A stretch of DNA of 64,000 bases, from assembly GCA_010093815.1 (NCBI GenBank), contig ML996595.1, one strand, 5' to 3'. The translations under genes and the position numbers were made by a program. This DNA is from Pseudovirgaria hyperparasitica (taxonomy: Eukaryota). Under the pieces are notes generated by a model. The model had not been told where the DNA came from, searched no databases, and was given only the letters and a program-made list of their open reading frames with translations. Positions 1 through 64,000 of this stretch are shown here, one piece after another. Each line of letters begins with the position of its first letter. Positions within the stretch are counted from its first letter, which is position 1.

Positions 1-1205
1 AAGGATCTAGAATGTATAAGGAGGAATATATAAGGAACGGTCTCTCTATGTATTTAGTTCTCTCTCTATCTAGTCTTTACTTTAAGAATTATACTATATT
101 CTTATTATCTTTAAGCTATACTCCGCCGATCCGTTTATTATATAATAGTCTATTACGGCTAGATCCTATTATATAACTCTAATTAGATATATATTCCTTA
201 TATAAGGAATATTATATATCTATTTATACCTGCCCTTTTCACAATAGTAAGGTTAGTAGATTAGTATTAAGGTAATTTAGACGAGTCAATCGCTAACGTA
301 ATATATTAGTATATTTTATACTAATATAGTAGGTTTTCATCTACTTTAATACTAAGCTCTTTATTTTAAGTAAGTAAGAGGATATAGATAGTAGAGATTA
401 CTTTTTTATAGTCCTTCTAGAATTATTTATCGTTAACTAGCTATACTAGGTTCTATTATAGTAGGTATATACGCTAGCCAGCTGTTTTCTAGATAAAGTC
501 TAGTTTCGGGTTATATTTTTTAAGCTATAGTATACTAAGGATTATATTAAAGGGACTATCTACTACGATAAAGGTTAAGTAGTAGGGTTTCTACTTCCCT
601 CCGCTATCCTAGATACTATATTTAATAATATAGATACCCTATAATTTAATAGGGCTATCGATACTATAGAAGGTAGTATCTATTAGTACTTAGATATTAA
701 TATTAAGTTCTCGTGCTTATTAAGTTAATATAACGTTAGTAGCTAAGCCGCTATTAAGTATTACGGTCTAATATTATCTATAAGGGATCTTAATAGACCT
801 AGCCTATAGTTTAATATACTAGTTAGCTAGTTATCCCTCTATTTTAGTTACGCCTATAAGTTATAAGGGTTTCTTATAGATAGTTAGTTTTTTATATCGT
901 GTACTAGATAGTTAGGCACGATGTATTCTAGCTACTAGTACTTATAGTATATAACTAACTTAGTATCTATAATAATAATAATAATATTAGTAAACTAGGT
1001 AGAGTACCACTCTATAGGCGCATGCCTCCTCTAGTCTAAGCTACTATATAAGAAGAAACCTACGAATAGGAAAAACTCCCTTATATCTATAACTACGCTC
1101 TATCTATCCTCTCGTTCTTTATATATATATAGCCCTAGGGGCTACCTATAGGCCTATAGCCTATATTATAATGGTTTACCCTTAGGTAGCACGTATAGGT
1201 GCGGA

Positions 1206-1240
1206 GATTATTAGTTAAGGGCTGCCCTTAACTAATAATC
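1206..1240. repeat. 35-bp palindrome GATTATTAGTTAAGGG-CTG-CCCTTAACTAATAATC (element D)
   Basis: Perfect inverted arms; recurs at 19151-19187 and 26454-26486. Confidence 0.95.
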
Positions 1241-2792
1241 GCGGTTCTCCCAGGGTTCTTCCGACGTATACCGGGGTTCTTCTAGTATATATCGGGCTTC
1301 TTCCGGCATATATACGCGGGTCCACTAGAACTAGGGGAGAGGAAGGTATATGAGCATCCATTAGGCGACGTCCTTAGGGTACTTATTAAGCTATCGCGTG
1401 ATATCGGAGGTCCTTATTATACGGACGAGGGCTTGTCTTAGGACTTAGTATCTATATTAGTATTTAGTAGTTTCTCTAAGCGGTACTTAGGTGCTATATA
1501 GTCTATTCTACTATAGATATAGTAGGTAACTTTAGGTCGTTTATATAAATCGTTTCTCGCGTCTTAATATATTAACTAGTAGAAAGATCCGCGGTACGGG
1601 CCTCGTCTTCTTAAGTTTATAGAGTAGTAGTATCTATAAGGTGTTCCGCGCGATCTATTACTAAACTAGTTCTCTTTAGATAATTTCGTATTAGATTAGA
1701 TTAATAGAGATAGTTATACGTCTATATGGCGTTAGTTATTTATTATATACTAATATTATTCTACGAGATTCGCGAGTGCCTAAAGGTTAGTAGAGATAGA
1801 TATTATAAGGTTAATACATTCCTTTACGCTCGGGTTAAGAGACCTTTTAAAGTTATTATATTATTAAACTATATAATCTTCCTTAGCTTCTCTCTAAAGA
1901 GATTAGAGATATTTAAGAAGTTATAATAGGGATTATCTCTCCCGCTATTAAGTCTTAAAGATATAGCTCTAAGGCTATTTACGTCGCTTAGCTCTATTGC
2001 TAAAGTATTAAAGAAGAAATTTAGTAAACGTGTCCTAGTTATATACATCCTTAGGGTATTTAATTTAATATACTATCTAACGTTTAGATGGTATTAGGTC
2101 TAGGTAGTTCTATATAAATCTAATCTTATTACTATCGTTTATAGATAGGTAGAAGAATCGGCTATACTAGTAAGCCTATTTATAAAAGCTTCTTCTAGTT
2201 TTACCGTTAAAGTAAGGTAGTTTCTTAGGCTAAGGTAACTAGGATAGTAATAGACTTAGTTAGACTATTTCGGCTTAAGTTAGTCTATATTAGTATAGGT
2301 TAGTTACTACTAGAACTAAAGCGTATAGTACGGCTTTAAGTCTAGCGGTTTATTCTTATACTTTATCGAGTTCGCGAAGTTACTACTTAAGCTAAGTCTA
2401 ATACTACCTTTCCGTGTATAGCTTAGTATATACGTTATTATAAGGCGTGGTTAATATTAGTCGGTTCTAATGAATTAGTTCGTTAATATTAATAGAGTCT
2501 AGTCTTAGGGTAAGAATAGGTCTAGTATAGTATAAACTAGACCGCGATAGAGTATAATAGACTCCTTCCTTATTATCTAGGTAGTCTTCTATAGTTATAT
2601 AGAATACTATACTAGTTATTAGTATAATAGTCTATAGAGTATACTTATTAGTAGAGGTGGTTATAGGGAGACTATTCTCCTTATTTAGATTTAGAGAGAG
2701 TCTCTCGTAGAAGGTTATACTACGGGTATTATAGTATATAGTAGAAGCTATCTCTATAAGCTACTATCGTGCTATATAGGGAGGAATTAAAA

Positions 2793-3030
2793 TATAATAA
2801 GTAAAGACGTAGGATAATAGTCTAATAGTTCATAGAGGGATATAGAAATATATTTATAGAGTAGTCTTACTCTTATACGAGGTTGATTCCTAACGAGTAG
2901 GAATCGGTTTATATAGTCTACTTATATAGTAACCTTGCTTAACCTAGCTAACTTAACCTAGCTCTGGCCACTACGTAGCTACATAGATTAGAATAGTCTA
3001 TATAGATCTATTATAGTTCCCGTTCTAACA
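2793..3030 (-). repeat. 5' LTR of element D (~238 bp)
   Basis: TG start at 3030; inner end inferred from a following PBS-like TTTTAATTCCTCCC resembling that of A/B; second LTR lies outside the window. Confidence 0.55.
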
Positions 3031-3578
3031 TATATATTCTATAGTATATAGAACTATAATATATATAATATAGATAAGACTAGCTTCTAAATTAGCATTA
3101 GAGATTTATAGAAGGTAATTACTATAAAGAAGTATCTAGTTACTCTTAGTACTAAAATAAATCGCGACTATATAACGTCTATTAAATATATTTTAGTAGA
3201 TAGCTATATACTTCCTCCTTTACTTATTATAAAGGAAGTTATAGTATAAGAGAAATAGATAAGTAGAGAGATAGGCCTACTAGATAACTATAAAGTAGTC
3301 TACTCGGAAAGTAGTTATATAAATAACTAGCTAGCCCTATTATAGATTTAATACTTTAATAAATATATAAAATCTTATATACTTAGCGTCTATTAACTTA
3401 TTATACTAGATAGAGTAGTATTCTATTTAACTATTAAATTTATTAAGTACTATAATAAGAATTAAATACTTCTCTTTAGACTACTATCTTATAGTAGTTA
3501 TATATTATAGCTACTTAACGTTAACTATTTTTAGACGTATAAATACTATTATATAATAGGTATTAAGATAGCTATACG

Positions 3579-3806
3579 TGTTAGAACTTAGCTTTAGATA
3601 TAATCTAATCCGTACGTACCTTAGCTAATAGAGTTAGAAGATAGTATAAAGGGCGGTAAATAGTTACGTACTAGATAGATTGGCGTCCCTTTATATATAT
3701 ACTCTTAGATTTCTACTAAAAGGGTTTAGTAGTAATTTGTTCTATAATAGAATATACCCTATTATTCTATCTAACTATACTACTATCTAATAACCCTATT
3801 CTTATA
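3579..3806 (+). repeat. 5' LTR of element A
   Basis: TGTTAG...CTTATA(CA); reverse complement of 6596-6823 and 13751-13978. Confidence 0.95.
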
Positions 3807-6595
3807 TTTAAATTACTCTCTATATAGTACTATAGTTAAGATAGTCTAACTAGAACTAAGAAGGTTAACACGATCTACTATAGAGATAAGTAATACTATA
3901 TTAAATAATAGGGATCCTCTATAATTAGTATTAATTCTAGCTATTTCTAATTAAGAAGTAGAGATATTAGACTAAATTACGGAACTTTCTAATAAAGAAA
4001 TAGTAGATATACTAAGTAACTTCTAATAATATAAAGCTAGATAATAAGTTATGGCGGAGCTATATAAGGTATTATAATAAACTATTACTAAACTTTAGAA
4101 ATATATCGCGAATTAGGCTTAAGAGATTTAAACTCTTAAAGAGTAGATAGAACGTACGAAACTCCTTATAAAGAGATAAGAACTTAAGGAGTCTCTTAAA
4201 GAACTACGCTAAATAATAGTAGGTAGACGACTTTCTATACTAGTTTAGGCGGAATTAGTTTACCTACTATTAGAGTTATAATAATCTACTATACTCCCGG
4301 CCGCTTCGTTACTAATTTACTCTACTTCTTCCCTAGATATACTAAAATCTAAAGACCTAACTATATTTATAGAGAAGAACTAAAAGGAGTAGAAAGACTA
4401 GAAGAGAGACTATAAAAAGTACTTCCTTAATAACCCTCTACTCTTTTCTACTAAAGTATAATATATTTTATTTAGAGAATAATATCTAGACTTATAATTC
4501 CGCGATTAATAGAATAGATAGAAGGAAGTATAGCTACTATCTACGATAACCTAGGAATATTTAGCTATATTTATATTAAATACCCTCGAAATAGATAGAG
4601 AACGTAAAAGAAAGATACTATCTAAGTTAAGAAGCGTAGTATAACGACTAAAATAGATATCTACTTAACTACTATAATACCTCTAAAACCTATAGAATAA
4701 TATCCCTATACTATAGGAAAATATTTATATATTCTAGTTTCGCGAAGTACTACTTCCGTTAATCTATAAAAGACTAGAAATAGTATTATTAAGTTTTAAC
4801 TATCTATATAAATTAGAGAAGAAAGCTAATAAATACTACTATATCCTTAAGGAACGCGGCTCTCTAGGTAAAACCGACGAACCCTATACGGGTTAGAAAT
4901 AAGGTTAATTAAATATATTCGATTAAGAGTAACCTTACTATAATTAGTACTAGAAGAGCGTAAATTAGAGTAGAAACGCGTTAAGAGGATACTAAAATAA
5001 TTAAGGCGGTACTTCTTAACGTAGAAAAGGATAAGATATAGACTTAAATATAACGTCTATTATAAAATAGTAGAATTATAGTATACTTCGTTACTATAAG
5101 TATAGAGAAATAGAATATATTTTACCTAACTATAAGAATCTAAAAAAAGAGTAGACTAGTATACGAGACCTAACTATATTCTTAGCTAAATTATATATAC
5201 TTAGGAGGAGCTATAGCGCCTTCTAGTAAGTAAAGACCTAATATTACTAAAAGTATTATTATCTATAGTAAATAGTAATAAAACTATATAGGCCCTTATA
5301 GATACTAGTATAGAAGATAACTATATTTTATTAATTCTTATAAAGGAGTATAGACTATTATACGATCTTAGTAAAGTTAGCTAAACTATTATAGTTAATA
5401 GATATAAAGTTAGAACTTTAGGTAAAGCTATAATAAATTATAAAGTTCATGACTTAAAGATAATAAAATAGTAGATATCTAATAAATTTATTATAGCTAA
5501 TATTAGCTAATAGAATATAATTCTAGGGATACCTTAGCTTAGACGTCTAAACCCTATTCTTAATTTTTAGAAGGAGATATTAACGTTCTAATAATACTAT
5601 AGTAAATTATACTAGTAAGTCGTAACTATTAGTAAGGAGGCATAGAACCTTACTATACGGACCCGATCGTCGTCGATCTATCTTATATTCTTATTAATTA
5701 TTAATAAAGATAAGGATAATAGTAATAATCAGGGCGAAGACACGCTACCTAACGTATATTCATAGTATACGGATATATTTTTAGTAGAAGATATATTACT
5801 TCTCTCTAATTATAGACTATATAAGCTAAAGATTAAGCTTAAAGAGGGAGTAGACGTCTCTTATAGTCTACTTTACCTACTTTTAAGACTAGAACTTAAA
5901 GTTCTTTATAAATATATTAAAGAATACCTTAGAAGAGACTAGATACGTTATAGTATATTATTAGCTAGTATATCTATTCTCTTTATAAAGAAGAAAGATA
6001 GAAGTTTATATCTATATATTAACTATTAGATACTAAATATAGTAACTAAGAAGAATCGTTATCTATTACTACTAGTTAGTAAATCTTTAGACTAATTAAT
6101 AAAGGTAAAGTACTTTACGAAGCTAGATTTACGAGATATATATTACTAGCTTTAAATTCGTTATAGAGATAAGTAGAAAACTATATTTTAGACTAGATAT
6201 AGTTATTTTAAGTATACTATCATACCGTTTAGGCTAATAAATATACTAGGAGTATTTTAAGAATATATTAATACTATACTTATAGAATTACTTAACGTGA
6301 TTTACGTAGTTTATCTTAATAATATACTAATTTACTCTAATAGTATATAGAATTATAAAGAATATATAAAATTAGTACTAAATTATCTAAGATAGTATAA
6401 ACTCTATATAAAATTATCTAAATATAAATTTTACTAATAAGAAGTTAGGTTTCTTAGCTTTATTATAATATATAGCGGTCTAAAAATGGAGCTAGACCGT
6501 GTAAAGACTATTATAGAATAGCTAGAACCTACTACTATATATTAAATTAGAATATTTATAGATTTTATAAACTATTATCGTAAATTTATTATACG

Positions 6596-6823
6596 TGTAA
6601 GAATAGGGTTATTAGATAGTAGTATAGTTAGATGGAACAATAGGGTGTATTCTATTATAGAACGAATTACTACCGAACCCTTTCGGTAGGAATCCGAGAG
6701 TATATACATAAAGGGACGCCGATCTATCTAGCACGTGACTATTTACCGCCCTTTACGTTACCTCCTAACCCTATTAGCTAAGGTACGTATAGGTCGGGTC
6801 CTACCTAAGGCTAAGTCCTAATA
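6596..6823 (-). repeat. 3' LTR of element B
   Basis: Direct repeat of 13751-13978; preceded on the minus strand by a polypurine tract at ~6825-6841. Confidence 0.96.
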
Positions 6824-7394
6824 ATTATCCCTTCCCTCTAGGAAGCTACCCTTAGCGACCTAGATTATTATCTATCTCTATATCCCCATCCTAAGTCTTA
6901 TAAGACCTTAGTCGTTCTCTACGCTTCGTCTTAGATACTTACCGATATTCGCTAATCTAAGATTTATATAAGCGTTTTTCTAATAAACTAGATTTTATCT
7001 ATCTTAACTTCTTATATAGGTGAGATTACCTAATTAGGCCTAGCGTATCACGTAATATAATTAGATAAGCCCGGGTACTACCTATATTAAAATCTTTTCT
7101 TAGAAATATTCCTTTCTTTAAAAAACTTCTTAACTCTTTATAGAGTTTTTTAGATTATTAGGTATATTACCCGATCCTTATAGATATAGATTTATATAGA
7201 TTTACTATAATTTAGTACGATTTACATAATTTACTAATTTTTATACCGTCCTTAGCTAGTAATAACATAATTCGTAATAATCTATATAAATTAATAATAA
7301 TCTTAATATAGTTTCCTGAAATCTCGACGCTCTAAAGTAATTAGCGCGGAAACAGGCGCCTTCGAATAATCTCTATCTCGTATACGTTACTAAT

Positions 7395-8289
7395 ATGTCG
7401 AAAGCTATTAATCTACCCTAACCTAGGCCGGGCTCTAATAATCTAGCTATATATTATTATAGTTATCGCTTTCCGTTATATATTACTCACGGTAGTACTA
7501 AATCTATAATATACGGTACTTATATAACTAAGAAGCGTTATTACTTATAGGTATTTAAGTAAGTTCAAAGAACTTTATATAGATTTACTTATATTAGTAT
7601 AGATTACTACTAGACCTCTAGTAACCCCTACTAATAAGGAGCGTGGTACTACTAATCGTAATACCTTAGAGAAGGCTTTCTATAAGCTATATATCTAAGG
7701 TAAGGGTTACGCCTAGGAGTACGATTCTAATAAGATCCGTAAGGATTTATCGGAATCTACTATAGCTATTATTACCGCGATTACTAGGTAATATCGTTTT
7801 TCTTAAATTATTATAGATTCTTACTAATATATATTAATCTCTATAATAGTACTAAAATCTCTACTACTTCGGACTTCTTTCTATATACTAGTAATATTAA
7901 AATTCCTAGAAAAGGTTCTAGTAAAAAGGCTAAGGTTCCTTTCTTACGTATACTAAAGAGCCGTAAATTTAGGGAAGATAGCTCTAATCTAGAAGTTTCT
8001 ATACTAAAGGTATATAGTTCTATACCGATCGTTAAATCTTTTTACTAATTTATATAATTCTTAGCGTGCCCGCGCTAGTCCATCCCTCTCCATCCCAGGT
8101 CCCGCCACTCCATAGATTTCTATAGAAGAGTTTATAGCTATAAGGCGCGCTATATAGAATTTATAGCGTCAGAACGAAAGGCTAGAGACTTATATTATAA
8201 AGCTCTATACTATACTAAATAAGAACTAGCGGAAGGAATTAGATGTAACTATCGCGGTAATTAGTACTTCTACTCCTACTCCGACTTAA
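7395..8289 (+). pseudogene. RIP-damaged 4-exon antisense accessory gene of element B (~241 aa; Cys cluster, C-terminal coiled coil)
   Basis: ATG 7395; exons 7395-7550, 7603-7787, 7850-8009, 8065-8289; three GT..AG introns of 52, 62 and 55 bp, two with TACTAAT branch-like motifs; intron phases 0/2/0 keep one frame whose internal stops are all RIP-type. Confidence 0.72.
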
Positions 8290-11200
8290 TTAGTTTAGAT
8301 CTATACTAATCGGTACTAATATATCTCTTTTATCTAGCGTTTTTAGTTTTTCGGTTTTAATTTTAAAGCGATCTTACGTCTTCTAGATAGATTAGTACGA
8401 GTTTATATAGATCTATATAGATCTTTATATTTTCTTTTAGCTTTCTTAATTTCATCTTTCTTTAATAATAACTTCTTTAATCTCTTTAGTAATCTATACT
8501 AATCTATACCGATCGGCACCGATTTCTAATGTCTATTTCTCTTAGTAAATCATTTTTCTAAGTCTCTTTTTTAGTTAAATTTTTAAAGTTCTAAGTTTAA
8601 ACTTTCTAAGGAAGTTCCTTAATTCCTTAGAATGTTTTAAAGATCTATATCTCTTTTATCTTCTTCCTTTTAGGCGGCCGTTCTCGGCGCCGAACTATAC
8701 TAAAAAACGTCGAATTACCGTACTTTAGTATAATTCTCTACGATTCCGCGGCTTCCTTTACTAATTACTACTTATATACTAATATTACTACTTTACTAAT
8801 GTTTATTATAGGTTCCTAAGTGTCTTCGTTAGGATTATATCCTTTCTAATAAATCTTATATAGCCACGTGCCATCTTCGGCGCGTTACTAGCTAAGTATC
8901 TACTTAACTTCGTAGATATCTATACCTTCTTACGTAACTACTTTATATAGTATCTATTCGGAACGATCCGGTAATAATAAGGCATAAAATAGCTTAAGAA
9001 GCGTAATATAGAATATATTATATATCTTTAATATAGGAGGGAGTTATAACTCGTACGCCTGGTTATTAATTACATAAGTAATCTTATATAGACCTATTAT
9101 CGTATAGTTAAGCTTCTTCTTTGGCCTAATACTATGAATATTCTTGCTATTTAGTAAAACTTTATCCCTAACATTAAAGATTATAGGTTTTCTACCCTTA
9201 TTATAGTGCGATTTACTATAATTTATAGTATCTTATAGTAACTTTATAACGCTTCTTTGCGTTTAGAATAGTTCTATAGTAATTTCTATTACTTTAACGT
9301 TAGGTTATTCTACTTTAAACTAAGTCTCTAAGAACTACGTATTATGGTTCCGACCGAAGTTTACTTTGAACGGACTTACGTAGGTTAATACATGTCGGCT
9401 ATTATTATACGTGAATTCCGCGACATAGACTAACCTTACCTAGTTATTCTACTTATAGTTATAATATACGCGTAAATACACCTCGACTATCTAATTCTAC
9501 CGCTCCGTCTACCTATCTATTTATAGATAGAATATAGTACTAAGTTTCCGCTTAATTTCTAGCGTATAGTAGAAATCCTTCTAAAATTTAGACGTTATCT
9601 ACAGACCTCTATCCGAAACTATACTATTTAGTATACTATAGAGCCGGACTACGTCACGGAGTAGTATATCTATAAGATCCGGTGCTTAGATCGTCTTCCT
9701 TATAGGGATATAGTATAATATCTTTATAAATCTATCTAGAACTACGAGTAAACTATTATAAATATATCTAGAATACTTACTTAGGGGTAGATCTATAATG
9801 AAATCCATCGATAATTCCTTCTATACCTTCTTTAGCATAGGTAATGGCCTTAATTCGCTATATAGTAAGTGTCTATATACTTTCGTATACTAGTAAACGT
9901 TATACGTTTTTATGTAGTCTTTTATATATTTATAAAGACCCGGCTAGTCGTACGTCCTTCGGATTAAATTAACCGTCCTTATAATGCTAAAGTACTCTAC
10001 TAACGCGTAATTATACTATTCCCTTAAAATATCGATTCGTAAGCCGCCTTCTAGCATGTAGAGTCGGCCTTAGAAGTAGATCGCGTCTAATTATCGTTTC
10101 TACCTTAATAACCACGGCGGATCTATAGCGCTTCCTTTTATACTTATAACTTTCTTTACTAATATATCGGAATTCTAGATAGATTTAATTAAGTCTTTAA
10201 GGGTTTTCTTAGTTTCTTAGATATTTATTTAGATTACTTAATACCCGCTCTAATTCCCGCGGAGAATCGCCGAAAGTGTCCTAGCTTCTAGTATTCTATT
10301 AGATAACTAGTCTTATAGTATCTAAAGTATAGTATAGTCTAAATTACACCGACTATCTACGTTATTCTATAACGATTTCTTATAATCTTCACGCCGCGAT
10401 AGAGGATTAGCTTTATTCTCTCTTCTAGCTTTATATAAGATTTTAAAGTTAAATATTCATATCCACTTAGCCTAACGTACTTATTAGCGATTAAGGACCT
10501 TAGTTAATATAAAGTAACGTAGATTTATATAATCTAATAATAATTCAATCTAATATGTAGAGTCTTCTAAATAATATCGTTATTACTTAAAACTCTTAAT
10601 AATTACGAGTAGTTCCTAGTCGTACGTGTTATAACGCGTCTCTATATCCGCCATTTTACGGGAAAAGAAAGTAACCGGGTGCTATTATACCTTGTCTTTC
10701 GTATCTTTATACGGTTAACTAATAATTCTAGTAATTATAAATTCTAACGCGTTAGTTTCGACCCGAATATACTTCTTAGAATTAAAATACCTAAGAATCG
10801 ACGTAGTTATAAAGTAATTCTTTAATGATCGGAACGTATCTCGCGCTTCCGGCGTTAACTATATCTTAACCGACTTAGCTTTACGCTATGCTCGCCCACC
10901 TATAGAGATTTTACCGCCATTCTCTATAAGTTTATTAAGTAGCGCTATAATTCGTAAGAAGCCTATAATGAATTTACGATAATAGTTTATGAAACCTATA
11001 AATATTCTAATTTAACGTATAGTAGTAGGTTCTAGCCATTCTATGATAGTCTTTACACGCTCCGGCTCTATTTTTAGGCCGCTATATGTTATAATAAAGC
11101 CGAGAAACCTAACTTCTTATTAGTGAAACTTATATTTAGATAATTTTATATAGAGTTTATACTACCTTAGACGATTTAGTACCAATTTCACGTATTCTTT

Positions 11201-13750
11201 ATAATCCTATATGCTATCGGAGTAAATTAGTATATTATTAAGATAAACTACGTAAATTACGTTAAGTAATCCTACGAGTATAGTATTAATATATCCTTAA
11301 AACGCTCCTGGCGTATTTATTAGCCCGAATGGTATAATAGTATACTTAAAATGACTATATCTAGTCCGAAATGCGGTTTTCTACTTATCTCCGCGACGAA
11401 TTTAAAGCCGGTAATATATATCTCGTAAATCTAGCTTCGTAAAGTACTTTACCTTTATTAATTAGTCTAAAGATTTACTAACTAGCGGTAATAGATGACG
11501 ATTCTTCTTAGTTACTATATTTAGTACCTAATAGTTAACGCATAGACGTAAACTTCCGTCTTTCTTCTTTACGAAGAGAATAGATACGCTAGCCGATGAC
11601 GTACTACGACGTATCTAGCCTCTTTTAAGGTATTCTTTAATATATTTACGAAGAACTTTAAGTTCTAGTCTTAAAAGTAGATAAAGTAGGCTATAAGGGA
11701 CGTCTACTCCCTCTTCGAGCTCGATCTTTAGCTTATACGGCCTGTGATTAGGGAGAAGTAACGTATCTTCTACCGAAAATATATCTATATACTATGAATA
11801 TACGTCGGGTAGCGTGTCTTCGCCCCGATTATTACTATCGTTCTTGTCTTTATTAATAATTAATAAGAATATAAGATAGATTAGCGACGATCGGGTCCGC
11901 ACGGCGAGGTTCCATGCCTCCTTACTAATAGTTATAACTTACTAGTATAATTTACCACGGTATTGTCGGAACGTTAATATCTCCTTCTAAAAATTAAGGA
12001 TAGGGTTTAGGCGTCTAAGCTAAGGCATCCCTAGAATTATATTCTATTAGCTAATATTAGCTATAATAAATTTATTAGACATCTACTATTTTATTATCTT
12101 TAAGTTATAAACTTCGTAATTCGTTATAGCTTTACCTAAAGTTCTAACTTCATGTCCATTAACTATAATAGTTCGGCTAACTTTACCAAGATCGTATAAT
12201 AATCTATACTCCTTTATAAGAATCGATGAAATATAGTTATCTTCTATACTAGTATCTACGAGGGCCTATATAGTTTTATTACTATTTACTATAGGTAACG
12301 ATACTTTTAGTAATATTAGGTCTTTACTCGCCGGAAGGCGCTACGGCTCCTCCTAAGTATATATAATTTAGCTAAGGACGCGGTTAGGTCTCGTATACTA
12401 GCCTATTCTTTTTTCGGATTCTTATAGTTAGGTAAAATATATTCTATTTCTCTATACTTATAGTAACGAAGTGTACTATAATCCTACTATTTTACGATAG
12501 GCGTTATATTTAAGCCTATACCTTATCCTTTTCTATGTTAAGAAGTACCGCCTTAATTATTTCGGTGTCCTCTTAACGCGTTTCTACCCTAATTTACGCT
12601 CTTCTAGCGCTAATCGCGGTAAGGTTACTCTTAATTAAACGTATTTAATCGACCTCGTTTCTAACCCGTATAGGGTTCGTCGGTTTTACCTAGAGAGCCG
12701 CGTTCCTTAAGGATATGGTAGTATTTATTAGCTTTCTCCTCTAATTCGTATAGATAGTTAAAACTTAATAATACTATTCCTAGTCTTTCGCGGATTAACG
12801 GAAGTAGTACTTTATAAAACTAGAATATACGAATATTTTCCTATAGCGTAGGGATATTATCCTATAGGTTTTAGAGGTATTATAGTAGTTAAGTAGATGT
12901 CTAGTTCGGTCGTTATGCCACGCTTCTTAACTTAGATAGTACCTTTCTTTCACGTTCTCTATCCGTTCCGAGGGTATTTAGTATAAATATAGCTAAATGT
13001 TCCTAGGTTATCGTAGATAGTAGCTATACTTCCTTCTATCTATCCTATTAATCACGGGATTATAAGTCTAGGTATCGTTCTCTAAACGAAATGCGTTATA
13101 CTTTAGTAGAAAAGAGTAGAGGGTTATTAAGGAAGTACTTTTCGTAGTCTCTCTTCTAGTCTTTCTACTCCTTTTAGTTCTTCCCTATAAATATAGTCGG
13201 GTCTTTAGATTTTAGTATACCTAGGGAAGAAGTAGGGTAAATCGGTAACGAAGCGGCCGGGTATACGGTAGATTATTATAACTCTAATAGTAGGTAAACT
13301 AATTCCGCCTGAATTAGTATAGGAAGTCGTCCACCTACTATCGTTCGGCGTAGTTCTTAAAGAGACTCCTTAAGTTCTCGTCTCTTTACGAGGAGTTTCG
13401 CGCGTTCTATCTATTCTTTAAGGGTTTAAATCTCTCGAGCCTAATTCGCGACGTATTCCTAAAGTTTAGTAATGGTTTATTATAACACCTCGCGTAGCTC
13501 CGCCACGACTCGTTATCTAGCTTTATATTATTAGAAGTTACTCGGCGTATCTACTATTTCTTCGTCTAAAAGCTCCGTGATTCGGTCTAATATTTCTACT
13601 TCTTAGTTAGAAACGGCCGGGATTAATACCGATTATAGAGGATCCCTATTATTTAATATAGTATTACTTATCCCTATAGTAGATCGTGTCGACCTTCTCG
13701 GTTCTAGTTAGACTATCTTAACTATAGTACTATATAGGGAGTAATTCGAA

Positions 13751-13978
13751 TATAAGAATAGGGTTATTAGATAGTAGTATAGTTAGATAGAATAATAGGG
13801 TATATTCTATTATAGAACGAATTACTACCGAACCCTTTCGGTAGGAATCCGAGAGTATATACATAAAGGGACGCCGATCTATCTAGTACGTAACTATTTA
13901 CCGCCCTTCACGTCACCTCCTAACCCTGTTAGCTAAGGTATATATAGGTCGGGTCCTACCTAAGGCTAAGTCCTAATA
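13751..13978 (-). repeat. 5' LTR of element B
   Basis: Direct repeat of 6596-6823. Confidence 0.96.
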
Positions 13979-15565
13979 ATACGCTTCTTATAAATTATAG
14001 CGCTACTTAATAAACTTATAGAGAATAGTAGTAAAATCTCTATAGATAGGCGAGTATAGCGTAAAGCTAAGTTGGTTAAGATATAGTTAATACTAGAGGC
14101 GTAAGATATATTCTAATTATTAAAGAATTACTTTATAACTATACTAATTCTTAGGTATTTTAATTCTAAGAAGTATATTTAGGTTAAAACTAACGCGTTA
14201 GAATTTATAATTACTAGAATTATTAGTTAACTATATAAAGATATAAAAGATAAGGTATAATAGTACCTAGTTACGTTCTTTTTCTATAAAATAGTAGATA
14301 TAGAGACGTATTATAACACGTATAACTAGGAACTACTTATAATTATTAAGAGTTTTAAGTAATAGTAATATTATTTAGAAGGCTCTATATATTAGATTAA
14401 ATTATTATTAGATTATATAAATCTACGTTACTTTATATTAACTAAGGTCCTTAATTACTAATAAGTATATTAGACTAAGTAGATATTAATATTTAACTTT
14501 AAAATCTTATATAAAGCTAGAAGAGAGAATAAAGCTAATCCTCTATCACGGTATAAAGATTATAAGAAATCGTTATAGAATAACGTAGATAGTTAGTATA
14601 ATTTAGACTATACTATACTTTAGATACTATAAGACTAGTTATCTAATAGAATACTAGAAGCTAGGATACTTTCGGCGATTCTCCGCGGGAATTAGAGCGG
14701 GTATTAAGTAATCTAAATAAATATCTAAGAAACTAAGAAAACCCTTAAAGACTTAATTAAATCTATCTAGAATTCTAATATATTAGTAAAGAAAGTTATA
14801 AGTATAAAAGGAAGCGCTATAGATCCGCTATAGTTATTAAGGTAGAAATAATAATTAGACGTAATCTACTTCTAAGGCCAACTCTACGTGCTAGAAGGCG
14901 GCTTATAAATTAATATTTTAAGGGAATAGTACGATTACATGTTAGTAGAATACTTTAGTATTATAAGAATAGTTAATTTAATCCGAAGAATATATAACTA
15001 GCTAGGTCTTTATAAATATATAAAGGACTATATAAAGATATATAATATTTACTAGTATACGAAAGTATATAGACACTTACTATATAGTAAATTAAGGCTA
15101 TTACCTATACTAAAGGAGGTATAGAAGGAATTATTAATAGATTTTATTATAGATCTACCCCTAAGTAAGTATTCTAGGTATATTTATAATAGTTTACTTA
15201 TAGTTCTAGATAGATTTATAAAGATATTATACTATATCTCTATAAGAAAGATAATCTAAGTACCGGATCTTATAGATATACTACTCTATAATATAGTTTA
15301 GCTCTATAGTATACTAAATAGTATAATTTTAAATAGAGGTCCGTAGATAACGTCTAAATTTTAGAAGAATTTCTACTATATACTAGGAATTAAGCGGAAA
15401 CTTAGTACTATATTCTATCTATAAATAGATTGATAGATAGAGTAGTAGAATTAGATAGTCGAGGCGTATTTACGCGTATATTATAACTATAAGTAGAATA
15501 ACTAGATAAGGTTAGTCTATATCGCGGAATTCGCGTATAATAATAGTCGATATATATTAACCTAT

Positions 15566-15937
15566 TGTGGAAGGCCGCTTCTATAGCCCTACATGTATAT
15601 GTCCCTAGCTCGATTACATGGCTTCATTGTATATTTAAGGAGGGCGTTTTCCTTGGTCATTCTACTCGGGGCGCTTCCCCCATTACTAATATTCGACTAT
15701 TCGACCTTTCCTTACGTTCATGGGCCTCTATGGGTATTAATTATTAGGCTTAGCTATTAAAGAATTAATTAAGAGTATTATATAGACCCGTTCTATTATA
15801 AAAGAGAACTAATAAGAAGTCGTGCGTTCAAAGAGAACTTATAATACCTAGGAGAGATACTTATAAGTTCGTCGCGACTACTATACTAGGAATATAGCCA
15901 TTTATAAAAGGGATACACGTAGCGATAGCTTACTATA
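15566..15937 (+). repeat. 5' LTR of element C
   Basis: Direct repeat of 26621-26992. Confidence 0.97.
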
Positions 15938-16399
15938 ATTTTAGAGGTTATACCCGGACTATAAACTTATAGGGGGAGATTAGAACTCCGAAACTAGCTT
16001 AGGGGAAGTATATGGCGTGCCTAATAAGGTAGTCTAGACTTACTAGATTAAAGCCACGAGTCCGGAAAATAGGGAGTCCGAAGTCGCTAGGGGCTAGCCT
16101 CTTAAAAGTAGCCGTAAAAAGCATGCGTATACTAATACGGGTAATAGCGCGACTCGAAAATGTCTTAGGGGAATAGAATATAAAACAGGGCTAGATAAAG
16201 TAGTAAAGAAGAGTTTAAAAACGATAAATAGAACCTGTTTAGTACTACTATAGCTGTTATTCATAAACACGGCTACACGAGTATACTACTTTAGAAACGC
16301 CTTACACGAAGATAATAACACAAGTAGGATACCGTGAACCTTATATCGATAAAGACAATAGTAATAGTTCACCTTATAAAGGGATTAGTTAACATGGAG

Positions 16400-19300
16400 A
16401 AGGGATAATAGATGTTATAGGTAGACGTATTAGGCTAACCTTTAGTTAAGGTAATCCCTTAGCTAATAACCTTACCCCTAGCGTCTCTACTAGTATATCT
16501 ACTACTAGTAATAGTACGATAGAAGCTTAAAATAATAACCTAGTAACTCGTAGAGAGATGCTTAACTTCTTCGTAGCATTTGCGCGATAAGGAAGGATAG
16601 TATCTCTATCTACTCTAGCCCCTAAGCGCTTTAAAGGAATAAACATCACGGCCTTCCTTTAGAAGTACAAGGATATGTATATAAACTACGAAGTTCCGCC
16701 TAATAAGAAGATAACCTCCCTACCGTTATACTACGAGGACTATCTCCGTCCTACTATTAAAGGAATAAGTAGGTTTTAGAAATAGTAGTAGGCCACGCTA
16801 CGTGAAGAATTATTAAAGGAATTCTCTCTATTTAACTCTACCCTCGAGGAAGGTACCATCCACTTTATCCGAAAATACGTGGAAATGGTTAAAGTAGACC
16901 TATCCTACTCTCTCTCTATGTACTACTCCCGGTATCATATTATTACGGAGAAACTTACGGCTAAAGGAAGCCTAAGCTCGTATTCGCGAATAGAGCTCTT
17001 CCTAGAAGGGCTACCTAATAGTCTTAAGGCTCGGGCTATAGAGAAATGTTAACTTATAATAGAAGTATATAGTTACGACTAGGTAATTATCTATAGCTTC
17101 GTATTACGAAAGGCTAGAGTACTTAAGGAACTAGCTCGTATTAATAAGTACTTAGCCGTACAAGAGCTGGCCATAGCCATATACTATAAATCAAAGATAG
17201 GGAGTAAGAAGACTAGCTTAGAAGAGTAGTCACATAAAGAAAGAAGAACTAATAAATTTAACTACCTCTCTCTAGTCGTAGTATACGTCGCGCTAGAATT
17301 AGATAAGTTTAATAAGATAGTAGAGAGATTTAGTAAACTAGACCTCACGTTAATTAAGATGAAGTTCTACTTTACCTCTAATCCCTTATTCCTATCCCTT
17401 AAGAAGTATAAACCTAAGCTACTTTCGGCTATTATTAACTAGTAGGCGCGAAGACTAAATCTTTTAGTATATCCCTAAGCACGAGGCATGCCTATAGAAC
17501 CAACGCAAGTTTATCCATAGAATTATATATAGAATAGAGAATACGTCTCTACCCGAGACTTCTAAGGAGGCGTTATAGCCTAGGATAGGCCTCGAAGACC
17601 GATTATATACATTACGTATAGAGGAGATTACCTAATATATAGATATCCGGAGATAGTAGAATATATTAGAGACGGATTACTAAATATCAATGGGGTACGA
17701 GTATTCTAAGGGCGTTTCGGGGTAAATGGAGAAGAAATCCTATTACTACCCTCCTTAGTAGGGCTATAAGCTACTCTATAAGCTATCCGGAACTACGTAG
17801 TAACGGTTTAAAATAGCCTAAGCTAGTATAGAGAAGGAGTAAAGGTTTCCATGTCTATAGTAAACATTAACGCTTTATAGGGAGTGCTAGTATATAGTAT
17901 TAGTATAAAACCTACGAAGGGTCTCTACTAGGCCTTAGCGGATAGCGATTCGAAAGAAGAAGTCACGTTGCCCGAGAGTAAGAAAGATAGATATATAGAA
18001 TTCCACGAACGCTTCGACGTGGCTAGTAATAGATATATCCGCGAGGAGATAGCTCTAGAAGAGCCCGCTATGCTTATAATATCTAGAAGGGGGATCACGA
18101 AGAGTATACCTAATTATACTAAGGAAAGAAAGATCGTCTGTCTCCGTGAAATACGTAAAGGGTAGTATATAAGGATTATTAAGGAATAGAAGGACGGCGA
18201 GAAGAGTAGTAACTAGAGAATATCTAAATAAGAGCCAACGGCGCCGGAGGATAAGATAGATAAAGGGGATAGCCTAAATCCTAGTTAAAAGGTACGTATC
18301 CGAGGCGTTAAGCTTAATAACTATCTACGCGAAGGATAGCGGCTAAGTATAGAAGCTAGCGAAGCATGGCTAGTGCGCGTTCTAGGGATAACTATAAATA
18401 TTACTATTAGCGAACTATTAAGCCTTAATAGTAACTTACGTTATACGGTATTCGAGAAGAGCGCCCCTAACTTTATAGCTAGAGAGGTCCACGAGGCTTA
18501 AGAAGAGAGAGCTAAGAAGAAAGGAAGAAACGACTATACTATGGCTCCCGAGATAAATAAACTTAATGTATTAGCACCCCTCTATACTATAGAGACGGCT
18601 ATTATATAACGAGATATTAATTAGCTTAAGGAAGGGATAGTAAGGCTAGTGGCCGAGTGTCCGAGGTACTCCGTGGAAGTTAGTTCTAAAAGAGCGACTA
18701 GTATAGTACTATTCGATAGTGGCGCATAGGTAAATAGCATTCGACTAGATGCTATAAGGCGTCTTAGGCTAGCGATATCTTCGCTTCCACTATATATAAA
18801 GAACTCGAGTTTAGTTAGCGCTACTTAGTATAGTACTCTATTCGTAGGAATAGTATAGTAATACCCTATCCGCATAGGTTAGATCGTTACGGCCACTTTA
18901 ATATTTATATATAGCGAACTTAATTATAACCTTATTCTAGGGGAGCTATATACTAGATAGACCTTACTTACGGTATAGAGGTTAGCCTCCGGGTAAGTAC
19001 TCTTAATAGTCTACTCCGTATATAGATAAGAACATATAACCTTTAAAACTAGTCTAGATAAGTATATTCTAGTCTTAGAGAAGGAGGGTAACTCCGTGGC
19101 TAGAGACTAACTATATAGTAGAGTATATCGCCGGAAGCCGGAGTTAAGCCGGATTATTAGTTAAGGGCTACCCTTAACTAATAATCCATACTAAATAGAG
19201 TCCGGTAAACCCACTAACGAAGGGGATAGGCTATATTTTTATACGGATATAGAAATAAGTTATATAGAGTTACTTTCTAAGAAAATCCGGCCTAAAAATA

Positions 19301-22300
19301 TTACTTAGTTATCGAGAAAAGATAACTTAGCCGCCCTAGTTACGGTGGTAAGGTACGCTACCTTTGTATATAAATAAGGCACGATAATAGAATAGCTTAT
19401 AGTAGGCTCTACCGGCCTCTAAAGACGGTATTTATCCGGGGTATTAAAAGGATTTAGTATGGCCACTATATATAAAAGAAAGGGAGTTAAAGTACACCCC
19501 GTAGATGACTCCGAAGCCTACTAAAAGGTTTCTAGGAATCTATTAGGGTATCTAGACTAGCGTAAATAAGCAATCGCACGGTAGACACTTCTTCTAGCCG
19601 TCTACCTAGGTCTTAACGCGTTTAATAGGCTAATAGAGTCTCGAAGGGTAACTATCCCGCTAGGAACACGTCTAACGCCTCTACGTATAAGTTAGCTAAA
19701 GATTAGAATAGAGCTACGTTCCGTAGAACTTAAGTTACTATATATAATCTTATTATATCGCGAGGAAGTACTAATATAGAAATTCTTATACCTTAGTAAA
19801 TTTAATAAAGAGGTAGTACCTCCGCAGGAGATCCGAACGGTAGAACATAAGATATAGTAGGCTAAGAACTTTAACATTCCTAGAGCCCTTTATAGGAAGG
19901 TACTTATAATTCTAAAAGAGTGTCTTAATAGCGGAAGGCTCGAGCCCTATAGTAGTCCTTATTAAAACGCCTATTTTCTCGTGGAAAAGAAGAAGGAAGC
20001 TAATAAGGAATAAGATTATAGGTTAATTAATTCGGCGATAGAAATTAACCGAGTTACTATTCGTGATACGGCCACGCCGCCCTTATATAAAGAGTTCTTA
20101 GAGCACTTTACGGGGATAGCCGTCTTAACGTTTACCGACTTCTTCTTAGAATATAATTAGATTCTATTAGTAGAGTATTACCAAGACTTAACGGGGTTTA
20201 TAACGCCCCTAGAATTACTACGTAGGATAATATTACCTTAAGGGGCTACTAATTTAGTAGCTTAGTTCATTAGAATTATATTAACTATTATATAAGAATA
20301 TATCCCGGAGAGGGCTCTACTATTCCTAGATAACTTAGGTATTAAAGGACCTACGACGAAATATAACTCTAAGAAGGCCCTACCTAGAATTCGTAGGTAT
20401 ATTCTAGAACATTTAATTAACGTAGATAAGGTTCTCGCGGATATAGAGCGCGCCGGATACGCCCTAAGTAGTAAGAAGACTTAGTAGTATATTAAAGCCG
20501 CTAACGTTATAGGATACGTCTACGATATTAAAGGGAGGCGACCGAGTAATAAAAAGGTTACTACTATTAGGGACTGGAAACCCTATAAAAACACGATAAA
20601 TATACGAGCCTTCCTTGGTGTTTATATATATTTCCGGATATAGATCCCCGGGTACGCTGTTATCGCATCGCCGCTATTTATACTATTAAAGAATAAATCG
20701 GCCTAGTAGTAGATAGCTAAGAAGTAGACCTCGATAGACGCGCTAAAGATAGCTCTAACTACTACTCCCGTACTAATAACGTTACGGTATAGGATAGGTA
20801 TAGAAGATATAATCCTAGTAGTAGACTCTAGTAACGTTAGGTAGGGAGCTACGTTAATATAGGAGAACGAGAATCGTAAACGTTAGCTATCGCGGTATAA
20901 TAGAGGAATATAGTTAAAAGCTAAGAGAAACTACGATACCGTGAAGCTAGAGTACCGAGCTCTCCTCTACGCGTTATAGAAGTTCCGGTAATACCTCTAT
21001 AGTACGCACTTTATTATAGAAATAGACACAAATACTCTAGTCACTTAAATTAACCACACCGTAACTAACTTACTAGGGGCGCTCGTTACTAGGTGGCTCG
21101 CGTGGATTTAGCTATAGAACTTTATAGTTAGGCACGTACCTAGGAAGCGTAACGTAGTCGCCGACGGTATCTTACGGATATACGAAGAAGAAGAACTACC
21201 AGACGTCCCTACCTTTAACCTAGACGAGTTCATGGATATAGCTCTATATATAGATATACTAGAGACGTTATTAATTAAGCCCGTTAGCGGGAGAGATTAT
21301 ATAATAGAGATACTCGACTATACCGCCATTAAGTCTCCCTTAATAGATAAATATAGCGATAAATAGTAGAGGATTATAAAGTACCTTACTATACTTAAGA
21401 GGCTAACTAACCTAACTAACCGAGCGTATAAGACCTTTATAACTAACTACCTAAAGTTCCTCGTACGTAACCGAATACTCTAGCGGAGAGGAGATAGACA
21501 TCGCTAATATACACGAGTAATTAAGGATCCGAATACTAGGGCGCGTATAATTACCGCTACTTATAATAAGATAGATTATAGAGATAGCGAAGGGACCCTC
21601 GGAAGGATTAAGGATAAGTATTAGTAGGTAGGTATACGTAGAGACGTGTGATAGCACGTGAAAACCTATAACGAATATTAATAATAAAGTAAACTCCTTA
21701 GAGGTCTTAATAAAGGGCTCCACTACGTTATAACGCCTATTCTTTAGTAAAGAATATACTTAGACGTAACGACGCTACCACCTTCCATAGGGTATAGTAA
21801 AGTAGTATCTATACGAGAATAGCTAAGCGGATAGACTAAGGCGGAGGCATGTATAGCGGCCACGTCTATAGTTATCGTAAAGTTCCTCTTTAAGAACGTA
21901 ATCTATAGATATAGAATCATTCCTAAAATCACCTATAATAGTAGTAGAGAAAATATAGGTGCTATAGAGGAGCTTCTCCGACTCTATAGAATTTATTAGA
22001 AGGTTACGTCTACGTATAATCCCTAAGTAAATAGAATTATTAAGAGAAGTTTTATACTACTCGCTAATGCTCTCGCGAAGATAACTAATGGCGGATTTAA
22101 GAACTAGCCCGGCTACCTCTATACGGTCGTCTAGGTAGATAGAATAATAATACGTGCTAGTATAGAGTATAGTACCGTATACCTCGTGCTCGGCCATAAA
22201 CCAATTATACCTATCGAAGTCGAATTCGAGTCGCTCCGAATACTCCCTTAGGATAAGGTGCGATTAATATCCGACTTACTCGCTCTTTAAGCTAGATAAC

Positions 22301-22821
22301 TTAAGAGAAGATCCGAGGATCTTAAGGAGGCCCATGCCTACACGATATAAACGCGTAAGGAATCGAGAGAGGTATAGAATAACGACTATTACCTTCGTTA
22401 AGAGTCGTTACTAGTTAATATAATTATCCTTCTATACGACTCATAGCGATAGAAGAATATAGGGCGGAAGCTAAGGTAGCATTAGAGGGGGCTATATAGA
22501 ATCTAGTCCGTGTTTAATTATACCTATAAGCTCGCGGAGCTTAATAGAGCTATACTTAGAGGGACGTTTCCTAGCTATAGGTTAAAGAAATATTTTATAA
22601 GAAATATAAGTAACGAGAGTTACAACGAGCCCTCACGACTACTAATTAGAAGAATTACTAAGGAAAATAAGGAGAGTAGCGATAAGAAAAACTATTATAA
22701 ATAACTTATGGAACACCTCGACGACGCCATACGAACCTAGGTAGAAGTGGTAATTCCTACTCTATAAGACTTTAATAGAGAAGAATATTTACGTTTCCCT
22801 AGAATCGATATCTTCTTCTAG
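16400..22821 (+). pseudogene. gag-pol of element C (RIP-inactivated; start approximate)
   Basis: All in one frame: gag APKRF.G.NITAFL (~16620), Zn knuckle ~17608-17646, protease LFDSGA (18709-18726), RT FLDD (20323-20334), RNaseH VDSS..G.G, integrase HHCC (~21560-21680) and NPQ.NG..ER, GPYRI ~22487; no chromodomain seen. Confidence 0.92.
19151..19187. repeat. Same palindrome, in frame inside pol of element C (between PR and RT)
   Basis: GGATTATTAGTTAAGGG-CTA-CCCTTAACTAATAATCC. Confidence 0.95.
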
Positions 22822-22874
22822 GGGATAGAAGTTTTTTTAAGAAGGGAAGGGATACTTATAAAAGTAGTCTCATA

Positions 22875-22950
22875 ACGATAAACTCTATTATCGAAAAAGG
22901 ACGATAAACTCTATTATCGAAAGAGGATAATGAACTCTATTATTACTATA
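22875..22950 (+). repeat. ~26-bp tandem repeat x3 (CGATAAACTCTATTATCGAAAAAGGA)
   Basis: Directly visible units downstream of the pol stop of element C. Confidence 0.8.
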
Positions 22951-23177
22951 AAATAATAAAACTTATTATTAAAGTAAGTAATACTCGAAAGAAGATATAA
23001 TGGCGTTTACACGAATTCCACCTACTATACATTAAAGCCGGTCGTGTAATCGAAGCCCACCTATTGAAGGCCTATTTTATTACTATGGAACGGGCCCCGT
23101 TAGAAACTAATAAGGAAGAAAAGAAGAAGGAGATATAGGAGAAAAAGATACTTATAGAAAGTCTTATAAGGATAAGA

Positions 23178-23345
23178 ATATACCCGGTATCTATTTATTT
23201 ATAGATTCCGCCATATACCCGGTAGATACATTTATTCATAGATTTCCTATATACCTAGTATATATTCATTTATAGATTCGACACGTATACGGGCCTACGG
23301 CTATTAGTAAGGATCATTTATAAAAATTACTATATACCCGGCATT
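23178..23345 (+). repeat. Degenerate ~33-36-bp tandem repeat (TATACCCGG...ATTTATTCATAGATT)
   Basis: 3-4 visible units upstream of the extra ORF. Confidence 0.7.
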
Positions 23346-23500
23346 CGAGGAGGTATAAAAAGAGAACTTAAGATAGTATATAACTCTTCCCTCTTATACC
23401 TCTCTATACCTTCTTAATTAATAAAACCTCCTCCTCTACTTCCGCCTCGCTTAACTACCTCTTCTTAGAACGTAACTCGCCGATAGAACCGATAATAATA

Positions 23501-26434
23501 ATAGCCCCGCCGAAAAAGAAAACGCCTACCCGTGAAGAGTTATAAGATCGTTAAGTACTAATAAGATAGACGCGGTCCTAGTTAAGAGTCGTAAGTACTA
23601 AAGTAGGGCCATTAACGGCTATCATGGTATTAAGGCTATCTACTACTCCGTACGGATAGGCTATAGAAGCTACGGAAGTAAATAAGTCTACTATTAACCG
23701 AATTATCGCTATCTAGGACCCGTAAGAGCGATAGAACTATATTCTAGACACGTTTAATAATCTCCTTTATATTACTAGCCTTATAGAATAGCTCTTAAGT
23801 AGTATAGTTAACCTCTTCTAGGAAGTAGGAGCCGTAATAGGGTATAGTAAGGCAAAGATTAACTCCTCTATTCCGAAAGAAGTCTACGAGATAATTCGTT
23901 ATAGAAGAGATACTAACTCTAGTATTCTAAAAGCTAAAAATACAATCCTATAAAACTAGCGAAAGGACCTCTCTAATAACGATAGCTAGTTACTCTAATC
24001 CGCCCTCGGATAGCTCTAGTAAACATAGAACTTTATAGAAAAGCTAGTAGCGCTCTTATAAATGCGGATATAGGCGAGAGCGAGGAACTAGTTAAACGTA
24101 TCTCTATAGTCCCGAATCGGCTAGGGATAGAAGGGAAGGAGAATTAAGGTATATCTTTAGAGCTCTAATATCGATACCGCCCTAGCTAGCGATAGTAATA
24201 AGGACGGTCTATCTCTCTAGTAACTCTCGAACTACCCTAGCCGATAAAATAAACTAACGTTCTATAATAAGACGGGACTTATTATCCCCGCTAGTTAATA
24301 GTTACGGATAAGTAGAATGGTTTATAGGCCCGTCGAATACTACCTATAAATTAAAGAGATAAGTATATTACCTCCGTCTTAGACCTTACCATCGCTAAAA
24401 CTAGCGTAGATAACGCCTACGGTAAAGTCCCCTCCACGAAGTACGCCTTCTAGTTTAGTAGTACGTCGTCTCTTCGAAGCTAGTCGTCCGTTTAAAGTAA
24501 GTATTTCTTCTACTACTACTAGTATACGTCCCTTACCGGGCTATGCGAGAACCTCTTTAGTACCTATTATAGCTACGCTGATAAAACCTACTCGTAGACG
24601 TGCCTTATCTACTAGCCCTTAGTAATTACTAGGGGCGCCTATACGATAATCCCCGGTTATTCTTAGTTCGTACTCTAAGATAATAGTATTAGTTAAGGAA
24701 GAGGACGAGCCTAAGAAGTATTAATACGCGCCTTTAGTAACGAAGACTTTTAAGGTAGCTATATTATTAAAGAAGAATTTCATAAGTATTAAGGGAATGG
24801 CCCTACTAGTACGCTAGAAAGCGTAGATAGGTAATATGGCTATTCCGTATAAAGTCTACTATAAGCATTACTAAGACGTAGCTAGAAAGAATAATATACT
24901 TATTAGCGTGTCCTACTTAAACCTAGTAGCGAGACTTAAAATAGTATATAAGTTTAGAGATAACGTGGGGGCCCTTAAAGTTTATAAGAACTACTATACC
25001 TAGTTCGCGAAGTACGCGCGGCCACCTTATCCGATAGAGGTATTAGGTATCTATTATTACTAGACCCTAGAGACCCCGAAGTAAGTCATTAATATTAAAA
25101 CCATTCTTACTAGTATTATATTTATAATTTAGAAGGAGGACGGTAGAATAGATAGGTAACTCTTTAATAAGTAGGAATGTACTAGAAGTATTAATATTAA
25201 AGGGCTCTTTAAGCTACTTAAAAAGACGACCTCTATACTTAATAAGAGTATCCTAGAACTCGCGAGGGATGAATTTAATATATATAAGTACTACTAGCGC
25301 ATGTTTAATAAGAAATCGAACTACGGCTGGCTACGAACTATATACTACTCCTATATCTAATAGTTTATTAGGTAATGTCTACTTTACTAGCTTACCTATA
25401 TTGCTCTTTAGCCCGATCTTAACTACTATCTAATCTCGTACCCGTACTATGCGAAGTCCTAGGATAGGGGTGATAAGACGGGTTTCAAGTATCTCGATAA
25501 CGCTATTAATCGAATCCTCGATCCTAGCAATAGACACGGGTTTAATATAATCTAGAGGAGTATTAGTCTCGACGATAAACGAAGTAACAACTATACTATA
25601 ATCGTTCCCTACTTCTATAAGTTCTTAAATAAATAGTAGTTAAAGGCTAAGCTCCGCGAGGGGGTTAATCGAAACGGTATAATTACGGCTATTAACGATA
25701 AGATCTATAATACGGACGATAAGAAATGATTTAGTCCCTTCGTCCTAGTCCCCTACTAGTCCCTTAAAGTACGTATCTCTAGCCTACTAATAATATACGG
25801 TACCTAGGGTCCCGTAAAGGGTGGAAGACGTATAATACTTCTATGGTATATCGCGGTTGGCCCTAATTACATAATAATAGAAGTACCTAAAATAGGCATA
25901 TAGGAATAACTCGTAGTAGCTTATAGGAATTTAACTCTAGGACCCATGTCTCCGTTAGGATTTTCTAATAAATATAGCGCGATTTCTTTTGCCTTCCTAG
26001 CCGTAGTTTAACTCCCGAGTTTTAACGCCGTTAGTAATATATTAGTCGGCCGTAAAAGATAGGATAGCTAGGAGGTAAAAGAAGAGGTAGCTATATAGCT
26101 TAATGTAAGTTCTTAATAACTTAAAGCTAAGGTAGACGCCTAGTTTAAGGAGGGCTCGAGGGTATTCGTAGAGACCTTTAAGAAAATAGTAAGGTAGAAA
26201 AGGCTAGTCTATAGGGATAGGTCGTTCTAGAAGGAATTTAATAAGGCGCGTGCCGCTAAGCGGCTAATTAATTTTAAGAAATTCGAGTCTAACGCGGGCC
26301 TAGATAACGTTAAAGAGAACTTCTATAGATAGGAGAGGCCTAACGAACTATCCGATAAGGAGGAATCTAACCTCTCTAAGATAAGCGACACGATTCTTTA
26401 GGAGCTAGCTCGTGACCTTAACTACTAAGATTAG
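23501..26434 (+). pseudogene. Extra ORF of element C, ~975 codons, C-terminal PhyH-like 2OG-Fe(II) dioxygenase domain (RIP-damaged)
   Basis: Same frame at every point checked from (M)APPKKK at 23501 to an acidic tail ending ~26428-26434; de-RIPped F-K-H-L-D (25484-25498), IQGSISLDD...NCT.IVP.FHK, IHGT (His codon 25796) and R-R at 25826-25831. Confidence 0.78.
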
Positions 26435-26453
26435 GTGTCTAAAAACCTACCTA

Positions 26454-26486
26454 ATTATTAGTTAAGGGCTACCCTTAACTAATAAT
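26454..26486. repeat. Same palindrome, just after the extra ORF of element C
   Basis: ATTATTAGTTAAGGG-CTA-CCCTTAACTAATAAT. Confidence 0.95.
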
Positions 26487-26620
26487 CTAGGCTAAGGTTT
26501 ACCCGCGCCGAGAGGTTTACTAGAGGCGCATTTTATTCGTATTAAGGTCTTTCTTTTAGGCGTTCTTCACACGGTTACTATACTACTAAGGGTAGTAGTT
26601 CTATGGGCCGGGGAGGTATA

Positions 26621-26992
26621 TGTAGAAGGCCGCTCCTACAGCCCCACATGTATATGTCCCTAGCTTGGTTATATAGCTTTATTATATATTTAAGGAGGGC
26701 GTTTTCCTTGGTCATTCTACTCGGGGCGCTTCCCCTATTACTAATATTCGACTATTTGACCTTTCCTTACGTTCATAGGCCTCTATAGGTATTAATTATT
26801 AGGCTTAGCTATTAAAGAATTAATTAAGAGTATTATATAGACCCATCCTATTATAAAAGAGAACTAATAAGAAGTTATACGTTCAAAGAGAACTTATAAT
26901 ACCTGGGAGAGATACTTGTAAGTTCGTCGCGACTACTATACTAGGAACACAGCCATTTACAAAAGGGACACACGTAGTAATAGCTTACCACA
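26621..26992 (+). repeat. 3' LTR of element C
   Basis: Direct repeat of 15566-15937; ends ...TTACCACA. Confidence 0.97.
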
Positions 26993-28113
26993 CTATATAA
27001 GTCCGTTTAAAGTAAACTTTAGTTAGAACTATAATATATAGTTCTTAGAAACTTAGTTTAAAGTAGAATAACCTAATATTAAAGTAATAGAAATTACTAT
27101 AGAACTATTCTAAACGTAAAGAAGTATTATAAAGTTACTATAAGATACTACGGATTATAGTAAATCATACTATAATAAGGGTAGAAAACCTATAATCTTT
27201 AATATTAGAGAAAAAGTTTTACTAAATAGTAAGAATATTTATAGTATTAGACTAAAGAAGAAGCTTAACTATATAATAATAGATCTATATAAGATTACTC
27301 GTATAATTAATAACTAGATATATAAGTTATAACTCCCTTCTATATTAAAGATATATAATATATTCTATATTATACTCCTTAAGCTATTTTATACCTTATT
27401 ATTATTAGATTATTCTAAATAGATACTATATAAAGTAGTTATATAAGAAGGGATAGATATCTATAAAGTTAAGTAGATACTTAGCTAGTAACGCGCTAAA
27501 GATAGTACGTAGCTATATAAAATTTATTAGAAAGGATATAATTCTAATAAAGATACTTAGAAATCTATAATAAATATTAGTAAAGTAGTAATATTAGTAT
27601 ATAAGTAGTAATTAGTAAAGGAAGCTATAGAATTATAGAGAATTATACTAAAGTATAGCGATTTAATATTTTTTAGTATAGTTTAGTACTAAGGACGGCC
27701 GCCTAAAAGAAAGAAGATAAAAGAGATATAGATCTTTAAAACATTCTAAGGAATTAAGGAACTTCCTTAGAAAAGTTTAAACTTAGAACTCCCTTAGAAA
27801 GTTTAAACTTAGAACTTTAAAAAATTTAACTAAATAAGAGACTTAAAAAAATAATTTACTAAGAGAAATAGATATCGAAAATTAGTACTAATTAGTATAG
27901 ATTAATATAGATTACTAAAGAGATTAAAGAAGTTATTATTAAAGAAAGATAAAATTAAGAAAGCTAAAAGAAAATATAAAGATCTATATAGATCTATATA
28001 AACTTATACTAATCTATCTAGAAGAAGTAAGATTACTTTAAAATTAAAACTAAAAACTAAAAACGCTAGATAAAAGAAATATATTAGTACTAATTAGTAT
28101 AGATCTAAACTAA

Positions 28114-29008
28114 TTAAGTCAGAGTAGAAGTAGAAGTACTAATTACCACAATAATTATATCTAATTCCTTCCACTAGTTCTTATTTAGTATAGTATAGAG
28201 CTTTATAATATAAGTCTCTAGTCTTTCGTTCCGATACTATAAATTCTATATAGCGCGCCTTATAGCTATAAACTCCTCTATAGAAATCTATAGAGTAGTA
28301 GAACCTAGGATAGAGAGAGACGGACCGGTGTAGGCACGCTAGGAATTATATAAATTAGTAAAAAGATTTAATAATTAGTATAGAACTATATACCTTTAGT
28401 ATAGAAACTTCTAGATTAGAGCTATCTTCCCTAAATTTATAGCTCTTTAGTACACATAAGAAAAGAACCTTAGCCTTTTTACTAGAACCTTTTCTAGAAA
28501 TTTTAATATCGCTAGTATATAGAAAGAAGTCTAAAGTAGTAGAGATTTTAGTACTATTATAGAGATTAATATATATTAGTAAGAATCTATAATAATTTAA
28601 GAAAAACGATATTACCTAGTAATCACAGTAATAATAGCTATAGTAGATTCTAATAAATCCTTATAGATGATATTAGAATTATACTCCTAGGCGTAACCCT
28701 TACCTTAGATATATAGCTTATAGAAAGCCTTCTCTAAGACATTACAATTAGTAGTACTATACTTCTTATTAGTAGAGGTTACTAGAGGCCTAGTAGTAAT
28801 CTATACTAATATAAGTAAATCTATATAAAGTTCTTTAAACTTATTTAAATATCTATAAGTAATAACGCTTCTTAGTTATATAAGTACTATATATTATAGA
28901 TTTAGTACCGCTATAAGTAATATATAATAGAAAGCGATAACTATAATAATATATAGCTAGATTATTAGAGCCTAGCCTAGGTTAGGGTAGATTAATAGCT
29001 TTTAATAT
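28114..29008 (-). pseudogene. Second copy of the antisense accessory gene, in element A
   Basis: 895-bp reverse-complement counterpart of 7395-8289. Confidence 0.7.
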
Positions 29009-29731
29009 ATTAGTAATATATATAAGATAGGGATTATTTAAAGGCGTCTATTTCTATACTAATTACTTTAGAGTATCGAGATTTTAGGAAATTATATTAT
29101 AATTATTACTAATTTATATAGATTATTATAGATTATTATTATTACTAGCTAAATATAGTATTAAAATTAGTAAATTATATAAATTATACTAAATTATAGT
29201 AAATCTATATAAATCTATATCTATAAGGATCGGGTAATATATCTAATAATCTAAAAAACTCTATAAAGAGTTAAGAAGTTTTTTAAAGAAAGGAATATTT
29301 CTAAGAAAAGATTTTAATATAGATAGTATCTAGACTTATCTAATTATATTACGTAATACGCTAGGCCTAATTAGATAATCTTATCTATATAAGAATTTAA
29401 GATAGATAAAATCTAGTTTATTAGGAAAATACTTATATAAATCTTAGATTAGTAAATATTAGTAAATATCTAAGATAAAGTATAGAGAAAGACTAAGGTC
29501 TTATAAGACTTAGAATAGAGATATAGAGATAGATAATAATCTAGATTACTAAGGGTAGCTTTCTAAAGGAAGGGGATAATTATTAGAACTTAGCTTTAGA
29601 TATAATCTAATCTATATATATCTTAGCTAATAGGGTTAGAAGGTAGCGTAAAGGGCGGTAAATAGTTACGTACTAGATAGATTAGTATCCCTTTATATAT
29701 ATACTCTTAGATTCCTACTAAAAGGGTTTAG

Positions 29732-29883
29732 TATAAGGAGGCGGGCTCCACGCACTAACCAACTACACCAAAAGGACCGAATCTTAAAGCTACTACTTCA
29801 AGGGTGGAGCACACTACTTATATACGACTGCTACACACATGTATAATCAACTAGCAGGCCACGTGCTCCTCACGTGCCTAACA
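29732..29883. mobile_element. 152-bp solo LTR inserted in the 3' LTR of A
   Basis: T(A/G)TAAGG...CCTAACA flanked by TSD TTTAG (29727-29731, 29884-29888); removing it and one TSD restores the 228-bp LTR. Confidence 0.88.
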
Positions 29884-32800
29884 TTTAGTAGTAATTTATT
29901 CTATAATAGAATATACTCTATTATTCTATCTAACTATACTACTATCTAATAACTCTATTCTTATAATATACGAAGGCTACTTAGACTTTAATAAGGTTAA
30001 ATTCCTCTATAGAATCTACTTATAGAGAGTTTAGTACTATATTTAAGCTAGGTATAATTAGAAACGCCTTTAAGAAGACTAGGTTAATTCCTTTTAATCC
30101 TAATATTATATTAGATTAGATATATACTAAAATAGATATTAAGGTATCTATAAACCTATTAGTAACTCTATTAATACTATACTTACCTAAATCTTATTAC
30201 TAGTTACTCTAGAAAATAGATAAACTATAGTAGAAGAGTAGGTTTACTAAAGCTAATTAGAAACTATAGAGTAAACTATTTAAATTAATATACGTACTCT
30301 CTATTAAGTATAAACTCTATTATTTAAATAAATTATATAATAATTAATAAGTAGCTATTAATTATACTAGATATAACCCTTCTATAAAGAAGAGTATTAG
30401 TAAATATAGTCCTTTTAACGTAAGAGACTCTAGGGTTACTATTATAAAGAAGTGTACGAGTACTATTAGGAGAGATATATAGAGGGCGGCTAGAGAGACT
30501 TAAAAATAGGCTATAGAAGTATCTACTACTAAGGAATATAACTAGAACACGAGTACTTAACTCCTAGATAACTAGAAAGAAGTTAATAAGTAATAAATAT
30601 ATAGTATTAGCTATATAGATGTTGCTATCTTCATTTTATATATATATTATACCGTTAAAGTGTATATGTACGTTCAAGTCGGGAGCACTTCGGAGGTTAC
30701 AACTCCGAAGTGCGTGGGACGGGTACACAAACATACCCTTCTCCGACTGCCTTGGATCAGCCTCAACGCGTTATCTTGGCTCATATTAGATCGGTCAGCG
30801 GAGTAATAAAGTAGTAGCACTCACTCGCCATAACCTGCAGTAGGTAACCAAACCCTAAAAGCTCGTCTGGTAATCTACCCCGGCGAAACATGCACGAAAA
30901 AACAGCAAATGCCAGCAAAACATAGTAAAGAGAGGAGAAGTTTTGGCCAGTCGCTGGTGTATCATGAGCTGGTGAATGAATAGCAGACCCAGGAGGTTAC
31001 GAATCTGGCGGTTGATGCCCTAGCATTATTGGCAGCAGGAACATCTCAAAAAGCTGTTGTAGTCATGAATTTATATCATACTTAGGTCCAATATATTGCA
31101 ATGTTGTTTGAGGTCTAGCTCCTGTTTGATACTATGGACGTATGATGCTCATTGTAGGAGGTTGGATGGAAGCTGATGGACTAACCAGATGTGTTATTGA
31201 CCGGGATATTCGTTCAAAGTCATGTCATCATTATATGAAGCCTGCTCATTCAGGAATGCGGAGTTTTGATAACAGATACGCTCAGCGCGGCCATTGCATA
31301 AACGAGAAAAAGATCAAGTAAAGCAACAAAATGTATGAACCAGAGTCAAGTCAATTAGGCTCAGCCTAGACTGCCTGGGATATTATCGCATAGCTGAGAG
31401 ATCTATGTGTCCGATCAACAACGAGAATCTTCGTAGCCTGTGTCAAGCCCAAAAACCACCAGATCTTTCACGCACTTCCTCATCCCCATAAGTCGCTCTT
31501 CAGAGTCCTCGGGATGGTTTTTGCGCACACATGCTCTTTTGTCCACTGGAATCCACCAGAATAAATTACCATAGAGCTAGGTGTTCTTTTGCCGCAAACT
31601 CTTTGTCTAGAATGGTGTTGGACAGGGCACTTCCCCCGTGATAGAGGATACTATCTTTAAGTAGCAGTACAAAGAGACTCCCATGAGGTCCAATCGGTAG
31701 CGGAGATATAGACGAGGAAAGAATTGCGAAGGCTTCACCGGGTCGAGGTAAATGAAAGTTTCAGTGAGAACTAACATCCCATGGGTATATGAGCATGCTG
31801 CAACTGGACTTATGACTATATTTGTGAACATAACTTGCTGCTAAGGTGGAACGTCTCAATCCTAGACTTGCGGTCAAAGACAGCGAGTGTAAAAGGATAG
31901 ATAGAACCCAGGAGACTGCTATACGGGGGCTGCGCAAAGTCAACCTGCTCCGCTCTTGAACAACGACTGCCAACCTAGGATTTGCGTGTTGTTGTCGCAT
32001 GAATTTAGATGAACACTATGAGATCTATCGAAAAAAATCTACTTCGTTAGGATCCATACCCGAAGCATTTCGCGAAATCATGAAAAATGAGTCGATACTG
32101 AAGGCAATCTCTTGACACTGGGACTAGTAAGCAAAGGTTTGTCGACGCAGACAAGCAGTATACTTCTCTACAACATTCACTACAAAGGGTATCAGCCCGG
32201 GGTAACCGCATCCCTAGCATGATATCGAGTGGGATTCCTCGTATCTCGATGATCACCCTTAGTAGGATGCCAGATATCGCTTGAACTCAATTGACTATCT
32301 TTTTGATCCTGATAAGTATAAGAAGCTGGTAACCATTAACAAGAACGAAGGCTTCGTCGCTCGCAACATGCACGCCTACATCAGACTTCGTAGTCATTCT
32401 TCTTCGTTGTCCTGCTCGCACAAACTAGCTATATCTCTCGTACCCGCATCTAGTATCTGCGAGTGTAGCACCCGACCAAGCATGCTCGAGCGTTGACAGA
32501 ACTCCTGAGTAGAAAATCCTTACTGTAGATAGCGGGCTACTGGGAGTGTTTCCGACTCCTGGTAGACCTATACGATCTTCTATGGATCTGTAAAGTTCTC
32601 CAATCATCACATGGGCTAATTCATTCTCATCTGGACGATCCTTACAAGTTTGGGCCTCATTGTGCCGAAAGCGTAAGGTTTACAGATGCGGTATCGCAGG
32701 AGCTATGAGCTTACTTCCGATCTTCCTTCAGCTTGTTCGTATTCGTAATAGCCAATGCTCCGAAGGTCGTCCAGCATTTTGTGTGCAGCCAGGGCATGTA

Positions 32801-33103
32801 CAGGCGAAGTGTGCTTTACGAAGAATACTACTAGTGTAGCAATTTAGAGACGAGAAGGATAGCAGCTATGTTACACGTGAACTACGGTGTGTGAACTGCG
32901 CCTTGGACTCTCTTGACAGTAATATTGGCTCGATTTGTAAAGTATCTGCTTCCTGTCGATCATTCGTCTTGGAGTCCTAGTCGTCTTATTTGCTTCTCAA
33001 ACTTAGCTGCTACTGCTGCGCGCACATATCTCGAGATATAGCTGACGTGTTCGCATCCTGCATGTATATATCGCTAGAGGTGTGGATGTCCTTCTACATA
33101 ACC

Positions 33104-34051
33104 TCATTGCTGAACGTTTGACAGAACGTGTGACATTCCAGACTTGTCTTCCATTTCTCTACGCTCACAGATGCCTCTCCAGCCTTTCTTGACAACGTCG
33201 ACGGAAGTTTCGTCGAGTAAAAGCTCCTGTGCCTTTTGGATATCTACAAGAACTGCGGTATACCAAGCTTCTTCCGAGTCTACACCTGTATGCTCCATTC
33301 GAGGAGGGTTGTACTTTTCAGGTTCCATCGCGATGCGCTCTTCGATCGTCAAGGAATGTGACATAGGCTTTGCATGCTTATAAACTTTCTTGTCGGAACT
33401 TTGCGTATCAAGCTCATGTTGTAAGTTTGGTGGAAGTGTTTCGGCGATGTACCAGAACAAAATATACTGGGCCTGCGGCCGACTCGGGTGCAGAGGTATC
33501 AATTCCGTCCAGACAGCATCTAGTGACCACTTGACCACGATGTCATGTCCGTCTTGCTTGATGATCCCAAAATCTTGGTCATCATCCGTGCAGTCATCAG
33601 CATGTGTCTGCTTATGAGGCCAAGCACCTCCGATCAAACGCGCTCGATATCCACTCTCTTCCCATGCTTCTCGTACAGCTGTGCGCTCCAGCGACTCTCC
33701 AGAGTTTTTGCGGCCCTTCGGGAGGAAATAGTATTTATCCCGTGTGTGGTAGCAAAGAACGACGCGTTTTGATGCGATGTGGAAGATTGCAGCGCCTGCA
33801 CTGATGGTCGTGTTCTCGGAAGGAAATCGTGCTCGAACAGCTGTTGAAGGCGCAGGACAGTCTGAGAGTTGAGAGTCTCCGGTATTAGAGCCTGTTGCCA
33901 GCCCTTGGCCTTCTGTCCGATTTCTGGAGGACCGCGCAGGTTTAAAACTGAGGCGAGGTAGATGCATTCCAAGGTTGTGCCTAGTAGGTAAGTTGGTATC
34001 CCTAGAGTTCGTCTTGGCAGGACCTTTTAAAGGTTTCATTTGAGTTGGCAT
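33104..34051 (-). CDS. NUDIX hydrolase
   Basis: Nudix box LPKGRKNSGESLERTAVREAWEESG; first true ATG at 34051 (track ORF starts at a non-ATG codon); start uncertain. Confidence 0.88.
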   Translation of the reverse strand: MPTQMKPLKGPAKTNSRDTNLPTRHNLGMHLPRLSFKPARSSRNRTEGQGLATGSNTGDSQLSDCPAPSTAVRARFPSENTTISAGAAIFHIASKRVVLCYHTRDKYYFLPKGRKNSGESLERTAVREAWEESGYRARLIGGAWPHKQTHADDCTDDDQDFGIIKQDGHDIVVKWSLDAVWTELIPLHPSRPQAQYILFWYIAETLPPNLQHELDTQSSDKKVYKHAKPMSHSLTIEERIAMEPEKYNPPRMEHTGVDSEEAWYTAVLVDIQKAQELLLDETSVDVVKKGWRGICERREMEDKSGMSHVLSNVQQ

Positions 34052-34112
34052 AGCAGATGAAGATTCGGTGTGAGCCAGCGAATAACAAGCCCTCCCTGGT
34101 AATTTGTTTATT

Positions 34113-34913
34113 TCATGAGCTCGTTCCACTATCAAACTGCAGTGGTACACCGATGCTCCAAGATCGTGGATACTCCATTCCCCACTGCTTCATCACCAGC
34201 GTCAGCTCCTTCTTTGTACCGGGTATACAGTTCACGAATATTCTATCACTATGACTAGCAGGCTCTGAATGTACAGCGCCTTGATTTGGCCCAACTCTAA
34301 AGAAAATACACCCCCGGGCCGGAGCCTGTACGATACTATTACTTGCCAATGCCTTTGCAAGCCTTTTCCGCGTTGATTCTGCCACATCTGCACATCCTAG
34401 GCAGCGAATCGACGTACATGAATGAGGTACGGCTTCCTGTTCACAAAGAGCTCTGGTCTCTCGCTGGACCGATCTAGCCACAGAGCTGTCCTCTACAAAC
34501 AGGGTGCCAGGGCCCAGCAGAGTTGCGGCCAGTTTCCACTGTGCCTCTGACCTGGGATACTCTTGAGTGTTGCCTGGAAATCGGAAGAACTCGTCATCTG
34601 TATGCCATCGCGGAATATCATAGTCATGGGAGCCTCTTGTTGCGCGTATTGTGAGCCAGTAGGTCTCAATGCCGGCGTCCGAAAAAAAGGTATTGATGTA
34701 ACGGAGGAGTCGGGTCAGAGGGTTTGCGAGGTCACCGCAAACGCTTGCTTTCGCCCAAGCATGGAAAGAGTAGGGAAGGTCATTGTATTCGTCTGGAAGA
34801 AGAGGACCACAGTGGGTCCAAGAGGCTGTGAGCCTCACGGTGAGAAGAGGAACATTCTGATCGTTGTCGTAATTTAGGAGTTGGAAATCAGGTAATGACT
34901 GTACCATAGACAT
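34113..34913 (-). CDS. Putative 2OG-Fe(II) oxygenase-fold protein (DUF1826-like)
   Basis: 266-aa intronless ORF with PRWHTD (HxD), LLGPGT, AVHSEP and a downstream R. Confidence 0.7.
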   Translation of the reverse strand: MSMVQSLPDFQLLNYDNDQNVPLLTVRLTASWTHCGPLLPDEYNDLPYSFHAWAKASVCGDLANPLTRLLRYINTFFSDAGIETYWLTIRATRGSHDYDIPRWHTDDEFFRFPGNTQEYPRSEAQWKLAATLLGPGTLFVEDSSVARSVQRETRALCEQEAVPHSCTSIRCLGCADVAESTRKRLAKALASNSIVQAPARGCIFFRVGPNQGAVHSEPASHSDRIFVNCIPGTKKELTLVMKQWGMEYPRSWSIGVPLQFDSGTSS

Positions 34914-35137
34914 TTAGCAGGTCTAGGTGAACGGCACTGATAAGCGAAATCTTTTTGCCCGCCATCATTAGGGGAATCCGTATATTATGACTGATGCCTC
35001 GTCGCGCCGACTGCCGAGGTTTGGATCTATAATTTATGCCAAGACACTAACAAGTGGCCCCAGGTCATTCCAAGATCGAAAACACAAATCTGATAAGGTA
35101 ATAATGAATCTCATAGCTCCTCCCCCCATTTCAACTG

Positions 35138-35212
35138 CTTCTTCTTCTTCTTCTTCTTCTTCTTCTTCTTCTTCTTCTTCTTCTTCTTCTTCTTCTTCTT
35201 CTTCTTCTTCTT

Positions 35213-35242
<30 letters not shown>
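35138..35242. repeat. (CTT)35 microsatellite
   Basis: Pure 105-bp trinucleotide run. Confidence 0.99.
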
Positions 35243-35244
<2 letters not shown>

Positions 35245-37738
35245 ACCCTATAGCGGCATAAGCCATCGCCTTCATCGCATGCCTCCACAAAATCAGAAGC
35301 CGAGCCAGCCAACGCGAACTCGGATGGCGCTTATGAAACTCTACACATGAAAATGACTTACTTCCACGCCAAGGAGGCTTCGAAACGTGTCTATCAGCTT
35401 CATCCAGCATAACCACATGGCTGCCCTTTATAATCCAATTGATATCCCTCTCGCACACTGGAAAGGTATCCAATAGTACGATAAAACACATCAGCTTCGA
35501 GACTACTTTATCGGCGAAGTCTCATGGGTCGCATTCTAACAGAGGTTCATACGCTACATAGTTTTTCCTTATTGACTTGACTCGTGCTTATTATATGTCT
35601 CTAATTCTATATTCTTAGACCGTCTTCTTCGGACTTGCGTTCGACATTCATAGAGTCCTCCCGTTCTTACTATTGGTGGTGATTTTCGTTCTATAGGTAC
35701 TACCATGGCCTTCTACTTTAACGAATATCTATCACTTCCTGCTCTCGCAAGGATTGTATACTATGATTGACTGTTCAGCCCTTATGGCTTACGCTAAAGC
35801 GTCTATTTTGCCAGACCCTTGCACTTAGTATCGTAGTCCTTAGTAGTAGCATTGGTGGTATCATTCTAAGGTTATTCATATACCCAGCGGGTTGGTCTCG
35901 GTGGGCTAATCAGAAGTATCTCCTTGGACTTTTTCCGCTAATAGGCCCATCGCTGCGGTTCCGGGAAGCTACGCGATATCTTCCTAAAACGAGGACCGCA
36001 TGCGAAGGAGTGCATGATACCATCGGACAATATATCGTTCATGTTGACGGCATTGGGTGCTTAGACTTATGGCTTTATACTTCTCTCCCGGAGTTACATG
36101 GCTGCTAAAATAGCATACCATGAAGTTGATAAGAATATGGAATATGATAAGTAATTCTATTGCCATAGTTGTTGAAGGCGTAAGGTACGTGGAGATAGCA
36201 CATAAGCAGGTTAATAAATCTTTAATGTGATGCCCAATCTAGCTACTTCCGCCGTATATATTCTTGCTTTCTCGTGAATCACGTAGGCCGCTATGGTAAT
36301 ACTACCTAAGTAGGTACTCATGGTCCTGATGACTACTATGTCTCCGCTGGGTACATGGATCCTAGTCTGCTACTCTATGCCTAATACAGCACTATTTGTC
36401 GCGCTGTTAGGCTTCTTACCGTGGTGCTTTCAGGACTATGTCACCATTTCAAATGGTACGTATGTCTATGCCAAGACTGGGAGAGTATGACGAGTGGGTG
36501 GAGGAACGTTCGCAGTCAGTGTCATTAGAGCTCTCTCATCTGCAGTTGAATAGGATGCCAGCTTCAGAGCGTTGATGAAGGCGATTACGTTAGGTTCGTA
36601 GTATCTCTATACACTCTGGTGTTGTTTTCTGTAGGTTCTAAATGTAGCTGATACAACGACTTAATCTCGATAAGATACACAATCAATACGTCCTCTCAAC
36701 TCGAAGGTTTGTGAGTTCCGATTCAGATTGGAACTCCATTAAGTTTAAACATCATTACATTATAGTTCTTCCGGTATTACCTTACGCTGTTTACGTTTCT
36801 AATCACTGTGAAAGCAGCGCGCTTGTGCTCTAATGATGAGCGTTTGAAAGGCCACCGGTTCATTAGGTGGTTGTCTGTGACATCCCACGAGGTGATCGAA
36901 TTCGAGGCTTAGCGTTCCCTACGAAGTTAGGAAATTGCAAACATGCTCACCTTGATGACCAGCCTCATCTGTACTTCGTCGGACGTGAAGAGCCAAAATT
37001 TGGGATCAGAAAAAATCTACCTCTATATGATAGTCTATACAATATAATACCTATATAGACTTATAGGGTATAATAGGTTGATCCATCCTATATACCTTTC
37101 TAGACCCTTAAATTCAGTCTATAATAAGAGGGTCTGATCCTTAGGGAAGAGGAAGAGAGAAGGTTTTTCCAGAATGCTATCCGGATCGTATCTTTGGCAC
37201 GGGCCATCTTCTAAGAACTTCAAAGAAATTTTTAGAAATTCTTCTCTATCTCTCTAAAGAGACTTTATAATAATAACATAAACTTATAGAAGAATGAAGA
37301 TGCATCTAAAATTTATCAAATCTACTCTTAGTACTGTTATATACCTTGGTATAGACGTAAAAGTAGAAAGAGCTCTGGTTAGGAAAATGGAGTGAGGTTC
37401 TCAGAGACTCAGGTTTACAACCCCTAACTGCTTTCATGGATCCATCCCCACTTCGGCCTCGCACCTCCAAACTAGTTTCATCTCCTCTTTCGGACCCCAG
37501 AGTTGATCATCGATCTAGCGACGTCGACATCTAATATGGTGGGATCTGCACTGCCTTCGTGATGCCAAGTCACAGGCTTTGTGACACCCTCGCCACCTGG
37601 AAACTTCTAAACTACGTGGCGCGCATGAATAAGCGGCGAAGTGCGAGGATACGACGCATTGCAATTTGCTGCTCAATCCTGGACCTTTGTATCTCAAAGT
37701 GACGTAGATGAGACTTTCGGGGCTAGAAAAGAGATCGG

Positions 37739-39512
37739 ATGTCATCCCTGGCGCCGCAATGCTGGTCCTGTCGGCGCCGTCGCGTGCGCTGCGACTCCGA
37801 AAAGCCCGCCTGTCTGAAATGTCAAGTAAAGGGTATTGAGTGTCCTGGATACGGCGACACGAAACCCTTAGTTTGGATCAAGGGGCCAAATGCAAGGAAG
37901 AAACGGCGGAAAGTCGACGCCCACCAGACTTCTGGCGAGTCACTTGTTTCTGCAGAAAAAGGACTGACATATCAACATGCTCATCACCTGGAGAGGACGT
38001 TAACGCTCCAAGAGAAATTTCCGGCTGGATCAAAGGGTATCTGGGCGGATGCAGCAGAGCGAAGACAGAAAGCAGAAGGTACAGTACAGGAATTTGGGAG
38101 TCAGTATTTCCCTCCAAAGTTGGCGAATTTGGTTCGTTGTATGGAGTACTACAACCGATTCTTATGCGGAACCATGTCACCTATTGTGAGCGAATGCAAT
38201 CCGTTCCGAATCAAGGCTTGCTTTTGGCACTTCACACCGCCAATACTATTGGATATGTTCTTTCTAGTCGTTGCGAGACACCGGTTCATAAGGGAGACAC
38301 AGAGTCGGACGCGATTTGAGTGGACGGAGCACGTGAGGTCGCTGGAGAATGATATAAGCAAGCATACATTTTCGGCCGTGACTCAATTAAATCAGAGATT
38401 GAGTGAACCGAAGACCCAGAAAGAGATGATAACATTAATCTGTGTATTCATCTTGATGATCTCAGAGGTCAGCTTTGTACTAGCCCCTACGTTCACGTTC
38501 GATCAAGACTCACCATGTCCAGGTTCAGCGCTGCTCCGTCGGCAAAAAATGGAAAGCACACTTCCAAGGCGCCCGAGCCATCGTCGATCTACATGGTGGC
38601 ATGAAAATATTTTTGCGATCTGAAGAGTATGCCGTGCGTAACCTCATGACATACCTTATCCTAATTGAAACCATGCGTCTCACGACCTCGAACATACACA
38701 AAGAGCCTCTCGCATCCGAACAAAAACAGTATCTCTCATACGTCCCTTCTCTTTACAACGACGGCGTCTGGACTGTCATGCCGTGCTCGCATCACCTTCT
38801 GACGGCCATCATGCGGACGAACGACCTGCGCGCTCGCCGCTATACAGCATCTCTTCCAGAGCTCGCCGTGATTCAACTCGAAGCGAGAAAGCTCTTCATT
38901 GAGCTCAATGCCTTCGATCCGAAGCAATGGGCTGATGCTGCGGTCATCATCCAGGATCTCGCGCCGAAGATGAAGCAGACAGAGTGGAACACACGACTGC
39001 TCTCCTGGCCACTACCAAAAGAAAGTGTCGAGCGAGCCGTAGGCACGAAAGAGCGCGACGCGAAAATGTGGCTGTGCTTAGGCCATGTGTACCTGTCTGC
39101 AGTTATCCTATTCCTGCTGCGCTCACTTCTTCTCCCTATCTTTGGCCCGAACACTATCGTACTTCCAGACTCGGTCATGACAATCCAGCAGTTTCGCATC
39201 GAACACTTGCGCAAACTACTCATGAATATTGACATGTTGTTTGCGACGCGTAATACGAATATTCCTTTTTATCTGTACTGTTTCTGGCCCATGGTCATTG
39301 CCGGGCTTGAGATTAGTGGGAAGGACAAAGCGAGTAAGACGATGATTCGAAATCGGCTACACGATATGAGTGTGATTCTCGGGTTTCACAGTATGATAGA
39401 TGCCAGTGAGTTCTTAGAGAGATATTGGGCGAGGGGATCACCAGTTGTGGATACAAGCGTCGCATGGGACGAGATCTGGGATAATGAGGATCCCTGCTTG
39501 TTCGTATTGTAA
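37739..39512 (+). CDS. Zn(II)2Cys6 transcription factor with fungal-specific C-terminal domain (Acr-2-like)
   Basis: CWSCRRRRVRCD..KPACLKC...GIECPGY; intron 38468-38522 joins the two track ORFs in frame. Confidence 0.92.
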
Positions 39513-40523
39513 TAAGAACATTGTGGGCATACCAGGAGTATATTGGACGGTCTCCAGGGAACGACAGAGTATGCTGGACTCTCAACGATATCACGGTGGC
39601 CTTATCACAGTGGACGTCTGTCAACAATTGTCCGCAGACAATGTCTCGTCTGTTAGACAGACTCCAATTTGGATCAATAACGGAAGTGATTCAATACAGC
39701 CTCTTCTGGTCAGCCAACGACGGAAGTATCGGTTCAAATGAAGTGAGAAATTGGTTATCTCTTCCTCAGGAGGTCTACCTCTTTTGCAGCCTTAACTTTC
39801 GGAGGGGTCAGCATACTAGCTTGGCTCCGTGTCAGAGCAGTGCGTCTGAATACTTACGATGAGGTACTATGATGGTCGTAAGGCTATATACCTACACTTT
39901 GGTTTGGTTAGAGGTTATCGCCAAGCGAGACGACAACGAAATAGACAGGGGCTAAGGACTGATGCAAAGACTTAGCGGGATTGTTCATTTTTGTTGTCTC
40001 GGCAAGCAAAATTAGAAAATGCCTCTCGCAATCCCGGTTCAGTCTCGCAGTCAAGTGCACTCACCCCAGCCACTGAATGGACCAAGACTGAAGATGATGA
40101 CAACGCCAAAGCGGCACTGAGGGCTGATACCAAACATACAAGGAGTGTCATTTTCAATAAGACCCTGAGGACAGTGGCCTAGTGGCAGGGGATGACGGGA
40201 TGGGCTTTACAAGAACGAATAATATCGTAAAGCAACTCCAGCCAACCCATGATAGCCTGCTCCGTCCACTATCATGCTCAGGGCAAATGTTCTTCCCGTG
40301 GTAGATTGTCTTTCAAAGCGTACTACATCTAAAGTGTTGCTGCTAATAGGAACTGTCCTTGAAGTGACTGGAACGGTTAGCGTATGTGCGCTCGCTAATT
40401 AGCGAATCGGCAAGTCCCGTGCGCGAGACTTCCACACTTCGAAATCGCAAACTCACACCACGCACATCCTCACCATCATCAACGACATCTTCAGCGAACC
40501 CACTAACGCCCACAGGATTCAAG

Positions 40524-41531
40524 ATGTCGACATTCGAGCCGGTGGTACGTACTTCCGTATCGCACAGTGATACTTTCGCCATCTGAGCCAATGGATCTTC
40601 GCTAACACCGTCGCCTTCAGATCGTCATTGATGGCAAAGGACACCTGCTCGGTCGTCTGGCCAGCACCGTCGCGAAGCAGCTTCTGAATGGTCAGAAGAT
40701 TGTTGTAGTGAGGTGCGAGGCTCTTAACATCTCTGGAGAGTTCTTCCGCGCCAAGTGTACGTTCACCGATCTTCATCAGTCCGTTGTGCGTCCAAGAGAA
40801 AGAGGCATATGGGCAATTGATAGACACGCGATAATGTCAACATGGGGATGATGACCTTGGGCAAACCTATAGGCGGTGCGACATGGGTAGATTGGAGGTC
40901 CCAGGAAAGGCAACGGACGCACACAATTTCGAGAAAAGCACTGGGGCACACAGGATTTGGCTGACGTTCTCGCAGTAAAGTACTCCGCCTTCCTACGCAA
41001 GCAGACTCGTTACAACCCAACCCGCGGTGGTATGTATCGTCGAATCTTCCTACCACCGGTTTTCATAATGATGATGATCAGGTCCTTTCCATTTCCGCGC
41101 ACCGTCTAAAATCTTTTGGCGAACTGTCCGCGGTATGATCCCTCACAAGACCGCTCGCGGTGCTGCCGCTATGGATCGTCTCAAGACGTTCGAGGGTGTC
41201 CCACCACCATATGACCGCAAGAAGCGCATGGTTGTCCCCCAGGCTCTACGTGTTCTTAGACTGAAGCCCGGTCGTAAATACTGCACCGTTGGACGTCTTG
41301 GTCACGAGTTCGGCTGGAAATACCAGGATGTCGTTGCTAGGTCAGTAAAACAAAGAACACGTTCTAAGATTGCCACGCTAATTATATGCAAGACTTGAGG
41401 AGAGGAGAAAGGTCAAGGGTGAGGCTTACCACCAAAAGAAGAAGGCGCTGAGGAAGCAGCAACTGCAAGCTAAGTCGAGTGCGAACATCGACTCGACAAC
41501 GGCCAAGAAGTTGGCTGAGTTGGGCTACTAG
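40524..41531 (+). CDS. RPL16: 60S ribosomal protein uL13 (L16/L13a)
   Basis: Exons 40524-40544, 40621-40756, 40976-41029, 41082-41340, 41393-41531; [48 protein letters not shown]; additional 5'UTR intron ~40382-40515. Confidence 0.97.
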
Positions 41532-42289
41532 ATGTCGGGGAGACTCGGGAGATGTGCTCGGTAGGGCTATGGGGACGAAGCTCGTTATCATGATTCTGGC
41601 GCGATTGCATGGGAATTACGGTCTTCTCAAAAACTTTCAATATGCAACAACAAACTAGAGCTCATGCGCTGGGATTGGAGGGATGATATTGTTGCCGATA
41701 ACAATGCGACAGTAGAGTATTACTCTAGTCCTTTGTTCGCAGGAGCTTCAATGGCTTGCATCGTGCCTTGTAGAACAAGAATACCAATTCTACAAAACGA
41801 CGATGCACCAATTCCTCTGTCCTATCTAGGCCTGTACAGCAGCAGCACCCGGGATCCTAATAGTGCATGCCATCTAACAGGCACGTGATCGTTCGCTACC
41901 TCGGTGACTATCGAATTTTGTCATGTACCCATCTCATTTCTCTGTGGCTCCTGTCATTTCTCCGGCGGCCAGCACTAGGTTGTACCGGCCCTCGAGCTGA
42001 CTGCGACGCGATCTCTTCTTCCAATACCGAAATTGGACACGTATCGCATTCACCAATAGAATGCGAACATCCCTTCAGGTGTCTTTTCCGGCTCGTTCCC
42101 AGCGTTTGATTATGACCCTTCTCCTTGACGAGCTACTTCCAACGTACATCCTGCAAGATCACATGTGGAGTGGATGTGTGATAGACGTAAGTTCGTTCTC
42201 TTCTGAGAGAATCAAAAAATCCAAGACACGTACAGATAGCAATAGTCGCAAGAGAGACCAACAAGGCTACTCTGTCTCTCAAGCACCAA

Positions 42290-43492
42290 TCAACTGGCTT
42301 CTCCCTCAGATGTTGAACAAGTCTTGTATGAAGAATCGTCCCTCGTTGTTTGATCGATCGCTTTACTCTCGTCTGCGCGAAAGCGTTTCTCATCTCTCAG
42401 AGTGAGCTACTCTAGTGGTGAAGATTCCCTGCGCCGCTTCCTTATCCACGGCTTGTATGTTGTGATGACGCCAGTCTGCTGCCCAACGATGGAGACTGCA
42501 TCCTCCGCCTGCTCAAGAAGCGAGCATAATTTGTTGACAGGGAGAATAATCGGATCACGTAGCTGGACGTCAGCCCCTGCCAGGGCTTCAGTGGCGAAGT
42601 CCCGAAGGCGTAGTCGAAGGCCTCCTGCACGAGATGGGCTTGGGTTGCCATTGGTATCGCGGAACACCTCTAACATGTTAGCATAACCGCAGATCTGATT
42701 GGTATTTGCAAACCTGATTCGCGACGACTGATTGGGCCACTAGTTCTTTCTCCTGAGTTTCATTCGTGATAATGTTCGGCCGCCAAACAGATAACGTTGC
42801 CTTCTTGCCGGTTTTACATTCGATATCTAAGCCCACAACTACCCGAATATCGCTATCAGATCCAAGAATATAATCGTCCGCCAGGCGCTCGAGGTCCTTT
42901 CTCTTCTGCGAATACGACACCTCGATCACAACTCCTGGAAATTGGGCCTTCGAGTGGCGAAATTGCGCATCAGGATCGTGCTTGCCATACTCTTCGTCTG
43001 TAAATTTGATTGATGCCGATCCTCCAGACATTATCTCTTTTGCAAACTCTGCGGACGTGTCTTGAAAAGACTCCAATTGAACTTGTATCTCCTCCACGAT
43101 CCTTATGATGAATATTTTGTGCAGATTGGTTGGCATTCGAATGACAAGTCGACTGGTAGAAGGGAAATAGTCGTACCTGTGCATAGAGTTAGCAGAGAAT
43201 GGGACAGAAGGCACCATCAGGCTTCTTCATACCGGAGTTTATGTTGTGCAAACCCACGGAGAGACTCGTCTCTTTCAAGTTCGTGCTGCAGTTCCTGGTA
43301 CCCTCTGGGGTCTAACGAATAGACGTCCCACGGCGACGTCGTCAAGTTGCGTCCGTCCTGCCGATTCTTAATGTCCTCTACGATACGCGAGACCAAACTT
43401 AGGCCCTTCTCATCTGTCGGAGGAGGGGTCAAAGGGGGGGTGAAGCTTTCTGGAGGCGTAGTGTGCTGACGAGAATGGGAATGAATGCTCAT
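42290..43492 (-). pseudogene. Fungal PD-(D/E)xK / Uma2-like nuclease-fold protein, 3 exons, with a likely premature TAG
   Basis: Exons 43492-43233, 43176-42714, 42667-42407(-42290); motifs HDPDAQF, PGVVIEVSYSQ, LADDYIL, VVVGLDI; the frame stays open for 38 more codons after TAG 42409-42407. Confidence 0.65.
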
Positions 43493-43679
43493 GATATTAT
43501 AGCTGCGTACGTGGTAAGCGACGAATTATGAGATACGGGTAAAACTGGTTCAGAGTGGTAGCAATACAGTATTGGGTTGCGATTGCGATCTTTTGTTGTC
43601 GATAAAATTAGCGTTCTCTGGTTGGTTTGACAACATGTGCAAGCCTCAGGCAATTAAGTCACGTGTAGTGATAAGCGAA

Positions 43680-44460
43680 GGAGTTAATTCTAGTTATATA
43701 GAGCTAGCCCCAATTAGCCATAAGCGTAATAGAGTAGTAAGATAATTACTAATTACTTACCTACGATCTAAACCTTACCTTTTTAGTCTTCTTTAGCTTA
43801 ATATTATTCCAAAGGAATCATAAAAAGATGCAATGTTTTGTCTAGCGCCCGCTAGCGCCCTCACCAAAACCACGACGAAAATCCACCTTTTGCCACATAT
43901 TAAATTAACCAGGGCCTGATTCAAAAATCTGGTCCCTAGTTTTATAGCCCTGCCTGCGACGAGTATTTTCATATACTTTTTACCCTCTGCAGGGCTATAC
44001 TCATAGACGAGATAGGTTTACAAGCCTCTGGTGTCGCGTTTGGTGGCAGGTTCAAAAATTTAACTTCGCCGTGGATTTCCCGGCGTGCCTTAGTGCCTTA
44101 AATTCAAGACTGCACGCAGTCTGCCGGCCGCAGGCCACCCTAGTAGCTTTATAATATTATCTTATCTTGAATACTACTTATAAATCATAGTTAGAGTATT
44201 ATAAAAATATATCTAGAAAATAAAAGTTTAGTAAGCTAACTTAGAAAGAAGAGAATATATATATCTAAAAATCTTAGAAAGTCAGCTTTTCTATAGAGGT
44301 ACTACCTCTTTATTAAACTTACTAAGGTATAAGAGTTTCTATACTAGCGGTTCTTCACGGTATAGTAGTATCGTATATAAGAGGTCTAGTTCTACGGGAT
44401 ATAATTCTATCCCTATCTTTAACTAGCTTATCTTTCTTCAAAGGTCGAACCGTCCTCGAG
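43680..44460. mobile_element. Short RIP-like AT-rich repeat relics, unclassified
   Basis: TpA-rich patches at ~43680-43830 and ~44140-44440 within otherwise balanced DNA. Confidence 0.5.
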
Positions 44461-45771
44461 GATAAACACTGCATAATTATCACCACCTTCAGCTTGTCAA
44501 GTGCTACTAATACCGCGACCGTAGGTCTCTATACCGCCATCGAAAGTCCCACTGATAGTGTGGGGGATATGTAGGTTACGGAGCCCTTGAAGGAGGAATT
44601 GGGAAAGAGGCGCAAGGACAGAGCGTAGTGGCATCGGTGACATGGGGAAATGTGAGACTAGCAAAGCCTTGGGGAAAGGGAAATGAGGACTGAAGTAAGG
44701 GATTGCATGGTGTGGCAGATCTTGGTCAGAGCCGAAGAGTATCTGACAGATGAGCAAGTGAAGCTAAGATGTAGAACAGATAAGAGGCTGAGGAAAGACT
44801 GCGCCCACTGATAACAAACTACGGGTCTTAGTGCTCCTCTGAAACTGGCTTCTCCGGTCTTTGTAGTTTTTGCTAATGCACATTAAGCTCTTCTTACACT
44901 CTACATTCATTCTATAATCGACATAGACGAAGCATTTAGTCAACCACCAGATGCCATTTCTTGATTACATAAATGAAGAGAACTAAATCCTCATCTGAGA
45001 CGCAAACGAAACATTAGTCGTTGGTCAATTTTTCTGTTAGAATTCGTCGAAATCTCGAATAGGGTATGCCAAGAATTGTTTGGGTCTGAAACAGATTGTA
45101 ATAAGAGATCAAAGGTAACCTATCGTAAGATCTATCTATCCAAATGTAAACTTGTTAAGATCAACGGAGCTTGATAGAGGTACCATTGGGGCCTCCCCCC
45201 TTGAAAGGCTACTGGAGATATAAGGAGTTATGCTCGAAGAATACCTGGCCCTCAAAAAGTATGTTGAACACTAGCGCATCGATCGCGTTAAGGTGTAGCT
45301 TTTAGAGTAGTTCATGGCCTTTAGGGAGATGAAAAAACCCAAGACTCCGCTTTTAATGGTATTAGTATCATCACTATTCGGAGCAACGTTGTTGTGATTG
45401 AAAGAGCGCCAGGGAGCATAATGAAGGGGCTATCCGGTCATATTACCAGTCACAGCGTTCGTCTGACCTTTGTTTCTTAAATGTATTAGTATAGAACCTT
45501 TTATTTGATGATAGAACCTTCATATAGAGTTTTTTGACATGGAAGACCGCAGACATAAAAGTAATGTGGTGTATCACAATAACACGTCTGAGTTCAACGA
45601 GTAGATGGAGAGGCTTCGTGCGCTTCTACATGATGCTCTCAAGTCGGCGAGGACGGGGATGGCGCTTCAAGTAGACAGTAGTAACCCCAAATTACATGGA
45701 TAGCGAAGGCTTATGTCCAAATTGTATGTTAAACAGACCATTCTCTGTACATCAGTTCTACGCATGTAACT

Positions 45772-48203
45772 TCACTGTCTTACGAGCTCAACTGTGCTTA
45801 CGATGTCCACGGAGCTACTCCCAACCATGATCTTGGTAGTTCCGCTCGGTAGCACCCATTGCTGGCTCACCACATCCCATCGACTCAAGTCACGCCTCGT
45901 CAACTCCATTGCGAATGTTCTCGTCTCGCCAGAGTTGATGACCTGTTTCTGGAACCCTCGTAGCACGTGGATGCTTTCGCCTGGAAACTGCACGTACAAC
46001 TGTGCTACCTCGGCTGCGTAGATAATCCCAGTATTAGAAACCTCGACCGCCACACTAACGAGTCTGTCAAACAGGCTCTTTGTCCCCCCTGGTATGGTGT
46101 CTGTTGGATTAGGTGGCGAAGCGGGGGCAGAAGAGAAGTCGTTGCTTGTGATATGTGCGGAGCTGTACGAGAATGTTGTATATGACAATCCGAAACCGAA
46201 TGGCACGCGTGGCTCTATGCTTTTCTCTTGGAAGTAGCGATAGTCGAAGCCGCTTGGGTCTGAAAGGTTGACTTGAGGGTTGCCCATGGGAACGTAACTC
46301 GCATTCAAGAGTGGGCCATAATCAGATGCATTTTTCGCGATTGTGTATGGAAGCTTGCCGGAGGGGCTTTGGTCGCCAAACAAAACCTGCGTAAGAGCGC
46401 GACCGGAATCCTGGCCTGGTAGATGCGCGAGTAGGATTGCTGTAACGTTGGGATGGTCGTAAAAACTGTCGAGGATGCGGATGAAGGGATTGTGGATGAC
46501 CACGATAGTGTTCGCACAGCGATCCGCAACGTGCGTGACAAGCGAGTCAGATCTAGGGTCAGCCAGACCAGCGCGATCTGATGATTCTGTGCTGAAATCG
46601 TTCAGGAATACTAAGCACGCAGAACTTGCAGCACTAACATCGGGGGTGAAGGATTGAAAGTCGTGTAATACATATATGTTGTCCTCGTATGCACGCTGGG
46701 AGATGGCAGAATAGGGGTCAGAGATATAAGACCCGATGCTGGAGCCGGATCCGGTGGCTGAGAAGTAGGTACCGTTCGAAGCAATCTGTGGGATTTCTAT
46801 CGGCGTGCCAGAGATAATCGAGATGAAGTCGTCAGCAGTTGCATTCACACCTTGAGCATAGAGAGACCAGAGAAGGCCAAGAAGACCAGATCCTGGGTTA
46901 CTTGTGGGTTGAACGGTGCCATCGTAGCCAAAAAGAGAGAGTATCTTAGGTGAGCGGAGTGGAAGAGCATAGTTCGTATTCTTGACAAGTACGTGGCTTT
47001 CGATTGCTTGCTGCAGACGGCTTTGTTTCTTCGATGGATCTCGGGCGTCTACGAGTTCATGATCAACTGTATAATCCTTGACGAGGCCGTAGCCGTTGGG
47101 CGGTGATGATACTTGGTCTCCAAAAACGTAATACGTTGCAGCGAGTTGGCGGGTAGCCATGTCTTGTAGTCTTCCTGAAGGAATGGATCCATTTTGTACG
47201 CCAGTCGCGAGTGCTCCTTTGGCCCAATAATTGCTGCGATATCAAAGTCAGCTGGTGCGCAAATAGTGAATCTCAATCTACAACGCGAGTTTACATACTC
47301 TGAATTGGGCATGGCCACGTCGAGTCCAGACAGCGCGGACGGCACACCAGAATGCTGAGCACCCCAATCGCTCAGCACAAACCCAGGAAACTGCAATTCG
47401 TCTTTCAAGAGGCCGTTCAGGAGGTTCTCATTCTCGCAAGCATACGTGCCATTCACCCTTTGATATGAACACATGATACATCCGACACCAGCGGCAACAG
47501 AATCTTGAAATGCCCAGAGGTACAGCTCGTGCATATCCTTATCGTTGATCTCGGACGAAACAGAGACATTATTTCCACCAGATGGGTTCCTATATGTCTC
47601 CTGTTCATTCCCAACAAAATGCTTGACTGAAGAAATGACGTTTTCCTGAATGCCAATGATGGAAGCAGCCGAAAGCTTCCCAGCTAGAAACGGGTCCGCA
47701 CCTAAGCCTTCCATGTTTCTGCCTCCCAAAGCGACTCGACCCGCAGGACCAACGACAGGCGTCAATAGTATTTTGACACCCTTCTTACGATGCTCGAGTC
47801 CCATCTGCTGACCACGCTCATAGGCCAGTTCGAGATTCCAACTCGCAGCAACGGAGATGCCTTCTGGGTAGCTGTTGACTAGATCTGTCTTGCCAATGTC
47901 ATTATAGCATAGTCCTTCGAAGCCAACACGGCTTGCACTGCCGATCATGCCAGAACAAGCGCTATCAACACCATACGTCACATTATTCAACTCCTCGGTC
48001 GTCATCTGCGAGGTGATAGCGTGAGCCTGGCTAATGGCGTAGAACCAATTTGTCGCCGCATCAGGGTTGTCTATAAGATGTCAGTCTTCAGACCGAAAAG
48101 CGTTGACTTGAGATGTCCGACATGACTGTAATTCAAAGCCAAGGCTTGTTTTTGCGACAGAGAATGCCCACACGGCGGTGCACAATGTGACGAAAGACAT
48201 CAT
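45772..48203 (-). CDS. Secreted GH3 beta-glucosidase with C-terminal FN3-like domain
   Basis: Signal-peptide exon from ATG 48203; introns ~48121-48071 and ~47297-47236; GGRNMEG, KHFVGNEQE, IMCSY, nucleophile SDWGA, PFGFGLSYTTF, AEVAQLY. Confidence 0.93.
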
Positions 48204-49392
48204 TATAGTCATGTGTGACGACTACCCGGGTCGCGATGTTATTTGAATGCTCGCGTAGGTGCGAGGAAGGGGAACAAGCAGGTGTGTCCCATATATAGAA
48301 CTTTTACGTCGCTGGTTCCTCCATCGTGAAAGCCAATTATAGGCTGAATTGCCTGGCCCCTAAATGAACGATTCAAGGCGCAGTCTAGTCACAGTTCCCG
48401 TTATTATGATTACAAGTCTTGTCGTGGGGTCGGAAGGGAGCGAGAGGCGCCGAGATCCGTCGGAATAGGACTCGTGGAGACCCATTTCATCTTAATAAAG
48501 TTTAGCGCTCTCCACAGCCCAGGTCGGTTGCCCAATTCATCTCCCGTTACCCGTTGTCGTGGGGCGAGAGTGAACACCATAACCCAGCACCAGATGCCAA
48601 CAAGTCGATTCGGCCGAAGTTGGCAGAGCTTGATTGGCCCCCACATACCGCTAGTTTTGAAAACCACAATCGGCCCGGGCTACGGAAGCTGATATGCGAA
48701 GTTTGCTGCTGCCTGAGGAATCAAGGTAAATAGCGACTGATGATGAAACATGAGCGCTACGAAAGTTCGTTTGTCTCGCTCTGGGACTTGATAGAATACT
48801 CTATATCTTTTGGTTTGAGTAAAGAGCCACCAACGATTTCGCAAGAGGGTCTTGTACATAATCGTTCTCAATCATGTCTCAAATTCCTGCCAATCTCCAG
48901 ACCTGATGCATATCAACATCTACATAATAACAGATCAAGTGAGCTTCGCTATGCTTCAATCCGTCACTCAGTCTCGCATAAAAACTATACTAATAGACTA
49001 AGGTCATTCGGCAGAATAGTTTCATGACATTGGTTAAGACAGGGTGGTGGCTGAATGACGTATTGTAATCATAACCTACCTTATCTAGTTAGACCCTGTC
49101 TCCGCATTTCCGACGGCAAAGATGAAATGCTCGTAGGATTGTTCTGATGAAGGAGTAGAGGTGGAGAAGCCTTTCAGATCTATTGTCCCCTGTTTATATA
49201 CTGCGCTGTAGCGGCCTTGACCTTCTCAAGATACTTCTCAGTATGTTCATAGAAGCATGCCCAGGATGTAACCCAATGTCCAAAGTCAAACTCATGTAAT
49301 GCACTATATATCGCAAGATCATCCATCGTCTCCTTCCCCCATTGGTCCCATCTTCACTCCCATATTTCTCACTTCCTCGTCCTAGCATTATC

Positions 49393-50427
49393 TCATTTCG
49401 AAGTTCCTGCGTACTGATCTAACCGATCCAACCAACCTTGTACCTCGCGCACGAGCTCTTTCCTCCTCATCCTCACATCATGATTGCCGTCGGTTTCCAC
49501 CGCATCCAGCTTTAGCATAACCTGCACCAATATGGTCTCCGCCAAGCCCTTCTGCTTCATCGTCCACTTCGCCATCTCCACTCCTTCGCCCGGTGTGCTA
49601 CGCAGAAACTCTTCACATTGTGGTTGTAATGTAATTCGAAAATGGCTCTCTAGCGCATCTAGCTGAGTCATTGGCGGATTTGACAGCGAGGGCTGTGGCG
49701 CGGAGATGGGTGGCGCAGAGGAGGGTCGCAGGTTTGCAGTTGAAGGTATAGGTAGATACTCAGCAGGGCGGGGGGTGTTATTTGTGTATCTTGCGGATGC
49801 CTGAGTCGAAGATGAGGTCGGAGATTTGCGCCCACTTGCGCCGCCACGCTTCTTACGCTTGCTGCGCGTCTTCCTCTTCTTACTTGCAGTATTGGAGGGG
49901 GTAGCACTGTCATCAGCGGATTCGTCGTCGGAGCTTGCACTGAGGACACTGCGATCATCCGTGGCGTCACGAGTGTCGAGATAGCTGTCTGATGCTTCGC
50001 TGACGGTGACGAGTACTTCAGAGGCGTGATCCGAGTGTAGACCTTCGTCACGAGCAAGCGCCTTGTCATCTTTGAGGTTCTTGCCTTTGTAAAGGAGTTT
50101 TATACGTCTTGCGTCGCGGATCTCGAGCTTTTGGGCTGCGGCGATGCGGAGCACTCCGATTGTGATTTCGCCACTAGAGAGGCTACCGCTGGGGAAGTGG
50201 ATAGGATAGCTCAACTTTTTATTTCGTAAAATGATTGTGTCGTCGTTCGCACCAGGGGAGGCGGCATGTTGGGATTGATTGTTCGATATAGCGTGACGAG
50301 CGAGATCTTCCGATGTTATATAGCTGAAGTCAGAGTCGGTGACCTGGTTATTACCGGAATTTGCGTTGCGCCCAAACGGAGAGAATTTGCCAGCCATCTG
50401 GCCAAACCGAGAGCTCCAGGATGACAT
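49393..50427 (-). CDS. Ubiquitin-like + BAG domain co-chaperone (BAG1-type)
   Basis: Ubl IKLLYKGKNLKDD; BAG LAETILVQVMLKLDAVETDG...RMRRKELVREVQ..LD.LD; first ATG 50427 (MSSWSSRFG). Confidence 0.88.
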   Translation of the reverse strand: MSSWSSRFGQMAGKFSPFGRNANSGNNQVTDSDFSYITSEDLARHAISNNQSQHAASPGANDDTIILRNKKLSYPIHFPSGSLSSGEITIGVLRIAAAQKLEIRDARRIKLLYKGKNLKDDKALARDEGLHSDHASEVLVTVSEASDSYLDTRDATDDRSVLSASSDDESADDSATPSNTASKKRKTRSKRKKRGGASGRKSPTSSSTQASARYTNNTPRPAEYLPIPSTANLRPSSAPPISAPQPSLSNPPMTQLDALESHFRITLQPQCEEFLRSTPGEGVEMAKWTMKQKGLAETILVQVMLKLDAVETDGNHDVRMRRKELVREVQGWLDRLDQYAGTSK

Positions 50428-51527
50428 CTCCTTATTCTTCTGCTTCTTAGCCTCAGGACAGGTTGTAAAGGAGGGTGGAGATTGCAGTGCTGGCAGACGA
50501 GAACGTTGACGGCCGAAAAACAAGAGGAGGACGGCTGCAACGAACAAGATAAAGCCAGCAGTCGAGTAGACGAGCGAATCGTCGTCGACTAACCGTGAGG
50601 AAAAACCTCGTAATCGATCCACGATGTACTGCTTGTCCGTGTAATGAAGTAGCAAGTCCCACTTGCGCCCCACCAACTCGTCTTTAAAGGATGTTGCAGG
50701 CTGGTAGGGAGTAGTATTCTTGAGCCGGCGGCCGAAGATGTCAGAGATGACGTTGAGAAAATGTGAAGACGCCAGAGTGAAGATACCTTGTCGTAACGAT
50801 TTGTCGGCAGGAGAAGAAGGAATCTCAAGTAGAAAAGTGGTGCGACGACCGTACGAATCGTGGTTTCCCACGACCGGTGGATGTTAAACTTAAGCTTAGG
50901 TGCCCATACCGAAGTAAAAGGCCCGACTCAGAGCCTTGCGTATCGGTAAGCACAGTGTACTGAAAGCAACGCTTTAGCCACCTCTACTCTCTCTGCCAAA
51001 GTACATTTAGGGCTTCAAAGTGGCTAAAGATCACGGTTTAACCAGAAAATAACGACCATAAAGTCCCAGTTTCATTGATTCATATCATCCTATCGCCATA
51101 ACAAACGCTACTGCGTCTCAATCCAGGTCATCAACCGTATTGCGCCCACGATGCATCCCGCCATAAGTATTAGCGGTTGTGATTACTAAGCCCCCTACAC
51201 TTTTCGCGCACAACGCCAGCGGGACCGACCATGCATCAGTGTATGGAACATATGAGAAAAACATAGGAGAGACATAAGACCAAAAGTCTTTGCGAAAAGG
51301 TTTCGTGTCACCTCAAACATCACTAACGTGAACCCAATACCGTAAAGGAAATTTGATGCACGACAAGTGCTCATTTCTTAGCCAAGAGCCGCGGGTTGAG
51401 CGTTAAACAAAGGAGACAGGTCGTCTATCGGAAATGTCGGATTCAGCTACCAGACGCGGTTATTCACGCCCAGTCTCGTAGATACCTGGACAGATGATGA
51501 ATAAAGTCGTTCAATAGTACTGCTTGA

Positions 51528-53668
51528 TCAAGTCTTGCGCTTTCTAGGCGTTGCAAGAAAGTTGAGGCGAGACGAAGTAAGTCCGCTAGTTCGCTTTGTA
51601 TCGGTACGTCGCAATGGCCTGGCTGAGGTTTTCGCGGGCGTATTTACCTTCGATGGAGCAGTAGATGTTTGGTCGACCGACTTTCTAGCTCTTTTGCGAT
51701 TGCGACCCTCTTCAATGTCGTCTTCATTCTCGGCCGATGGCTTGTTTTCTTTGTCGCTCTCTAGGCTTTCCTCTACATCATCAAGCTTGCGCTTCTTACC
51801 AATATTCTGAACACCTTCACAAACATTGCTACCTTGAGTCTTACGGATCGATTTGATGCCTGAAGTCACCGGACCGAAAGAAACTTGCCTCTCAGATCTG
51901 AAAGTGAAACTACCAGGAATCGATAGCTCGTTCAAAGTCTTGCGGCGGCGAGAGGGTGCAGGGGATGGAGAGCTGGTAGAAGCGGTAAGAGAAGGATAAT
52001 CGATCTCGAGAGAAGGGTACTCGATCGGTGGCTCGACATCGTCCGTGTTTGCGACCGGCGTTGGAGTCTTCGGGGCATCACGTTCGGCCCTGGCTACGGT
52101 GCTCGCTGTGAACTCAACACGTCTAGTCTTGCTGACTGGTGCAGTAAATGGTACAGCTGGAAGTGACTTGTCTATATTGGAACCGTATTTGACGCGATCC
52201 GGAGTTGCAACATGAGTGCCTGCTGCTATCTTAAGCGGATCATTCGAGAAATGCCGCTGAGGGCTTCGCAAAATACCGCGAACACCACCTTTCTGCCTTA
52301 GAGAGTCACTGATCTGCTGAACACCTTCTCTGATTGTACTTTTGGCTCGCGAAGGGCTGATATTACGTCTCAGTGGAGTGCGAGTTGATGGCGTGCGAAG
52401 AAGTGAGGGAATGTTGGACTGGGGCGTCTTGGCAACTCTTACGCTCTGGGCCCGAGCAAGAGACGATCTGGTTGGAGTGCAGACTGAAGGAAGTCTCGAG
52501 ATGCTTGCTGGAAGCTTGGGAATCATAGTTTTGGGTGTGGCAGACTTATCAGCTGGTCGCATGGAAGAAACATCCTGCTCAGCGCTGTGTTTGTTCCGTT
52601 TGTTAGAGAAGATGACTGCAGGAATATCCTCAACTGTTTCAGAGACTAGCTTGACAGTAGATCTCGGACGAGCACCTGAGCTGGCATGCGCCGGGAGTCT
52701 TGACATCGAGGGTGAAGGTCTCACTGCTGGCGGAGCGTCTTCGTCATCAAGCTGGGCCTTCGATGGCGAGCGCTTAAGAGACTTCCGCACCTCTGCTTGC
52801 TTGAAGCGGTTGGGGTCTGCTCTAAACGATGATGGATGGTTGGCAATTGAGTCCATCCTCTTGAACTGTTCCATGTGCACGTCGCTGAAGCGACCTGCTT
52901 TACCTTTCGCCTGGGCGTACTTTCGACCTCCAACTCCGTTGATATCAGCGATAGATGCACCTGCATGTTTGGCGGCCATCATTTGGGCCTTGATCATGGC
53001 AGCTTCTTCGCGTGTCTCTTCCATCAGCTGGCGAGCTTCGGGGCTCAGCTCGAAAGATGGCCGAGTCACACGAAACTTAAACTCTGGGGTACTAAGCACG
53101 CTTTTTTGAGCGGTTGTGGGTATCTTTGTAGGGGTTGCTTGGGTATAAATTAGTTTATTCACGCCCTTGGACGGCTCTGTATGCGCGCCCTTGCTGAGAA
53201 AGCCCAGCCAACGAGCTTCTTCGAGTGGCTTGGTGGTGGTCTGGTGGTGAAGCTGCGGGTGCATCTCTTTCTCGCTGGGTTTGATAGGTGTTTTGTTGCG
53301 GGGTGTACGCTGAGTGATACCGGTGAGATTGCCGAAGGAGAACATGGACTTCTTTGGTGTTGCTACCAGGGAGGTCTGAAGGGATTTGGGGACGACGACA
53401 TCTGGGGTGTTCTGTCGTTCGCCCGTCTCAGGAAGGCTTGCAAGCGACATATCACTGGTCGAAGCGATGCGTTCGCCAACAACAGGTGCAGGCGAAGGGG
53501 GTTTGAGTTCCTACCCAGGGAATGTTAGTTCGTTTGATACATGAGTGCTAATGGCAATCGATAAGACTCTAGACAGTCGATAGCATGAGGAGAATCATTG
53601 CCCGGGTGCATGGTAAGAAGAATTTGGCGCACCTTCCCAAGCCGAGCGGAGCGGCGAGTCCTAGGCAT
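51528..53668 (-). CDS. Basic, S/T/P-rich conserved fungal protein with NuSAP-like motif
   Basis: Exon 53668-53633 (MPRTRRSARLGK), intron 53632-53511, then a long exon in frame with the 640-aa ORF; RFSDVHMEQFKRMDSI; C-terminal LNFLATPRKRK. Confidence 0.8.
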
Positions 53669-55059
53669 CGTGGTGGATCCTGTCGGGCTGTTGACAAAAC
53701 AAGGGCGATGAAGGGTAGAGCAGAGTAGGGTTCGCGTAGATGTCTGAATCTGTTTTGCCTTGCTAGCGGAACGGCAAACGGGCAGAGGAAGAGAAAGAAC
53801 AAAAGAAAACTGCGGACACGATGAGGTAATGAGGGTCAAGTTGGAGAATCACCGAGTTCAGTGCCAGTTCGTTTCCGTCAGAAGAGGTGGAGCAGCTGTG
53901 CTGTCAAAAGTTAGGTAAATCGACGAGTGCGAGTGTCAACAAACACCATACCCCATAGAGCTTAGCCTGAAGTCCGTGCACGGGAACGATCGGTCCTTCA
54001 GCCAAGGGTATGCGTCGAAATCTTATTATTCAACAATTATTTGCTGACTTGCTACCAGTTCCATCAAACTTGCATGCAGAGCCGTTCACTCATTGCTCAA
54101 TCGTCCCCGCTGAAGATTGCCACAGCAATGCTAGCCGCCAAGGTGCGGATGTCTGTCTGTCTGGATGGTCCATGGCAACTCGGCTCTTATCTTGACTCGA
54201 TTGACAGCCAAAGACGCCGTGCGAGGACGCTTCGTCTCCGGGACACCCTGGACATACTTTCGAGGAGAAAAGACAGCCAAAGGTATCATGGTTGGCATAG
54301 ACATACGTTCGACACTCTGTCGGAAGACAGCCATCCTGTGTACGCATAGAGAGCCACTCAACTGCGTTACCCTCATTCATGTCTAACGGTCTTGCCTGGG
54401 ACAAAAAACGGGTTACTATTTCAAGACACACCATGAAGCGGGAGAATCAACTACAATCAGGCGAAAATTTGATATATATATCAAGTGGCGACGTACACTA
54501 TGCACATTATGCTAAGACTGACGAGCATCCGCGGCCGTATCAATCTCAATGTACTATGAATCGTGGTAGCGCTACTATTACAGCACCCAAGTTGCTCACG
54601 TTCTGACAGGTCAAGCTACACTAGCGACTTGACCATTTCTTTCGACTTGCGGTAGGCTTGGTAGTAACGCCATCGATGTCATGCGCTCGTACAGAATATC
54701 TGGCGATGCTAGAGGAACCCACTTACAACACCAGTATCATTATTACCTGCGGTTCAACTCTCGCTGGAACCTCTCCGCGCTTCCCCGCAGTGCCAAGAAG
54801 ACGCCTCTCCGGTTTTCTGCTAGGGCCCCCAGGCAAAACAGCTGGTGATCGAATGCCGCACAGTCCTCGCAGTAAGCATCGGCGCCGCAACTGCTTGCTT
54901 CAACCTATTGACTGCTTTGATGTCCATGTATATAACTAATAGTCCAGTGTAACCTTCACTCCTAAGTGGGTCGTCTCGCCGGAATTGTCTGGGTATATAC
55001 TTCCCCGTCATGTCCTCCCAGCAGACCTTCCACAGCTCTCCTCAATCGCTCGACCTAAG

Positions 55060-58000
55060 ATGGCTCAGTTAGCTTTGCTGATTGTGTGTCTCACAGCTTC
55101 AGTTGCTGCCGCTCCGTATGCGGGTGCTACAAAGTTAGAGCGCAGACAGTCGTTGGAAAGTTGTCCAGGTTACACTGCCTCAAATGTCCTGTCAAGTCCC
55201 AATTCATTGACTGCCGAGCTCTCTCTTTCTGGAGACGCCTGCAATGTGTACGGCACTGATATTGATTCCTTGCTACTTACTGTTACGTATGAGACAGGTA
55301 TATCATGCGACAACGCCATTATAGGTAGAAATGTATTGACCAATTGCAGACAAACGGCTACATGTCCTGATTGAGGACGCTTCACATGAAATTTATCGTG
55401 TTCCGGAATCTGTATTGCCGCGACCAGTTTCTCAAAACTCGACTGTGGACGAGTCAGATCTCGAGTTCAGCTATGGAGAGTCTCCTTTTACTTTCACTGT
55501 GAAGAGAAAGTCCACGGGAGAGGCCCTTTTCGACTCGTCGGCAGCACCTTTGGTGTTTGAAGATCAGTACCTACGTTTGAGAACGGCTTTGCCAGAAGAC
55601 CCTAATTTGTACGGACTTGGCGAGCATTCTGACAGTTTCCGTCTTAACACCACAAATTACACTCGTACTATGTGGTCGAGAGATGCCTTTGGCATTCCAG
55701 AAGGATCGAATCTTTACGGGAACCACCCAATCTATTTTGATCATCGTGAGAGTGGATCTCATGGTGTCTTTCTGCTGTCCAGCGCTGGCATGGATATCAA
55801 GATCAACAATACTCAAGCAGAGGGTCAATACCTTGAGTATAACACCCTTGGTGGTGTTATCGATCTCTACTTCTTGGCTGGAGACACTCCATTGGACGTG
55901 TCGAAGCAATACGCAGAGCTCGTAGGTCTCCCAGCCATGAACTCGTATTGGAGTCTTGGCTTTCACAACTGTCGCTACGGCTACCGTGACTTTTATGCTG
56001 TTGCAGAGACTATCGCGAATTATAGTAGTGCAGGTATCCCGCTGGAAACACAATGGACTGGTACGTTTCATCATAAAGTGAATGCAGCGACGATCATCAG
56101 TTCAGCGATACTTCAATATTAACTGCAAAATGGTGAACGTATCGCTAGACTGGCGTCCTAATACTGCACTGGAGGAAAAAAACATTGCTAACCTTGATAG
56201 ACATCGACTATATGTACGAGCGTTGGATCTTCACTGTTGATCCGACCCGCTTCGAAATTGCTCGTGTTCGAGACATTGTTGACTACCTCCACGAGCATGA
56301 TCAGCACTACATTGTCATGGTAGATCCTGCTGTGGCCTACAATGACTTTGGCAACTATTCTACCCTCAGTCGTGGCATCGACCAAGATGTCTTCATGAAG
56401 TATGACAATGGTACGATTTTCACTGGTGTTGTATGGCCTGGTCCTACTGTATTCCCTGATTGGTTCCACCCAAACACGCAAGCCTTTTGGAGCAATGAAT
56501 TTGCTCAGTTCTTCGACCCTGGAGATGGGATCGATATCGACGGACTCTGGATTGACATGAACGAAGCTGCCAACTTCTGCCCATTCCCTTGCTTAGATCC
56601 AGTTGGGTATAGCGAGAACAACCGTTTCCCGCCTCAGAGACCTTTCCTGAGATCTCAGCCTCGCGAGATCCCCGGTTTTCCGGCCGAATTCCAACCCGGC
56701 GCTCAGGACTATCCGCCAGACAGCTTACCTTACAACGATCCGAATCTTGCGCCTCCTGCAAGTCCTAACTCCGGTCCAAACAACAAGCGCCAAGCGTCCG
56801 AGATTCCAGGTCAATCATTCAGTGCAGAATTGACTACTCCAGTTGGCGTGGAAGGGCGCAATCTGCTCGCACCTCCATATCGTATCAATAATGCAAACAC
56901 CTTCCAGGATATTGGTGGTAATAGTAATCAAACAATTCGGACAGACCTTCACCATTATCATGGGCTGGCTGATCTTGATGTTCACAATCTGTATGGAACA
57001 ATGATGTCTGAAGCATCGCGAGGAGCTATGATCGACCGTCGTCCTAAGCTGCGACCCTTGGTTATAACGCGAAGCACTTTTGCTGGTGCCGGTCGTAAGA
57101 CGGGCAAGTGGCTAGGAGATAATCTCTCAATATGGGATCATTATCGGAACCAGATCCAGGGTATGCTTGACTTTAGTGCCATATACCAGGTCCCCATGGT
57201 AGGCTCTGATGTCTGTGGCTTTGGTCAAAACACGACTGAGACGCTTTGTGCTCGTTGGGCAATGTTGGGAGCTTTCAATCCTTTTTACCGCAACCACAAC
57301 CAGGACAGCGCCCTGCCACAGGAATTCTACATCTGGCCATCCGTCACTGCTGCCGCGAAGAAAGCCATTGATATCCGCTACCGCTTGTTGGACTACTTCT
57401 ACACTGCCTTGTACGAGCAAACTCTTGACGGAACACCCTCTCTAAACCCTCTTTTCTTCAAGTACCCAACGGATTCTGAGACCTTTGGTAACGCTTTACA
57501 GTTTTTCTACGGCCCCAGCATTCTTGTCAGTCCAGTCACGGAAGAGAACTCGACCAGCGTCTCGATCTACATACCCAAAGATACTCTATATGATTTCTAC
57601 ACATATGAGAAGGTTGACGGCCAGGGTGAGTGGGTCAATCTGACCGATGTAGCCTTCGATCACATCCCACTTCACATCAAGGGTGGTTCCATCATCCCCT
57701 TCCGCAGTGAAAGCGCCATGACTACCACAGAAGTACGTACTAAGCCTTTCGACGTCGTCATTGCCCCTGGCTCGGACGGGAATGCATCTGGCTCGCTATA
57801 CCTGGACGACGGTGTCTCCATTGAGCAGGAGCATGGTTGGACGTACCTCAAATTCTCATACAACAGCAATGAATTGCACATCACCGGCGGATTCGGTTAT
57901 CAAGAAGAGGGCAACAAGATCGCCAAGTTCACTGTTCTGGGCGTCGAGTCCGCGCCGGCAGTCGTTACTGTCAGCAAGAAGGGCGAGTACAATCTCCAGT

Positions 58001-58104
58001 CGAGTGGTGGATCTGGTTGTTATACATTCGACGCGGGCAGGAACGTACTAACCATTACGGCGGAAATTCCGTTGGATGCCAATACCACAATTTCGTGGCA
58101 CTGA
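55060..58104 (+). CDS. Secreted GH31 alpha-glucosidase
   Basis: Signal peptide; exons 55060-55297, 55350-56060, 56201-58104; YGLGEH, WTDIDYM, nucleophile WIDMNE, acid/base [12 protein letters not shown]. Confidence 0.96.
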
Positions 58105-59829
58105 GTATAGTGTATAAACAACTCAATGCACGATGCTCCCAAAAAATTACAGATATTGAAAAGTATGGTTGATTAGTGTATATGAAAGTAACCAACAAAT
58201 CTGAAGTGGTCGATCATACCACGTATTCTTTATGTGCTGCAACGTCTTGCACGGTATTGACATTAGCTTTAGAATAAGTCTAGACCTCTTCGTTCTCTTG
58301 CTATTGCGACACCTCCATGCCCTCAATGAGGATTGAAATTAATTATGAAGTTGGTGACACTTTCACTCACGAACGATTCGATCCAACAAAGCTAGCTTTT
58401 GAGCCTGGCTACAAGGTCATTCAGTGGACGCAGTAGCTGCACCATGCCATTTTTCTCGAGCTATCATGGCTAAAAATCCCGTCGTATTCTCTCAATGGAG
58501 GTCTTCTCCTTCTTTTAAACACGGCTTTATGTCCATAATTGAAATCGTAAAGTATCTAGTCATCAGCTGCACATTAGTCTCAACATCTCAATACTTTAGC
58601 CAGAATTGCAATCTATACCCTAACGGAGTTAGCACATTAGGTTCAATAATGCGAGTGTTATGTTTAGATCTCTGTCTGGCAGCTGAAGATAAGCATGTCA
58701 AATCCCATCTACGTATAGCCTAAGCTGGTAGTTTCTGGGCTCGAGCTATTGGATACAGACTCCCTTCCTATGCTTGGAAAAATGCTTATCGAAGCACTTG
58801 GAAGCATGGAGATGTCGCTCTAGACTTGGGTATTCTCTCGTGCTCGTAAAATCCTTTCGATATCATTCTACAGTCATCACACATGACTAGTAGAGTAGTC
58901 AGGAGCAGCGCTGGGAAGCTCTCCTGAAATTGCCCCAGAACAGATAGTTGTGAGTAAATATGCAACAGTGGTGTGGCATTCGAAGACATGTAAGACAATA
59001 TCTCAATGCTATTGTTCGTTTGATGGAACCACTCTAACTCTATTTTGAAGCTTACGCAAACTAGCAGGTGTATCAATTCGAATACTGCCTGAGGACATCA
59101 TAAGTGCATGAATGGACAAAATGATGTGCAGGTGCTCGATGGGAAAGACAGTCGGAGAACAAGCTTCGCTAGAGTTTGTTTTGTGAAGGTTGTGATTTGC
59201 TCAACATAGTAATATCGAATGAGTGCTAGTATAAGAGCTTTAGGTGAGATCCAAATGTAGCTCAGCGTAAGTTCACGCAGGATTGCCATTGCCATGGCAA
59301 CAATAAGCAGGCCATGACGTTCCTTCTCAGACAGGCACATTAGTGTACAAGCGTGCTTCGTCGCGATCTTTCATATCCTTTCGGCTTTGTTTGGCCAAAC
59401 TCTCTGAGTGCCCGTGATAGAACAACTGAGACTCATGTGGCATTTATGGGTTGCATAGCGGAATTTCATGTACAATGAATTTGGTATGGTGAATGTATCA
59501 TGTTGTATTTGAATACATATCCTTGATCGCATGGGGAAATATCAATGAATGACATGTATTACCACTGGGTGAGTCCTAGTTCCTCAGAGCTGACAACAGC
59601 TCCAGACCTGATGAGATAGGTTCGACCTAAGAAGCCGTGTACTCCGGACCTGGAGACTTCTGAAGGGGTGGGCTTACTGGACAGAAGTTACAACCATACA
59701 TCCTCGTAGTCTTCATCAGCGATCCGTCGATTGCAAAAATTCGATTGCTAAGACTGAGGAGATGAATGTGAGTACATGCTTTTCGCCTGATGGGTAATTT
59801 GACCGCCAACTGTCACAGCAGGAGAAGCA

Positions 59830-60450
59830 GAATTCGCATCAGGACTAGAAGTCCAGCCAGGCCCGGGTCTGGAAGTCAAACCCGAGCACGATGGTCTCAT
59901 CAAAGACCAGCCTGGGCTGGAGCTTGCAAATAACCAGCCGTACGATCACTCCTCCCATAACGTTGTCCAACCTCCTATACATCCAAAGCAGCGTAACTCA
60001 AGACTCCGGTGGCCTATCGCTCTCATGGTCACTATCCTCATAGCTGGAGTCGCAGCAGGGCTAGGTGGCAGCCTTACAGTGCGCAATGCAAAAAGCTCAT
60101 GTCCCAAGTTTGAGCCTACTCCTACTGATAACCCAATCACCACCACTCCGACTGGTGTTATGTCCTCGATCCTTTCACTCTCGCCAACTAGTGATATCTT
60201 CTGGCAGGCAGCTGCGAAGACAGGTGTATCAATACCATCTACTGCAGACTTCCGATACAGCGCGATCGGTGGTGCATACTTCAACGCATTCTACAATAAG
60301 GACTCGCCGAACTCTGATGCTATGGGGCTATTAGCAGAGACTTTCGAGATGTATCTTGAAGCGTGAGTTATTGCTCAAGCTAGCTCGTAGCAAACTGATA
60401 CTTACCCCTCAGGTGTGCGAATCTCGAGTATTACATACCTAACTCCACGT
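59830..60450 (+). CDS. Small hypothetical single-pass membrane protein (boundaries uncertain, possibly degenerate)
   Basis: TM-like VTILIAGVAAGLGGSL followed by a P/T-rich linker; GTGAGT..CTGAT..CAG intron at ~60362-60412. Confidence 0.4.
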
Positions 60451-61458
60451 GTCAAGGAGCAGCATGGGTCGCAAGATGGAGGATGGTCGTATAAGTAATG
60501 AGACTGCTGACAGAGATCCGCGAAAGAGGTTCGCAGAAAATTGCTTCATGAAGACGTTCGTAAGTATGCCCACGGCTATTTCGGAGGATGCCACGGCAAT
60601 CAGTTTGTGGCCTATGGGAATTGCCACTACAGTACCTGGATAAGACTGTACCACGAACCTGTTGGCCTTGTTACTTTCAATTGTTCTTGAGCGATTCTCG
60701 ATTTGCAAGGTGATATAGTAGAATCTATTGAATAACATGAGACTGGACGAGCAGTGATCGTCGAGGAGGTTCTCTTGGAGATGGACTGAGTGAGATTTCG
60801 AGCGCTCAACCCCACCATCGACTCCTCGATAAACCCGAAAGCTACTTGGCTATTATGTACTTACTGCTGCCAAACATTAGCAGGATGAAAGAATCTGAGC
60901 CAGGGACACTTTTGTTACACAGAGGACCGGTAGAATTGATAATGGAAAGTTTGATAGAATGATAATAACAATGTATGAGAGCTCATGACGTTCTGACGAC
61001 AATGGCCTTTGGGCACATTGCAACATCTCCTTAACACCACTTGTGTACTTACTGTAAAGTGTGTTCAAGTACTAGTGGGACCATCGGCCTAAAACACCTG
61101 TGGACATGTACGCTGTCTGCTCGTGCTTTATGACAAACATGAATTCACATAGGTAGGATGAACAGTTTGACACACACTCATAGCTGAATCATTCACTGCA
61201 GCGCGAAAGAGCGCTATGCTCATGCGAGTCTAGCTTGCTGACTGTTTCACATTTCCGCATACCCTAGTAGACAGTAAACAAAGACATTCCTTTTTGATTC
61301 TAGCTTGCATGTGTCATCCGTAAAGCACACAAACTTCACCGAGTCAGCCCACTTCAGCATCCAAAGCAAATATGCACTGCTACCTTAGGTCAAACTGATA
61401 TAAGCATCAAAAAGAAGTTTCCACGCTCACATCTGTTGAAGTGTTACAGTTAAGCCTC

Positions 61459-62328
61459 ATGTCACCATATTCGAATTGCGATTCGTCTTCATGGCTTAAA
61501 TCTCCTGCCATGCGCTCCGAAGTCTCCTTCCAGACAGATAGCAGCCCACCGTCTATGCAATCGAGCTTCATTTCGACCACGACAAACGCCAATTCGCTCT
61601 CAGTCCTTCGTGATCTTGACATCAACGCTCGTCAAGAGTTGCTTGAGTCTCCACTCGTACTTGTTCGAATCGCTTATACCGACATCACAATCCACATACC
61701 GTCGTCCCTCATTTCTTCTTATTCGCCGTTTGTTCGCGCTCGGATTGCCGAAGCCTACACTACATATAACAGCCAGCCATCGTCGTTCGCCGACATCTCT
61801 GCAGAGGAGGACATACCTGCAGTCACGATACCATACATTCAGGCGGCAGCTCTAGAGTACCTCGTCGATTATATGGTGTCTAGTGCTTCTATCATCGATG
61901 ATGAACCGATGCAACCCCCTACTTCACCGCGCAACACAATCATTTGCTACCATGCGATCCGAGTGCTACAGATGCCATTCTGCGAGAAGAAATTCCAAGC
62001 GACCATCATGGACTTTCTGTCCAAAGAGACATTTTCCAAGGACGACATCGAGGCGGTCTGGATCTTCATGAATGGCATCGATCCAAAAGTACCAGGTGGC
62101 GACGAGAAGATCGTGAGCCATATGGTACAGAATGTAGCCTACCGAACAGAGGAAGGGAAGCTGAAGCTCGATGGGGATGTGTGGGAGTATGTTAGGAGCA
62201 TGCCTGAGCTTGAGAGAAGGGTAAAAGATGTAGGGGACCGATTGAGGAATGATAGGGACGGCAGCAAAGGAAAGGGATTAGGACTGGGGCTGGGTTGTGG
62301 CTCCCCAGAAACTTCTTTTGGCTTCTAG
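61459..62328 (+). CDS. Hypothetical protein, possible divergent BTB/POZ fold
   Basis: ~290-aa ORF with coding-like composition; IHIPSSLISSYSPFVRA...VTIP.IQAAALEYLVDYM resembles BTB. Confidence 0.65.
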   Translation: MSPYSNCDSSSWLKSPAMRSEVSFQTDSSPPSMQSSFISTTTNANSLSVLRDLDINARQELLESPLVLVRIAYTDITIHIPSSLISSYSPFVRARIAEAYTTYNSQPSSFADISAEEDIPAVTIPYIQAAALEYLVDYMVSSASIIDDEPMQPPTSPRNTIICYHAIRVLQMPFCEKKFQATIMDFLSKETFSKDDIEAVWIFMNGIDPKVPGGDEKIVSHMVQNVAYRTEEGKLKLDGDVWEYVRSMPELERRVKDVGDRLRNDRDGSKGKGLGLGLGCGSPETSFGF

Positions 62329-62786
62329 GATACCAGTGCTTCTAAGACACCAGTGGATCAAATCAAAACAAGACACAATACCGATCCTTGGTAAAGCATG
62401 TCAGATCTACAGTTTGAAGCGAACGTTCTAAGGTGCAGCTGCGACTGCGAAGCCCAAGGGATCACAAAATGTTCTGAAAAGGATTCATGGACTAGGAAAA
62501 TAGGACGAAGGACTGCTGAAACTTGATCATGCTCGGAATTCCACTTTAGGGATCGCAAATAGATCTTTGTAGCTTTCGGATGTCAATGTCAACTGCCAAG
62601 TGTACCCGGTTTGGTGTGGTGTTGTCCAAGGAACTCGAGCTAACCATAATTGACTAGCGCCGGGGCTCATCCCACGCGTTGGTGACGTCCCAACGTCATG
62701 AAAGAATACACATCTTCCTTGGACTCATCTATCTCACACCTTGTGGAGCTACTACGCTCTCTTCCTTCTCACAATGCAGACACAAA

Positions 62787-64000
62787 ATGTCCACTACAGA
62801 CCTGACGCCTGCCCAGGCGCACGCCCTCTTCGATATTCTTACGCACCATGAAACCTATGCTGAAATTGAGAACTTCAAGTCCCCAGACGCAATTCACCAA
62901 TACGGCAAACCGTTCATCAAGGCTAGCAACGTGCCTGCAAAGTCACCGCTGTTACAGATCCTTTTTACACGTTTTGCGACCAATCTCCCAGGCCTAAGAA
63001 ATGTTGCACCCAAGTTTTGGCAAGAACAGTGCTCGACATTGCTAGAGAAGCTTGGTGGCGCAGAACTTTCTGAGAGTTATGAAAGAGGCACCCTAGGAGC
63101 AAGGAAGACTGTCGCGACAGCCATATCAGCGGTCTTAGAATATCCGGCCAGAGGTGTCATTGGAGGCTTTGCGCGTAAGAACCTACGAGACGCTGATCAT
63201 CAGTACGACATTTCAAAGGCTGAAGACGTCTTGGCCGGATGGGAAGACTTTACACAACGGCTTGTGTATGCTGACATGGTCGATGAGGTCTTTGCCAGAT
63301 GTGCTTTGACTGACAAGCTAGAGGATCACTCATCCATCGTTCAAGCTGCTCATGAGTTTATGTTGGTAAAGTACGTAGCATGTGCTTTCTCTCTTGCCTA
63401 ATGCTGATTTGCTTCCTAGCTTTGCCTCCTTCGTACATCATATCCTGATCTCCTCTCCCGATGGCCTGTATCTCCTTAAGATTATGGAGAACGCACATCG
63501 ACTCATCCCATATACACTCATTCGACAGACTTTGAAGGTTGGCAATGCTGCCTCCATGATCAATGCGATGGTCAGAGTGGTACTTGCGAAGCTTTCCGTC
63601 ACAAGTGTCACCAACTGGATAGGTCTGAGTAATAATCCCGATGATGGGATGAACCTTGTTCAGCAGATCATATCCCAAGTCCTCAAATGGGACATCAACG
63701 ACTTTCAGAAGCAAATGTTGAACATTGAAAAGACAAAGGATGGGCTCACAAAAGATCAAATCGATGCGCTTAGAGTATATTTGAGGATGGAAAGGCGAGA
63801 TCATGAAAGATTACAAGACAGAAGTCTCACCGAGGCTAAAAGTATTGCCATGGTCATCTTCGATGAGGCGAACTTACCACAAGTGCCTACCGAGCTCCAG
63901 CACTCCTTGGCATTAGAGTATCTACAGAAACTTCTGGAGGTCCGAGATCGAGAAGAGCTGATCGCTATATTATGCCGTCACAGCCCTGATATTCTTACAC
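62787..64000 (+). CDS. PX-associated (PXB) / DUF3818 protein, truncated by window end
   Basis: MSTTDLTPAQAHALFDILTHHETYAEIENFK, LSESYERGTLGARK; intron 63371-63419; continues IPYTLIRQTLKVGNAASMINAMVR. Confidence 0.85.

Follow-up and report, generated by a model that had tools for sequence, protein, structure and literature searches.

A pair of nested, RIP-inactivated chromoviruses

The window analysed here is a stretch of 64,000 nucleotides of contig ML996595.1 from Pseudovirgaria hyperparasitica (assembly GCA_010093815.1). Its first 31 kb are AT-rich (GC of 0.21–0.40) and saturated by RIP: over positions 1–31000 the TA/AT index ranges from 1.56 to 1.78 and the (CA+TG)/(AC+GT) index from 0.05 to 0.23, far past the usual thresholds, compared with 0.79 and 1.19, respectively, in the GC-rich remainder of the window. 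Repeat mapping and reading of the junctions revealed nested LTR retrotransposons in this part of the window, element B being inserted in element A, a member of the same family, and A being split further by another LTR element (Table 1). The family is that of a high-copy Ty3/gypsy chromovirus, RIP-inactivated in every copy seen. In B, the internal region extending from pol and its chromodomain to the 3' LTR measures about 1.8 kb, which is unusually long.

The 895-bp unit studied here lies within this region. It is read on the + strand, antisense to pol, with the chromodomain on one side and the polypurine tract and 3' LTR on the other, which is where the original prediction had placed it. A four-exon gene interrupted by three introns had also been proposed for this unit. 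The exons do join in frame, giving 241 codons followed by a terminal TAA, and the intervals between them (52, 62 and 55 nt) all begin with GT and end with AG in B, but the controls described below do not set this model apart from chance. Eight internal in-frame TAA or TAG codons interrupt the 241 codons in each of the copies carried by A and B. B has ATG as the proposed start codon, whereas the other copies read ATA there at about 90% of their depth.

Table 1. Coordinates, within the window, of elements A and B and of the proposed antisense gene
Feature	Position	Strand	Remarks
Target duplication of B	6591–6595 and 13979–13983		ATACG; junction sequences read
Element B	6596–13978		pol on - strand; 228-bp LTRs; intact 5-bp target duplication ATACG
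3' LTR of B	6596–6823	-	228 bp; direct-repeat partner of 13751–13978
Polypurine-tract-like run adjoining the 3' LTR of B	6827–6839	-	Sequence read; putative assignment
Stretch from polypurine tract to proposed ATG	6840–7394	+	About 550 bp; would hold the antisense promoter if the gene were real
Proposed exon 1	7395–7550	+	52 codons; 2 in-frame stops
Proposed intron 1	7551–7602	+	52 nt; GT..AG in B, AT..AG in A; GC 0.19; no CTRAY
Proposed exon 2	7603–7787	+	61 codons + 2 nt; 2 in-frame stops
Proposed intron 2	7788–7849	+	62 nt; GT..AG; CTAAT branch-like; GC 0.16; identical in A and B
Proposed exon 3	7850–8009	+	1 nt + 53 codons; stop-free; basic
Proposed intron 3	8010–8064	+	55 nt; GT..AG; CTAAT branch-like; GC 0.22
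Proposed exon 4	8065–8289	+	74 codons + TAA; stops at codons 17, 31, 34 and 54; heptad-like hydrophobic pattern
pol of B	8650–12300	-	RIP-damaged, one frame; true end somewhere within about 8650–8760
Chromodomain-like stretch of B	8917–8770	-	
SH3_Tf2-1 in pol of B	8990–9166	-	Pfam
Integrase zinc finger in pol of B	9902–10042	-	Pfam
RNase H in pol of B	10460–10855	-	Pfam
Reverse transcriptase in pol of B	11090–11572	-	Pfam RVT_1, 2.3e-21
5' LTR of B	13751–13978		228 bp
LTR element splitting A further	15566–26920		11.3 kb
Counterpart of the unit in element A	28114–29008	-	Stronger RIP damage; ATA at the proposed start; AT as donor of intron 1

Copies of the unit and openness of its frame

The unit is present in all copies of the element. 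The claim that the same 895 bp are found in both A and B was borne out by a gapless counterpart in A, so that the unit is element-borne, but its conservation is not thereby demonstrated. The two elements show 108 differences in 1100 nt, 100 of which are transitions, for the most part at places where B reads CG and A reads TA, and once RIP is normalised (C->T and G->A collapsed) they are 99.33% identical over 1792 nt. A and B therefore count as a single observation, namely two RIP outcomes of one recent sequence. Contigs from sequencing runs cover the unit stretch in 30 of 30 bins, with 5040 pieces in run X1 and 1352 in run X2 (run X3 gave one 155-nt contig and run X4 none), and no joints were seen on it; these 5040 and 1352 pieces establish the presence of the DNA only and not of an ORF, and DNA contigs cannot reveal splicing.

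The other genomic copies also bear on the reversal of RIP that the proposed gene requires. Over 1451 bp, and for variants with a share of at least 4% among copies, the 40 of 97 variant rows listed comprise 17 T>C and 17 A>G places. One of them, T>C at 7419 (59% of depth), converts the first in-frame TAA into CAA. De-RIPping from other copies is thus supported at one of the eight internal stops, but at no other among the 40 of 97 variant rows listed, which likewise include no A>G change turning a proposed Tyr codon into Cys.

To what extent such reversals can be trusted was judged on pol itself. Twenty-one of the 23 in-frame stops found at conserved pol columns trace to W (9), Q (7) or R (5), and the 22 Tyr residues at such columns trace to Y (9), H (7) or C (4), which indicates that RIP reversal is realistic within this very element and validates the logic of the original prediction. 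The freedom that it confers is nevertheless considerable: TGA occurs only 3–8 times per frame in the RIPped DNA versus about 180–270 occurrences of TAA and TAG, and since all of the latter can be reverted to CAA, CAG or TGG, openness after de-RIPping is weak evidence when taken alone. Reverting the proposed frame leaves 116 of its 241 codons ambiguous and forces no stop, and the de-RIPped peptide is one among very many possible readings. These properties, together with the abundance of GTA and TAG and that of Tyr, favour the main alternative to a gene, according to which the region is non-coding, a long 3' internal or untranslated stretch in which the apparent exons are an artefact of the freedom of RIP reversal. 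We regard this alternative as a serious contender, although somewhat less probable than its opposite.

A dynamic-programming control, in which any three GT..AG introns of 45–80 nt were allowed in 892-nt windows of the RIPped part, points in the same direction. Of the 603 windows examined per strand, 85 on + and 83 on - admitted models with five stops or fewer, and the optimum for the unit itself has five stops versus eight in the proposed model. Other results argue against a non-coding region. The stop density of the proposed frame (8/241, or 3.3 per 100 codons) is low and lies below that of true pol, for which 2–11 stops per 100 codons were counted in pol-domain bins of the true frame, with 7.8–11.2 in whole frames. 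The low-stop signal is also particular to one strand and place: within A and B, windows admitting three introns and at most six stops fall mainly in pol-sense regions, and an unbroken run of them on the antisense strand coincides with the unit in both copies. Elsewhere on the strand antisense to the pol of B (+ strand of 8400–13700) there is no low-stop window, and the few others are isolated, starting at 8959 and 9559–9609 on the - strand and at 15001 on the + strand. A non-coding insert of 1.8 kb carried by thousands of contig pieces would, moreover, need an explanation, and neither tandem repeats nor Rfam families account for it, as TRF returned only short, low-score arrays in the region and Rfam only two sub-threshold miRNA-like rows near the unit (8589–8643).

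A codon test based on purines and pyrimidines (R/Y), which is invariant to RIP, was validated on pol, whose true frame scores +33 bits. The proposed frame reaches +9.4 bits, but the score falls to -0.3 bits (p=0.42) when the stop-like YRR class is left out; being null without this class, it adds nothing to what the number of stops already shows and is compatible with non-coding DNA.

The proposed introns were expected to be of typical fungal form, taken here as GT..AG intervals of about 45–80 nt with a CTRAY branch site close to their 3' end. In B, all three are bounded by GT and AG, with a CTAAT at branch distance in two of the three (introns 2 and 3); yet GT..CTRAY..AG patterns number 73–74 per strand over 31 kb, so that intron-like intervals are common in this DNA, as a non-coding region would have it. 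Against that reading, the GT..AG intervals are the AT-richest troughs of the region (3rd–7th percentile of 56-nt windows), their residual GC being 0.16–0.22 as opposed to 0.31–0.41 in the exons. Because stop-rich DNA is AT-rich, this low GC is partly circular as evidence.

Some features of the unit would be better explained by a real ancestral antisense gene of another structure, having different exon borders, fewer introns, or consisting of two small ORFs. The frame of exon 3 stays open for 87 codons (7785–8046), straight across the proposed intron 2, and a second frame devoid of stops runs over 8076–8220, inside the proposed exon 4; such alternative open frames would equally be expected of a non-coding stretch. 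Furthermore, a donor-like GTAAGG follows the stop at 7696–7698, the proposed intron 1 has no CTRAY, and the optimal model contains fewer stops than the proposed one. On the other side, the R/Y score of the proposed model is the best of the three sense frames in four of four exons, by small margins (for exon 1, -0.3 versus -1.7 and -6.5). We consider a gene of different architecture possible, but on the unlikely side. Nothing in the evidence discriminates among the antisense exon models.

Zinc-cluster readings and antisense ORFs of related chromoviruses

The N-terminus of the proposed protein had been read as Zn-cluster-like and its C-terminus as a coiled coil. After RIP, an original Cys codon can only read as C or Y, and exon 1 was examined accordingly. 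The possible Cys residues, at Tyr codons 21, 24, 29, 40, 43 and 50, are spaced CX2CX4CX10CX2CX6C, the first half of which departs from the canonical CX2CX6C; no Tyr triple fits CX2CX6C, as judged against CX2CX6CX5-12CX2CX6-8C (PF00172), and no Pfam family, hence no Zn_clus, was matched at E<=1 in the six frames of 7200–8500, a weak test owing to RIP damage. The Zn-cluster reading is not demonstrated for the unit. A loose [Y/C] version of the pattern begins at eight places among about 62,000 codons, of which only those in exon 1 of B and A are free of stops, which speaks against a purely non-coding stretch. As for exon 4, a heptad-like pattern is indeed present, and of 61,750 windows only 0.285% rank as high; yet its score is equalled at no fewer than 24 further sites of the RIPped DNA, as a non-coding origin would predict, and the coiled coil is thus not demonstrated. 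That the unit encoded a zinc-cluster and coiled-coil protein appears to us quite improbable.

The window also contains a genuine Zn2Cys6 gene of the host on the + strand (37727–39512), whose segment 37727–38623 matches Zn_clus with an E-value of 6.2e-09. A weak match of the HMM of the antisense ORF family described below was obtained at 38245–38472 on the - strand; the actual gene at this place is the host factor, on the opposite strand and unrelated to the unit. Apart from the copy in A, nothing in the window, this host gene included, resembled the RIP-normalised DNA of the region.

Homologs of the unit were then sought in protein collections. With stops replaced by X, the frame of exons 2 and 4 had no match at E<=0.001 in a phmmer search of 1,835,955,588 representative proteins, and a word-based search with the frame of exons 1 and 3 had none at E<=10, both being searches whose sensitivity is lowered by RIP in the proposed exons. 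As a control, a 481-aa piece of pol, likewise RIPped and from the same copy, retrieved 11 proteins with a best E-value of 1.7e-50. Eight of these 11 were aligned and led to 80 metagenome loci with related chromoviruses (numbered with the prefix L below), which share at best 45% identity with B over the RT–RNase H region. When the four proposed exons were compared with the 80 loci by tblastn, the best E-value was 1.0. A RIP-aware profile built from the candidate did no better on these loci, where it reached at most 6.0 bits, and on 127 proteins than on the reversed database, with 6.5 bits. That no homolog was found for any exon is a further point in favour of non-coding DNA.

The related loci proved informative on the region itself. 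Of the 46 related loci examined, 21 have an LTR pair, and in 10 of these 21 the gap between pol and LTR is shorter than 400 bp; several of the loci with a long gap carry antisense ORFs. The clearest case is a 178-aa antisense ORF in L019 (4586–5119, - strand), of a type found in 4 of the 80 loci and beginning 5–23 nt past the pol match in L019, L038 and L060. No Pfam domain was recognised in it, but 116 protein clusters are related to it, among them hypothetical proteins of Sporormia, Macroventuria and Ascochyta. Substitutions between loci are distributed over the three codon positions as [13,5,39] and [19,19,69], and this third-position bias indicates a gene under purifying selection. The L019 ORF displays the pattern CX2CX6CX9CX2CX6C followed by a 55-residue helix. 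All 14 matches listed by Foldseek (ranks to 15) are Zn2Cys6 DNA-binding domains, with weak E-values of 0.65–4.5, and include Pho7, Ppr1, Put3, Gal4, Hap1, AlcR and Leu3; among PDB sequences Ppr1 matches best (E 1.1), in an alignment that pairs all six Cys, and the structural neighbours in the Atlas are mostly Zn(2)-C6 proteins. A diverged form in L076 (5377–5982, - strand) retains the canonical Cys spacing with basic residues. In L006, which is among the closest relatives by RT, a 1.9-kb gap harbours Cys-rich antisense ORFs of 235 and 147 aa, and an Atlas look-up of an L006 antisense ORF gave no usable match. Intact antisense genes under selection, whose products resemble a minimal Zn2Cys6 DNA-binding domain joined to a helix for dimerisation, thus occur in related chromoviruses. 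A literature search returned no paper tying Zn2Cys6 proteins to antisense genes of LTR retrotransposons.

The L019-type family resembles the proposed unit in being an antisense ORF beside pol in a chromovirus and in combining a six-Cys N-terminus with a long helix, as had been predicted for the unit. It differs in that its members (P0012–P0127, metagenomic and from Pleosporales) consist of a single exon of about 165–175 aa, with the spacing CX2CX6CX8-9CX2CX6C and the conserved motifs VN[LM]SW and LLRNKKIL, whereas a unit of this type would require three introns, 241 aa and a non-canonical first loop (X4 versus X6). No significant similarity between the two was obtained, either by plain or by RIP-aware comparison. 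The plain family HMM found no match in the unit; in RIP-aware scoring, exon 1 reached 12.5 bits (p about 0.11) and exon 2 reached 12.2 bits (p 0.16), with exons 3 and 4 below the null mean; and merged ancestral sets of A and B reached 12.4 bits in exon 1, the 13th peak of 14,640 positions. RIP-aware Smith–Waterman alignment of the three + frames of 7267–8700 with L006_a, L006_b and L019_c gave best z values of about 2.7–2.9 in nine tests, which we attribute to basic composition. In these sequence comparisons, evidence for membership of the unit in the L019-type family was not found. A reading in which ascomycete chromoviruses repeatedly carry an antisense Gal4-like zinc-cluster and coiled-coil regulator, and in which the family of the unit would be a diverged, intron-bearing version whose Cys and Gln or Trp codons were turned by RIP into Tyr and stops, respectively, is in our opinion clearly unlikely.

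A sense-strand feature, such as a pol extension or an env-like ORF, or a captured fragment of a host gene or foreign transposable element, is very improbable: sense ORFs do follow pol in some related loci (L011, L024, L036 and L055), and transduction is treated as an origin of extra ORFs in the accessible text of one article (PMC7264820), but low-stop windows on the pol-sense strand of this region occur only at the edge of pol (in B at start 8959; in A at two starts, 26501–26551, which touch the LTR of the neighbouring element), the open stretches of at least 40 codons on the - strand are just 40–67 codons long, and neither a Pfam match in six frames nor a RIP-normalised similarity elsewhere in the window was detected.

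Interpretation and comparison with known antisense genes

Position, orientation, occurrence in every copy, RIP state, low stop density and AT-rich GT..AG intervals are established for the unit. The most probable reading of the region of about 1.8 kb that includes it is that of a dead relic of an antisense accessory gene of the aORF-3R kind, a proposal that we hold to be evenly balanced between true and false; its ever having coded for a protein is inferred, as are the exon borders, a Cys cluster, a coiled coil and any function. The exact exon model of the original prediction is unproven and would take up roughly half of the chance granted here to a real antisense gene. More generally, an antisense gene borne by the element is a class of explanation with precedent in brtn, Grande, RIRE2 and Retand and in the related chromoviruses, but for the unit no homolog of any exon was found. 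The role of anti-silencing factor also put forward in the original prediction is purely speculative.

Introns that are antisense to the genomic RNA escape removal, as reasoned from retrotransposition-indicator cassettes. If the unit was a gene, a promoter of its own close to the 3' LTR could have driven its transcription in the direction of pol; its introns would have survived retrotransposition because, being antisense in the genomic RNA, they could not be spliced from it; and its product may have been a small protein, nuclear or binding nucleic acids, that regulated the element. LTR retrotransposons with an antisense accessory gene would then be represented in fungi by a second lineage besides Sclerotiniaceae, and by a gene that bears introns. 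The candidate is dead in this genome and its kind is already known. The more useful outcome of this work is the discovery of the intact L019-type genes, with which the role of antisense genes in LTR retrotransposons becomes open to experiment, on a protein whose biochemistry can be predicted.

Antisense additional ORFs between pol and the 3' LTR (aORF-3R) are reported, in the accessible text of the articles cited here, for the plant elements Grande, RIRE2, Retand and PvRetro13 and for the fungal element Boty (PMC7264820, PMC11963269, PMC8365987, PMC4227169). Among the closest counterparts is brtn, an additional gene in antisense orientation carried by the Boty-like Ty3/gypsy elements of Botrytis cinerea and Sclerotinia and described by Zhao et al. 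(2011, Virology 417:248) according to the passages seen in citing papers (PMC8365987, PMC7264820, PMC4227169, PMC5987419), one of which also mentions a BRTN-like transcript in Monilinia (PMC5987419). As far as these passages go, brtn shares with the proposed gene a fungal chromodomain gypsy element as host, a location in the interval between pol and the 3' LTR, an orientation antisense to gag-pol and the status of an extra, element-borne gene. The difference lies in their state, since brtn is known there from intact, expressed copies, whereas the family of the unit is RIP-dead in every copy. No sequence similarity between the two came to light in the protein searches, whose collections may not have included BRTN.

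The plant aORFs (gene23 of maize Grande, that of rice RIRE2, and those of Silene and other Retand elements with a TRP28 domain) are likewise described, in the accessible parts of the sources, as antisense and located between pol and the 3' LTR. They are intact and belong to Retand/Tat lineages outside the chromoviruses, while the unit has neither a TRP28 nor any other Pfam match.

Outside plants and fungi, the excerpts consulted mention HBZ of HTLV-1 as an antisense gene (PMC11963269) and an antisense promoter in the 3' LTR of HTLV (PMC7264820). This gene belongs to a vertebrate retrovirus and to a protein family different from that proposed for the unit. HBZ is a bZIP protein, and the analogy, which is one of arrangement only, is that of an antisense, spliced and regulatory gene whose product carries a dimerising helix, located, like the proposed gene, at the 3' end of a retroelement.

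Copy number and nested insertions

The family to which the two RIP-damaged chromovirus copies A and B belong is extremely abundant in the source organism, short contig pieces matching window positions 7250–8700 numbering 5040 in sequencing run X1 and 1352 in X2. Despite this high copy number, only 34 places at which the window has T or A and other copies have C or G are found among the variants listed (40/97) for this interval in X1/X2, which suggests that most of its RIP changes are common to nearly all copies.

Element A, with pol on the + strand, is broken at two places. One holds B (6596–13978, inverted), which retains an intact 5-bp target duplication (ATACG); the other holds a third LTR element, at 15566–26920. 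The latter is less RIPped (GC 0.36–0.40) and has LTRs of at least 300 bp; its RNase H lies on the + strand near 20.7–21.2 kb and ~3.5 kb separates the likely end of pol from the 3′ LTR. The − strand of this element has windows with few stops at 24.7–25.4 kb, so it may also bear extra content. The host Zn2Cys6 gene of the window, apparently with an intron or a change of frame near 38.5 kb, is not related to the retrotransposon unit at 7395–8289.

Features of the window and of related metagenomic chromoviruses
Location	Strand	Feature	Remarks
window 3574–29965		nested insertions	
window 15566–26920		LTR retrotransposon	11.3 kb
window 37727–39512	+	host transcription-factor gene (fungal Zn2Cys6 type)	Zn_clus 6.2e-09, Fungal_trans_2 1.5e-15
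L006:6066–7012	−	pair of antisense ORFs that overlap	235 and 147 aa; within pol-LTR gap
L019:4586–5119	−	L019-type antisense ORF	
L038:5614–6126	−	L019-type antisense ORF	
L022:1317–1841	−	L019-type antisense ORF	
L060:2938–3321	−	L019-type antisense ORF	
L076:5377–5982	−	diverged antisense ORF	202 aa; adjoins pol

Antisense frames in related chromoviruses

Among the closest relatives by RT (45%), locus L006 has a pol-LTR gap of 1.9 kb. Its antisense ORFs, Cys-rich first and basic after, with a GTATGT donor-like site at position 6342, may form one spliced gene of ~240 aa; an Atlas look-up found no homologues.

Metagenomic and Pleosporales chromoviruses encode an antisense family (L019-type) directly after pol, comprising 116 protein clusters (P0012–P0127) of ~165–175 aa, in which substitutions favour third codon positions. 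We found no Pfam domain in this family and no description of it in the literature searched. The L076 ORF, 28% identical to the L019 type, contains the canonical basic CX2CX6CX8CX2CX6C motif. L019-type proteins combine six Cys in Zn2Cys6 spacing with a long helix, and their structural neighbours, among the matches listed and with weak E-values, are all Gal4-type DNA-binding domains.
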